Assembly: GCF_000143415.4 (NCBI RefSeq)
Contig: NW_003314268.1
Span: 2,372,494-2,436,493 of the forward strand
Direction of reading: 5' to 3'
Origin: Selaginella moellendorffii
Taxonomy: Eukaryota > Plantae > Lycopodiophyta
Length of the DNA: 64,000 nt
Part shown: piece by piece, positions 1 through 64,000 of the stretch
How the letters are laid out: the number at the start of each line of letters is the position of its first letter
Numbering within the stretch: position 1 is the stretch's first letter
Made by a program: the position numbers and the translations under genes
The notes under the pieces: generated by a model
What the model saw: only the letters and a program-made list of their open reading frames with translations
Told to the model about the DNA's origin: nothing
The model's database searches: none

Positions 1-708
1 GGAAACTCTAAAAGATTACAGAGAACCAGATCCAGACGACAATGATCCAGGAGACAATAAAAGAACTAAACTTCCAGAAGATCCCAAAGAACCGGATCCA
101 GACGATGGTCTCAGGCATGGAAGTCCGTTTCAGAAAGACGTGGAAGTGATGGAGATGGGAGAACTGGACATGGAGATCAAACGAATCAATGCCGCAGCAG
201 CTGCTGCTAGTTCCCGGCTCGAGGACTCGATCGCGATGCTTACTCGTCAGGCTACTCCCTTGGAAGCGGCCATGGCTTTCCAAACTCTTGTGAAAATCTT
301 AAGGTGAGGTTTAGCTTTGGTTTCTCATTTGTTTCCTCACTGTGCTCTTGCTTGTTCAGTAACGTCATGGAGCATCCAAACGAGGAGAAGTTTCGGCGTA
401 TAAAGAAGGCGAGTGAATGAAAGCGATACTTTCTTCGTTTTTGTTGCTAACGTATGTTGTTCCATGGCAGAACAATCCCGTCTTCCAGGAGCGTGTTGCA
501 AAGTTTGCTGGTAATCAGTCTAAAGCTTGTGTAGTCTTCGAGTGTCCTTATTTTTGTTTTTACAGGAGCGATTGAGCTGCTTAAAATGGTTGGATTTGCC
601 GAAGAAGCAGCGATGTCAAGCTTTGTGCTCAAGACCAATGATCCTGGATTGCTGTGGCTGGCACGCTCTCTCGTGACGAGCGCGCTTGGCTCTTACGTAC
701 ATGGCTAG
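1..708 (+). CDS. 3' part of a PUB-domain protein, probably the UBL-WLM-PUB metalloprotease family (WSS1B-like); 5' end lies outside the window
   Basis: Spliced manual translation gives EPDPDD repeats, then the PUB motif FQTLVKILSNVMEHPNEEKFRRIKKNNPVFQERVAKFAGAIELLKMVGF and C-terminal TNDPGLLWLARS. Stop TAG is at 706-708. One GC-AG intron lies at 409-470. Confidence 0.75.
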
Positions 709-812
709 CGAGCGAAAATAACAACAGGAAAGAAGAAGCATTCTAGCACACCTGGAAGGATGATATTCTCTTCGCCTGTAAATTTTTACAATACGAGAGT
801 GCGTTGTTCGTC

Positions 813-2662
813 TCAAGCGGAGGACTCCACGGCCTTTCCAGCGCTTTGATGCGACCAGGCGTCCAGTTGCGATGCCAAAACCTTCCAAGCCTCGGCTGTG
901 TCGTTGGCTAGCTGGGCCTGGCCGCGAGCAAACTCGTGAAAGACGGCACCCAAGTCTCGAGTCTTTTCTTCCTGGAACCTCACCATTTCCTGCTGCATCA
1001 CCTTGACGATCTCTTCGTAGCGCTTGTTTGCTTCGTCACTTTGAAGTTTCGTCTGTGAAGCAAAGTGTCATTCGTGCAAGACAACAACGATCGATGCGAA
1101 CATACCTCTCTGTAGTCGATCTCGGCCTCCCCTACTTTGTCAGGCCGCACTACTCTTAGCTTTTCCCTGAGAAGACGAGGAAGCTGGATAAGTTGACTGG
1201 AAATACAGAGCATGGCTCACTTACAGGTTGATCTCTTTCAGCTTTGATGCTTCAAAGAGCTCACGTTGTTGCCTGAAGGCTTGCGCTCTATCACTCAGCA
1301 CCGCCTACACAAGAAACACCCATTTAGCATTCTTTTTTAGAAAAGACGTTAGCTTACCTTGATGGACTGGACGGTTCGGACGTACTCTTTGAGCGGCTCC
1401 TCAAAGTTCATGAGCAGATCTTGCGCCTGGATGAAATGACCGATAAGCATTTCACAAGGAGATATGGAAAGCAGAATACCTGTTTTTGTAGCTTGTAGGA
1501 AAGTAACTCCGCACGGTTGCCAAGTTCTCCGAAGGCTTTGCCAAGAAGTCCCGTTTCACAGCCTCCAAGGGACTTCACCGATTTGCCAAACTCAGCCAAG
1601 GCTTGTCCCAACTCTAAAGTGAAAGTAAGTTAAGAGAGGATATCACGATGAAAATAAAATTGCCGACCGCTATGACGCTTCACCAGACGATACGACTGCT
1701 TCTGTGCCTCGCCAAGATGATCTTCAAGTTCTGTGACATAGTGCTTGACCTTTTCATACTCCTCGCTCGTCTCTTCCAGGGGTTTTTCTTTACCCAACAC
1801 AACGTCCGTGACTTTGGATTGTACATCCTGTTGAAACCATAACAATGAGGACGGCATGTAAAACCAGAACTTGGCAGCTCTACCTTGAATATTTGCATGA
1901 AATCGCTGGGTTTCTTTTTGAAAACCCCCTCAGCTGTTCTTGATTTCTCAACAACCTGGAACATAGAATTACTGCACTGCATAGAAATCTAGCAAACTCA
2001 CTAACCCAACTGTCTTCATCGGCTTGCAGAAAGCTTTTCAAGTCGTCACTTTGACGAAGAATCGGATGTGCAGCAATCCGATTCAGAAACACGTCTAGAG
2101 CTCTTCGTCTGACCTCGATAAACTCGGCGCTAAATCGAAACTTCTCTGCACAGTCAAACAAAGTGTAAGCAAGAAAGAGCAAAAGAAAAATACTTTCTTG
2201 CTCACTCACCTACTGCACTTTTCTCTGGAAGCGGAGGAATGATAATGCCCTTGTATCTCTCAGTTAATCGCTCGTGTAGCCACACAAAATCGCTGTATCT
2301 ACGAATGACAATCTTCTCCAAGCCCCGATACTCTTGCATGTTAGTCTGAAAGGAAAAAAGAAAGAAAAAGATGAAAAGCTCTCCGGGAAGAACACATAAC
2401 AAGCTTAAAACTCACACACCTTGGTGCTGACCCGATAAGAAATGTAGGCTTGTACATTGTTACCGAGCTTCACCGGATCGGTGACAGAGATGGATAGAAA
2501 TGGCTGCTCCGGAGCTGGCGAATTAGGGCTAGAGGGGATGCCGGCGCTGCGCTGCTGGAAAATTGAAGCAAAAACCCTCAGATCACCAGTGATGGAAGAG
2601 ATTTGGAGAGAAATCTAGCCTGGAATCGAAATTTGGGATCGATGGCTTACTCTGGAGACCAT
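813..2662 (-). CDS. SNX1: Sorting nexin 1 (PX + BAR/Vps5 domains), multi-exon
   Basis: PX motif VIRRYSDFVWLHERL...IIIPPLPEKS, then EFIEVRRRALDVFLNRIAAHP and C-terminal MQQEMVRFQEEKTRDLG. ATG at 2662 is followed by a GTAAG donor. Confidence 0.93.
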
Positions 2663-2798
2663 GGCGCTCCTCGATGCGTCAAAATTTCCACGAGCTGATC
2701 AAATAACCCTCGTCTAAACCTTATAAAACTGGATATACCTTCTTTCAACTGGATGGAGGATATACCGAGTGGCGCATTTTAGGGTTTATGGATCCGGG

Positions 2799-4988
2799 AT
2801 GGAGAAATCTATCGCGGTCTGTCACAGCGCTCGCGATCAGGGAGTGAATCCCGGCGTGGGAGCCGTCCTGGCAGCGATCAAGGCATGCAAGCGCTCCAGG
2901 GACCTGGAATCAGGTAGGATGATCCACAGGGACGCGGCCAAGAACGGGGATTTGGACGCGCACCCGGCCATCGCGAGCTCGCTGATCGATATGTACGCGA
3001 AATGCGGCAGCGGGATGGAGGCTCGCGGCGTCTTCGAGAGCATCCGGCAGCGCGACGTGGTTTCTTGGAACTGCATCATCCAGGGACTGGCGCTCAATGG
3101 CGATGGTGATGCCGCGCTGGGATATTTCGATCGGTTTTTCCAGGAAGGGGGAGGCAGTGATTTGTCGTGCCGTCCGGATCATGTCACATTTCTTGCGGCG
3201 CTCAAGGCTTGCTCGAGCTTGATCGAGCGATCCAGGGGCCGTGGTGTCGACTCCAGAGCTAGATTCTTGGCTAGAATCCGGGACATCCACGCTCGGGCTG
3301 CCAGATTCGGGGAACTCTCAGAAATATTTCTGGCCAGTTCTTTGACGGATTCTTACGCCAAGTGTGGGAGCTTGGTGGACGCCCAGCTCGTCTTCGAGAG
3401 CATGGATTCCAGGAATGCAGTCTCTTGGACTGCGGTGATCTTGGGATTTGCCGAGACCGGGCAAGCAGACTTGGCGCTGGAGTTCTACGCTGCCATGCAA
3501 GAAGAAGGCTGCGATCCCGACCGGGTCACGGTTCTCGCAGCGTTAAAAGCTTGCGCTTCTTTGGGAGAATCAAGTGAGCAGTGGAGGAGTTCTCTCGGTG
3601 GTTGTCTAAGAAGAGGCAAACAAGTGCATGGTCAAGCACTAAAAGGTGGCTACGAGCTGGAAAAATTCGTGGGAAACGCCTTGGTGGACATGTACTCGAA
3701 GTGTGGAAGTATGGAGGATGCAAGGCGGGTGTTCGACGCTTTGAGGAAACCAAGCGTGGTTTCGTGGAGCTCGTTGATTCTGGGCTACGCACGGTGCGGG
3801 CAAGGCGAGCTCAGTTTGGATTTATACTCGAGAATGCGAGGTGACGGATACGTGCCAAATGCCGTGACTTATCTAGCTGCGCTCAAGGCTTGCGTGAGCT
3901 TGGCCGAGAGAGCAAGTGGTGATGGTGGTGACAGTAGCAAGCCGGTTCATGGGCGAGAGTCCGAGGACAAGGTGCTCAAGAGGAAGTGGCTCGAGATTGG
4001 TAGAGGTATTCACTCGCAAGCTGCCGCAGATGGTCTCGGACGGGACCTCTTCGTGTCAAATGCTCTCGTCGACATGTACGCGAAGTGTGGGAGTGTGGAG
4101 GAAGCACGACGTGTTTTTGACGGCATGACGGATCGTGATTCGGTCTCGTGGACAGCGATTATTCAGAGCTACGTCCAGGTCGGGGAAAGCGAGCAGGCTC
4201 TACGACTTTTTACACGCATGAGAGGAGACGGGTTTGTAGCGGACGCGGTGACATTCGTGGCTGCTCTTAAGGCCTGCGCAAGCTTGGGAGCGTTAGAGAA
4301 AGGAAGAGAGATTTATAAGGAGCTTCAGCGAGCTGGATTGGACAGGAACACCTTCGTCTGGACTTGTCTCATCGATTTTTTCGGCAAGTGCGGGAACATG
4401 GTCGAAGCTGAGCAGGTATTCTTTTCGGTTCCTAGCAACCACAAGAACTTAGTTGCCTGGAGTGCGATGATGGCAGGTTACAGCTCTCAAGGAGACACCG
4501 ACAGCGTGCTTGATTTGTTCGAGAGGATGAAGAAGCTGCGGTTGCAGCCGGACGACGTGATCTTCCTCTCGATTCTGAGCGCTTGCAGCCATGCCGGACT
4601 TATCGACAAAGGGAAGTATTTCTTCACAGTCATGAGCTCGGAGTATGGGGTTTCTCCATGCATCCAGCACTACTCGTGCATGGTTGATCTCTACGGTCGT
4701 ACTAATCAGTTGAATGATGCAGTGGCATTGGTGAGGAGCATGCCATTCGAACCAAATCATGTAATATGGACGTGTTTGCTGGATGCTTCTCAACGGTGGA
4801 AGAATGTGGAAGTCGGACAGCTTGCCTTCGAGTCCATGTTGAAGCTTGGTAATGTCGGTGCTTCGATTTATGTGACGATGGCTAACATATATGTTACTGC
4901 TGGCATGTTGGACGAAGCACTTCGAATTAGAACTATGTGCAGCGATTCCATTACACAAATGCACGAATCACGACTATTATCGACATAA
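2799..4988 (+). CDS. PLS-class pentatricopeptide repeat protein with C-terminal E domain and no DYW domain; intronless
   Basis: Repeated LVDMYAKCGS-EARRVFD-VSWTAII-PDxVTFLAALKAC triplets, and E-domain HYSCMVDLYGR...MPFEPNHVIWTCLL. The first ATG is at 2799; the ORF track starts at GTG 2769. Confidence 0.93.
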   Translation: MEKSIAVCHSARDQGVNPGVGAVLAAIKACKRSRDLESGRMIHRDAAKNGDLDAHPAIASSLIDMYAKCGSGMEARGVFESIRQRDVVSWNCIIQGLALNGDGDAALGYFDRFFQEGGGSDLSCRPDHVTFLAALKACSSLIERSRGRGVDSRARFLARIRDIHARAARFGELSEIFLASSLTDSYAKCGSLVDAQLVFESMDSRNAVSWTAVILGFAETGQADLALEFYAAMQEEGCDPDRVTVLAALKACASLGESSEQWRSSLGGCLRRGKQVHGQALKGGYELEKFVGNALVDMYSKCGSMEDARRVFDALRKPSVVSWSSLILGYARCGQGELSLDLYSRMRGDGYVPNAVTYLAALKACVSLAERASGDGGDSSKPVHGRESEDKVLKRKWLEIGRGIHSQAAADGLGRDLFVSNALVDMYAKCGSVEEARRVFDGMTDRDSVSWTAIIQSYVQVGESEQALRLFTRMRGDGFVADAVTFVAALKACASLGALEKGREIYKELQRAGLDRNTFVWTCLIDFFGKCGNMVEAEQVFFSVPSNHKNLVAWSAMMAGYSSQGDTDSVLDLFERMKKLRLQPDDVIFLSILSACSHAGLIDKGKYFFTVMSSEYGVSPCIQHYSCMVDLYGRTNQLNDAVALVRSMPFEPNHVIWTCLLDASQRWKNVEVGQLAFESMLKLGNVGASIYVTMANIYVTAGMLDEALRIRTMCSDSITQMHESRLLST

Positions 4989-6250
4989 GTCATCCAGAGA
5001 TAATCGAGATCCACGATTTGAAACAAGGTATTCTTTTTCATGGACGAGTGCCATTGCTTCCTGCCTATTGAAACTCTCCGTGAAATTGAAGTGAAATTGA
5101 TCGAAGAAAAGATACTGACTGACGTTGCTGCAGAGAGTAAATCTAGAGTCACCACACCCGACAATGGCATTATGTTGGCCACCACCACCGTAGCAAGCCT
5201 CGTGAGTTTTCTCAAATCCTGCGTACATACAATGCAATCAAAACAACTTGAAAGTAGACGGTCTCACCATATTTTCCTGGCTCTCGAAGCACGTCATACA
5301 GGAACTTATAGCGGTCGGCTATGAAGACGGTAGCTCCTTTGGTAATCGCCTCCGATTTAAACAGCGCTTTCTCCAGCTTAGCACCACTTTTCACGGTATT
5401 CTGGTTGAATGAGGTACTTCTAATCCTTTATGCTAACATCTATCATTTATTGACAAACATGTTTTTTGTTTTCTTTCTTGTGGTTTTTAGCCAATTCACC
5501 ATAGGTCTCATGTTCTCATTTTTGAAAGACAGAACATATGATCTTGAAAGAGTGAGTTCTATTTACCTCTATAACTTGGACTAACTTGTTCACCACTGGA
5601 TCAACCCAGTGGTGGATGATTTCGTCTATTGTTGCAGAGTTCGTCCTTATGAGACGATTGTAGTCATTCCCACCGCCCCCGACAACGACCAAGCTCTTCT
5701 CAAGCTCTATACCAGAGCAGTTTTTTCTGTAAGAATCGAACCACGCAGTTTCATTGTCAAACGATCCTGGCACGAGAGTGGGTACCCCCCTTTGGTGGAA
5801 GTAATCCAGGCCTAACACCGTTCTTCCAACGAAGGCAAAGTTCGTCCCGCAAGAACAGCCATGATAAGGAATTGTTGGTTTTAATCCAAGCTCTTGTGCT
5901 GCAGCGTTCATTTGGCACTGACATTTTGTTTTCTTTGCTCTAGATCGGTGTGCTACTTACCTATGAAATCCACCAGTACGCCACCGTTGGTGAATCGGCC
6001 TGTGGGACACCCGGGATTCGTGACACCATACGGACTGGGTGGCGTGCCCGGGATCGTGGATGCAAAGTTCCCAGTGTCGTCCAGGGAGTCTCCGAGAACG
6101 TACATTGCTTTGAAGCACCTAGATATCTGTGCGGAGGAGCCATTTGAGACGCGTAGCGGTGAGCAAAGATCGCATTTTTCTTGAGCTTCGATTACTAACC
6201 CGTAGCATTGTTTTACGAAAACAAGGTATACAAGAAAGCGAAATAGACGC
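4977..6250 (-). pseudogene. GDSL esterase/lipase, probably defective
   Basis: Motifs present: VLGDSLDDTGN, PTGRFTNGGVLVDFI, GTNFAFVG, GGNDY and FFDQFH. There is no in-frame ATG upstream of the signal-peptide-like GRLFRFLVYLVFV (an in-frame TAA precedes it). The central PPLGC-type block appears to be missing. Confidence 0.7.
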
Positions 6251-6539
6251 CCCTGAGGTTAGATTTCAAGCACTTTTCTGCTGATTTTTATATTGTTGCG
6301 ATGCTCATGCCTGCGGCATGTTTATATCATCCGGGGGAAGTTCCAAATGCGTGGAACATAATGGTGCCAAATCGAATGATCATTCCGAAGGTATTGTTAA
6401 ACCGAATTATCCGAAAAACACAAGGTATGTTTTTCCCTGCTTAGATTCTCACACACTTTGGCAATTTGGTTTGTTCAGTCCACACAAAGCTTTAAAAGAT
6501 TTCACATCACATACAGATTTATACAAATGGTAGACGCTT

Positions 6540-7905
6540 TCAAGCGTTGTACTGTGGTCTAGGGGAAGAATCCCAAGACCCATTCGGATTGTTCAACGCC
6601 AGCTGCAAGTTCTTCACACCTTTGTCGTAGTTGACAAACCCCATGAACCAAAACTCATGGTTGTCAACGGTGGAGAGCTGGATATACTTCTCCATGGGTT
6701 TCTGTGGATTGGTCGAGGGATTGACACTCCTCAGCTTGTCCAGAGGCATCACCAGCTGCAAAATGGACAGAGATAAGAAATGAAAGATCTAAACGAAAGA
6801 AAACCAGGGAAAATGGAAGATTTAAGAGTAAAACACTGCCATGGAAAACTAAGAAACTTGAAAGGAGGAAATGCGCGAAGGAAACCCCAAACAGAGGAAG
6901 AAACAAGCCAGGGTGAAATAAGAAACTCGAAACAAAGGAAGAAACACGCGAAGGAACCAAGAAACTCGAAACGAAGGAAGAGACTTTACCTTGTAGTAGC
7001 TCATGGCTTGCTGTCCCGGCGAGGGATAATACGTGAGCGGTCGATCGCTGGAAAACGCGATTCTACGGTTGGAGATGTAGAGAACTCCCGGCACCGGCCC
7101 CGTAGACGTGGAGAGATAGCACGCGTACGACTTTCGGAGGCGTTCGTTCTCCTCGGTACCGAAAGTTTGCTTGAAGACGTTCTCGTATCCCCCTTCCGTG
7201 AAGACCTTGGTGCCATGGCTGAGCTTCCCCCACGCGGTATCCGTCATTGAAGGACCGGCCTTCACTGTTGCAAAAGATTAAGAAGTGTGAGTTTCTTCAC
7301 TGGCAAGTAAGCTTTGAGGCTCATGGAAGATCCACCAGAAGGAACTCCAAGATCGCTGTGAACTTTAGACTCTGGAAGAACTTACAGTGATTCCATACGT
7401 TCTCGGCCATGCCCTCGGCCTTCTTTCCCCATTTGTTCAAGATCTCGAGGATAGACTCCATGGGACCTGCGATCACAAGGCTCGATCGATCCAACAAAAA
7501 AGGAAGAGATCAAACTATGAGAGATCGCTTACTCTTTCCTGGAGTGGATGGGATGGATGCTGTCTGGACGTAGGGACTTCCAGCACCGCCACCGGCTCTA
7601 TTGGGATCTCCTCCTCCTCCGCCGACCTGTGGCGAGACATAGCTTCCCGCCACTCCGGGCTCGTCAAATCCCTTCCCTTCCTTCAATTCGGGGCGCTGGG
7701 ACATGGCTGCTTGCTGATTACCCGGATGAGCGCTAGGGTTCGCTGGAGTGCCCATCACCGGCGCCTCCTCCCACTGCGTGGATTGCTTCGCTTTCTCGCC
7801 ATTGCCGGGATAGACCTGTGGATACGACACATACGGATCGCTGCCGCCACGCGATTGAGCTTGATCGTAGCTGGGAGGCTGCTGTTGCTGCTGCTGAGTC
7901 GCCAT
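6540..7905 (-). CDS. GEM-like / GRAM-domain protein (ABA-responsive family)
   Basis: GTKVFTEGGYENVFKQTF...LRKSYACYLSTSTGPVPGVLYISNRRIAFSSDRPL and EKYIQLSTVDNHEFWFMGFVNYDK. ATG at 7905 (MATQQQQQQ). Confidence 0.9.
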
Positions 7906-8013
7906 AGCTTCTATCTTCCTCTCGCGTTTCTTCTCGCCTAAAAAGCACCACTTCAAAAGAAATCGATCAATCGCAATGCCAAGGGCAAAACTATATTGTA
8001 AGAAGTGAGCATT

Positions 8014-8059
8014 ACACGTGGCTTGCGCTCCGCGTATGCACGCGTTTGCTCCACGTGTC
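8014..8059. promoter_or_regulatory. ABRE/G-box cluster in the GEM-like/GDPD divergent promoter
   Basis: ACACGTGGC at 8014-8022, CACGCGT at 8039-8045 and CCACGTGTC at 8051-8059, all about 110-155 bp upstream of the GEM-like ATG. Confidence 0.65.
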
Positions 8060-8195
8060 ACCAACACCTTTGCCCTTGCCTAGCCCTAAACATTTTGTAA
8101 ACCCTAAAAACAGAGTGCCCATATTAGGGCAAACCGAATATGGAGACTGGGATTTTATAAGAGGCCAAAACCTTAGAGAACGATTCTAGAGCGTC

Positions 8196-9612
8196 ATGGG
8201 TTCTACGATGTTTTACGTTTCTCTATTGCTGCTACTACTACTCGCGGGTTCTGATTGCCGTGTTTTTCGATTCCCTTTTCAAACGAATGAACCATATAAC
8301 ATCGCTCACCGAGGTTCTAGCGGGGAGTTTCCGGAAGAATCCGTTCTTGCATACAAGGTAAGTGTGTTCTACTCTTTTGCAGCTTTGATTGTTCTAAGTT
8401 GGTGTTTGTTTTAGCGTGCCATTGAAGAGGGGGCCGATTTTATTGAGGCTGATATAACAGCAACTAAGGATGGCAAGCTTATTTGCTTCCATGACTTGAT
8501 TTTGGACAGCGTTACCGACGTGCATGATCACCCCGAGTTTGCGAGTCGAAAGCAAACGTATGTCGTTGATGGTGTTAATGTCACTGGATACTTCGCAGGT
8601 GAGTGTGTAATCTCTACAAACTTGTGTGATCGATGTCTATTAACTTGCTTTTGTGTAGTGGACTTCACTCTGGAGGAATTAAAGTCGCTTCGCTTGATCC
8701 AACGATATCCTAATCGCGACCAATCTTACAATGGTGTAGTTTGCAAAGTTTGCAAAGTATAAGATTTGTTGATCGCATGAAATGCTGCTCCAGGTAAACT
8801 TCAAATACCAACTTTCGAGGAATTCATAGCTATTGCCTTGGTTTCACCGAAGTCGGAGAGGGTTGGAATCTACGTGGAAATTAAAAGCCCAACGTTTATC
8901 AATCACCACGTAAGTCCTCTCTTGATTAAAGGTTTTCTATTTATTGTTTTATTTTCTTCCAGGTTAAATGGACCGAGGGAAGAAAATTTGAGGATGTTTT
9001 TCTTAACATCTTGAAAAAATATGACTACAATGCAAAGTATCTCACAAAGGAGTGGCTTCACAAGCCAGTATTTATCCAATCTTTTGATCCGAGCTCTTTG
9101 ATATATCTTCACAACAAAACAAGCTCCCCGAAAATCTTATTGATCGCTCCAGATTCAATCACCTCCGATACTAAACAGGTAAGTGTTTTTTTTATTTTTT
9201 TTGAACTTACATTTCTACTGGCGTAAAACTTACAATTTCTGCATTTTTCCAGACGTATGAAGAGATAATCTCCGATGACTACCTGGATTACATTAGTAAG
9301 ATCGTTGTTGGAATCGGACCAGCTAAAGAAGCTATCGCCCCCGTGGACTCCAACAATAAACTCTTACCAGTGACCGACCTGGTTGACAAAGCTCACGCTA
9401 GAGGCCTCGAAGTTCATCCCTGGACGTTTAATCACGAGCGCAACCTCCTCCTCCCGTTTGATTACCACCAAGATCCTTATCGCGAGTATGACATGTTTGT
9501 AAACACGCTGGAAGTGGATGGAGTTTTCACGGATTCTCCAGAGAGCTTCGAGACTTATCGCCGGGAGTGGAGAATCTTCAGCAAGAGGAAGCGACCATAC
9601 AAGAATGAATGA
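8196..9612 (+). CDS. Glycerophosphodiester phosphodiesterase (GDPD5/6-like) with signal peptide
   Basis: NIAHRGSSGEFPEES, AIEEGADFIEADI, CFHD, VFIQSFDP, LEVHPWTF and VDGVFTD motifs across short GT-AG introns. Confidence 0.9.
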
Positions 9613-9637
9613 AAAGCATTTCATACCTTTGATCAAT

Positions 9638-10971
9638 TCACAATGGTTTGATTCCAAGAACTCTTCTCAATTGCTCAAAGCAAAAGAAGGTGATAACGGT
9701 GTGGGGTCCTATTCGCATCCACACCGGAACGAAGCCTTTGTATAGCCCGCGAAAGCCTTCCACCTTCACAGTCTTCCACAAGCAATCCAAAGAGGACGAG
9801 TAGAACACGCCGTCGCCCTTCGAATCCACAGCCTGCTGCATGATCCTGTCTCAAAGTATCGTCAGTAGCGAGATCGACAGAAACTTAAAACGAGGAAATA
9901 AAAGAAAGAAAAACTCCACCTTGTTCTTATGAGATCGACTGGAGAGATGGCTATGGCTGTTGCTAGTCCCGCCACCATTGACGAGATCAAATGGCAGACT
10001 ATACCTTCCCGGACAATGCCTGCGTTGAGCAGTGTGTGCTTGGTGTGATCGTAAGCCGGGACTTGGACGGCGTTTAAGATCGCGGCTCGTTGCATTGTCG
10101 GAACCACGCCTCTGTATAGTCCTTGGATGCCTTCGGTCCTGGCAATCGATGAAAAGGCATGGAGAGGGCCTTTGTAGTGCCATCCACCTGAAACGATAGC
10201 AAAGTTTATAAGTTTGAGCTCTAAAACTATTACATATAAGTTTGAGCTCTAGTACAGAAACGTTTCGTGTTCTTATATTAGTACCTTGAGATGAAGTCGG
10301 AGCTTGCATACGAACCATAACAACATCGGTAGGATTTGCGACAGCGCTACCAATTACACCTGCAAGAGATCCGGCAGTGATTTTTATCCACAAAGGCGTG
10401 TGTGATGGATTATCAGCTCCAAGCATCTAGTAGTATTACAAAGAAAAGAAAAAACACACCAAAAAAGTGGGGAGTGAGAAAGAAAAAAATAAAGTGAGGA
10501 AGAGTTGGGAGAGGAAACGTAACAACGGAACTTTAGAAAGAAAAACCGAAGAAGAAAGAGATTACCCTCTTGAGTGGCTCATAGAGTCCCATTCGAATGC
10601 TGGAATACGAGGCTTCTCTCAAAAGAGCCGCTCCAGTGCCTCGCCATAGCCCCGAGATGCCTTCTTCCTTGGACACACGCACGATTCCTTTCAGGAGTCC
10701 CTGATAGTGTCTTTCCTAGCGGAAGAACACAACATAAGTTATCACTAGTTCTAGCGTTTTAATCTCTTCTACTAGAAATTTCTAAGCGAAATCTTCTTAC
10801 CTGAGTCGCGGACAGCGCTCCATCCAGCTGCATTCGCACCTTAACAACGTTGACAGGATTCGTCACTGCCGATCCACACATATTGCTAGATCCCGCGAGC
10901 GCAAACATCGTCGCGCTCTCCCGGATCCACGGCGACAATCGAATCCCACCTCCATCCTGCGCGCTTTGCAT
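9638..10971 (-). CDS. Mitochondrial carrier family protein (UCP/KMCP1-like)
   Basis: Three carrier repeats (NPVNVVKVRMQ, NPTDVVMVRMQ, SPVDLIRTR), plus EGFRGLYKGF and RIGPHTVITF. Confidence 0.9.
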
Positions 10972-11102
10972 TTTCTAGATCCGCAGCTCCGGCCGATCGA
11001 TCGATTGATCGCGCATTTAGGAAGAGATCCACTCGATCGCGTCGTCCGCGCTACTCTAATTTAGGGTTCTTGACTCTTCCAGGATTTTAGGGCTTTTCAT
11101 CC

Positions 11103-14100
11103 ATGGCGCTCTCCAACGTTGGGATGCCGCAGGCCTCGACGCGGATCTACAAGGAGGAGTGCTGCCTCACGTTCGACACGCCGGTAAGAATCATCCTCGT
11201 AGCCTGGATTATGAGCTCTTTCTCCAGAAATCCGATGGAGGCCTGTTCGTGGATCTCACATCGTTTCTGGCGTTCGGTCGCGAGCAAGCAATGTGGAATT
11301 TCAAGAAAACCGGGAGTTCGGTCTATCTCCATATCAAGCACACGCTGAAAGAATCCGACGAGGAGGATGATCGCCCTCACAAGAAACCCACGCTTCTCGC
11401 GATAGGTATGAAGATCCTTTTGGTTTTTCTTCTCTTACTGTGCTTCTTCTTTTGCTATCAGGAGTCGAGGGTGGCTTTGAAACTAAGGAGCCGGAGTATG
11501 ACGAGACTTTGAGCATCGTGATACTCCCGGATTACCAAACTCTACCGCTATCCAGTGCCGAGCTTCCAGAGAAGGTGTGCATGCGAACTTAAAGTTCTTG
11601 GTTTGGCTGCTTGAGAACTTTTGGTTTGTCAGGTCAGATTGTGCGTGGACGCCGTCGTCCAATCTGTGGGTGCCGAGCGGAAGGAGCAAGTCTCTGCTTG
11701 GACTGCTGATAAGAAGCAATTGAGCATCTACGCACAGAGCTTGCAGCAGCTAAACAACGGTGTACGCGTTCCTCCAAGCGGATGGAAGTGCCAGAGATGT
11801 GATAAGCAAGAGAATCTTTGGCTCAACCTCACTGACGGATCCATTCTCTGCGGGCGACGGAACTTTGATGGCACGGGAGGAAACAACCACGCCTTGGAGC
11901 ATTATGCCAATGTGAAGTATCCTCTAGCCGTGAAGCTTGGTACCATAACAGCAGACTTGGAAACTGCAGGTAAAAATTAAGTCCGTCCTCTTTCTTTTTC
12001 TTTTTTCTTTTTCAGGCTGACCTTTTGTCTTTGCAACGTAGACGTTTTCTCATATGCCGAGGACGATACTGTGACCGATCCCTTGCTTGCACAACACTTG
12101 GCACACTTCGGCATAAACTTTGCGGCACTAAAGAAGGTCTTTATGTCTACCGTTCTTTTTCTTCTTTGGCTAAGTTCTTTTCATGCTACTACCAGACGGA
12201 AATGACTACGGCTGAAAGAGAGTTGGATCAAAACGTAAATTTCGATTGGAATCGCATTCAAGAAAAGGGAAAGGAGCTAGAGCCGTTATTTGGCCCAGGG
12301 TTCACGGGGCTTGTGAACTTAGGAAACAGGTATGGAACTTTGACGTTTGTTTGTGTGCCCTCGCTGATCCCAGTGGCAGCTGCTACTTGGCATCAGTTTT
12401 ACAGATCATCTTTGCAACTCGGGATTTTCAGCTGCGGTAAGTCTTTTTCGCATTTAGTTTAGCTAAAGATTTTGGATCTAGATACTACGGTAATCTCAAG
12501 CTGGACGACGCGTTCCAGCTAGCTGCCGCAGATCCAACTCAGGATTTGAACACGCAGCTGTAAGTAAAGGAAGCTTTGCGCAATAAACTAAGAATGTTCT
12601 TCTGAAAGGTCCAAACTAGGCCATGGTTTGCTATCTGGCAAATATTCAGAACAACCCGAGGTATTGGCCATTCGTCCTCATAAAAACTTGTAACTCTTTG
12701 CGCGCAGGTTCAGGGCGTCACTGATAAGGAGGTGGCTAACCAGGTTTGTCTTTTTGTTGTACTGCCTGTTTTCCTCACTATTTAGATGTTCAGTTTCAGA
12801 AAGGGATACCGCCACGAATGTTCAAATCATTAATTGGCGCTGGTCACCCTGAGTTTGCGAGTTCTAGACAGCAGGTACATTGATTTACATATATGAGTTT
12901 TTGAGGATTTAATACGGCAAGGGCAGGATGCATTTGAATTCTTCCAATATTTTTTGGAGCAAGTTGAGCGTGAAAATGTTGCAAACCCAAACGAAGACCC
13001 GTCCCGTTGTTTCAAGTTTCTGGTTGAGGAGCGAATTGTTTGCTGTTCCTCGGGGAAGGTGAAGTATACAAAACGCGTGGACAATGCATTGTCGCTTACA
13101 CTTCCTTTGGATGCTGCAACTAACAGAGGTTTCGTTTATTCTGTTTGCTTTTAATCGAGAGCTAAATTTATTTTGCAGATGAGGTTGCAGCATATGAAAA
13201 GATCACGTCGGAGGGTGGGAATTCTGGAGAAAAAATGTAAGATATTTTTCTGTTTCGTGCCGATTCCTCACTCACATAAATTTTCAGAGAGGTTGTACGA
13301 CCAAGAATTCCCTTGTCAGCATGCTTGGATAGATTTGCTGCCCCTGACGAGGTGGAGTTCTACAGTACTGCCGTAAACGCAAGAACTACAGCTCTCAAGT
13401 AAGGAACGCAAATAGACATAGTTTGTTGTTCAGATGCTGTCCGTTTTGTAGAATGACAAGTTTGGCGACGTTTCCAACATACCTTCTTCTGCACATGCGT
13501 AAATTCCAGTTGGATGCTTCATGGGTTCCTAAAAAACTTGGTATACTTCTACTTAACTTTTTTCCAATCCTTTTTATTCTTCTTTTCGTTCTGAAGATGT
13601 CTTCCTGGACGTTCCGGACACCATCGATATCAGTCATATGCGTGGCAAGGGACTCCAACCCGGCGAGGAGTTGCTTCCTGAAGCAGGTTTTCGAAGCTCT
13701 TAACTTTGGCTCTATTTTCTAATTATCTTGTACAGATGATGAAGCCGAGGGACCTGTAGCTGACGAGGCTATAGTCTCGCAACTGATGGACATGGGATTT
13801 CCTCGCGTTCGCTGCGAGAAGGCCGCGATTTTTACGTCCAACCACGGAGCAGAACCGGCAATGGAGTGGCTGTTGTCTCACATGGACGATCCTGGTAATT
13901 AAACTTGAAATACAATTCTGGTGATTTTGCTGCTTTTACTGGCAGATATCGACGTGCCTTACAGCCACAGCTCATCCAACGCCAACGTGGACGAGAACGC
14001 TGTGCAGGCCCTGGTTGCGTTGGGCTTTTCTGCCGATCTTGCTCGGAAGGCTCTCAGAGCGACGGTAACGTCCGTTTCTCTTCCTCAGTCCAGGATAGTA

Positions 14101-14489
14101 ATGAAACAATATCTGTGAAAGCAGGGCGGTCGCACGGAGGATGCAGCAGAGTGGATCTTCAGTAATTCTGACGATGCCAATGCGATGGAGCTTGATGTAG
14201 GAGGTTCGAGCACTCCCTCATCCTCGGTTCCACACGACTTGCCGGATGGCTCTGGAAGTAAGTTTCTTGTGGTATGGTATTCCTGGCTCTAGCTTATGTC
14301 TTGGTGGATTGGACAGAGTACAAGCTAATGGGCTTTGTGAGCCATATGGGATCTTCAACACTGTGTGGCCACTACGTTGCCCATATTCTGAAGGAAGGGC
14401 GATGGGTGATTTTCAACGACGCTAAAGTGGCACTCTCGGGTGATCCTCCCAAGGACATGGGCTACCTCTACGTCTTCCAACGTGTCTAG
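11103..14489 (+). CDS. UBP14: Ubiquitin-specific protease 14 (USP5/isopeptidase T type: ZnF-UBP, Cys box, two UBA domains, His box)
   Basis: NLWLNLTDGSILCGR, YPLAVKLGTIT, GLVNLGNSCY, QQDAFEFF, MGFPRVRCEKA (UBA) and SHMGSSTLCGHYVAHI...WVIFND. Confidence 0.95.
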
Positions 14490-14545
14490 ACTTTTTCTTC
14501 ATTGGTAAAAGGAGAGAAACGTTTCTTGTATTTTCTTTCTGAATT

Positions 14546-14584
14546 TTTTTTTTCTTTTTTTCTTTTTTTTTTTTTTTTTTTTTG
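14546..14584 (+). repeat. Poly-T tract in the UBP14 3' region
   Basis: About 39 nt of nearly pure T. Confidence 0.8.
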
Positions 14585-15039
14585 CATCCCTCGCTCACGT
14601 GTTTACGTGAACGCAAATGGAAGCTACTTTCATTCGACTGTTTTCTTATGTTCTGTCCCTGTTTTCTGCATTTCTGATTCTCTTTATTTGTGGCTTCACC
14701 ATGGCATTCGAAATGCAATATCATCGAAAGGCAAAAAGTCTGTTTAGAGAGAGAGTTTTTCATACGACAAGAGAATTCTAGGACTGCCTCACTTGTCTCT
14801 GGTGTGTGGCCTTTCACTCGGTGGAGGAGAAACTGTGCTATTGTCGAGTTCACTAAAGAATTGTAGACTGGAAGAGGAGAAAGACTGTAGATCTGGTCAT
14901 GGCATTAGGATGTTTTAGCAGGGCCTTGATAATGCAAAGCATGTACGTGCCAATGAAACGATTTTTAAACACAAGAATTATGGAATTAATTTATGTTCAT
15001 TTAAATTGCACCAAACAGGGAATTTCTTCGAGTCTGGCT

Positions 15040-15982
15040 ATGTCCCGAGCTCCTCTACAAATGGCGGCTGTCCTGGAATGGGCACTTGGGCAACGCAGCC
15101 AGCAGCACTTCTCCGCACAAAAATCGCCAACTGTAAGGGCAGCAGCTGGAGATAAGAGCTCGCTATCGTTTTGCAGGCGGAGAATCAGCATTGCGATTTG
15201 CATCGCGACTCTGGCACCGAGGATTGAGGTAGCTTTTGCTCGGGGAAGGAACAAAAAGGTGATTCCCATCGAAGACTACAAAACCACTGGTAGGCACCCA
15301 TTGTTCCTTCTTTCCTTCTGCTTATGCTAGAGAGCGAACTTCGACCGCACAGCTGACGGTCTAAAGTATTACGACGTTCTCGAAGGCAGTGGTCCTGTTG
15401 CTGTCAAAGGCGAGACTGTAGTAGTACGTTCTCAAGCTTGATAGATTACCGGGGATCAAAGATAAGACTTGGCAGGTTCACTTTGATTGCTTGTACCGTG
15501 GAATAGACGCCGTCTCTAGTCGAGAAGCAAAACTCCTGGGTGGGAATCGAATTATAGCTCAGGTGAAGTAAGATCGAACAGAAAAAAAAAGCTGGTCCTT
15601 TAACCTTTCGTTTCTCTCTTTCCAGCCTTACGAGCTTATCGTAGGATCTGTTCCCGGCAGAGAACGAAAGCGAGAGTTTGTAGACAATGCCAATGGCCTC
15701 TTCTCGGCCCAGGCCTCGCCAAAGCCGCCTCCGGCGCTCTACACAGTCGTCGAAGGCATGCGTGTCGGAGGCAAGGTAGAGAAAATTTGTTTATTTTTCT
15801 TTGCTCATCTTCGCCTCACTGGCAGAGAACTGTGATCGTCACCCCTGATGTCGGCTATGGAGATAGAGGGATGAACGAAATTCCTGTAAGCTTTTCTCGA
15901 GATCTCTAGAAGACACTGACTTTGGTTGCAGCCAAAAGCCACATTTGACATGAGCGTAGAGTTGCTGGAGCTGAAAAAGTAG
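15040..15982 (+). CDS. FKBP18: Thylakoid-lumen FKBP-type PPIase, FKBP18-like
   Basis: Twin-Arg signal RRRISIAICIATLAPRIEVAFA, then GLKYYDVLEGSGPVA, VHFDCLYR, ERKREFVDNANGLFSAQASPKPPPA and EGMRVGGKRTVIV. The start is ATG 15040 or 15061; stop is at 15980-15982. Confidence 0.88.
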
Positions 15983-16031
15983 GCGCTACAAATAAGTCAA
16001 CCAAGGAACTATTCTAAAGCAAGTAATACGT

Positions 16032-17204
16032 TCACAAGTAACGATCAAGGTAGGCGTCCACAGTCGTGTAGCTTACGTCGGGGTAGAGCTCTCCCGTGTC
16101 TCGCCCGTCCGGGCCTATCTCAAACATCAGGTCCCCTCGGTAAAATATCTGATAGAAGTGTGCAAGGGCCGCTCTCTCCGGCAAAGAAGCCTTCTCTGCA
16201 TGTATACACGGCGTTGAGGAAATGAAAGAAGAATTTTGTATTGGAATTGCTTCTCTCTTACCGTTGCTTATCATGCTCATGAACTCCTCTTCAAGCAAGG
16301 TGTGCTTCTCGAGCGTTTTGCCGATCTTCTTCTCCCACAGCTGGAGGACTTCGTTCAAGGAGAGTATGTTCTTCGGTGGCCGGATGTACACAGACGTGTT
16401 TAGAGTCCGCGGATCCTCGGCGGCTTTGAGCACAAAAGTCCCGACGTCGTTCTCGTCCACCCAAATCACTGAGGCAGAAAACAAGGAGAAAAATCTACGT
16501 CGCGTCTCGTGTGGTGTGTAGTACCTTTCGCATTTCCCTCACCGTAGACGACAGCTGTGTCTCGAGGAGGAAAGAAGCGGCCGAACTGTGCGATGCCAGA
16601 GAGGAAGTAACCAGCGAAGCAATTCGCGGAGACGTACGTGTGTGGGATTTGTGCCGCTTCGATGGCCCTCCGAATTTTCATCTTGTCCATGAAAACTTTG
16701 TTCCCCGGAGCGATTGCGTGATCCATGAGCCCGGGATCCATTCCAAACTCCGAAGGTAAGAACCTCTGCAACAAGTCGCGATAAAATCGGGAAGAAAAAG
16801 TAAAACGGCTAGAGAAATTGTCACCTTGATTGTCCCAACTTGCTTGATAGCCTGAATGAGCTTCACTTGGTCATTCAAATTCTTTTCTGCTATGCTGCAA
16901 ATGACAATATCGACCAGCTTTAAAGCCTCCACGAGCTTCTTTTCGTCAGTCACAGATCCCTGGAGAAAACAAAACGCTTTAAAAATACAAAAGGGAGATA
17001 TGAGAATCGACTTGCCTCGACGAGTGTTGCTCCGGCGCTCTTGAAGCCAATTACCATGGCAGCCTTGTCCACATCACTTGCAACCTCTGGGCGGACAAGC
17101 AGATAAGTCGGATAGCCGAGACGAATGCTGGCGTTTGTAATGAACCTCCCGATGTAGCCAGTGCACCCGATGATGAGAACTCGAGGCTTGCTGGAGGCAG
17201 CCAT
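16032..17204 (-). CDS. PIP-family reductase, pinoresinol-lariciresinol reductase-like
   Basis: GCTGYIG NADPH motif, RFLPSEFGMDP, KMKIRRAIE, YVSANCFAGYF and DPRTLN. The first intron is GC-AG (16960-17015). Confidence 0.88.
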
Positions 17205-17455
17205 CGCAAGTTCCCAAGAAGACTCTGCAGTTCAGGTAATCCTATAAAAAGAATGAGCCTTCTGTGAGTTTGAGCTTGGCACCTTCTATTAGCAGCTTTA
17301 TTCTAGACAAAAAGTTACATTTCATAGAAGCCTGCACAACAAACACAACGGTCACCAACCATTCAAATTGAAAGTGAACAGAATCATCTTACGTTTTTCG
17401 AGCTGGAGAAGATCGAAGATAATCGAAACAGTTGACTTGAAAATGAGACAATACC

Positions 17456-20050
17456 TTAACTCCCTCTCAGTCCAGACATGTGCTTCTTCAAGGACAAGTC
17501 CTTTTTGTTGTGGTTCTTTTTGGTCGCAAACTGCGGCCTGTATGGTGGCTTTCCCCTTTCCCCGTGAGCACGATGTTGCGTTGCAGCAGAGGTACCCTTC
17601 GCTGTCTCCTTGTCATCTTCTCCTCCGTCATCTTCTTCCTTGTCATCTTCACCATCAGAATTTGCGGGAACGTTACCACCCCGACCAAGCCCGTAGATGA
17701 GTCCCTCCTCCTGCTTTTTCAAGGCCTCCGCTTCTTCCAGACTCGAGACTGCCACGGCGCCAGCGACTTTGTAGTTGTAGTGCTTCCCGTCTTTAACAAA
17801 GAATCGTGACGCTTCCTGCTTTCGTTGCGGCCTTCCAGACGGTTCTTGTTTCTGGCTCGCAGAGAAAGGCTTGGCTTTTTGTCCGTCCTCCAAAGAATCT
17901 GAAGAAAGTTTTGTGCGGGAAAACAGATTCACCAGGCTGTCTGTCTCGAGACCCGCCTCCGCCACGTTCGTATCAAGGTCGTCAAAAGAATCGTCATACT
18001 CGTCTTCATACATCAGCTGCATTGCTAGCTTTGCCGTCTGATTGGACGTGCCGGCATCTCGTTCGTCAAGAATGGTGGCTGCATCGTCGTCCCTGTTTTG
18101 TCTCTTTCTTACGAACCGCCCCTGTGCTTTGCTTGCTTGGTTTTCGACAGCTTTCCCTTTCCCTTTCGCATCGACGTTGCTTCTATCTTCTTTCTTTGAG
18201 TCGACGAGCTTCCCTTTACCTTTTTTCGGTGTGGAGGTCAGGTCGGGGTGAATAGTGCCTTCCAAAATATGCTGAATAACGATCTCGGGATTGCTGTCGT
18301 ACACCTCAAGGCATGCTGAAAGGAACGCGTCATCGTAGTCAGGGAGCAAGTCTTTGATCTGACTGATATGTGACTGACGAATAGCGTCCTCTTCATCCTT
18401 TTCGTGAGAAACACTGACTGGTGGCTTTCTGTCTTCAACAAAATTTGTCGAAGGCATATCAGGTAGCAAAGCAAGTAACTGGGCATATTGGCCATCATCG
18501 AGAACAATTGAGCCTTGATAAGAAAGAAGAGCAACGGGTCAGGAAAGACAATGCATAAACTAAGCACGTACCTTCTTGAAGAAGCCTATGAACGTTCCCA
18601 GACAAGTCAAACATGTTGGATAGGGAATGTATTAAACTAGCTCCGTCGCTGCCGAATGAAAGGCCAATCAGCGCGTCCACAAAGACCTCTCCATTGGCTT
18701 TGGAATCCATCCGAGTCGTTGTATCTCCAAAGAAGGAATTGAAAAGAAGGCTCCAGGCAAAATGCACAAGCTCCCGTTGGAGTGTGTCCAGATATCGAGA
18801 AAGCTCTTCTCCAATAGATTGTTTCCTTACTGACGGCAGCAGCGAGTTGTAGACACACGATAAAGAGAACATTAGACTCTTGTCTCTACTGCACATAAAA
18901 ATAACTATTAGCAAACAGAAAGAGTGAAACCTCGGCTTACGCAGGCTCTGCCGACAAGAAAAAACCCGCTGCAGGAGGATAAATCTCAACAAAAGCGTTT
19001 AGTGTCATCACTGTATCGTGCAATAAGACTACAGCCTGTTACAATCAGTGTGAGTGGACAAAAGAGGACCAATGGCAAACCACTCAAACCTCCATAAGCT
19101 CGTCCTTGAATTCTGAGTTGGATTTGTTGGTTGAATGTCCAATGCTCTAGAGAATACGAGTCAGCCAATCACATCAAGCATGCAAATCATACCTCGAGAG
19201 TGCGCTTATTAACTCCATCGATCGTAGCAAGGACTTGACGAGCAACGTCAGAAAGGGTCTGCAAATACGAAGGCTGGAACTTCAATACGGTACTAACCTT
19301 CAAACAAAATTCACTTTCAGAACACACAAAATGAAACTCAGAGTCCAGATTTACAGTACCAATCTCCGCGTCAACTCCGGATTGTCGTGTCCATAGATCG
19401 CGCAAACATTCAAGAGCTTTGCCACATTAAACTTGTCCTCCACACGAAACTTAGCTATCAAAAACTACAAACGCTTGTATCGACCAAAGGCAGAAGAAAG
19501 CACATACATACCTGCACTAATCCTGGACAAACCAGGATCTTCGTCAGAGCACCTGGTTGATCCAATCGAGAGTGAAAGAAGAAGATGACATTTGAGCTTA
19601 CATCCGGAGAAGCACCATAAAAACTCGTCGGCTCAGATCGTCTTCTCCAGGCACCACTCCGCCAGTCGGATGAAGATCGTACCATCGCCTTCGATAAAGC
19701 AAGTAGCTTTCTAGAAACTCATGCAAAGACTCATTCGCAGTAACTAAAGCAAGGAAATAAAAAAACAACAAAGCGTCAGTCACAAAATGCAGCAAAAAAT
19801 CCATACCTTCTTCCCAAAACTCCCGCGCCTTCATTCTCAAAAGCCGGCTGAGCTCTGCGTTGAGAAAATCGATAATCTCTAGCGCTTGCGAGGAATTCGC
19901 CTCATCCTGCGGCAAATACGCTACAAACACCAACCCCGGCTTGCAATACCTGCCATTCTCGGATAAATCCGAAGGCCTCGTCGCCGGATCCCTCGCCTTC
20001 CACTCCATCGCCGGCGAGTTCCTCGCCTGGTACTGCCGGCGCTGCGCCAT
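17456..20050 (-). CDS. ASCC2: Activating signal cointegrator 1 complex subunit 2 (CUE domain)
   Basis: N-terminal FVAYLPQDE...FLESYL...RRVFMVLLRM, CUE domain ISQIKDLLPDYDDAFLSACLEVYDSNPEIVIQHILEG, and YEDEYDDSFDD. Confidence 0.88.
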
Positions 20051-20896
20051 CGTTGGCTTAAACCCTAAAACGAATATATTCTCCTTTCTTGTTGTACTCT
20101 AATTGAATAAAAAAGGAAAGCCACCCTTTATAAATATACGTACACTAAACATTGCCCAGCATAAGTTTTTGATTGACATATTATCAATAATCTCTTGCTG
20201 GATTTCTAGGATAACATCTAAATCCATGCACTTGTTCTTGTGTATAGCAAAGTATTAAGCCTGCAGGAAATACTTTTTAAATTACAAAACATTTCATGAT
20301 ATCCTCACAACCTAAATCCTTGCCATTCCCATAACTTGCCATTGTTTATATCAAATATCTTGCACAATATGGGGTAATATTGTCCCCTTGTAAGATGACA
20401 TTTAATAGACTCTTACAATCAATTTTATATTCACATCTTGAAATTGCAAATTGGATATCAAGTTTGAGTTGGAGCAAGTAAAAGAGTTTAGCCAAGGGTT
20501 AGCCAAGGGTTGAAAAGCATAGTATACACATATTGTTCAGGCTTGGATCACTTTCTCCTTCCTTAAAGTGTTGGTATAAAGCTTAAGAACCTGTGTCATA
20601 ATGGCTCCTCTTGAGCATAAAACATGGTGTTAGTTATTCATGGATTTAGCTAAATGTGAGGTAATTAGGAAAAACAAGTGCAATAGCATCACCCTAGGAC
20701 ATTATTTTGGCTTGAGCTGGCAATCTTGTTTACTATTCCACTACCAAGTAATTAGTAACTCAAAAAACTACTCATAAGTTTTTATAAAGATTGACATACA
20801 CATTATGATCACTAGTTATCACAAATGTGATTGTAGATATTAAAAGTTATCTATTAGTGAATTTCATATATTCTTTTTGTATTACCATGATGGTAA

Positions 20897-21037
20897 TGTA
20901 AGCAACCAAAGAGAATGACTCAAAATATGATTTGTTCGGGTTCAAATATAGAGGGAAAAACCCCATGAACAAGAGTGCACCCCCTTTTTTAATAGGTCAA
21001 AAGTCTTAGGGTTATGTGTCCTTGGTTTTATATAACA
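20897..21037 (+). mobile_element. Decayed copy of the 5S-type (Cassandra-like) LTR family, lacking the 5S core
   Basis: TGTAAGCAACCAAAG...GGGTTCAAATATAGAGGGAAA...CATGAACAAGAGTGCACCCCCTTTT matches the reverse complement of 40138-40331. Confidence 0.7.
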
Positions 21038-22018
21038 TATTTAGTTTTCACTCTTTATTCTATGGTGATTTATTATAGGATAACCATAAAGTAGAACTTA
21101 AACCCTTTATATGCCATGTGTTACATACTATATGCCATATGCTATATGTCAAAGGATAGTGGAGTGGAACTCAAATTTCAAGGCATTAAACTATTAAATA
21201 AAGGGATAGAGCCAAACTCTTAAGCATGGAGCTAAAGAGCAAAGGTGACTCCCAAGCATACAACCCAAGAAGTGAAAGAACAAAAGTATAAAGCAATTTG
21301 GAATAGATTTAGAGCATCTAATATCTTAATGCTAGGATCAGTATGCAAAATATTGTCTAGTGCTATTTTAGTATACCAATGGCTTAAGATGAGGGTATGA
21401 GTATTCCACCAGCTAACATGGTGTAGAACTTGGGTTTAGACCTAAGCCAAATGTAAAACAAAGACAGATAAGCAAACAAGAGTTATAATATGCTTTAGGT
21501 TGGTCGGCCATGCCTGACCTACTTATTATTATCCCTATTGTACATTTGGAATCCCCCACAAGCCCCCCCTACCCCACCATGCTTTGAGCTTTCACCCTTA
21601 GCCACCCATAGTACTAAGAGTTAGTTTTTCGGAAGATATGCTAAATTAACAGATCTAGACACTTTTTATAAATAATAATTTGGACCTGAATAGGACTAAC
21701 ACAAAGGGCATGATAGCAAGGGTGTTTAGCAAACACAATAAGCTATCATTTAGCAAATATTGAGGGATCCGGGCCAAATATATTTAGCTAAATAGACCCT
21801 TAAGAATTCCTTTTTTATGCTCCTTTGGCCAAGTATTGGTGTTAAGTCAAATTTACTAACACTTAAATAAGAGGGACTGATAAAGGGTCTACAATACTGA
21901 CTTCTTGCCATAGTAGTAGTAAGGAAAGAATATATGAAAGGACTATCTAATAAATAACTTTCGATACCCACAATCACATTCGTGAAAATTTAAATAATAC
22001 TAAGCTATGTGACCTCTC

Positions 22019-22177
22019 TGTAAGCTTCTGAATTTCAAACCCAAAGACACTTAACCCTAAGTATCTCAAAACCCTTAACCTATTGGAAAAGGGGGTGCAC
22101 TCTTATTTATTGGCTCTTTCCCTATATATTTGAACCCCATCGATCATCTCTTAAATCATTCTGTTTGGTTACTTACA
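22019..22177 (-). mobile_element. Solo-LTR-like decayed copy of the same family; keeps only the A-box-like part of the 5S core
   Basis: TGTAAG...CTTACA termini. AAAACCCTTAACC.ATTGGAAAAGGGGGTGCACTCTT aligns colinearly with 40138-40331. Confidence 0.75.
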
Positions 22178-22392
22178 CTTTTGGGAAGTTCAAATTTAAA
22201 AAATTACAAGTATGAGATCAATATTACTAAACCCTTTATTAAACCTTTTTGTGCTAGTGGAGTTAATTGAGCATTTTGAGTGTGTTTAGACTAGATATGA
22301 TAACTTACCATATCTGACAAAACACCCTTGCTATCATGTGCTATGTGTTAGTCCCATTGCTATTTATGGAAAGTGTTTAATTAGGCATATCT

Positions 22393-22492
22393 NNNNNNNN
22401 NNNNNNNNNNNNNNNNNNNNNNNNNNNNNNNNNNNNNNNNNNNNNNNNNNNNNNNNNNNNNNNNNNNNNNNNNNNNNNNNNNNNNNNNNNNN
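22393..22492. other. Assembly gap (100 N)
   Basis: Run of 100 n characters. Confidence 0.99.
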
Positions 22493-23859
22493 AAAGTCAT
22501 AATAAAACACTATTCCATATTTAGTAAATTATCATGATTTTTTTAGAAATTAGCTTTTGGGACTGAGATGAAAGCCTAAAATGTGCTTTCATAGCATACA
22601 TAGCATTGAAAATGATAATTCAAATAAGTATATATTTAGTTGTTATGACTTCTTATAGATCCTTTAAATATAGATTTTAGTTACCTTTTCATACTATATT
22701 ATAGCTTTGGTTGGGTTTATAGGATGGATTTAAGATGTATCATTTGCATGAGTTATACTTAGGCTCATGAGTGAGGCACATTAACAACTTAAAGTTATAT
22801 TTTGATTTGACAAAATTAATGTTAGCTTACTGTGGTTATTATACACAATAATGACTATTTAAACTAATAAACTAATCCTTATAGTCTTAATTGATCCACT
22901 CATAATCATACCTAGGAAGGATCCACTAGTGCCGTGTTAAATAACTACAAACCAGTCTATTTGCCACTCATAACAAACCCAAAGGAGGTTTACTAGCATA
23001 TAGTAACAATAAACTTTTCTTGGATTAAATTAAAGGCAGTGTGAATGCAAGCTTGAGGTTTAATCAAGTTAAGATTGCAAAACATGTTATCAAAGATAAA
23101 AAATCAAACACGTAAATCATTTTCTCTTCTTGGATAAATGATTTGCAATGAGGTGTGATCTCATTGCTTGAGTTCACAACATGCAATAGTTAAATAATTA
23201 AAGTGGTATTACGTGTGGTGAGTCGTGGGATGGATAGTAGTGAAGCACTAAACCATTTTACTTAGATTTGCTAACAAAAGGATTAAGTTGCAATACTCAA
23301 TTCTTCTTTAAATTCTAAGGAAGTTGCATTTGAGATGCGGGGATTGTTTGCATATGAAATATAGTTAAACCAAACATGTTACAATAAACTAGTTCTTGAT
23401 TTAGTGGACACTAAAATCCCTAATTGGTATGGTCTTTTTTCAACTCATCCATAGCATTGGTTTTTCTATATTGCTTTAGGATGTCCCTAAAGTATGTTTT
23501 TTTCTTCCATGTTAACATTGGCTTGTGTTATATTACTAGAAGTTCCAAAACCATTATGCATTAATCTTGGATAATAGCCATCTTACTCTTTTTCACTTCT
23601 TTATATAGCTACATCACTTTATGGTAAGGGTCATGAAGATTTTTGGCTAATTGTGGGAAGCAATTGGCACTTGATGATTTTGCATAAGTCTTGGAGTTCT
23701 TGGGTATGTGAAACTCATTTTGTAATAAAATCTACTAGATATTATCTATTAAATGAGGTGATTATCCCAAATGTGTACCTTTTTCTTCACATTGCTAATG
23801 TGCTAGATTATCTAAAGAGAAGTTGTTATAAATTATATCTTACTTCTTGGTATTAGCAA

Positions 23860-25330
23860 ATGCTAATGGCTAATAAAAATATTTCCAAAATTATTTTGCA
23901 TACACTATTTAGTTTGTATGAGTTCTTGGTGATGCCATTTGGATTAAACAATGCTTTAATAATTTTTCAGTGGATGATGGATAAGGTTCTTTACAATATG
24001 CTGGAAGTGACTATTGATTTCATCAATAATGTCTTGATCCACTTTGAAGGGATGTAAGAGGAGTATATCTATAATATTTGTAAGGTGTTAGATTGGTTAT
24101 GGAAAGTTTAGTTAAAGTTACATTTAACCTAAAACTACACTTGACCTTTTATTTTGCATATAGATGCTTTTGATATAAATCTTGTGTTTTGATGCAAAAA
24201 AACATGAGTGTGCTTGGTCAATATCATCCTATTGCATACACTAGTTATTTGCATAATTCTTAAACATTATTAAAATGTAATCATGTTGTGGTTACTTCAT
24301 TATTAAAGTGGATTATACTACTTAGTGGATCCTAAAATTTTAAATATATAAATTTAAAGTTGTTCATTTCCTAGAGAGTTTTATAATTGATGCAAACACC
24401 CTTTCTTGAGCTTTTTTTCTTTTTTCACTCATTCTATTCTTGACAAGTCTATTGTTCTAGCATTAATAAAGTTTTTGAATAAGGATTCCATACTGTATTT
24501 AATATTTAGTGTCCACAAGGTGTAGAGCAAGATTTACTTTCTCTTAATAAGGTTTGTTAAGCTTAAAAAGTTGACGTATGGATTTAAAGGCTTGATGATG
24601 GGTTTGAAAATCTTACATCACTTGCTAATAACTTGTCATTTTAGCATTTACATTCTCAATATCATATTAAAGACAACCTTCTTTATTTTGTTGGGATAGA
24701 TTCTAATGATTATTTACAATTGGTGGTGTTTTTGGTCTTCATTGCATGCTTTCTCCATACCTACCATGACTTTTTTATTTTTAGCAAGCATATTAAATAT
24801 TATTTTATGATTGAGAAATTCTATAGATTTTTCTATTAACCTAAGATATGATGTTATTTGGTATGTGCATAGTTGTGTTTGGCTCATAATATTACCCTTT
24901 ATGTTGCAAAAGGATAGTTAAAGTCAATTGTAATTTCCTGTTTGTTTGAGTTGGTGGCATTTGATTTGATAGGGCATTTTTCAGGTTTGACTACTAACAA
25001 TAAGTACATCATTATTGCCTTTAACTACTTGACTCATTGGTGGAAGTTGGTGATTTTGCTAATTATTATTTACCGTCTCTTTTGTATGTATATATCATAG
25101 AGGTATAGAGTTTTATTGGTGCTTCATTCTATAAACTCTTATATGATCATGATCTAATATTGCCAATAAAGTTGAGTCTATCTTCATAATTGTTATGAGT
25201 TGATAATATTAGGTTTTGGGATCATATTTAAGCATTGGTCCAAACAAAGTTTGTTGAACACTTGGGTTACATACAAGTGGGAGAATAATGATGCTATAAT
25301 TCCCACTATTGTTCACTTGCAAAGTACAAA
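23860..25330 (+). mobile_element. Highly decayed Ty3/gypsy pol remnant (RT, RNase H, integrase traces)
   Basis: [13 protein letters not shown]...DFINNVLIH (RT), FILHIDAF (RNase H) and FELVAFDLIG...KYIIIAFNYLTHW (integrase), with many stops in AT-rich sequence. Confidence 0.75.
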
Positions 25331-25828
25331 GTGGATGATTTGGTGTTAATTTGTTTTTATGTGGTTTATTTAAAGGGCTTTTTGCTCAGTACAAGGGGTT
25401 GTATTGAGTGTTGTAACAAGTTTGACCACAAGTTTATGAAGTTTGGTATAATGGTTAATAAGCAGATTCTTTATAAATTGTGTATATGCAGCAATTGAAA
25501 CATTTTATATAAAGGGATCAAGAACAATAATGTAGCGCATGTGATCATGAGATGAGATTTGGATATACTGTCACCGTGGATCCTTGGAACCTTGGGGGAT
25601 AAATGGGGATAAAATAGCCACTAAGGGCTCTCTCATCAAGCAATTGCCCCTTTTCCAGTTGGCTTAAGGGGAAAGAGATAAGGTGCGCTACAGTTGGTAT
25701 CAAAGCAAATGGCACGGGTTCGATTCCCATTAATTAGTGGCTACTTAAAAGTATAATATACCCTTGAGCAAGGTATATTCCTACCCCTAAATTTGAAATC
25801 GTACGTATTAGACATCCATACATATGTC

Positions 25829-25982
25829 TTTCCTCTTGTGTGGAGTATCCATAGATGAAGGTATTCACCGTGGGACTGCGGTCCTTCCTCTTGTGTGGAG
25901 TATCCATAGATGAAGGTATTCACCGTGGGACTCCAAACTGCAATCCTTCCTCTTCTGTGGAGTATCCATAGATGAAGGTATT
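25829..25982 (+). repeat. About 56-62 bp tandem repeat inside the TRIM, continued at 41693-41766 after the chromovirus insertion
   Basis: Unit TTCCTCTTGTGTGGAGTATCCATAGATGAAGGTATTCACCGTGGGACT, about four copies in total. The third copy is split at GTATT. Confidence 0.9.
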
Positions 25983-27139
25983 TGTAAGCCACAAATTTTT
26001 CCTTTCCAATTTGCCAGCTTACCTCGTCTATCCGACCAACTCTGCCTTGGCTTGTGCTAAATTCCCTTGCCAAGGTTCCCGCCTATGGTACCAGCTCCTA
26101 CTTGGTCCTACTTGGTTTCAGCTACTCACTGCACGAGCAACGGAGTGTTAGCCATCCATCTACGGATTCCCAAATCTCTCCCAATCCCCTTCCCTGGGTT
26201 AGACTGGACTTAAGGTTCGGCTACACTCCCCGCAGGCACAAGCAGCCAAGCACACCAAGCCTCCAGATTCCTAACACCCCTTGGTACCACAAGACTTGAT
26301 CATGGGACCCTCTAAATCCCAAGTCTTGGGTGCAGCACTTGCTTTGGGACGTCGGGGCGAAACACCATGGCCTAACGGCCCGATATAAGTACCTCTACCC
26401 CCCCACTTCCATCCCGAAGGGAAGGCCCAAGCCCCTAGGGAGGGCGAGGACCAATGAGCCACAAGGTACTCAAGTGGGGCACCATTCCACATGAGCCGGG
26501 AGCACCGCAGTCAGTTTCCCTTTCGGGAGTGGGAGCTGCTCTTGAGCACTTCCCTGGGTGGCCCCTCCGGCACAACTCAAGCCCATGCTCACTCCCACCC
26601 AAGGCCCCTCGGTCCCAGTCTCAACCTCAAGTCAGTTTGGAAGCACCATTGGAGAGTTCCTTCAAGACTGGTTTCTGGGCCTCACTATCCCTACTATACT
26701 TTTGGAACCCCCTGCAGCCCCCCCCCTGGGAGACGCACGCTTTGGGCTTTCACCCCTTGACCCGTATTAGTATTTGGACTTAGTCTCTGGCTCGATCTCG
26801 GACCCGATTTCGGATCCGACTTCGGATTCGGTCTCGGACTCGATCTCGGACACGATCTCGGACCCGATCTCGGACCCGACCTCGGACTCGACCTTGGACT
26901 CGGTCTCGGACCCGATTTCGGATCTTGGACTCCGTCTCGAACTCGGTCTCGAACTCGAACTCGAACTCGGTCCCCGAGTGGGTCTCGAACTCGATTCCGG
27001 ACTCTATCTCGAACTCAGTCCTAGAGTCGGTCTTGGACTCGATCTTCGACTTGGTCCCATCCGATGAACTCTTTGTCATTTTGGTCATGCTTTTGGGGTT
27101 CCTTTAGCCTACGACACCTCGGCGAGTTGGTTCCTTACA
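25983..27139 (-). repeat. 3' LTR of element A (contains a degenerate 6/12-bp CTCGGA-type array at about 26790-27050)
   Basis: Direct repeat of 40538-41692, differing by scattered substitutions (mostly transitions) and small indels. Confidence 0.95.
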
Positions 27140-27542
27140 ACTCCACCACCCATTGAAGAAGTTCGATGCCCACATCGAACATCTCGTTTTATCCTACGAC
27201 TTGTTGACCATGGCTCCGGGGGCATCCCCCCACTTAGCGGTGTGCCTAAGTTAGCCTCTCCGGCCAAGAGCCCATGACAACGGAATATAGGTGTCCCTAT
27301 ACCCCTAACCTCACCATGCCCTAGTATAGGGTCGGGACTTGAACCCAGCCTTGCTTTACTAGGGGGTTGGGACTCGAACCCAACCTCCGTAGAATACGTC
27401 TATGGATTCGACATCCCCACGGGGAGTCGGGCGTAGTGCTCTACGCCTGGTCGACCTATCCAACCCATGCTAATTAGCTTACCTTCGGCGTGCCTTCGGG
27501 TCCCAACATATGCCTCTTGCTCAACTTTGCAAATTGATATTT

Positions 27543-30500
27543 TTAATTGAATTTTGCATAAGTACATAGAGTTCTGCCTTGCAGAAATTCCTCCACTAGA
27601 TCTCGCACGTTCGCTAGGTTCTCCTCTGGTTCCCATGTTGCTTCGCAGTGTGGAAATCCTTTCCATTTCACATGGAACTCTCTCACCTCGCGTCCTTGTG
27701 GCTTGCTCCTGCGCGCATTGAGGATAGCCTCGACTTCGTATTCCTTTTCCCCTTGGATAACCTCAGGTAAAGGTCTCACTTGGTCCTTGCGAAGCGGATC
27801 CTCAAAGTACGGCTTGAGTAAGTTCACGTGGAACACTGGGTGCATCTTCCCCATCTCTCGAGGAAGTCGGAGTCAGTAAGCCACTTTACCGATTCGTGCC
27901 TCAATCTCATAAGGCCCCGCGAACTTGCTTAAGGAACTCAAGATCAATTCATTTACAGGAATACATGCATCTTTACCTTTGGGTCAACTTTCGGCTGATC
28001 CACTTGGTAGTCTGAGGTTCTTGGTGTTCAGCCACACCTTCTCCCCCAGCTTGGAACTCTACATCCCGATGCTTCTGGTTCACGTATTTGGTTTGCCTTT
28101 GTTGAGCCCGTTCCAAGGAATCCCTCACTAGATTCCAAATGCTGAGTCTTTCCGCCGTGAATGCCTCCACTGCGGGCAACTCTCCATGATACTCGGCCAC
28201 GCCGAGTTCCACAGGACCTTCAATAGCTTGCCCATTGATGACTTCCCATGGACTCACCCCGATACTCGAATGTGGTGAGTTGTTATAACACATTTCCGCA
28301 AGTCCCAAATGACTTACCCAATCGGTCTGGTCTCCCGAGACATAGCATCGCAAATAATCCTCCAACTGCCTATTCACCCTTTCCGTTTGTCCGTCTGTCA
28401 AGAAGTGTTAGTGCCAACAACTTGACTTAATACCCCATACCTGTCTGTGGGTGATAGGCTGTGCTGAATTTCAACTTGGTGCGATACTGTTCGAGGAGAG
28501 TCCTCCAGAACCTACTGGTGAAGATCTTATCTCGATCTGAGATGATCTCTTCTGGTCTTCCCCGCACTCGAACCACTTGCTCGAGGAACAACTTTGCCAC
28601 ACCTTCCGCATCCACTTCTGTTGTGGTGGGTATGAAATGTGCCATTTTCGAAAATCGGTCCACCACCACGAATATCGCATCAAACCCCTCGCTTGGGGGG
28701 AGTCCCGTGATGAAGTCCATCGTAAGACATTTCCACGGACGATCTGGAATTGGGATGCTTTGCAACAAGCCCCCACTAGCCTTATGCACGGCTTTTACCT
28801 GCTGATATGTTGGACATGTCTTTACATAGTCTTGGATGTCCTTAACCATATCTGGCCAATGGTACTTCCTCTTGAGTAAGCCCATCATCTTGGGCACTCC
28901 ACCGTGTCCCGCAAGAGGTCTGTCATGACACTCTTCTAAGGCCACCTTCCTTAGTTCCCCTTCTGGAATATACACCCTTGTTTGCTTATAATAGATGAGT
29001 CCGTTGCGTTTCGCATAGCCCGTTTTCTCTTCCGTTGGCAGCTCACCTCTCTGGTGAGCTTCCCACGCCTCTAGATTCCTCAGCAACACTTCTTGTGCTA
29101 GACCATCATTCTCATATGCTGTCCGCACATCGTCCCAGAAGGTTGTTGTTGTGCTGGATATTGCCAACCTCAAGCTCGCTTTTTGAATTAGCACATCCGC
29201 CACGATATTGCTCTTCCTAGGCTTGTACAGAATCTCGCAATCAAACTTGGCCAAGGCATTGGCCCACCGACCTTGTTTCCCTCTCAGGTCGGGCTGTGAC
29301 AAGAAGTGTTTCATTGCCACATTGTCCGTGTAAACCTTGAAGTGTCTCCCAAGGTAGTGTCGCCACTCCTTGAGCGCCTTGACCACCGCAAACAATTCCT
29401 TTTTATGGGCAGGCCACTTCCGTTGAGCCTTGTCCAACTTCTTCGAGAAGAACGCTACCGGATGGTTGTCTTGCTTCAAAACTGCGCCCAACGCAAAGTC
29501 CGAAGCATCCATTTCTACCTCAAAGTCCTTACCAAAGTCTGGTAATGCCAATACGGGAGCCTTCCTCAACTTCCCTTTGAGGTGGACGAATGCCGCCTCG
29601 CATTCCGCTGTCCACACCATTTTCCCTTTTTCTGTTTGGTCCGTTAAGGGCAGGGCTACTCTCGAATAGTGTCTGATAAACTTTCAATAGTAGTTGCATA
29701 GCCCTAGGAATGCCCTCAACTCGTGTACATTCGATGGTCGCTCCCATTCCTGGATCGCTTGGACCTTCTCCGGGTCCACCTTGAGCCCATCCTGGCCCAC
29801 CACATGCCCTAGAAACTTTACCTCTTGTTGAGCAAAGTCACATTTGCTCTCTTTAGCATACAGTTTGTGTTCCTTTAGTTTCTCAAACACCTTCGCCAAG
29901 TGTTCGGCATGCTCCTCTAGCGTCTCGCTATAGATCAGGATGTCGTCAATATAGACAACCACGAAGTGATCCAGATAGGGTACAAAGATGTGGTTCATTA
30001 GCGCCGAAAACGTTGCCGGCGCATTACATAGCCCGAAGGGCATCACCAGAAACTCAAAGCTCCCATACCTCGTTCGACAGGTTGTCTTCTCGACATCTTC
30101 CTTGGCTACCCTGATTTGGTAGTATCCTGACCTTAGTTCAATCCTCGAGAAGTATTTTGCCTTTCCCAATCTATCGAACAGGTCCTCAATCCTTGGCAAA
30201 GAGTACTTGTTCTTCTTTGTATACTTGTTGAGCAACCGGTAGTCTATGCACATGCGCATAGATCCATCTTTCTTTTTCACAAATAACACCGGCGCCCCAT
30301 ACGGCGACTTGCTCAACCTAACATACCCTTTGTCCACCAACTCCTCTAGTTGGCACTTGAGCTCCTTGAGTTCTTTTTCGTTCAAACAATAAGGGGGACG
30401 AACCATTGCCTCATCACCCTCGACCAGCTCAATCTTATGTTCTATCGGTTGTGTTGGGGGTAGCCCCGCCGGTAGCTCCTCTGGCATGGTATCCTAGAAT

Positions 30501-31917
30501 TGGTCCAACACCCGCTGGATCACTAAAGGTACTTCTTCCATTTCGGTCTTTTTGTCACTCTTCACCGAGAGTAAGCACAAAAAGACTGCCTTAGTTCCTT
30601 TAGTGAGCTGTCCTCTCGTGGACACCAGGTTTAAGCAGGAATCTTTGGCCTTACTTTGCCCTACCTTTAGATCTTGGGCCTCCACCCTAGATCTTCTTCC
30701 TTGTGCATTCGCCAGTACCACAAGGTTTCTACCTTGTCCATGCAGGGCTACCACGAATCGATTGAACCAGTCCATTCCGAAGATCACGTTAAATCCCGCC
30801 ATGTCCAACACGGTGAAATCCATGTCCACCTTCCAAGTCCCCACTTCGACTCTCGCTTGTCGAAGTACCTCATCGGTGCTTTGGCTACCTTGAACAAACT
30901 TTATAGTCCTTGGTTCGCCTAGCCGTTGCACCGTTAGTCCGGCTTGCCAGACTATGTCTGCAGCCACAAAATTATCCGAAGCACCCGTGTCAATAAGGAT
31001 ATTAACAAAGCTACCTCCGAGCTTCCCTCGGAGGGCTAGTAGATGTCACGAACGACTCTCTACCAAAGTTGCTCGTGTAATGAGTAACTTTGAGTTAGGG
31101 ACTGGATCACATACCTCATTTTGGACTCCACCCGACTTGATGGCCATATTGGCTCTGGCCTTCTTCGGGTAGGGACATTCCCTCGAGAAGTGTCCCGCTT
31201 CACCGCAATTGTAGCATACGTTATTTCCCACGCTGCTATACGACTTGACCTTCTTATCCGTGGATTTGTCTCTTTTCGCTTGACACCCCCACGTACTCGC
31301 TCGCTGGCCACCAGATCTGCCTTTCCGGAACCCCGAGGACTCATTCTTAGAGAAACTCTTCTTGAATTTCCCTCTGCTAAACGTTCCCCTTGGTTTGGCC
31401 CCTTTGCTAAATATGGATCCCGACCCCGTCGTGTTCCCCTTTCGCAAGTTATCGTTGAAATGCACCTTGATGGCCGCATCCAACGCTTCCTTATAGTTGG
31501 TCGGGTTCCACCGCATTACTTCGCCGCAAGCCCAGGTTTGCAAACCTGATATGAAGGCATGGAACGCATCCATATCCCCCATGTCTGTGACAAGTATTCT
31601 CTTTTCCATAAACCCATTCACATACTCCTGAATGGTTCCGGTCTGCTTCAGCCTACTCAGCTCGTCCCTTAGATGTAGAGTAGCATTCGGAGGAACGTAA
31701 GTTGTGCGGATCCTCACCTTCATCATTTCCCAAGTGGCCACCGGTCCTTCGTTAGCCTCTGTCATTCTCCACCAAGACTTGGCATTATCTGCCAAGTATG
31801 GTTTTGCACATGGGACCTTCTCCGAGCTCGGTAATCGCAACGCTCGGAAGTAGTCCTCCATATCGTAAAACCAATCCTCCACCACCTTATAGTCGTTCAC
31901 TCCCTTGAAGACCGGTG
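27543..31917 (-). pseudogene. Disrupted gag-pol of element A: gag C-terminal half with zinc knuckle, protease, RT, RNase H, integrase, chromodomain
   Basis: CYNCGEAGHFSREC, LIDTGASDNF, YIDD, DASDFALGAVL, HHCC zinc finger (ECHD...GH...CPTY, last Cys lost), MDFI...SDRD...GQTE, GPY and YEVEAIL...VKWKGFPHCEATWEPEENL. Premature stops at 31046, 30494, 29684 and about 27874 each fit a CGA/CAG to TGA/TAG change. Confidence 0.95.
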
Positions 31918-32921
31918 TGTAAGCGACTAATTTTTCCGTTCTACTTTAGTCACTTAACCACACCTCCAACCACTTAGAGGAGTCTCATTCACAACCTCCA
32001 TAAGTCCAATTTAGGACTTGGGACTTGCTAGCCCCAAGAATGGCATCCATGCCACTCCACACTTGCACCTGGTCCAAGTGCTCCACGTGTCCGGTCCCAA
32101 GACCGACACCCAAAGGTACCACTGACATCTCGGCCCGTTACGCTAAGGCCATGCCCATTCACCTTTGCTGCACTAGTGATCCAATACCATTTGCATCACC
32201 ATCCCGTCTCTCCAAGACTGGGCCATCTGTCCACGAGTGGTCATCCTGGATCCACTCCTTAGCATCCTTAGGATGCCCACAGACCTGGGGAATCGCCTTC
32301 CCGAAAGTTCCTTTGTCAGTTCCTACCAAGTCCCTTTCTGCCCCTAGCCGTGTTTGCCAACACTGCCACTGGATCGAGGCCCACAGGCCCGACCACTAAG
32401 TCCCATGGTCCTCTGGGACTTCTTCACCACACGACTGTGTCCTTGGTCACTACCCCAGAGGACTGCTCCTCTTCCTTTCCACAGTCTAGGCCTTTGGGAC
32501 AACATTTCGGAACACCGTGGCCTTACGCGAGCCACCTGGGTACTCTCCCCGCCTTTCGCCTTTAGGTGCTCTAGCCATGGGCTTAGAGCGAGGTTCCGTT
32601 GAGCCACGCCTGGTATCCAAGTAGGTAGTGCCACCCACACTTGGACTGGGAGCATCGGCCAGTCGATCTCCCGGGGGAACTAGAGCCGGCTCTTGAACAC
32701 TTCACCAAGCTACCCCGCTTGTCGGTCCGTATTCACTCTAGTCTTGGACTTCCCAGTGGTCAGTTCATCACCCAACACTGGGTCTGGCCTTCCTGGGCCA
32801 AACTAGCCTTTCCTGGCCAAACTGGCTCCACTGCAGTCCTCCCCCTACTATACTTTTGGAGCTCACCAAACCCCCCAGGGTCTGGGAGACGAACGCTTTG
32901 GGCTTTCACCCTCTCAGGCTC

Positions 32922-33050
32922 CGGACTCGGACTCGGACTCGGACTCGGACTCGGACTCGGACTCGGACTCGGACTCGGACTTGGATTCGGACTCGGACTC
33001 GGGCTCGGGCTCGGTCTCGGCCTCGGCCTCGGTCTCGGTCTCGGTCCCGA

Positions 33051-33084
<34 letters not shown>

Positions 33085-33480
33085 AGCTCTGGCTCTGGCC
33101 TCGGACTCCATCTCGGACTCCATCTCGGACTCCATCTCGGACTCCATCTCGGACTCCATCTCGGGTCCATCTCGGGTCCATCTCGGACTCCATCTTGGAC
33201 TCCATCTCGGGTCCATCTCGGACTCCATCTCGGACTCCATTTCGGGTCCATCTCGGGTCCACCTCGGACTCCATCTCGGACTCCATCTCGGACTCCATCT
33301 CGGGTCCACCTCGGACTCCACTTCGGACTCCATCTCGAACTCCATCTCGGGTCCATCTCGGACTCCACTTCGGACTTCAACTCGGGTCCATCTCGGACTC
33401 CACTTCGGACTCCAACTCGGGTCCATCTCGGACTCCAACTCGGGTCCATCTCGGACTCCAACTCGAGTCCATCTCGGACA
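32922..33480. repeat. (GGACTC)n/(GGTCTC)n hexamer plus (GGACTCCATCTC)n 12-mer array in the left LTR of B
   Basis: Directly visible tandem array. Confidence 0.95.
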
Positions 33481-36400
33481 CTCCCACGTGTCATGTGTTG
33501 GTCCTTTTGGGTCCCTTTTTGGAGCCTCACTTCGTGCTCGTTCCTCGAGCCCTTCTTTGGGAGTTCCACTCCCGCTCTTGACTTTTCAAGTCGGAGCTTT
33601 TGGTCCAACCGTGTTACGCTCGTTTGGCTCTCGCTTCAGCCACTACCACGTGGCACCCTTTCCGGCTCCACTTTGGGGGCTAGGGATTTTGTGTCTCACA
33701 ACTCCACCACCCATAGACAAAGTTCGATGTCCTCATCGAACGGTAAACCCTTTCATAAAGTAACACCCACACGTGTTACCATTTCCATCCTTGGCACCTA
33801 GTCAATCTTTGTCTATGGTTTGACACCAAAGGCTCACCATGCCTTGTCCATCCTTTAAGGAGCGTAGTCTTTCCAACTTAGAGACTGATTGGACCACATG
33901 TAATGGTTCTCTCCTTTTATTGGTTTAGTGCTCGCTAAACCTCTTAGAGACCCTTCTCTAAGTCAATCCCACTACTCCTTCTCGAGTAGTCTCAATTTCC
34001 ATCGATATAACCTCCGCACTTTGGAACTTTGAAGTTTGACTCCTTGGAGTCAATTTCCTAGGTGTCTCCGACACCTTGCCTTGCACCTTTTGTGCAACTC
34101 CACTTCCCTTCCTAGAAAGTTCTCTACTCGAGGGCACCATCATCCTCTCTTCTATTTCGTGCCAAAGTTCCAGTTATCATACTTTGTGCTAGGGCTGTTC
34201 ATGGCCCTATCATTTGGCTACCTTACCGCTCCCTCCCTTGGAGCTTCCACTTTTGCCAAACCGGAGCATTTCGGAATCCCTCCTTGGAAACACACTTCCT
34301 TTCCCGCAACTTGTTAGCGTCCAACACATTAGTGTTCCTCGCCTAACTTTGTCACTTGGATTCCCCCCAAGGGATTCCACGGCCCTATCTTGGCCACTCA
34401 TCTTTTGCTCCTATCCGTTGATTGTTGCACCAAGCAACATCGAATCTCTACCTCCCTCCTTGAGGTATTGTTTCGGTTCCATAGCAAAGACTCTTCTTTG
34501 CCAAGTCCGGAGGATGTTCACCCCTAGTACGTCTCTTTAGCATCTTCTGCTATGGGCTCTATCCACGGCCCAACTTCGTGACCCTCCCATGGGTCTTTTA
34601 TAGAGACTACTTTCCTCGGACTCACTATGCCATCTCACGGACTTAGTTTATTCCCCTTAGGTGCTCTTCCCACTTGGTCATCACGACCAAGCCACATCAC
34701 CTTAAACAGTTCAATTTCAACATTTTGAACCAGGAACTTCATTCCTTAGCCAACCAAGGACCTTGTCCTTATCTGGCCATAAGATCACCTAGTGATCTCA
34801 CCTTGGCACCTTAACAGAGTTGCCAAGAGGTACTTGGTCTTCTAGACCTCCAAGTTGTTGACTATAACCCCGGGGGCATCCCCCACACTTGGCGGTGCAC
34901 CCAAGCCAGCCCTTACGGCCAAGGGTTCATAGCAACTGAGATTAGGTGTCCCCATCTCACTCACCACGACCTTGGTGCCACTTGCACCAAAGCGTTCAAG
35001 TTAGATATGCTGAGCTTTCACACTAAGCAATCTAACCGTGCATCATGACTCCGAGGCATCCCTCGCTTGGCGGTGTGCCCAAACCAGTCTCCCCACTGAG
35101 AGTCCATGACCACCGAAATATGAGTGTCCTCATATTCCAAACCATCACCACGCCCTAGTGATTTGGGACTCGAACCCAAGCACTAGAGGGTCGGGACTCG
35201 AACCCAACCTCCGTATATGCATCTACAGACGGCATCACACAAGATGCCTGGCGTGACTCCCCACGCCGGTGCACCAACTTATTTTTAAAGCGCGCTACAG
35301 ATCACAGCTTAGGAACCTAGTTCCTCCACACTGCCAAGTCCTCTCACTTGACATGTCTGTGATCATGCATGGACTCCTCCATGCTCGGCCCCATGGCCCA
35401 CCCTTTTTGAAGTTATCACCTTCAACTAGGGTATTTGTTCCCCCAACGTGCCAATCTCGCTTGGCAAGTCCTCCGACCACTATAACATAGTTCCTGCATA
35501 AGCGTGAAAGTCCTTGACCATCGACTTTCGTTCAAAGCCCTCTCTTTGAACACTCGGGAACTACTTCCCTAACCTTGATAACCTTGCCTCATTGCAAGCT
35601 TCAAGACCACGCTTCTGCTGCGCCACTCTGATTTCGCGCGTTCCATGAACCATTTACACTTGGCCTTTCTAGGTACTAAGCTACCTAGAATCGTCTTTGG
35701 GAACCTTGAAGGAACTCTATCCTTCAGCTTGCTAAGGCCTCCCTTTTTCCAAGCCTTCCAAATGCCACATAGTCTAACATAGACAATTCCATATTTTAGA
35801 CTCTCCATGGCATCACGGTTGCTAGCGGCAACACCCTTGAGCCCCCACTTGATTCTCCACTCCCAGCTGGCATAACCAACCTTGGTTATGCCCTTTAATT
35901 CCTATGGTTCGGTTCTATCCCCTTACTTCTTGCTTTTTGGCTTCACACCTTTCCTTTGGTCATTCTCCTTCAGACCAGGAGGATAGCTTTGCACTTTCTA
36001 TCATGCTTTAGCAAGTATTCTTAGGGATGAACCTACTTAATAGCCTAGGGAGTGGTTCCTCAATCCGGGTATGCTCACCTTATAATCCCACACACTGGGA
36101 TTACATTGTTGCTTATGGGCCTTTACATGCCCATCACTAGCCTTGCCAAAATTCCATTTTTGGCTTTGTCCAACTCGGGTAGACAGTCCTCTCCTGTCTC
36201 CGCAACCTTGGACATTTGGATAGCACCTTCTATCCATCATTCGCTAGGGACTTAGTCCCTTGGGCTTTATCCATTGCCCTCGCGACATCAAACACCACCT
36301 TCTGGTGTTCTAGAGTGTTCGGGTGTCCCAATGATGGCTTTCTTGACAATGAGTATTTCCTTTTATGACATTGACTTACTATATCGCAACACAAGCAACT

Positions 36401-38765
36401 TATCCCCCGTAAAGGTATATCCAACTTCCCTATGCTATTAAGAAGTCTTGGGTAGCTACCTTCTACCCGTTTAACCAGTTATTTTGCACCTCTTGCTTAG
36501 TTGCCTCATAGTTGTCAAGTCCTACAACTCATTGCTTGGTGCTTTCACACCTCCATCATTATCTGGGTCACCACACTCCAACTGCATGCTCTGCAACTTA
36601 GGCTATGCTATTCCCATTTCCATTGGGATTCCTTTGGCAAGGGGTTCTCATGAACCCACCAACATAGCCTCAAGGTATCACCCCTTGGCACATTTGGTGT
36701 CTCCACACCATCGGCTCCACGAGCCTACCTCTATGACATTTCCCCTTCGTGTCTAAGTCTTTGCCAAGACCAACACCGCTCTTTCTTATGCCAACCGTTA
36801 GCACTGCACCATAGAGGTCACACACAACTTTATGTCAAAGTTGTTTTCTTCTGGGAACACCTTTCCCATAACTTTAGCATGGCACATTCTGCCATTGATG
36901 AGATACCCTCTGTTCTCATCCTTGGATCCTATGATCCCCCCCCATCCTTTGTGGGGTACAACACACCTCAGTCCAAATGCTTCCATCAGTCCTTTTAGGA
37001 CCATCCGTTGACTCTACTTGAGTCATCCAACAGTTTTGGACTTGGTTAATCCACAGACCCGTAAGGTCCTACTTGTGAGGCACTAGCTCACTGGAATACA
37101 CTTCTTGCATTCCTGTCCTACTCAAAAGGACTATTTTCACAAGTGTTACTCCGACACTTGATTTTGTTCTCTGGGGGCAACCTTTGCCCCTTAGGACTAC
37201 TTGTCCATGTGATGAGAACACCAACTCATCCACTTAATACATCCCCAACTCCTTGGGTTGTTCCAGCATTTATTAGAGGTAGCCCCGGCTACCTTTTCAA
37301 GGGCTTGAGTCCTCTTCCATATTTGACCTCCCACGGTCATTACTTCTGGTCTCACATTCATGAGCACCAACCTCAACTATATGAGGAAAATCTTGTGACT
37401 CCTTTATTGCTTTGGAGTCTTTATCTTTCCCGTGATCCCAACTGTAGTTGTTTACCACAACTACATTAGCCAGTTTGCTAAGTCAAACGCTCATCTAGAT
37501 CACATCCTCAACTTTTTTTTTTTTTTTTGAGGAAAACCTTGCACTGTTCCCAAGATCCCAAAGTCGTTCCATTATTGGCCCCTTTTCTATACACCACCTT
37601 GTCTACAAGTTCACACATGAACTGTAATGGAGAGCCATGTCTTCCCGACCTGCTACTCCTCAAGGATAGGCCCACTTCTCGGACCTTCCATTACCAACAC
37701 CAGTGGTGATATACTTGAGCACCAATAAAAGTCGGACTAAGGAACAGCTCCGATACCAAGTTGTGAGCGACTAATTTTTCCGTTCTACTTTAGTCACTTA
37801 ACCACACCTCCAACCACTTAGAGGAGTCTCATTCACAACCTCCATAAGTCCAATTTAGGACTTGGGACTTGCTAGCCCCAAGAATGGCATCCATGCCACT
37901 CCACACTTGCACCTGGTCCAAGTGCTCCACGTGTCCGGTCCCAAGACCGACACCCAAAGGTACCACTGACATCTCGGCCCGTTACGCTAAGGCCATGCCC
38001 ATTCACCTTTGCTGCACTAGTGATCCAATACCATTTGCATCACCATCCCGTCTCTCCAAGACTGGGCCATCTGTCCACGAGTGGTCATCCTGGATCCACT
38101 CCTTAGCATCCTTAGGATGCCCACAGACCTGGGGAATCGCCTTCCCGAAAGTTCCTTTGTCAGTTCCTACCAAGTCCCTTTCTGCCCCTAGCCGTGTTTG
38201 CCAACACTGCCACTGGATCGAGGCCCACAGGCCCGACCACTAAGTCCCATGGTCCTCTGGGACTTCTTCACCACACGACTGTGTCCTTGGTCACTACCCC
38301 AGAGGACTGCTCCTCTTCCTTTCCACAGTCTAGGCCTTTGGGACAACATTTCGGAACACCGTGGCCTTACGCGAGCCACCTGGGTACTCTCCCCGCCTTT
38401 CGCCTTTAGGTGCTCTAGCCATGGGCTTAGAGCGAGGTTCCGTTGAGCCACGCCTGGTATCCAAGTAGGTAGTGCCACCCACACTTGGACTGGGAGCATC
38501 GGCCAGTCGATCTCCCGGGGGAACTAGAGCCGGCTCTTGAACACTTCACCAAGCTACCCCGCTTGTCGGTCCGTATTCACTCTAGTCTTGGACTTCCCAG
38601 TGGTCAGTTCATCACCCAACACTGGGTCTGGCCTTCCTGGGCCAAACTAGCCTTTCCTGGCCAAACTGGCTCCACTGCAGTCCTCCCCCTACTATACTTT
38701 TGGAGCTCACCAAACCCCCCAGGGTCTGGGAGACGAACGCTTTGGGCTTTCACCCTCTCAGGCTC

Positions 38766-38894
38766 CGGACTCGGACTCGGACTCGGACTCGGACTCGGAC
38801 TCGGACTCGGACTCGGACTCGGACTTGGATTCGGACTCGGACTCGGGCTCGGGCTCGGTCTCGGCCTCGGCCTCGGTCTCGGTCTCGGTCCCGA

Positions 38895-38926
<32 letters not shown>

Positions 38927-39416
38927 CCGGTCTCGGTCTCGACTTCGGACTCCATCTCGGACTCCATCTCGGACTCCATCTCGGACTCCATCTCGGACTC
39001 CATCTCGGGTCCATCTCGGGTCCATCTCGGACTCCATCTTGGACTCCATCTCGGGTCCATCTCGGACTCCATCTCGGACTCCATTTCGGGTCCATCTCGG
39101 GTCCACCTCGGACTCCATCTCGGACTCCATCTCGGACTCCATCTCGGGTCCATCTCGGACTCCACCTCGGACTCCAACTCGGGTCCATCTCGGGTCCACC
39201 TCGGACTCCACTTCGGACTCTATCTCGGGTCCATCTCGGGTCCACCTCGGACTCCACTTCGGACTCCATCTCGAACTCCATCTCGGGTCCATCTCGGACT
39301 CCACTTCGGACTTCAACTCGGGTCCATCTCGGACTCCACTTCGGACTCCAACTCGGGTCCATCTCGGACTCCAACTCGGGTCCATCTCGGACTCCAACTC
39401 GAGTCCATCTCGGACA
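38766..39416. repeat. The same array in the right LTR of B, with more copies
   Basis: Directly visible; accounts for the roughly 90-bp LTR length difference. Confidence 0.95.
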
Positions 39417-39636
39417 CTCCCACGTGTCATGTGTTGGTCCTTTTGGGTCCCTTTTTGGAGCCTCACTTCGTGCTCGTTCCTCGAGCCCTTCTTTGGGAGT
39501 TCCACTCCCGCTCTTGACTTTTCAAGTCGGAGCTTTTGGTCCAACCGTGTTACGCTCGTTTGGCTCTCGCTTCAGCCACTACCACGTGGCACCCTTTCCG
39601 GCTCCACTTTGGGGGCTAGGGATTTTGTGTCTCACA

Positions 39637-40079
39637 CGGTGGGGGCTTTGGTTTGTACTTGGGAACTACCTGAGGGACTGATTCCACTTCGGTCTGTTCG
39701 ACCTTGTCTGGTTTTGCCTCAGTCTCTGCCGAAGGGTCCGCACCTTCTGCGCTGTCAGCATCCGCAGTCTTTCGCTTTTTCTTCCGCTTCTCATCACGCT
39801 TCAGCTTGCGTACGAGTTTTTCTTCCGCTTCTCATCACGCTTCAGCTTGTGTACGAGAGTCTCTAGCAGGGCATTGGTCTGTGCCAATTGTCCTTCTAGA
39901 ACGTCCAATCGAGCCTTGGATGACCAAACCTCACCACCAGACTCCTGTTTGGAAGTTGCCTCACTGGAGTCCTCCTCATGCAAGGATTCCTCATCCATAG
40001 CCTCTTGTTCGACCGGAGGCTCCAGCTCTGGAGGAGGTTCCGTCTCTGCCTGGGTTCGCTTACGTCCTGCCCTTGCCAT
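39637..40079 (-). pseudogene. N-terminal gag of element A, frameshifted by a 41-bp tandem duplication
   Basis: ATG at 40079 (MARAGRKR...), coiled-coil RLDVLEGQLAQTNALLETLV. Duplicated units at 39776-39816 and 39817-39857. The frame continues to ...VPKYKPKPPP at the B insertion site. Confidence 0.85.
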
Positions 40080-40137
40080 CTCCCAGCAATCCGCCTTTAT
40101 CCTTCGCTAGAACTGAGGAAGAGGCTCTGATACCAAA

Positions 40138-40331
40138 TGTAAGCTCCTAAATTTGGACTTCCCGGGAGGTCACCCAGCCCAGTACTACTCAAACTCAAGG
40201 ATGCTTAACTCCAACTATCCCAAAACCCTTAACCGATTGGAAAAGGGGGTGCACTCTTGTTCATGGGCCCTTTCCCTCTATATTTGAACCCTATGGATCG
40301 TCTCTCAAGTCGTTCCCTTTGGTTGCTTACA
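40138..40331 (-). mobile_element. Internal 194-bp Cassandra-like LTR carrying the 5S rRNA internal promoter core (40155-40210)
   Basis: TGTAAGC...GCTTACA inverted termini. The minus strand reads AGTTAAGCATCCTTGAGTTTGAGTAGTACTGGGCTGGGTGACCTCCCGGGAAGTCC, colinear with the plant 5S A-box/IE/C-box region. It is followed by PBS TGGTATCAGAGC (40135-40124) and preceded by PPT-like GGGAAGCGTGGTGGAT. Confidence 0.9.
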
Positions 40332-40537
40332 ATCCACCACGCTTCCCTGCAAGTTCACGCCCTCGTGAACGGAAGCTGAGAGCCGCAGCTCTCCCGAGAG
40401 CCCCGCTCTCTTGACACCCTACCCCTCGAGTCGAGCCCAGCGGGAGCAAACTGGACCAGCCAGATGTCAATCAATATGTGGTGTGATTCCCTTAGCCAAC
40501 CAGCAGAGTCGGACCCGAGACCGCTCCGATACCAAAT

Positions 40538-41692
40538 TGTAAGCCACAAATTTTTCCTTTCCAATTTGCCAGCTTACCTCGTCTATCCGACCAACTCTGC
40601 CTTGGCTTGTGCTAAATTCCCTCGCCAAGGTTCCCGCCTATGGTACCAGCTCCTACTTGGTCCTACTTGGTTTCAGCTACTCACTGCACGAGCAACAGAG
40701 TGTTAGCCATCCATCTACGGATTCCCAAATCTCTCCCAATCCCCCTCCCTGGGTTAGACTGGACTTAAGGTTCGGCTACACTCCCCGCAGGCACAAGCAG
40801 CCAAGCACACCAAGCCTCCAGATTCCTAACACCCCTTGGTATCACAAGACTTGATCATGGGACCCTCTAAATCCCAAGTCTTGGGTGCAGCACTTGCTTC
40901 GGGACGTTGGGGCGAAACACCGTGGCCTAACGGCCCGATATAAGTACCTCTACCCCCCCACTTCCATCCCGAAGGGAAGGCCCAAGCCCCTAGGGAGGGC
41001 GAGGACCAATGAGCCACAAGGTACTCAAGTGGGGCACCACTCCACATGAGCCAGGAGCACTGCAGTCGGTTTCCCTTTCGGGAGTGGGAGCTGCTCTTGA
41101 GCACTTCCCTGGGTGGCCCCTCCGGCATAACTCAAGCCCATGCTCACTCCCACCCAAGGCCCCTCGATCCCAGTCTCAACCTCAAGTCAGTTTGGAAGCA
41201 CCATTGGAGAGTTCCTTCAAGACTGGTTTCTGGGCCTCACTATCCCTACTATACTTTTGGAACCCCCCTGCAGCCCCCCCCCCCGGGAGACGCACGCTTT
41301 GGGATTTCACCCCTTGACCCGTATTAGTATTTTAGTATTTGGACTTAGTCTCTGGCTCGATCTCGGACCCGATTTCGGATCCGACTTCGGATTCAGTCTC
41401 GGACTCGATCTCGGACCCGATCTCGGACCCGACCTCGGACTTGACCTCGGACTCGGTCTCGGACCCGATTTCGGATCTTGGACTCCGTCTCGAACTCGGT
41501 CTCGAACTCGGACTTGAACTCGGTCCCCGAGTCAGTCTCGGACTCGATTCCGGACTCTATCTCGAACTCGGTCCTAAAGTCGGTCTTGGACTCGATCTTC
41601 GACTTGGTCCCATCCGATGAACTCTTTGTCATTTTGGTCATGCTTTTGGGGTTCCTTTAGCCTACGACACCTCGGCGAGTTGGTTCTTTACA
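40538..41692 (-). repeat. 5' LTR of element A
   Basis: Direct repeat of 25983-27139, adjacent to the PBS. Confidence 0.95.
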
Positions 41693-43473
41693 GTATTCAC
41701 CGTGGGACTGCGGTCCTTCCTCTTGTGTGAAGTATCCATAGATGAAGGTATCCACCGTGGGACTACGGTGCGGGTGGATAACTAGTTGCCTCACATGGAA
41801 TAGCTAATCTATACAATGGAAGGATTAGTAGATTGAGTCCGGAAATGGAGATGTTGGTTATGAGGACATTGATATATTTAACTAAGGGCTCTTTCATTAA
41901 GGAATTGCCCATTTTCCAGTTGGCTTAAAGGGAAAGAGATAAGGTGCACTACAAATAAGCACCATCTACAAATCAATCAGTACCTCCTCTTAATGTTCTT
42001 CTAGATCCTAATTTATCATCCAGAGAATCTTAATTGCCTTTCATCCTTCCAGAAAAAGGGGATGATATGAGGTAAGTGCATAATTATTATATTGTATATT
42101 AATATTAGTGTAATAGGAATTTAATAGCTATTAGATTGGTTTTAATTTAGAAACTTGCTCCTATATATAAGCTAGAGTTTTGGGGCTAATTGAATATGCA
42201 TATTCCATTTTTATATTCCTATAATTTTTTATGTTAAAATTATTTTAAAATTTTTAATATTACCTAAATTATATTTCATAAAAATATAAAATATTTTAAT
42301 ATTATATTTTTAGACTACTTTTGGTTCCATTTAATGAACACTTACTAAAGAACATGTTACAAAAAGTAACATATTATATACATTATATTGTAATATATTT
42401 AATAAAGGATAGCCAAAGTCTATTCTATTTTATTTGCTAAGCTGGGTCTAGCAAAGTCAAAGAGCATCTCCTCTCAGTTAGGTAAGATCTATGCTACATT
42501 ATAATGATCATTAATAGTAAGATAATTATTATATTTATGAAGTGTAAGATTAATTTAAAGTAAAGTGTTCTTCTTAGTATGTCATTGTCTTTTTACGTCT
42601 ACTTCTAAAGCAAGGTTGCATGCATTATTGATACATCAAATGATAATTGCAATTCATACTATCAGTGATCCTATTTATGAATGAAAGCAAATAAATGTTT
42701 CATATGACACTTGATATTTCTAATCCTGGTAGACTAAAAATGTTTTCTTGCCATGAATACAAATAAGGATACAAATGAAAAGAAGAAGGAACATATTATA
42801 TAGAGCAAGGTAATTGACTTAAAATATCAATAAAACATGAGATAAGATCTTTAGGCTCACTTAGTTTAGTTAATATTGTCTTCTCATTAACAATAGCACT
42901 TGATTGGCATGATAAAGACCTATCTAACTTGGGAGGTGTGGCATGGGAGAGACATCTTCCTCCCCACCTTAATAGCTTACTCAACTTGCTTTGTAAACTT
43001 AATATAACAAGAATAAATCTTGAGAAGATGTCTCACATCATAGTTAAATTCACTAAATGAAAACTTAAAACCATAATTATTATTAATACTGAATAATTAA
43101 AAATATTATAGATTTTCTAAGGTAAATAGAGAATATAATAATAAGTCTTTCTCAAGAGTAGATAAAGTTTTGTACTATAGTAATAACATAATAAGTAGAT
43201 CAACTCAGGGGTGGTTGAGAGGCTAAAAACTTTGCTAAAGTGTATACGCTTCAAGAGTATCCTAAAATTCTAATGCCAAAACTAACTCCAAAAACGTAAA
43301 AATAAAGTAAGGTACAATTCAAGTATATATATGGTGTAACACCAACACTAATTAGGATGGTAATGAAGCAACATAACAAGTTGTGAAGCCAAACAATGAG
43401 AAGAATAAAATAATAGAGTGTGGAGCCAAACTAAACCAACAAAAGAAATGAAAATTTATTTATTTATTTTATT

Positions 43474-43773
43474 TTAAAGATAACTAATGAATTTATTAGA
43501 ACTAGGAAGAGATAAAAGCTCATTAGAAGGAGGTAAGTCTTCATCAGGAGGAGATAAAAGATCTGATGAAAGTGATAGAATTTTCCTAGTACTTGGACAA
43601 AGATTAGTGTCCATATTGGGATCATTCTTGCAAATTTCATCAAAACATGCAATCTTACCTTTACATTCATCATGTGAATTACATGATTCTTCACATGTTT
43701 TTAATGGTGCACTCATTAAAGCTGATGCAAAGAATGAAATTAAAATGGTAGATTAAAGATTTTTTCTTGCCAT
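43474..43773 (-). pseudogene. Kiwellin kissper-domain-like Cys-rich small secreted peptide, with a premature stop in the signal peptide
   Basis: MARKNL*STILISFFASALMSA, then CEESCNSHDECKGKIACFDEICKNDPNMDTNLC (six Cys with kissper-like spacing and DP..TxxC), then a Pro/Ser tail. Confidence 0.65.
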
Positions 43774-45244
43774 ATATACTAATAAGAATGTAAATGAAAA
43801 GAAGAAGTAATACAATAGATAGAGTAAAATACCTGACTTAAATACTACTAAAATATCAATAAAATATAAGATATTCAACAATGTTTATATTTTGTCCTTA
43901 TTAATATGATACGCACAAAGTAATCAAAAACAAAAGAACATCTAACACAAATAATGTACTCTGCAATTGCACTATGCCATTTATCCCCCTCTTTACTCAC
44001 TTTGTGAGGAAATTGTGCTTGATACTTAAAATAATCTCTATAAGGTCAGTCCACTCCACTTTGCTTTAACTATGACAAAGCCTAGAAATATATATACTAT
44101 GCTAGTATACATTTGGTGACCTCCATTTGGCCACATTTGTCCTGGACAAATCCAAGATCTTTAGTGTCCACTCTTTATGGCGCCTTTTTATACTTCAGCC
44201 AAGGATGGTCAAAATCACATACATAGATGTAAGTCTCAAACATGGCAAGTTGCATGCTATACATGCATGGAGTCCATGGCTGGAACTCAAAAATAAACAA
44301 ATGCCTTGCCATTTACTTGATCACTACTGCAAGCAAGCTGACAAGTTCTTGAGAAAACCACTAGCCTGGAAGAGTCAAGGATGAGTGCTCCTTGGCAGAA
44401 GGTGACAATATATAATAGAAATTTAGTACTTTAACTTTGCAATCATTTGGTTCTCCATCATTGATACTCTTGACACTATCTTTGTTCCTCTTTCTTGATC
44501 TAAATATGCTGGCAGTAGTGACTTTTGAAGTCTAGGCATGATATGAAAGTTGGAAAGTAAGAATCGGTTGAAGGAAATTAAGGAATGCAGCTTTCCAAAA
44601 GCATCTTCATGCAAAACAATATGTGGTCACCTTGTAAAACAACCATCACATATATGTGAACAAATACTTAGCTAAAAGTATGAAAAATATTAGCAAAGAC
44701 GCATCATATGATAATGTAGGTTGAAAATATGGAAGCTCTAGTGATCTGCCAAAAGAAACACTTTATTATTTTGAAAAGCGAAAGAAAACCTTGATATGTT
44801 TATTTATTGTGTTGGCTGCATGCAAGTGTGTGATTCTAGCACAGTACCAGGACTATAAAAAAGTGATGATACTGCTCACAAGTTGGAGAAGAAAGTGTTT
44901 TTAAAGGTAATATTGCCTCAAATGTGTTAAAGTTTTTACGAGGATTCATCAATGATTTTGTGGTGGTAGGCTGGAACAATTAAGGTGACTTAAATCTACT
45001 AACGAGTCATACTCTAAACCCAGTGGTCTCATGTTTAGTAGAGGGAGCTGTGAGATTTTGTATAAACAGTTTATGAAATGAAATGACGTATTTTCATAGG
45101 TGGTTTTTTTTAGAAGAGTTGGGCTTTTGCAACGGAATAAAATGCAAACTTTCCTTTTCAATGTTTAGACTTAACAGCTTGTGAATTAGCTATGGATGTG
45201 AGGACAAAGGATGCATTGAATTTGTGGTTTTGCTACCCGCTCCT

Positions 45245-45431
45245 AGTGTCCCAGATTTGGGTCTCCTGTGATTTCTACTTGATTGGCAAACAGAGAGAAG
45301 CTAGCGAACTTTCTCACATAACACGTCTTTCCACCACCACCACTTCCCTGATCTTGGCTTTGATCAGCTTCAGGACCATGGGTGCTGGGATCACCAGCTT
45401 GAAGAACCCGTGCATGTACCACTATCATGTC
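45245..45431 (-). pseudogene. Decayed partial copy of the 150-aa orphan gene at 48817-49269
   Basis: Shared blocks CCCAGATTTGGGTC, TTGGCAAACAGAG.GAAGCTAG, CTTCCCTGATCTTGGCTTTGATCAGC and ATCACCAGCTTGAAGAACCC, with internal deletions. Confidence 0.85.
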
Positions 45432-45444
45432 AACATTTCATCCC

Positions 45445-45585
45445 CTGCAGATGAAATATTGGTCCTTCAATTGAGCAATAACACTCTTCATGGGAAATTA
45501 TCTCCAGAATCCCCGCACAAGTGATTGAGGTTAGAGCAAACAATCTCACGGGAAGAATTCCCCCATCCCTTGGATTCACAGGAAA
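45445..45585 (+). pseudogene. Short plant extracellular LRR fragment
   Basis: ILVLQLSNNTLHGKLSP and EVRANNLTGRIPPSLG lie in two different frames. Confidence 0.6.
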
Positions 45586-45751
45586 ACGGCTTGCAAAACC
45601 TGCTCTTCTGAGCCTTAAGATCGTATTTAGAAACACACTATCGTCCTCACAATTGCCATTGTTCACTGCGACCGCTAGCTGCTACTCAAAAGTTTTAAAT
45701 CCGCAATTAAACAATAGCCACTTTAACCCTAAACCCCGCTTAGGGAAGGCA

Positions 45752-48129
45752 ATGAGCGGCGATAAGCTCTTGAGAATGGATGACGCATTAGAGGCAGTTG
45801 ACAAGTGGGTAAATCAGGGCTATGTTGTAGATGAGAAGAAGATCACGGCGTTGATAATGTATCTCACAGAAGGCCCTGGTAAGCTCCAGCCACAGGAGTA
45901 CCGCACTGAGAAGCCAAAGCCAACCCTGATGGCAATTGCAGCTACATGGTGGAAGCAGCAGAAATGGAAAGGGAAATTGGAGTTTCAGAAAGAGTTTCAG
46001 AAAGAGTTTCAGAAGGGGGAGTTCGAGTTTCAGAAAGAGTTTCAGAGACGGAAATTGGAGTTTGAGAAAGAGTTATTGGAGTTAAAGAAAGGGCAATTCG
46101 AGTTGAAGAAAGCGGAGTTGGAGTTTAAGAAAAGAATGGAAAAAGAAGAAGAGGAGAGGAGGATATTAGTAACAGTCATAAAAAATGCTCATACCATTTC
46201 TGACATGGAGAAGTTCTCTGACAGTGAAGCTGCTGACTTCCACAAGCTTGTACTGGATAAGTGGAATCCTTTGCATCAACTCCTGCGTGGCAATATTGAT
46301 TTACATGCAATACGGTGGAGATCGTTTCTGCCCAAGCCACTCGGTATGTTTATTTGTTTATTATTTGTTTTGTTTAAAACTTTGTTTCCACACTTGCATT
46401 AGAATTTCATAGGAGCCAAACCACATTTGGAAGTAGATATGTGCTCGACAAACTCAACCAAGAGGGAATCCAAAAAAGCTGGGACCAAATCAAAAGAGAT
46501 GTTTATGCAGACTATAAGGGAAGAGGCTTTGAACATTTACAAGTTTCATATCTGGAAGCTACGGAGCCTGATCAGCTTGGTACTGTTTTCGTTTCTTCTT
46601 TCTTCTTTGTTACAAATCCTTGTCCTTGAATGCAGGGAAGAGCATGTATGCCTGTGATGAGACTTACGCAGAGGTCAGAGTCAAACACTACGCTGCCTAT
46701 GGCGTTTGTTTTGCAGCGCTGTTGGAAAGTATCTTTCGGGTCCTTGACAAAGACAAAGGTCTGCCTACAATTTCGGTGAAGGTTCTGGCCCCAGTTCACA
46801 CATCAAACGGGAAGCTAGAGGTTGAAGTCGAAAGGTCGAGTTTGAGGTGCAGGTTCCTAATAGAGATGAAGAATCTGAAGCGGCAGGGTGATGACATTCA
46901 GGAGGAGACGAGGGCGAAGAAAAACAGGGTGTCGTCGTCTGACCAGAAAAGCGACGAAAGTGAGGAGAACAAAAGCATAAGCAAGAAAAATCAGCCTATT
47001 GTTCTCAGCAACAATAATCAGAGTGAGCCTCTACAAAAGGCTCGAGGCCAAATTGGCGAAGTTCACGTGGAAAGGCAGTTTCAGCAGGTTCAGAGCGGGT
47101 TTGTCAACGGCATGCATGTTACAATCGTCCACCGGACTGACTCCACCAAATCCGAAGATCATTTCAGCGCCAGCCGGATACTGAAAGTCATGGAGAGTAG
47201 CGACATAAAGATAGGAGAGGCCAGGAGTTTAGATATGGATTCAAGGGGGGTCGATCAAATCCTCAAAGAGCTAGTTATTGCTCTGATTAAAGCCGGGTTC
47301 CTGCCACAGACTCTGCTTCAAGGTGATGTTAGTGGTGCTGCCGGGTTGAGAGCAGAGAGAATGGAAGTAAGTGTTGATGAAGAACAGCTAGTTAAACCGG
47401 TTAAGGCTGAGGCAGCTGAGATAGAGCACCGGTATCTATTCCCCGTGACAATCCATGGATCGGGATTGAAAGCCTGGATTAAAGCGGCAACAGTAGGTGA
47501 CCAGTACAAGCAGGTTCAGCGAGAGCTTTTAATTCGTCAGTATCTGTGTCCAGAGGACTCTGTGAAGGCGAGGGCAGTAGTCTGGAGAGGGGTTCCTGCG
47601 TTACTCTTGGAAGATGCGGGACAGAAAATCAACACAGACACGATGACGCCTGAGGACGTTTTCAATATGACAAAGGCCATTTATATGGTACTTTCTCATG
47701 TGTATGGTGAGCATGGGATTTTGCACAATGATGTTGCACCCCGCAACATCTGCCGAGACGAAAAGGGACGTTACCGACTTATTGACTGGGGATTGGCAAG
47801 CCGGCTTCCCGATATTGATCATCCCACAAATATACCTGATTGGCTTTATTCAGGTACTTAACTTTTTTTCTGGAGTTTGGTAACTGATTGTTCTTTATGC
47901 AGGTTCTTGCTTTTTCTCTGGAAGTCAAACTCCAAGAATCCATTCCGATTTAGAAAGCCTGGTGTATGTGGCACTTGACTGTCTCCATGTACCATTGCCA
48001 TGGGGAAATGCAGCCAATGGTTCTGATGTTATTAAGATCCGCAGAAGATTCCGGAGCAACTTGAACTCCTCAGTGTTGAATGCTTTGTATCGACCACTGC
48101 TCAAAGCATGGTTAGAGCTAGAGATCTGA
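45752..48129 (+). CDS. Lineage-specific coiled-coil + putative PD-(D/E)xK-like + divergent protein kinase (FunK1/Crinkler-type kinase-like), 4 exons
   Basis: Introns at about 46344-46402, 46580-46636 and 47854-47902 keep the frame. Kinase motifs are AWIK, RE, HNDVAPRNI, LIDWGLA, SDLESLVYV and LPW. Central FLIEMK; N-terminal EFQK repeats. Confidence 0.75.
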
Positions 48130-48516
48130 ATACCGCATGATTAAAATAAAAACGTGATGCCATTTCAAGCCAGTCTTTGTTACTCACACAAAAACATGTT
48201 TATGTCTTTATTGTTATGTAAAAGCTTCGGTTGCAGTTCTATTGACGGCTGCTACTTGTTAATCTTATTTTGTAAAAAAAAAACATTCAAAAGTCTGGAA
48301 CTTTCATATATTTATGGAATCAGTGTATTCGAACTATGTATTTGAATCATTTCTACTAGCTTTACACTTATTTATCTTTGATATGTTAAGAACTACCAAA
48401 TGCATGACCCATTCAAACACAATTATTTGGTTATAAAATATTCTATGAGGGTTGATCATTTATAATTAATAATTTGATTTAAATCAATAAATAAATTTTC
48501 TTGTTTACGTTTTAAT

Positions 48517-48770
48517 ACTGTCAGAGAACTTCTCAATATTATGATTTCTATTCTTCGTTGGTTTCCATTCTTTGCTTCAAAGTCATATCCTCCAAAATTC
48601 AATTTCTGCTGCTTCCATTTCTGTTGCAAATGCCATCAGGGTTCGCTTTGGCTTCTCAGTGCTCTAGGGGTGCAGTACTCCTCTTACTAGGGCCTTCTGT
48701 GACATACATCGCCAATGCCGTGATCTACAACATTGATCTACCCACTTGTTAATTGCCTCTAGTGCGTATC
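48517..48770 (-). pseudogene. Inverted decayed copy of exon 1 of the kinase-like gene
   Basis: The minus strand has ACAAGTGGGTA, ATGTTGTAGAT, TCACAGAAGGCCCT, GCACTGAGAAGCCAAAGC.AACCCTGATGGCA and GAGAAGTTCTCTGACAGT, matching 45783-46225. Confidence 0.85.
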
Positions 48771-48816
48771 CCTTGGTCCAACTGCACCAACTCGTAGTTT
48801 GATTTCTGGACTTATA

Positions 48817-49269
48817 CTAAAACACAAAATCATCGATCAACACATAATCATCCTCGTGTGTGTCGTCGTCCCTGATTTTCGTCACCTTCTCCTGAGTGCC
48901 CCAGATTTGGGTCACCTTTTCATAGCCCTGAGCTTTATACTTGTTGGCAAACAGAGCGAAGCTAGGGACCTCGTCCACTTTCTCGTGCACGTAACACGTC
49001 TTTTCGACCACCGCCGCTTCCCTGATCTTGGCTTTGATCAGCGTCGCAACCATGCCCATTCCATACGGCGCCCGTATCACCAGCTTGAAGAACCCCTGCG
49101 CGTAGTGCGCCCTCACCACTATCATGTCGCGGGGGGCCGTGTACTGCAACACTTCATCCCAGGACGGGTAGTAAAACCACACGTCCAAATAGTCGACCTC
49201 CTCGAGCTTCCCAGGGAAATCCAACGCGTCCTTTGTAAGAGCGTCCTTAAAAGCCGTCCTCGCATCCAT
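48817..49269 (-). CDS. Hypothetical 150-aa intronless protein
   Basis: ATG-initiated ORF with GC3-biased codons, an upstream CACGTGTATAAA (G-box/TATA) and a decayed paralog nearby. No family recognised. Confidence 0.6.
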   Translation of the reverse strand: MDARTAFKDALTKDALDFPGKLEEVDYLDVWFYYPSWDEVLQYTAPRDMIVVRAHYAQGFFKLVIRAPYGMGMVATLIKAKIREAAVVEKTCYVHEKVDEVPSFALFANKYKAQGYEKVTQIWGTQEKVTKIRDDDTHEDDYVLIDDFVF

Positions 49270-49642
49270 AGCTAATTCACAGGGTTAAGTCTCGCACGCT
49301 TTATACACGTGGGAAAAGGAAGCCTAGCCTTTTAGACTTTATAAGAATACCTTTTCCATAGTATGATCGTTTTCCATAGTTTGCCGACCCTGCTATCTCT
49401 GCGTCAAGAACACCTAATAGATGAGCCAGAGAAGGCTGCGCACAACATTAAGATAGCACGGCACGTACCCAAAGAGACAATCTCGTGACCCAACCAGGGA
49501 ACCCCGTGACAGGTCCAGCTAATGTTTTTGTGTCTGTTTCTTCCAGAGCTCCCCTCTGTGCAAGATTAAGACGCGGCCAAGTGAGAAACCATGAGAGCTT
49601 TAAAAGTGAGCCTTCCCTTCGAGTGAGGCCCATCGTCTTGCT

Positions 49643-51001
49643 ATGCCTCCCGTGGATTGGGCATACTTGTGGGGTACCAAAGGAGAGAGTGGATTTGGAT
49701 CTCGCTCAACAGCACAAGACGTGACCGAGGGCATTGATCTGTCCAGCCGCACTGCCATCGTCACAGGTTAGAATGCAGCACGAAATATGAAAACGTTTAA
49801 TGGATGCTTGCCTTCCCTTGAGGTGCTACATCTGGAATTGGCTTGGAAACGGCGAGAGTGCTGGCGATGCGAGGAGCTCACGTCGTTATTCCGGCGAGAA
49901 CTTTGAAGGCTGCCGAACAAGCAAAGTCAGCAATTATCAGTGAACTTCCGGATGCGAAAGTAAGCACCGGAGAGCTGGATCTCGGCTCGTTCGCTTCTAT
50001 ACGCACCTTTGTCGACGAGTTCAAATCTCTGAACGCTCCACTAAATATTCTCATGTAAGCTTTCATCGTACACCTTCTCTTCTTGTTGTGACATGCTTGC
50101 ACTGTGAAGAAACAATGCCGGGGTAATCTGCCGAGGCCTGCAGCTATCTGAAGAAAAGATGGAGTTACAGTTCGCAATAAACCATCTCGGTCAGATAGAA
50201 TACAAACGTATCAAAAAAACTAACTAGCACGCATTCACCCAGGCCATTTCCTGCTGACAAAGCTGCTCCTGGACACGATGATCCGGACATCTGAAGAGAC
50301 CGGGATTGAAGGAAGAATTGTGAATATTTCTTCAAACGCACATGCCATTTTAACAGACAGCACAGACTTTCAAAAACTAAACACTGAAAACAGGTAAAAG
50401 CATCAGAAGCCGACCAAATGTCTTGATCTTGTTGGTTTACCAGGATGTCAAATTGGCACCCAACTCTTTATGCTGGTTCAAAGCTCGCAAACATTCTACA
50501 CGTAAAAGAACTCTCAAGGCAGCTCAAGGTAATAAACGCACTATATGCCCCTCACTACGTTTCTTATCAAGATTGCTTAGGAAAGAAGAGCCAACATTAC
50601 CGCAAACGCACTACATCCCGGCGTAGTCCACACCCAAATCTTTCGCAATCTTCGGCCTGCAATACGTAAGCTTCCTTGAATTAGCACCACAAGAGAAACT
50701 AATCAAACCAGACTGCTGTTCAGAGTCGTATATATCTATCTGCTCCTTACTTATGAGGCCAGTACCCCAAGTATGACCGAAATCTTCTTTTCCCAGTCTG
50801 CTCATATCGTTCTTTTCGTGATCACAGGGAGCAGCTACGACTTGCTATGTTGCAACTCATTCCAGGGTTAACGGAATCTCAGGGCGATATTTCGAGGATT
50901 GCAACGAAGCTACCTGCAGTCCACTTGCAAACGACATGGCACTTGCAAAAGAGCTCTGGAACTTTAGTGAGAGTTTTATTGAAGCTAGAAATAAAAACTG
51001 A
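49643..51001 (+). CDS. Short-chain dehydrogenase/reductase, TIC32-like
   Basis: [65 protein letters not shown] and GAATTCYVA. Confidence 0.9.
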
Positions 51002-51033
51002 CCGAACGGGAATGCCTCCATACTGCGTACTTA

Positions 51034-52836
51034 CTAAAACCCACCGAATAGCCACGTCAGAATAGCAAGAACCGCAATGATGACTATAATGTTCAGAAAG
51101 TAGTTCGTCTTCAAAGGCTGGTCTGGACTTCCACCAAGCCCAAGGTATTCAGCACGGATTTTCTGCTTCATGGAATCAGAGAGCTCTTTCTGCAAACAAC
51201 AGATGATGGTCAGTGCATACAGCCAAGTAAGAAAAGGCACCTTCGGAGTTGAGTATTCGGCAGCAACGAACTTTTGAGGAGCAGCCTCAAGCGTAATGCC
51301 CTGCAGTGAGAGTATTGTAATGTCTTTCAAAACCTAGATCATTTACCTCGGGTGGATCGAATTTAGCACCTAGCTCACTAAGCTTGGCATGAGCTTCTGC
51401 GTAGTCTTTGAAGAAAGTTTCTTGATCCTCTGCATACTTTTCAGCATACACCTGCGTCCAACTTTATAAACTCAGACCGTTTTCATGAAGTAGAAACTGA
51501 ACTGCGAAGCACATTCCGCACCTTAAAGCTGGGATCCTCAAAGAGAGCCGCATCCGTTGGCAGTACAAGTAATTCTGCATCTCGTTTCTCTTTTACTTCC
51601 TACACCTCCGAGAGGATTATTGTGATCAGAGTATTAAAAACCAAGGTAAAGGCATACCCTGAAATAGGAGTTGTCAAACTTCAGCCAATGTACGGTCCAT
51701 GACTGCCCGCCAGGTAGTCCTGGACCATCTTTCTGCATAAAATGATTCACTGTTTAGTAAGAACACGTCGTAGATGCTACATTACTGTATATTTGGTTTC
51801 ATCTTTGCCCCATCCACTTCTATTCGGCCGAGCCCTGCCGAGTGTGTGAGCACCCGATAAAGCAACAATTTCCTGTTCAACATGTAAACAACTAAAGTTC
51901 TCTATCTATGATCTATGTACCTTGTCGTTAAACCCCATTCTGTAAAATACCTTCCGAAGATGTTCGGCAGGACTTGGAGCTCCAGCATCTAAAGAAAAAG
52001 ATCAAATGTAAAAACGCACAGTTGTTAGAAAGAATTTTACGAACCAGGAAGCATTCCTTCTTCCGGACATTCTTCTGGAGTAGTCGTATCCACTCTTCCG
52101 TATCGCATCGGTATTTTAGGACCTCCCGCTAGCTGCAATAACTTGAATAACAGCATGTTTCATAAACGGGGGTTACCTCTATCGCAGTGACGCTCGCAAG
52201 TTGGAACAAATCTGCATAGCTTATCGCAGGGAATTTATCTTTGATAGGATCCAGAAGTTTCAGTGCGCCTTGGAGGCCTGACAATACATTCACCCAGTTC
52301 AAAAGTAAGTTGAAATGAACAAGGCAGTACCGGCATTGGCAGCGTGACCCATCTCCTTCGTAAATCGTACACTCCCATTTGCGCCACCGCATTTTGGCCA
52401 CTCTTTGATATCTTTGTTATAAGTTCCTGCGTCATGCCACCCCAAGCGAATCTACAAACGAAACCAAAGAAGGTGACAATGAAATTTCTCGAAGAAACTT
52501 TACCAGGATTGGATTACTATACGTATTCTGGACGAGCTCCTTCACCGCCAATTTGGCTTCTTCGAGATCATTCGCTGATAGCTTGACGGACGTCGAAGAA
52601 CTGTTACTGATCACTAGTGCTCTCCGCCGAAGTTTTCTTGGAGCAATCGTTGCTACTTTCTGCACCACTCTACACTGAGAGGCAGAAGAAACGAAGAAAA
52701 ATCTTACCGCCACAGCAGATGACTGAAAGAAATTCGACTTAAATTCTCGCTTGACAGCCGCATTCTTCTTGCTGGGCGCGACTCCGGCTCGCACATCCCA
52801 AGCTGGAACTCTAGCGTCAGCTAAAGATAGAGCCAT
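51034..52836 (-). CDS. tAPX: Chloroplast ascorbate peroxidase, thylakoid-anchored form
   Basis: Transit peptide, [36 protein letters not shown] and [10 protein letters not shown]-terminal [25 protein letters not shown] is followed by a TM helix. Confidence 0.93.
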
Positions 52837-53154
52837 TCCTCCAATGTATTGCACGGAGAAATCCACTGACTGACACGCTTCTAGATGAATCGACCCTAAG
52901 ATCGAGCTAATGCACGATTCTTACCAAAGAAATCTGCCGGCTTAGGCAGCGCGATCATCCAACGCCCTAAGAAAACGCGATGAATCTCCCAAGAAATCCA
53001 AATGCGGCCACATTACCGTCGGAAGATCGGCGTTCCCCATCGCCTCCGGATAAACCCTAGGCCTGGAAGGAAGAAAGGAACTAAATTTCATTAAGATCGC
53101 AAGCAAAAACGTACATCGAAAAGAACAACTCGATCGATCGATCGTTCTCGCTCG

Positions 53155-53835
53155 TCAGGTCGCGTAGTAGCGGCAGCGCTGCCTCTGGTACCTCTCGTCC
53201 GCGCGCGCGCCTTTCTCCACGAACATATCCATTGCCTCCAGCGCGTCGCCAAGAAGACTCGACAGCTCGAACACATTCCGCTGAGCCTTGGTCGCCATTG
53301 CCGCCCACCGCTGGACGTGGAGCCATCGCTCCATCCCCCAGGCTTCCTCGCGGTACATCGATCGCGCATTGGGGCAGGACTCGATCATCGGCGACTTCTC
53401 TGCTGTCTTCGGCGGCGCCACCACCGCTGGAACGCGCGCGTGGATTCTCCTCGCCTCAGCCAGCCTCCCGATGCATCGATAGCAAGGGGCTTTCTCATCC
53501 TGATCGAAATCCTCGACGCGCCTGATCGAAATATCGCGTCCCGGCCTCCTGAAAGCCTCTGGCGACGGCTGGAAACACTCGCTGCCCTCGAAATCCATGC
53601 TCCTCGGGAGATCGGAGTACTCCGAATGAGGTGGAGAAGGAGGAGGAGGAGGAGGAGGAGGACGGGGAGATGGAGGAGGAGAAGGCGGAGGAGACGTTTT
53701 CCCGTCGAGAATGTTCATGCATTTCTCCCCCCATGATTCTTCTTCTTTCGGCGGCGAGATGTCCGGAAAGTAGAATTCTGGCGCTGGCAGACATCGAATC
53801 GGAGGCGGTGGACACGAGAAGGTCTCGCAATCCAT
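53155..53835 (-). CDS. Hypothetical proline-rich intronless protein (about 226 aa)
   Basis: Open frame with a poly-Pro stretch and a helical C-terminal region, and a telo-box-like AACCCTAG next to the start. No family recognised. Confidence 0.55.
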   Translation of the reverse strand: MDCETFSCPPPPIRCLPAPEFYFPDISPPKEEESWGEKCMNILDGKTSPPPSPPPSPRPPPPPPPPSPPHSEYSDLPRSMDFEGSECFQPSPEAFRRPGRDISIRRVEDFDQDEKAPCYRCIGRLAEARRIHARVPAVVAPPKTAEKSPMIESCPNARSMYREEAWGMERWLHVQRWAAMATKAQRNVFELSSLLGDALEAMDMFVEKGARADERYQRQRCRYYAT

Positions 53836-53944
53836 CGCCAAGAACCCTAGAACACAACAAGCAATCCCCGGCTAAAAAACGAAGCATATACTCCATTCAA
53901 ACAAAGAATATCCTGATTCCAAAATATACTTCGGGTTTAAAATT

Positions 53945-54919
53945 TTACTCTTTCGCTTGGCACATACAATCTTCACAGCGCGGGTGCCTGTAAACGCTTC
54001 TCGCTGTTGGTCTCGTGTGGACCTTTCTGTTCTCTCGGATTGTCTTCCTCACTCTCTCCCGAAATTCTCCCCACTGGATCGACGAGTTCTTCGCGAAAAG
54101 ACTCACCAAGCGCTTCTTGTTTGGCCGGATGATCGGCAGTCTCCCACCTCCAAAATACATTCTATAGCCACTCACCAGAGAAGCCAATTGACTCCCGGAG
54201 TCCGTCATTGCAAACACATCCGCTGCTGTGCAGGCTATAAAATCTAGAGCGGCTAACTGTGGAAGCAAACACGACGATCAACAAAACTCTGGAGCACTCC
54301 GAAAAGAAAAGTACAAAAGAAACGAACCTGTGATGAATGATTCGCAAAAGGCGAGAGTTCCTTCTCGGACAATAAATCTTCTTTCGTCACCAGGTTCGGA
54401 TATAAAGTAGACAATGGAGTCAGTCTGGATTGGCCACCGTAGATTTGAGCACCTGCTAGAAAAACACGAGTCCCTCGCTTGAAGCCGAGAGCGGCAAGAA
54501 TTAAAGCTCCTTCCTCGGGAGACAAGGGACACTGGCCCAGCTCTCTCAGAGTACTCGCTAGCTCCCTGCCATGGACGCTTAGAACAGAGAGGAAAGGCCG
54601 AGTTATGATATGTCTTACGTTTCATTATGATACTTCGCCATCATTGGGAAGTGAACGTCCCTGTAGGCTTGAAGCTCGAGCTTTTCCGGTTCTCCTCCAC
54701 CAAAGTCACACATGGAATAGGCAACCATGTCAATCTCGAACCTTAAATGCAATGCGAGATATCTCGTCACTGATGGAACTTGTCCGGGAAAGTTTTGATG
54801 TATTCTCTGTACCAGCAAGTCCCCAGCAGCTTGTATTTCTGGCCTAAATCTCAAAGCATGAAAGTTGCATCTGCACCTCAACCTCTAGATACAAGAAATG
54901 AGTGAACTACTGAAACGAA

Positions 54920-54964
<45 letters not shown>

Positions 54965-56161
54965 CAAAGAAAGCCTTACCTGTATCTCAAAAGGAATGGG
55001 ATCGAATGATAATCTATTTCCGAAGCCGGAAAAATAAACAACTCGGTTCCTCAGTAGAATCGGTAGGACTCGCTGAATGTAAAAACCTGGCTTGGACTCC
55101 TTCATCACGTCTAATTCCGATAACTGTGTTGAGGCAAAGTTAGATGAACACAAACCGGAAGAAACTCTATAATGCAACAACTCTATAAACCTGTGAGATG
55201 CAGATGTACTTACAAAGAGAATGCAGTGCTTACAAAGCTGCCAATTGCTTGCAAATCCAGGGACTGCATTTCGATCGGTAGGCTCTTGACTATGTACACG
55301 TCTTCTCTCAGATAATTAACGAAGTACTCCTCCTGATAAATGTCTCCAAACTGACTGAAAGAAACAAGAAACAGAAAACACTCAGCGAGGTGACACTACA
55401 ACAGAAAGGATTTCCCAGTTACCTTTCATCCTGCCAGACGTTGCTCAGCATAAAGCTCGGAAGCACCAGCGTAGCATTTAAGAGACGCGAGATGGCAACC
55501 GCATTGCATATCTGAGTACAAAAAAGATGTTTAGAGAGTTGACGTTGGAAGAATGAAACCAAGCCTACTGCAACACGCTGTTGATTGAGACCACCGTTCG
55601 CATTGATTAGAATGTATCCCGTGCTGTTCTCGGGTGCCGGCGGCACTGTATACACGATTGTTTAGTCTGTGAAAAAGAAAACAGTAAGCGAGAAAGAGAG
55701 AAAGAGAGGAACTTACGAGTGTGGTTTTCTCTACGAACATTAGCGCAAGGTTTCCACGCAGAAGCTGGTTCTGTCCAGAGATCGTGAGGCTCACTCCTGG
55801 AATCGGCCTAAAGTTGCGAGGCAAGTAAAAATGTAAGCGTCGGGAGGAAAGTCTTCTACCTCTGCGAGAGAATGAGCCGCCAGTGCAAGAAGACGGTCGT
55901 ACATTACATTGCTTCTCTTCTCCTGCCAGTGTAGAGGAATCGCATTGGAGGAGAGGATCGATCTACACAAAAGCCTACCTTGAAAAATCGCGATTGCGAC
56001 TCGAAATCAGTCACTCCAGCCGACAGTGGAACCTCCGAGCTCGAAAGAATCCACCAATCAAGCAAGAAATACACCGCCGCGAAGATCGAGCACAGCAGCA
56101 TGCTCCGACTGATTCCAATCCTCCTTTTCGATCGCTTCATCAATCCCGAGTGCTGCGCCAT
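53945..56161 (-). CDS. Plant O-fucosyltransferase family protein (DUF246/GT106)
   Basis: N-terminal TM helix, NANGGLNQQR, ICNAVAISRLLNATLVLP, RCRCNFHALRF, YLALHLRFEIDMVAYSMC, CPLSPEE and LAALDFI. Confidence 0.93.
54926..54962. repeat. Intronic (GA)n microsatellite
   Basis: About 18 GA units. Confidence 0.9.
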
Positions 56162-56802
56162 TCCCAGGAGTCCATACGAACCCTAAACTCCAAGATTTAG
56201 GGCAGGTCTTAAAGGTATCTTTTTGGTTCCAAATAGTTGCTTTGGCATCTCCATTTGAATAGAGTACATGTCAGGGCCAAGACATCCTATAAGACTTAGG
56301 GCGGCACAAACACAAGTTGGCCACTCTTGAATGTCTGCTGTTACTATTGAAGGCTAAAAAAATATCAAGATAGCCTCACTTTTTCTCTTTTCTTCTTTTC
56401 TTTATTTCCTTATTTCTAAATTTTTAAAGCTAAAGTACTTCTTTCTCCCTCATCTTTGTTCCTTTGTCCTCCAAACTATATTCCAAAGAGAACGGTGGAG
56501 ATGTCTCCATACGTTGTTCCGTACTCTATTCCCCTGGATATCCTCTGCCGTATCAAACTAGACACACTCACACGATATATATATGCTGTGCGCCTCTGTG
56601 CCTGTTTGCAGTGCCAGCAGCGTCGTATTCGTAGCATATCGATTGTTTCGCCAAAGATTGGCTCTCTTCCATGCTTGCCTGGTGGCCTCTGTGGATGATA
56701 TCAATTGGTTTACAGACTAGCGATGCGAGGAATAGAAGCTAATCGATTGATCGGGAGGTATTGAAAGGTAGAAAGGAAGAGGAGGACCTCGCGTAAGAAA
56801 GA

Positions 56803-58684
56803 ATGGGGTCTGCCATTAGCCAAGTTCTTCGCGGGAATGGCGAAAGTGGCTATGGATTCCATACGAGCGCCGAGGACATAACTCAAGGCTTGGATCTCTC
56901 GCCCACGACAGCCATTGTCACAGGTGATCTTAAGAGATGTTTCCATTGTTTTCTCTCGCGCAACTTCTAAGATATGATATCTGGCCAATTCTTTTTGGTT
57001 GATTGATTGATCTGTCTGTTTAATACTTTGCTCCATCCATCTCTATCAGGTGCTACGTCGGGAATTGGATTGGAGACAGCCAAAGCTCTGGCCATGCGCG
57101 GAGCCCGCGTGATACTCGCGGCGCGCAACATCAAGGCCGCGGAGAGCGTCAAGGAATCCATCCTGGAGAACAAGCCCGACGCGCGAATTGAGATCCTGGA
57201 GCTCGATTTGAGCTCGCTCGCCTCCGTCCGCCGCGCCGCAGAGGATTTCCACGCTCGCAACCTCCCGCTCCACATCCTCATGTGAGACTCTAAGATTTTC
57301 CACAAACACCTTTGACAAATCTTCTTCTTGCTTGACACCAACTTATAATCCCGGATCCGCTCGAGAAGAAACAATGCAGGAGCCCTGGTTCCAAGGTTCA
57401 TGCGGTCAGAGGATGGAATCGAACTCCAATTTGCCACAAATCACTTGGGTAAACACCTCTCAAACACCCCAAAAGTTGTCTTAAGTTTGCATGACGCACA
57501 CACACACTCCCTCTTCGAAGTTTCACCATGATCATACGGTGACACCCCGAGCGTACGTACGAGCGTACGGCAGGAGATCCTCACAAGAATTCTATGCACC
57601 CACACCTTTTCTCCAGCAGGCAAACAATTTAGTACGCGCGCACTCCGACCAAAAGACCCGTGGGTCTGGGCTGATACCTAGGTGTGAGGCTTTCACCGCA
57701 CGGTAAAAAAAGTCAATACCACCGCCAGTGGAAAACCGGCATTTACCGCGGGGGAGGTAAACAAAGATAGAGATGGATAGATATGTATAAATACACACCT
57801 GCAGTATCTAGCTGGCGCTAGGAAGGACCACGATGCATGTTATATACGGAATTATTCCCGGTGCTGATTCCTCTGTCTTGTCTTTTCCAGGGCATTTCTT
57901 GCTCACAAAGCTGTTGCTGGACAAGATGGTCGAAACATCGCGGGACTCGAGGATGGAGGGTCGGATCGTTAATGTGGCTTCGCAGTGCTATAGGATTGCC
58001 AGGGATGGCATCGAGTTTGATAAGCTAAACGATCCAGCAAGGTAGTTTTTCTATGCGATAGTTCTAAATGAGGGATTCACTATGATTTTTGCCAGCTTTT
58101 CTACAACGTACCCACTCGGCTATGGAATCTCCAAGCTCGCCAACATCTTGCATGCAAAAGAGCTGGCGAGGCGGCTCAAGGTATCCAAAGCCGTGGTTAT
58201 GTCTAAGCTTTGATTATTTAGCCGCGTGTTTAGGAGCGCGGCGCTAACGTCACAGCAAATGCAGTCCATCCAGGAGTCATCCACACCAACATCGTACGGA
58301 TAGCCCCCGAGTACATCTCATGTAAGATCACAAAAATGATCATGTCTCACGATTCCGTACGCCTTGAACTAACACAGACATTATCTCGAGCATATTCTCC
58401 AAGCAATTCGAATTCAGCAAATCCCCCTCACAGGCAAGTTGGTTAGTGCGTTTTACTTTTTGGTTGGATTGTTTTAATAACGATTGGCATTATGCTTGCT
58501 GAAGGGGGCCGCGACTACGTGCTACGTTGCCACTCATCCGGGGGTGAGTGGAGTCTCCGGAAAGTATTTCGTGGATTGCAACAAGGCCGAGTGCGTTTCG
58601 TACGCAAACGACATGAAGTTGGCCCAGCGGCTATGGCAATTCAGTGAAAAGTGGACGAGTCCCGCCGGGGACGGCACGGATTGA
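56803..58684 (+). CDS. Short-chain dehydrogenase/reductase, TIC32-like (second paralog)
   Basis: [53 protein letters not shown] and [16 protein letters not shown] intron at 58434-58504. Confidence 0.9.
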
Positions 58685-59410
58685 TTGGTCATTACGCGGA
58701 TTGACGGTGGATCTGGCGTTTCACCCCTTGAATACGCAATGTAGGTAGCTGCTGTGCAATCTTTACAAGCTCACCAACAAAAACTATGTAACTATTCAAA
58801 GGAAAGCCCTTTTCTAGGTCAAGATTGGAATTCCTCCGCCAACTTTTGGCTTTGAAGTGACCAAACAAATTCGACGAGCAGCGCGTCGCTGTCTTGACAC
58901 GACCATGGCCCAACTGCCGTACCCGTCGTACACAATATGGTTTTCGGACCACGCATTGCCCCATGACGTGGCACGATTTTCGTCCAATGATAGATTACCC
59001 CCCGCATCTGAGGCGTCGATTGCTCGCGGCGAGATGTGCGGCCGCGATCGCGTCTCTCTTCCAGTGAAGCTGCGAAGATTTTGAGAGGGAAAGGCTTTCC
59101 CCTCTTTCTGACGGAGCCCTGGAAAGCGCAGCTATGGCGTCTCGGAGCTCTCATTTCTTTATGGCTTGCTCTGCGCGCTCTGGGGCAATGCGGCAGCGGC
59201 AGCGTCTCTTCTTTCCTCTGGCGCTTTGAAGAGCGCTCGCGTGGATTTTGCTGCAGGGGCGGGCTCTCTTGGCTTTCTCTGGATCGGTCGATGCTTCATT
59301 CCTGGCGCCTGCGCGCCTGGAAATCTCGCAGCCTTGGCGTTTCCGGCCGATAATCTAGGGAATGCAGGTTCCAAGGATGCCGATTACCGCAGGAAATCAT
59401 GGTTAGGGTC

Positions 59411-62326
59411 ATGAGGATCTGGGATGGAGCGTGGATTATGCTGAGCACCCTTGTCTTTGTCCTGGTGTCCAGCTTATACGGTGGATTTTGCCTCACGAGC
59501 GCGAATCAGGGTACGTTTGTTTGTGGATTTTTTGATTCAATGGTGTCGATGATCGCGTCTTGCCGCAGCATCGGCTCTGTCGGCCTTCAGGCAGAGCATA
59601 TCGAGCGATCCTCGGGGTGCTCTAAGCGGATGGAGCGCGGACCATGGTTCTTTGTGCCAGTGGCGAGGCGTGACTTGCTCATCCGATGGCCGGGTGATAA
59701 AATTGTAAGTGTTCTCGACAGGCTGGAGTTTCCAAGGACTAAGTGGTGTGTCTAACAGGGAACTGGTGAATTTGTCGCTTCAAGGGAAAATTTCCCCCGA
59801 GCTATCAAGGCTAGAGTTTCTGAAGAAAATGTGAGATTTTGATCTTTTAATTTGGACGATGACTGAGATAACGTTTCGTTTTTAGTGACTTGAGAGGAAA
59901 CGAGCTGTCTGAATCAATTCCGAAGGAGCTCTGGGTTCTGAAGAGACTGTTTCACTTGGATTTGAGCGGAAATAATCTATCTGGCACTATTCCTCCAAAC
60001 GTTGGCAATCTTGTGAACTTGCGTACGCTGTAAGTGATGTTCACTTCTTACTATTTGTTCTTGGCTCATTTTGGGGTTTGATCTGAAGGAATCTTGGGAA
60101 AAACCATTTTCAAGGAAGTCTGCCGACGCAATTTGGGAAGCTAGTCAGGCTAAGGCATTTGCGCCTGGACCATAATCACTTCACCGGATTCATTCCAGGA
60201 CGTGCTTTTTGTAACCTGAAAAGCCTTCAAACGCTTGATGTGTCGGAGAATTCTTTTGTTACTGAATGTTTTCCAAGGTAAGCATGTAAGCAAAAACTTG
60301 GTCTGTAACATCATTGTGGTTGTGCGTAGTGCTACTGTAGGGGACTGTCTACATTTGTCAGAACGTCTAATCAGCAAGCACATTTGTGGTAAGACTTACG
60401 AGCTTCACAGCTGATGGTCACACTTGCATAATGACATCGCAGAACGTCCTCATCGCTTTCTGCAAAGCAGGCTGAAGAACAACGCAACGAGAGTTAACGG
60501 TGTTCACAGCTCCCACGATCACCACGTCAAACTTCGTCATTATAGTCATCACCACAAAGGCTTCCAAACGTTGGCCGTGCTACTATCAGTATTTTCAGCT
60601 GTTGTGTTCGTCTTTCTTATGGTAGGTGTTTTTCTCTACAAACGGAAAACTGTAGCGGTCAGCCCATGGAAGGCTGGTATGAGTGGACATCTACAGAAGG
60701 TCTTTGTAACGGGTTAGTGGCGTTTGCAGTGTGATTTCTATCTAACACCGTCGTTTTCTTTGTTTACAGATGTCCCGTCTCTAACTTGGGCAGAGCTCCA
60801 GGCAGCATGCGAAGACTTCAGCAACATAATTGGGTCGTCTCCGGATACTGTTGTTTTCAAAGGAACACTTTCAAACGGAACAGAAGTGGCCGTCACGAGT
60901 ATTAGAATCTCAGCAGCAAGCTGGACAGCAAGCTCCGAAATATTTTTTCGTCGTAAGGTGCACCTGACATCTCGTCATCACTGTATATTGTACTAATGTC
61001 GTCATGTTTGCTTGCAGATCGAGGCACTTGCGCGTATGAAGCACACGCATTTGGTGAACTTGCTGGGATACTGTGCCGAGGAAGAACCTTTCGCACGGAT
61101 GCTTTTGTTTGAGTATGTTCCAAACGGAACTTTGTCCGAACATCTTCACAGTAAGCAAAGTTTTTCTATTGGTTTATTTCAGTAGCTAACGACACATATC
61201 CAGATGTGGACTCGGATCATCTGGATTGGACGACGCGAATGAGGATCGTGATGGGAGCGGCATACGGGCTGGAGTACATGCACCACGAACTTGTGCCGCC
61301 TGCTAGCCACTCAAACTTCGATTCTTTTGCAATTTATCTCACGGAGGACTACGCTGCAAAGGTACGAATTGTCTCTATTTCCTCTTTTGCGCTTGTCATG
61401 TAGTGATTCGTTCTTTCGATGCAGCTGGCCGACTTTGGAATCTCCAAGCTCGCTGTGATCAAAAGTGACCGAAGGAAATCTTTTAGCAACAGCATCGGAT
61501 ACGATGACTTCGAAGGCTCCGACCGCCACGCACCAGACTTCGAGAGCAACGTTTTAAGCTTTGGCATGTTCCTGCTGGAGGTAGTGACCGGACGGCTACC
61601 CTACTCCGAGAAGGAGGGCTCTCTCATGGAATGGGTAAGAAACTCTTTAATTCTCTCTCTCTCTCTCTCTCATGGAATGGGTAAGAAACTCTTTAATTTT
61701 CTCTCTCTCTCTCTCTCTCATGGAATGGGTAAGAAACTCTTTAATTCTCTCTTTCTCTCTCTCTCGATCTGGCATAGTTAGTTTTCTCTCCTCATTTTCT
61801 CTCTCGATCTAACGTTCTCTCTGAAATCATTTCTTTCTTTCTCTTCTTTTCTCTCGATCTAGCATAGTCTAGTTTTCTCTCTTCTCATTTTCTAGTTCTC
61901 TCCTTGCTATGAAGATCTAACCTCTTGATCTAGTAGTCTAGTTTTCTCTCTTCTTACTTTCTAGTTTCTCTCTTTCCTGGCTAGCCTCTCGATCTATCTT
62001 AGTTTAGTTTTCTCTCTTCATTTCTTAGTTTCTCGCTTCCTTGCTATGAAGATCTTCTAACCTCTTGCTTGCAGGCTCTAGAGTTCTTGAGTTCTCCTGA
62101 GACTCTCGGCTACATCGTGGATTCGTCGCTCAAATCCTTCGATCTAAAGCAGCTGCTGGTTGTCTGCGATGTGATCCGGCTGTGCATTCATCCCGACTCG
62201 AGCAAAAGGCCGACAATGAAGACGGTGGCGTCGATACTCTCCAAAGGATTAAACATCTCCCCCGAGGCGGCGCAACCAAAATGCTCACCACTCCTTTGGG
62301 CGGAGCTCGAAATTCTCTCCAACTAG
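59411..62326 (+). CDS. LRR receptor-like pseudokinase, LRR-VI-2 / MDIS-like
   Basis: Signal peptide, LRRs and a TM helix. PWKAGMSGHLQKVFVTDVPSL...ELQAACEDFSNIIGS is typical of the family. The catalytic loop reads HSNFDS with no HRD Asp. C-terminal PKCSPLLWAELEILS. Confidence 0.9.
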
Positions 62327-62591
62327 AGTCCTCTTCTAAGCTTTTCTCATTCTTCTTCTTTTTTGGTCAGCTGTGTATAAACTTCAGTGCGGTTATCCCT
62401 TAATCTTTCCCTTTATAGTGAAGACTTGCTTCCAAAGCTCCAAGATTAGGGTTTGTAGTGCTCTCTCTGGGTATGGCGCCGAGCAAGCTAAGGCACTGCC
62501 GGCGATAGGACGATTCGGTGCTTCCGGAGCTCGGCATTGTTCTTCTGCTGTCGATAATCGGCGCTTGCAAGAGCGAGGTGCATTCGCAGCG

Positions 62592-64000
62592 ATGACTGTG
62601 AGCGATCAGACCTCTGTCTATGTTGGCGGCTTGGCATACGATGTCACGGAGGACTTGATTCGCTCCACGTTCGAGGAGTTTGGAGAAATCGACAAAGTCA
62701 AGGTGGGTTTTTTCGATCGAGCTCCTCTCTCTTTCTCCGCTTCGAGCATTCTTTGGTTTTTCTTTTCTTGTCTCCTGCCTGTTCCGTTGCTTCTTAGCTT
62801 GTTTTTCACGGCGTTTGGAGGTTCTTTCTTTTCTCGCTTCATATGTTTATGGATGGAACGCAGTTGTGGCACTTATTTTGGAATTTTTTTCTCCCGGCGC
62901 CGTTTTTTTGTTCGAATTTCTATGCAACGAAGATATCTTTTCGATCGAACTTGCCAAGTCCTTCGAAAGTTTCAGGCTTTTATATTGGGCTTTTCGTACT
63001 GGGTTTTCTTTCCTTCCTTGAGTGTATCCATGGCACTTCTAGGCATTTTTGTTAGCAGAATCTGTTATGTTTTTGATTTACTAAGTCCCTCTGGTGAGTT
63101 GGCCGAGTTCTTTTCTGTTTATTTCTTTGCGTCTTTCTTTTCCAGATTATTCAAGACCACGATGGGCAGTCCCGGGGCTATGGATTTATCACTTTTGCCA
63201 CTTCGGAGGCTGCTAATGGTGCCATCTACGGAATGAATGGAAAGGTATCCGTATTTTATTTTATTTTTCTTGTTTCTGTGTGAAGTATATATTCCATGAT
63301 TCAGGTTGTTGCTGGACGGTCCATCAGAGTGAACGAAGTGAAGAACCGGGGTGGCCGTGACTCGTACTCGTACAGAGACAGGGATAGCCGGAGGGATAGA
63401 GAAGACAGGCGGGACAGATACGGGTGAGATTGATTTTCTTTTTTTTTCTTTTTCTGTTCTTTTCTTTTCTATGAAAAGTCTCTAATGGCGATTGTCATCG
63501 CAGGCGCTATTCTCCAAAGCGAAGACGTCGTGACCGCTCTCCTTATTATCGTAGATATCGGTCTCCGCGAGACGGTTGTTCTCGATGGCTGCATTTTAAG
63601 TTAGCTAACTTTTTTCGATTCAGATACAAGCCGGTCCGTGAGTCCGTCTCCAGTTTCAAGCTACGATCGGTAAGAAGCTGAATTCAATGGAGAAAATAAT
63701 TTAATCGGAAGTTCTATTTTGCTCTTTTCAGCTACGACAGCACCAAAGCTGAGAAAACAAAAACCTCCAAGGAACATAACGGCGATAATAGCAAGGTTAG
63801 CCGTGTTTTCATCCATGTCCATCGTACTCAGTTCTTGCACTCATAGCAGGTGAAAGAGGAGCTTGCAAAAGCTCTTGAATTGCAACGAGATCGGCGGGAA
63901 CAGGTGGGCGTGCATCCTCGGTGTTGAACAGCTGCAACCGTGCGTTTTCTTTCGTTTGTGTCAGGTGGCGACTTTGCAAAGCGACCTCAACCGTGCGAAC
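62592..64000 (+). CDS. RRM RNA-binding protein with RD/RS-rich region and coiled coil; runs off the window
   Basis: RNP2 VYVGGL, RNP1 RGYGFITF, MNGKVVAGRSIRVNEV, then RDRDSRRDRE. Confidence 0.85.

Follow-up and report, generated by a model that had tools for sequence, protein, structure and literature searches.

The window, that is the whole stretch of 64,000 nt of Selaginella moellendorffii DNA analysed here (contig NW_003314268.1, positions 2,372,494 to 2,436,493), carries a PPR gene (2727-4988), an ASCC2-like gene with a CUE domain (17456-19431), an open reading frame with a partial kinase-like match (46572-47861) and, on the minus strand, a long LTR retrotransposon.

Structure of the element and state of the window copy

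According to its Pfam matches the element is a Ty3/Gypsy chromovirus comprising gag, a CCHC knuckle, protease, reverse transcriptase (RT), RNase H, integrase, an SH3-like module and a chromodomain. The domain order gag-PR-RT-RH-integrase-chromodomain is that of chromoviruses, and TG..CA LTRs, a primer site, a purine tract and a 5-bp target duplication are all present. The 5' LTR (40538..41692, minus strand, TG..CA) contains an 11-G tract and is followed by a tRNA-Met-type primer site; the 3' LTR (25983..27139, minus strand) is preceded by the polypurine tract and differs from the 5' LTR by a K2P distance of 0.023. The target duplication AATAC is situated outside both LTRs, and the element was inserted into a 55-bp tandem repeat (25826-25982 and 41693-41760).

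The coding region consists of three exons on the minus strand. The 5' part of exon 1 (39637..40079) comprises the start of gag, is severed from the rest by a nested element and is shifted in frame by a 41-bp tandem duplication. The main part of exon 1 (28441..31912) codes for the remainder of gag, the CCHC knuckle, protease, RT, RNase H, the integrase zinc finger and most of the integrase core, and has private stops at 31048, 30496 and 29686. Exon 2 (27977..28394, 418 nt) supplies the catalytic Glu and the end of the core; near 28043 and 28000 it has a pair of +1/-1 shifts that compensate each other and are private to this copy. Exon 3 (27543..27924) codes for the rest of the GPY/F (SH3-like) module and the chromodomain (Pfam SH3_Tf2-1, E 8.1e-5; Chromo, E 3.8e-16), with a private stop at 27875-27873. 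Because of these four stops, the shifts in exon 2, the 41-bp duplication and the insertion in gag, the window copy is a dead member of its family. From gag to the integrase core the sequence aligns to its relatives in one frame; consequently, no further frame-breaking intron is needed in that part.

The nested element (31918..39636, minus strand) lies inside gag, is younger (target duplication CACCG, LTR K2P 0.004) and is not part of the family structure. No open reading frame of at least 150 aa was found in the 4-kb interior of this 7.7-kb element. Nested and host element have in common the purine tract, the type of primer site, 3' stretches and 12-bp LTR repeats, and the nested element is likely a non-autonomous partner of its host. 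Both nested LTRs show a weak match to SCARNA18 (32717-32777 and 38561-38621, E 0.08), which is probably due to chance.

An extra piece of 397 bp (40140..40536, minus strand) is located between the 5' LTR and gag like a Cassandra-type unit: a short internal stretch, a purine tract, a 193-bp LTR with a 5S-rRNA-like part and a second primer site. The Rfam 5S match (E 0.0058, 31.5 bits) is below the gathering score of 38. This arrangement points to template switching between a 5S TRIM and the host family. Decayed partial copies of the 5S-type LTR unit are present at 20897-21029 and 22035-22177. According to the accessible text of a 2024 paper, Cassandra has no known autonomous partner. We considered whether an unspliced genome RNA might be transcribed by Pol III from the 5S-like LTR and rejected this: the 5277 sense bases contain six runs of at least four T (one of five), and the piece seems to be additional to the published 7.5 kb of the family considered below.

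Two short introns in the integrase gene

The sequence-only reading of the window had proposed a spliceosomal-type intron in the integrase core, and this intron is present as described: 46 nt on the minus strand (28440-28395), GT..CAG, with CTAAC as predicted branch point (28407..28411), whose branch-type A is 14 nt from the 3' end. Its GT donor and AG acceptor are those of a U2-type intron, as is its exact removal from presumed transcripts (see below). The intron separates the region of the second catalytic Asp from the catalytic Glu. Translation confirmed both predicted consequences: when the intron is retained, the frame reads AYHPQTGMGY* with an in-frame stop at 28429-28427, and the catalytic Glu is lost; when it is skipped, the motif is unbroken and the frame reads AYHPQTDGQTERVNRQ. 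The G+C content is 41% in this intron and 33% in the second one described below, compared to 50-51% in the exons. In a folding test the region around intron 1 showed a weak signal (z = -2.06; six of 200 shuffles were equally good).

The same reading had overlooked a second intron of 52 nt (27976-27925, minus strand), situated inside the KLxxRFxGPY (GPY/F) motif of the integrase. With intron 2 skipped the frame reads RKLTQRFAGPYEI. As in U2-type introns, a GT donor is present and removal is exact in three of the four presumed RNA runs; in the window copy the acceptor is substituted, the intron ending in AA through a private change at 27925, where 96% of the depth in the presumed DNA run X1 shows another letter. 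Only a weak branch-like site (TTGAT) was identified. Retention of the introns places a stop ahead of the catalytic Glu, the GPY/F module and the chromodomain.

An uninterrupted HP[QE][TS]DGxxE motif was found in 115 of the 120 long relatives listed. In a pattern scan, all 21 metagenome loci sharing 20 exon bases at the intron 1 site, which belong to unrelated integrases, continue without an insert. Intron 1 is therefore derived.

The family of the element

We compared the element with the published description of SM1-Galahad, a Selaginella moellendorffii chromovirus. According to the sections of Novikov et al. 2012 (PMC3350952) that were accessible, this family has hundreds of copies that are 95% alike and about 7.5 kb long. 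Its Gag-Pol ORF of 3885 bp ends after the integrase core without a chromodomain. Two further ORFs measure 316 and 309 bp, and the chromodomain is encoded by the final, shorter one. The primer site is of the Met type, the LTRs measure 1076/1146 bp with a poly-G of 11-25, and none of the copies known in 2012 was intact.

In the window, the reading frame that starts at the gag ATG and ends at the intron 1 stop measures 3885 bp as well, once the nested insertion and the 41 duplicated bp are subtracted. The next two frames are 318 bp (316 published) and 309 bp (an exact agreement). The LTRs of about 1155 bp and the G tracts of 11 and 9 are close to the published values without being equal to them. 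A total length of about 7550 bp is obtained once the 397-bp piece is also removed, which was our choice. By these sizes and by its anatomy, set against the published description, the window family is likely SM1-Galahad. SM-Tcn1 was considered as the family and rejected; it lacks a primer site and has 440-bp LTRs.

The sister family SM2-Galahad has one intact, uninterrupted ORF of 1577 aa and near-identical LTRs (PMC3350952, accessible sections). After splicing, the window element comprises 1557 codons, which is close to that length. PMC3350952 reports the breaks of SM1-Galahad as additional ORFs, and the words 'intron' and 'splic' occur zero times in its accessible text. The description of SM1-Galahad without intact copies can be explained in part by these intron breaks.

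The introns are kept in DNA and removed from transcripts

Eight of 24 runs were examined. Runs X15-X19 were taken as RNA and X1 as DNA, both presumed, and X4 is of uncertain type. In X1 (14,448 contigs, whose summed depth is not a copy number) the depth over intron 1 amounts to 0.67-0.79 and over intron 2 to 0.71-0.77 of that of the flanking bins. Contig records 6, 7 and 8 of X1 and record 13 of X4 span intron 1, and one-base insertions common to several copies cluster at 28417-28422 within this intron. No intron-less DNA joint was found for either intron among 17 of 20 joints; single-contig deletions at a depth of 109-292 do appear among them. As contigs drop rare variants and the joints are 17 of 20, rare intron-less genomic copies may remain.

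The presumed transcripts gave a different picture. The joint 28394->28441, which skips 46 nt (CT..AC), is present in contigs of X15 and X18, two of the four presumed RNA runs (four studies); this is the splice joint for which the sequence-only reading had asked to look. Contigs of X17 and X19 retain intron 1. A joint skipping the 52 nt of intron 2 was found in X15, X18 and X19, and in X17 no contig bridges intron 2, two contigs ending within it. A single X15 contig of 2500 nt is without both introns; it shows 85 differences from the window copy in about 2000 letters and is free of the breaks of the window copy near 28043, 28000 and 27875. In X22, recorded as an RNA run, one 150-nt mate appears to fit 28291-28394 plus 28441-28486, as judged from bin depths and with no listed joint. 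In the raw RNA runs the family is barely expressed (five and three reads in about 12% of each of two runs), and three of these reads extend over a site within intron 2.

Record 16 of X19, a 1291-nt contig with a depth of 59, spans 27675-28474, lacks intron 2 but retains intron 1, and continues into unrelated sequence at 28474. It is likely a truncated copy transcribed from a neighbouring promoter.

These results show that both introns exist, that they are exactly removed in transcript contigs and that they are present in the DNA of the family. The sequence-only reading had left two alternatives, a gain after insertion and a splice switch. The first would make the insert, an introner or a repair filler, private to the window copy, and the 5-bp direct repeat at the ends of intron 1 speaks in its favour. 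This alternative is refuted, because intron 1 is found family-wide in DNA and the ORF length of the published SM1-Galahad consensus ends at the intron 1 stop; we give it practically no weight. The second alternative fits the data, since family DNA keeps intron 1 and transcripts lose it.

Origin of the introns

The 5-bp direct repeat GACAG on both sides of intron 1 was confirmed in all five bases. The upstream GACAG is ancestral coding sequence, as the metagenome loci show, and CAG is expected at the acceptor of any intron, which leaves no more than two informative bases. The repeat is compatible with a repair event or with an insertion causing a target duplication, but it is mostly expected from coding sequence and splice consensus; the introner-type origin put forward by the sequence-only reading is at most a candidate. 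At the ends of intron 2 the repeat in the window copy is two bases long. A search of intron 1 against the rest of the window gave one weak match (21833-21864, plus strand) with a local score of 37, the best of 30 shuffled queries scoring 34. This match lies near decayed pieces of 5S-type LTRs and could be a source of filler or a chance hit. Intron 2 had no match in the rest of the window.

No close protein relative was found, the best identities being 49% (120 of 1854 examined), 53% (120 of 248) and 46% (150 of 7325), so that the intron gain has no cross-species date. The listed relatives that end near HPQT have no common intron-like ending, and a metagenome scan with exon 2 gave no match.

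Intron gain is easier to explain for DNA whose propagation does not involve a spliced RNA. The introns could thus have been gained in one settled copy or in a domesticated integrase gene and spread by DNA duplication or gene conversion instead of RNA. This is very improbable in our view, as the window copy has a 5-bp target duplication of its own, its LTRs are 2.3% apart and an expressed copy is about 4% away, as expected after retrotransposition; moreover, the family has hundreds of copies (PMC3350952, accessible sections).

Probable selection on the spliced integrase

We classed 47 exon sites, taken from 40 of 245 rows of one table of differences and 40 of 109 rows of another, with classes set post hoc; five intron sites and one site in a frame-shifted stretch were left out. 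Among the sites listed, all 12 that segregate among DNA copies are synonymous, as are 11 of the 13 differences between expressed lineages. Downstream of intron 1, nine of ten lineage differences among these sites are synonymous, compared to 34% expected for transitions (p about 4e-4). Where the window copy differs from nearly all others downstream of intron 1, eight of 17 listed sites are synonymous. Because of the nine synonymous lineage differences in ten, the spliced integrase was likely under selection, suggesting from this small sample that the family made use of exons 2 and 3 while it spread.

These counts bear on another explanation, namely that the family has no working integrase and depends for its mobilisation in trans on an intron-less relative such as SM2-Galahad, with the inserts as spliceable passengers. 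In favour of this, SM2-Galahad has an intact ORF and near-identical LTRs, and an intact SM1 copy was never found, as far as the accessible text of PMC3350952 goes; in addition, the non-coding nested element shows that such mobilisation happens here. On the other hand, each of the two separate inserts has splice ends and leaves an exactly restored frame when removed, the lineage differences listed downstream of intron 1 are largely synonymous, and the chromodomain is kept. We regard mobilisation in trans as improbable.

A possible splice switch

Retrotransposition is classically demonstrated, and followed in reporter assays, by the disappearance of an inserted intron. In a high-copy family, an integrase that needs two splices, together with DNA copies that keep both introns, requires either that spliced RNA is excluded from replication or that selection against daughters without introns is strong. 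The two GT-AG introns of the integrase gene are spliced yet kept in genomic copies, and we think it probable that the element replicates from unspliced RNA, while active integrase is made only from the doubly spliced RNA.

Both introns would have been gained once, in the ancestor of the family. The unspliced RNA would be translated into Gag-PR-RT-RH with a truncated integrase and would be the template for reverse transcription, and the doubly spliced RNA would code for the 1557-codon Gag-Pol with the whole integrase. As gag and pol are in one frame, splicing would limit integrase relative to Gag and RT and could thereby set its dose against both. In the least certain step, a separate RNA pool would prevent the spliced RNA from entering particles or from being reverse-transcribed, in analogy to BARE1 of barley.

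Because intron loss through cDNA is one-way and splicing looks efficient, the persistence of both introns requires that unspliced RNA forms a pool of its own or that daughters without introns are selected against. In the latter case, spliced RNA would be packaged and copied as well, and the intron-less daughters would be unfit (silenced faster, poorly exported or producing an excess of integrase) and would not spread, so that selection among copies maintains the introns. The anatomy would be no bar to copying, as the spliced RNA should retain the primer site, the purine tract and both ends, and the unbranched intron-less contigs of X15 and X18 are consistent with efficient splicing. However, scattered dead-end copies without introns would be expected, and none was seen among the 17 of 20 DNA joints, in which single-contig deletions are visible. 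We consider maintenance by selection alone unlikely and favour, by analogy, the separate unspliced pool. On balance, we lean towards the reading that two ordinary introns in the catalytic and targeting domains of the integrase, kept through hundreds of RNA-mediated copyings, became a switch by which only unspliced RNA is copied and only doubly spliced RNA gives integrase.

The two RNAs differ by only 46 and 52 bases; the choice between message and genome is therefore directly testable. If the proposed switch holds true, the family is a natural system for studying how a retroelement distinguishes its template RNA from its message with 98 bases between them, and it represents an intron gain in a lineage expected to purge introns. 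ORF-based annotation may misclassify such families as defective.

Comparison with known systems

Small introns inside the integrase of an LTR element were not found described in the literature covered, and the supplements of PMC3350952 and PMC6317226 gave no match for the terms queried. Since Repbase and subscription journals, as well as figures, were beyond the scope of the search, these introns may already be annotated in a database. Further context is provided by the accessible parts of PMC2864245, PMC10886601 and PMC4717578.

Several other systems combine introns with integrases or with retroelements. In Penelope-like elements introns survive retrotransposition too, but the mechanism is a non-LTR one with a GIY-YIG endonuclease, and the introns are mostly in the 5' UTR (PMC8557442, in the text accessible). 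Introners (PMC12130899) and GingerRoot (PMC6839031) were considered from the accessible text and rejected, as they do not match an LTR family with RT.

Foamy viruses express pol from a spliced mRNA, but there it is gag that is spliced out and not a small intron. Integrase-type genes with introns occur in Ginger transposons and as domesticated integrases. Neither of the two is known to have an RT or an RNA intermediate, whereas the window element has RT, RNase H and LTRs.

For plant LTR elements, the accessible part of a review published in 2025 singles out Ogre and EVADE as the notable exceptions that bear introns. In the Ty1/Copia elements BARE1, EVADE and copia, splicing to a short Gag likewise sets protein ratios (PMC3735527, PMC5580714). 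For BARE1 the accessible text reports that only an uncapped, unspliced pool is packaged and that there are no DNA copies of the spliced form (PMC3735527). The logic of the short-Gag elements is opposite to that proposed here: their unspliced RNA codes for the whole Pol and splicing destroys it (PMC5580714, PMC7730604, as far as accessible), whereas here splicing creates the whole integrase. Short-Gag splicing takes out or shifts the protease region so that Gag alone is made; the joints observed here, with the gag-protease region outside the read mapping, restore integrase.

In the proposed mode of action the element resembles the Ogre elements of legumes (Ty3/Gypsy, Tat clade), which likewise have a genomic intron that is spliced from part of the transcripts and whose removal is needed for the full polyprotein (PMC6317226, PMC12786077, in the accessible sections). 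The window element departs from the Ogre arrangement, its sequence from gag to the integrase core aligning to relatives in one frame. In contrast to Ogre, it has two introns of 46 and 52 nt that are located inside conserved integrase motifs and would gate integrase alone.

Follow-up and report, generated by a model that had tools for sequence, protein, structure and literature searches.

The window, a 64,000-nucleotide stretch of the Selaginella moellendorffii genome (contig NW_003314268.1), carries host genes for a PPR protein (2727-4988), a CUE-domain protein (17456-18538) and an RRM protein (62340-63236), together with a kinase-domain exon (46572-47861); a host-gene search gave best plant matches of only about 40% identity. 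It also holds a nest of LTR retrotransposons. The outermost is a small non-coding LTR element (25531-25692 and 41881-41953, plus strand) with an intact TSD, AATAA; it has a Met PBS at 25695, a tandem-repeat interior and a truncated 3' LTR, and its LTR has a short motif in common with the Cassandra LTR described below and no 5S core. Inside it lies a hybrid element with three LTRs, into which a further LTR element, element B, is inserted (Table 1).

Table 1 Parts of the hybrid element and of nested element B, in minus-strand order
Feature	Position	Strand	Remarks
5' TSD of the whole hybrid, AATAC	41693..41697	-	Paired with AATAC at 25978..25982
5' LTR-A, 1155 bp	40538..41692	-	12-bp tandem repeats and poly-G tract
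PBS1, Met-tRNA type	40523..40534	-	One mismatch; preceded by a 3-nt spacer, as usual for LTR-A
Cassandra interior, 191 nt, non-coding	40332..40522	-	7-bp hairpin and G-rich PPT at its end
LTR-C (Cassandra LTR), 194 bp	40138..40331	-	TG..CA
5S rRNA-derived segment	40151..40223	-	Box A, intermediate element, box C; Rfam RF00001
PBS2, Met-tRNA type	40124..40135	-	Perfect; preceded by a 2-nt spacer, as usual for LTR-C
44-nt leader and 5' part of likely gag	39637..40123	-	ATG 40079; frame broken
Element B, non-coding LTR element, 7719 bp	31918..39636	-	Splits gag; TSD CACCG
Element B LTRs	39636-37762 and 33700-31918	-	
Remainder of gag (CCHC), protease, RT, RNase H, integrase, chromodomain	27546..31917	-	Stops and frameshifts; Pfam
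Family A 3' non-coding region	27140..27545	-	Hairpin and PPT
3' LTR-A, 1157 bp	25983..27139	-	
3' TSD of the whole hybrid, AATAC	25978..25982	-	Pairs with the 5' copy

The first-pass annotation had described LTR-A, PBS1, a non-coding interior, a PPT, LTR-C, PBS2, gag, pol with a chromodomain, a second PPT and LTR-A, all within one TSD, and we found every part in its assigned place, with AATAC at both ends. Its estimates of about 190 bp for the non-coding interior and about 45 nt between PBS2 and the gag ATG correspond to 191 and 44 nt; element B, nested in gag, had been overlooked. PBS1 and PBS2 are 399 bases apart. The two outer LTRs differ at 26 of 1145 aligned bases (K2P 0.023), and the sole N gap in the window (22393-22492) lies 3.5 kb outside the hybrid. 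Pfam searches recovered the order gag-PR-RT-RH-INT with a C-terminal chromodomain (Chromo, E 3.8e-16). No Pfam match was found in the 5' gag part (39637..40123), and a gag search of longer proteins yielded none among 1307 candidates at E 1e-8. The frame contains four in-frame stops down to 28427 as well as further frameshifts; since gag-pol is interrupted in this way and gag is split by element B, the hybrid copy is defective. Arrays of 11-12-bp repeats in LTR-A and in the LTRs of element B (41337-41660, 38706-39400, 32862-33480 and 26784-27107) create spurious low-complexity open reading frames. Insertion of LTR-C as a solo LTR, against which the earlier annotation had argued, can be rejected, as LTR-C has a PPT on one side, a PBS on the other and no TSD.

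Cassandra TRIMs were reportedly described by Kalendar in 2008. The 5S core that had been read in LTR-C by eye was borne out by the Rfam 5S model (RF00001), which matched 40223-40151 with 31.5 bits and an E value of 1.7e-4 in a 701-base search, below the gathering score of 38; a scan of the whole window at the gathering threshold gave no matches. Box A and box C of the published Cassandra motif fit LTR-C with one mismatch each and stand 18 nt apart, which is the published spacing (excerpt of PMC7215508). The Rfam match ends 15 nt short of PBS2; the excerpted text of PMC7215508 gives 8 nt between the 5S sequence and the PBS in fern Cassandras, and the published endpoint may be set differently. 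A Met PBS and a G-rich PPT enclose a short non-coding interior, with sizes as in known members. By summation, a free Cassandra would be 593 bp long (LTR 194, interior 205, LTR 194), and this overall size matches three fern Cassandras in a supplement of PMC10853983, with LTRs of 187-208 bp, interiors of 190-193 bp and totals of 565-606 bp. The hybrid is unlike published Cassandras in that one unit is joined to a coding element with an unrelated LTR, whereas published multi-LTR Cassandras are tandems of Cassandra only. A search of viral contigs for the pattern of 5S core, LTR end and PBS gave no matches. Elsewhere in the window, a relative of the Cassandra LTR at 22019-22177 (minus strand) keeps both termini but is missing 35 nt, box C among them, and is flanked by no matching TSD, and a second relative at 20897-21029 (plus strand) is truncated; Rfam found no 5S match in the solo LTR at 22 kb.

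We next consider the coding partner, which we call family A. RT matches were to Ty3 elements, the top-scoring ones being unnamed or chromodomain-bearing, and the closest protein, which is unnamed, was 67% identical in RT. We built a quick RT-RH-INT tree of 30 rows, comprising 19 of 20 chosen proteins, 10 of 30 long locus matches and the window, with no named reference. The element lies on a long branch in a set with 95% SH-aLRT support (19 of the 30 rows) that also includes metagenome loci and a chromodomain element from an angiosperm; Asteraceae, cotton and Closterium rows fall outside this set. A 67-row RT tree gave no placement of the element. Galadriel elements in non-seed plants combine tRNA-Met priming with a type I chromodomain (excerpts of PMC6317226 and PMC3350952), and both are present here, the cage residues having been judged by eye. 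Met priming sets family A apart from Tcn1, which self-primes (PMC6317226, in excerpt). As in the excerpted descriptions of Selaginella SM1/SM2-Galahad (PMC3350952), the LTR exceeds 1 kb and has poly-G, gag is of the CCHC type, the chromodomain is type I and the TSD is 5 bp. On the basis of Met priming, the long LTR with poly-G, the CCHC motif, the chromodomain and the 5-bp TSD, family A is likely to be Galadriel-type, a likeness of features, the tree having no labelled Galadriel reference.

To determine what stands next to each part elsewhere in the species, we used four public runs from three S. moellendorffii samples, aligned to 39640-40760 at 80% likeness, and drew on the best 15 of 162 joints, 24 of 1249 loose ends and 24 of 51,155 pieces. 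The best run contains 0.57 of the stretch's words, and runs X1 and X3 come from one sample, possibly the source of the window. Among these best records, loose ends at 40138 (31 contigs in X1) match the end of LTR-A, and loose ends at 40523 (45 contigs in X1 and 34 in X3) match the gag leader. Two joints pass over 399 bases, precisely the distance from PBS1 to PBS2, and four lead back from the Cassandra interior to LTR-C. At 40537, the end of LTR-C stands in place of LTR-A in four contigs of a second sample (S2) and in four RNA reads of the third. Read from joints and loose ends in the three samples, with no complete copy with a TSD, these records amount to a free Cassandra in which the interior lies between two 5S LTRs. 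Low-agreement loose ends at both ends of LTR-C (73 and 82 contigs in X1) indicate that LTR-C is a dispersed repeat. One S2 contig covers 152 bases of the interior and the start of LTR-C with a single difference, so the unit in the hybrid is close to current Cassandra copies. Thus both parents, LTR-A-PBS-gag leader and the 593-bp Cassandra, occur as plain forms in the species. Neither junction was bridged by any of the best 24 of 51,155 pieces.

The same records place the joins. The register of the loose ends gives an LTR-to-PBS spacer of 3 nt in plain A and 2 nt in plain Cassandra. In the hybrid, each LTR retains its own spacer and the sequence after each PBS is that of the other parent, which puts both crossovers within the 12-nt PBS. 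We conclude that the locus is a Ty3 chromovirus whose 5' LTR and gag leader are separated by one 399-bp Cassandra unit, made up of an interior and an LTR. We had also considered the interior as native to the family of A and B, element B beginning alike, and rejected this because the joints in the public runs show a free Cassandra interior.

In LTR replication, plus-strand strong-stop DNA ends in a copy of the PBS and pairs with the PBS complement on the end of the minus strand. We propose that the hybrid probably arose by a crossed plus-strand transfer between co-packaged Cassandra and chromovirus RNAs. The two RNAs would have been reverse-transcribed within the same particle, each primed by Met-tRNA and each completing its own first jump. 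At the common primer-binding site the plus-strand strong-stop DNAs would then have been swapped, that of the chromovirus pairing with the minus-strand end of Cassandra and that of Cassandra with the minus-strand end of the chromovirus. The product would read LTR-A, PBS, Cassandra interior, LTR-C, PBS, gag-pol, LTR-A and, having matching ends, could have integrated once; the event may date from this insertion or from an ancestral copy. The order predicted in this way is the order observed. The near-identical outer LTRs, the single TSD and the host element's own preserved TSD count for co-packaging, and the occurrence at one locus only counts against it. Template switching between co-packaged RNAs was one of two origins offered by the first-pass annotation, and it gains support from the presence of both plain parents in the species and from the composition of the locus. 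The annotation also held that a helper role would fail if the junction proved unique and all related gag-pol copies lacked it; we disagree that uniqueness would refute it, since even a single heterodimer is a trace of co-packaging.

Three-LTR complexes were described by Sabot and Schulman in 2007 (PMC1950507), who also invoked co-packaging. The features of such template-switching complexes, an internal LTR, two interiors, near-identical outer LTRs and one flanking TSD, are all present in the hybrid. Their cases involve members of one family that switched at R regions, whereas here the LTRs are unrelated except at their ends, both joins lie in the PBS and one partner is a Pol III-type TRIM. Homology between LTR-C and LTR-A that might serve an R-region switch was not found, the local score of 30 falling below the shuffle maximum of 39. 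Inter-family TRIM chimeras of sugar beet (PMC13570524, in excerpt) likewise have a TRIM carrying an additional LTR that belongs to a different family, but these join TRIM with TRIM, have no coding partner and are not Cassandra. We conclude that the Cassandra-chromovirus fusion is real and is a variant of the known three-LTR complexes.

We then compared features that the two parents might have in common. The ends of LTR-C and LTR-A are identical at 12 of the first 13 and 13 of the last 18 bases; relatives in the clade agree with LTR-C at 7-8 of the first 13 (4 loci) and 5-8 of the last 18 (17 sites). LTR ends this short can converge. A hairpin with an AGG(A/G) loop ahead of the PPT is found in the Cassandra interior, in A, in B and in four of six relatives with a located 3' LTR. 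As a separate observation, the U5 ends before the Met PBS in relatives L002-L073 resemble the Cassandra U5 end shifted by one base, as judged by eye in an ungapped comparison.

Element B is younger than the hybrid that it interrupts, its LTRs differing at 7 of 1782 positions (K2P 0.004). These LTRs and LTR-A are related, at about 70% over the repeat region. Two segments of B resemble the 3' non-coding region of A, and no gag-pol remnant could be recognised in B (best tblastn E 0.068). The first 150 interior bases of B align collinearly with the Cassandra interior over its full length, from the PBS through to the PPT (103/184). This alignment scored 62.5, which none of 1000 dinucleotide shuffles reached, against 47.5 for the best of 1256 background windows. 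Beyond the PPT the match into LTR-C is weak, being reached by 36 of 1000 shuffles, and another segment of B gave 73 versus 85 in a looser test. As a lead, the alignment suggests that the leader of B may be a decayed Cassandra-like interior, left by an older chimera of the same kind that went on replicating.

A route through DNA would need no co-packaging by family A: a one-LTR Cassandra circle, or cDNA, could have entered the PBS of a chromovirus already in the genome through recombination at microhomology. Such a circle would comprise one LTR (194) and the interior (205), that is 399 bp, exactly the inserted unit, and a single crossover at the PBS of an integrated A copy would yield an identical sequence. 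However, the break must fall in a common stretch made up of the 12-nt PBS and about 9 nt of imperfect LTR end, which is short for homologous recombination. The family-specific LTR ends and the older Cassandra-like interior of B at the same position are also left unexplained. We regard this route, the chief alternative to co-packaging, as rather unlikely. One-LTR circles and integrase-independent insertion into existing elements are discussed in the excerpted text of PMC11899658.

The other origin raised by the first-pass annotation, a coding chromovirus lineage that natively used the 5S LTR, as an ancestor of Cassandra, and gained LTR-A later, fits the direct succession of LTR-C, a perfect PBS and the gag ATG. 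Depth also shows no drop over the junction region, but summed contig depth is unusable as a measure of copy number or linkage. This reading is contradicted by the same gag leader joined straight to LTR-A in many contigs (the 45 of X1 and 34 of X3 noted above), by the 3' LTR of gag-pol, which is LTR-A preceded by a hairpin and PPT of its own, and by the identity of the interior ahead of LTR-C with the free Cassandra interior. The 5S core was moreover found in none of 80 related, if distant, pol loci (35-47% identity; 792,120 bases), and we consider a native 5S lineage very improbable. Least probable of all is an assembly chimera of two repeats joined at the PBS, which would agree with the lack of a bridging record among the best pieces, the scaffolding of the window across its N gap and the multi-copy nature of both parents, but would need two joins on about 20 common bases in a gap-free stretch of 16.4 kb across which each of the three elements, the hybrid, B and the host element, has a matching pair of TSDs.

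Returning to crossed transfer between co-packaged RNAs, its consequence concerns the mobility of Cassandra. This non-coding retrotransposon is ancient and occurs throughout plants, and its Pol III-type LTR has so little in common with any coding element that its partner is beyond the reach of similarity searches. The earlier remark that an autonomous helper of Cassandra is not established agrees with excerpts of PMC7215508, in which the autonomous partners are unknown, of PMC10886601, which has no indication of the family responsible, and of a 2026 supplement to PMC13570524, which lists "autonomous partner: no" for beet Cassandra. No helper is named in the excerpts of PMC10853983, PMC10946416, PMC4717578, PMC4079214 and PMC12486564. 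Our literature search, whose scope excluded the supplements of bioRxiv preprints, found no fusion of Cassandra with a coding element and no named Cassandra helper.

A fusion with both joins in the PBS would be a physical trace of particle sharing. If co-packaging took place as proposed, the probably Galadriel-type family A packages, and so can mobilise, Cassandra, which would name family A as a candidate helper. Together, the fusion, the matching LTR ends and the clade-wide hairpin ahead of the PPT point to a candidate helper lineage. More tentatively, it is possible that Galadriel-type chromoviruses in general are Cassandra helpers, that the two are co-packaged so often that PBS heterodimers recur and replicate as separate families, with B descended from an old one, and that fusion scars in any plant genome would reveal the partner. 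The fusion makes the helper question testable genome-wide from assemblies alone, and the hybrid points to a route by which three-LTR elements may form between unrelated LTRs.

Finally, we examined RNA reads. On the Cassandra interior they reach a depth of 6-15, with all first mates on the plus strand; none aligns at 99% identity, so they derive from other copies. In most stranded libraries, such one-sided first mates mean sense Cassandra RNA, and the reads do not name the polymerase. Gag (39640-40095) drew no RNA reads in about 12% of one run, and none of the runs listed as containing the stretch is recorded as RNA; we place no weight on either for expression. No four-T run lies between the 5S core and element B, but translation is not expected of Pol III transcripts; the placement of gag-pol behind a 5S promoter is a positional relation only. 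In run X21, most RNA reads on 40151-40210 carry just the 5S-like piece and run into unrelated sequence with two fixed end pairs, as if fragments of Cassandra LTRs lay within transcribed host sequences.
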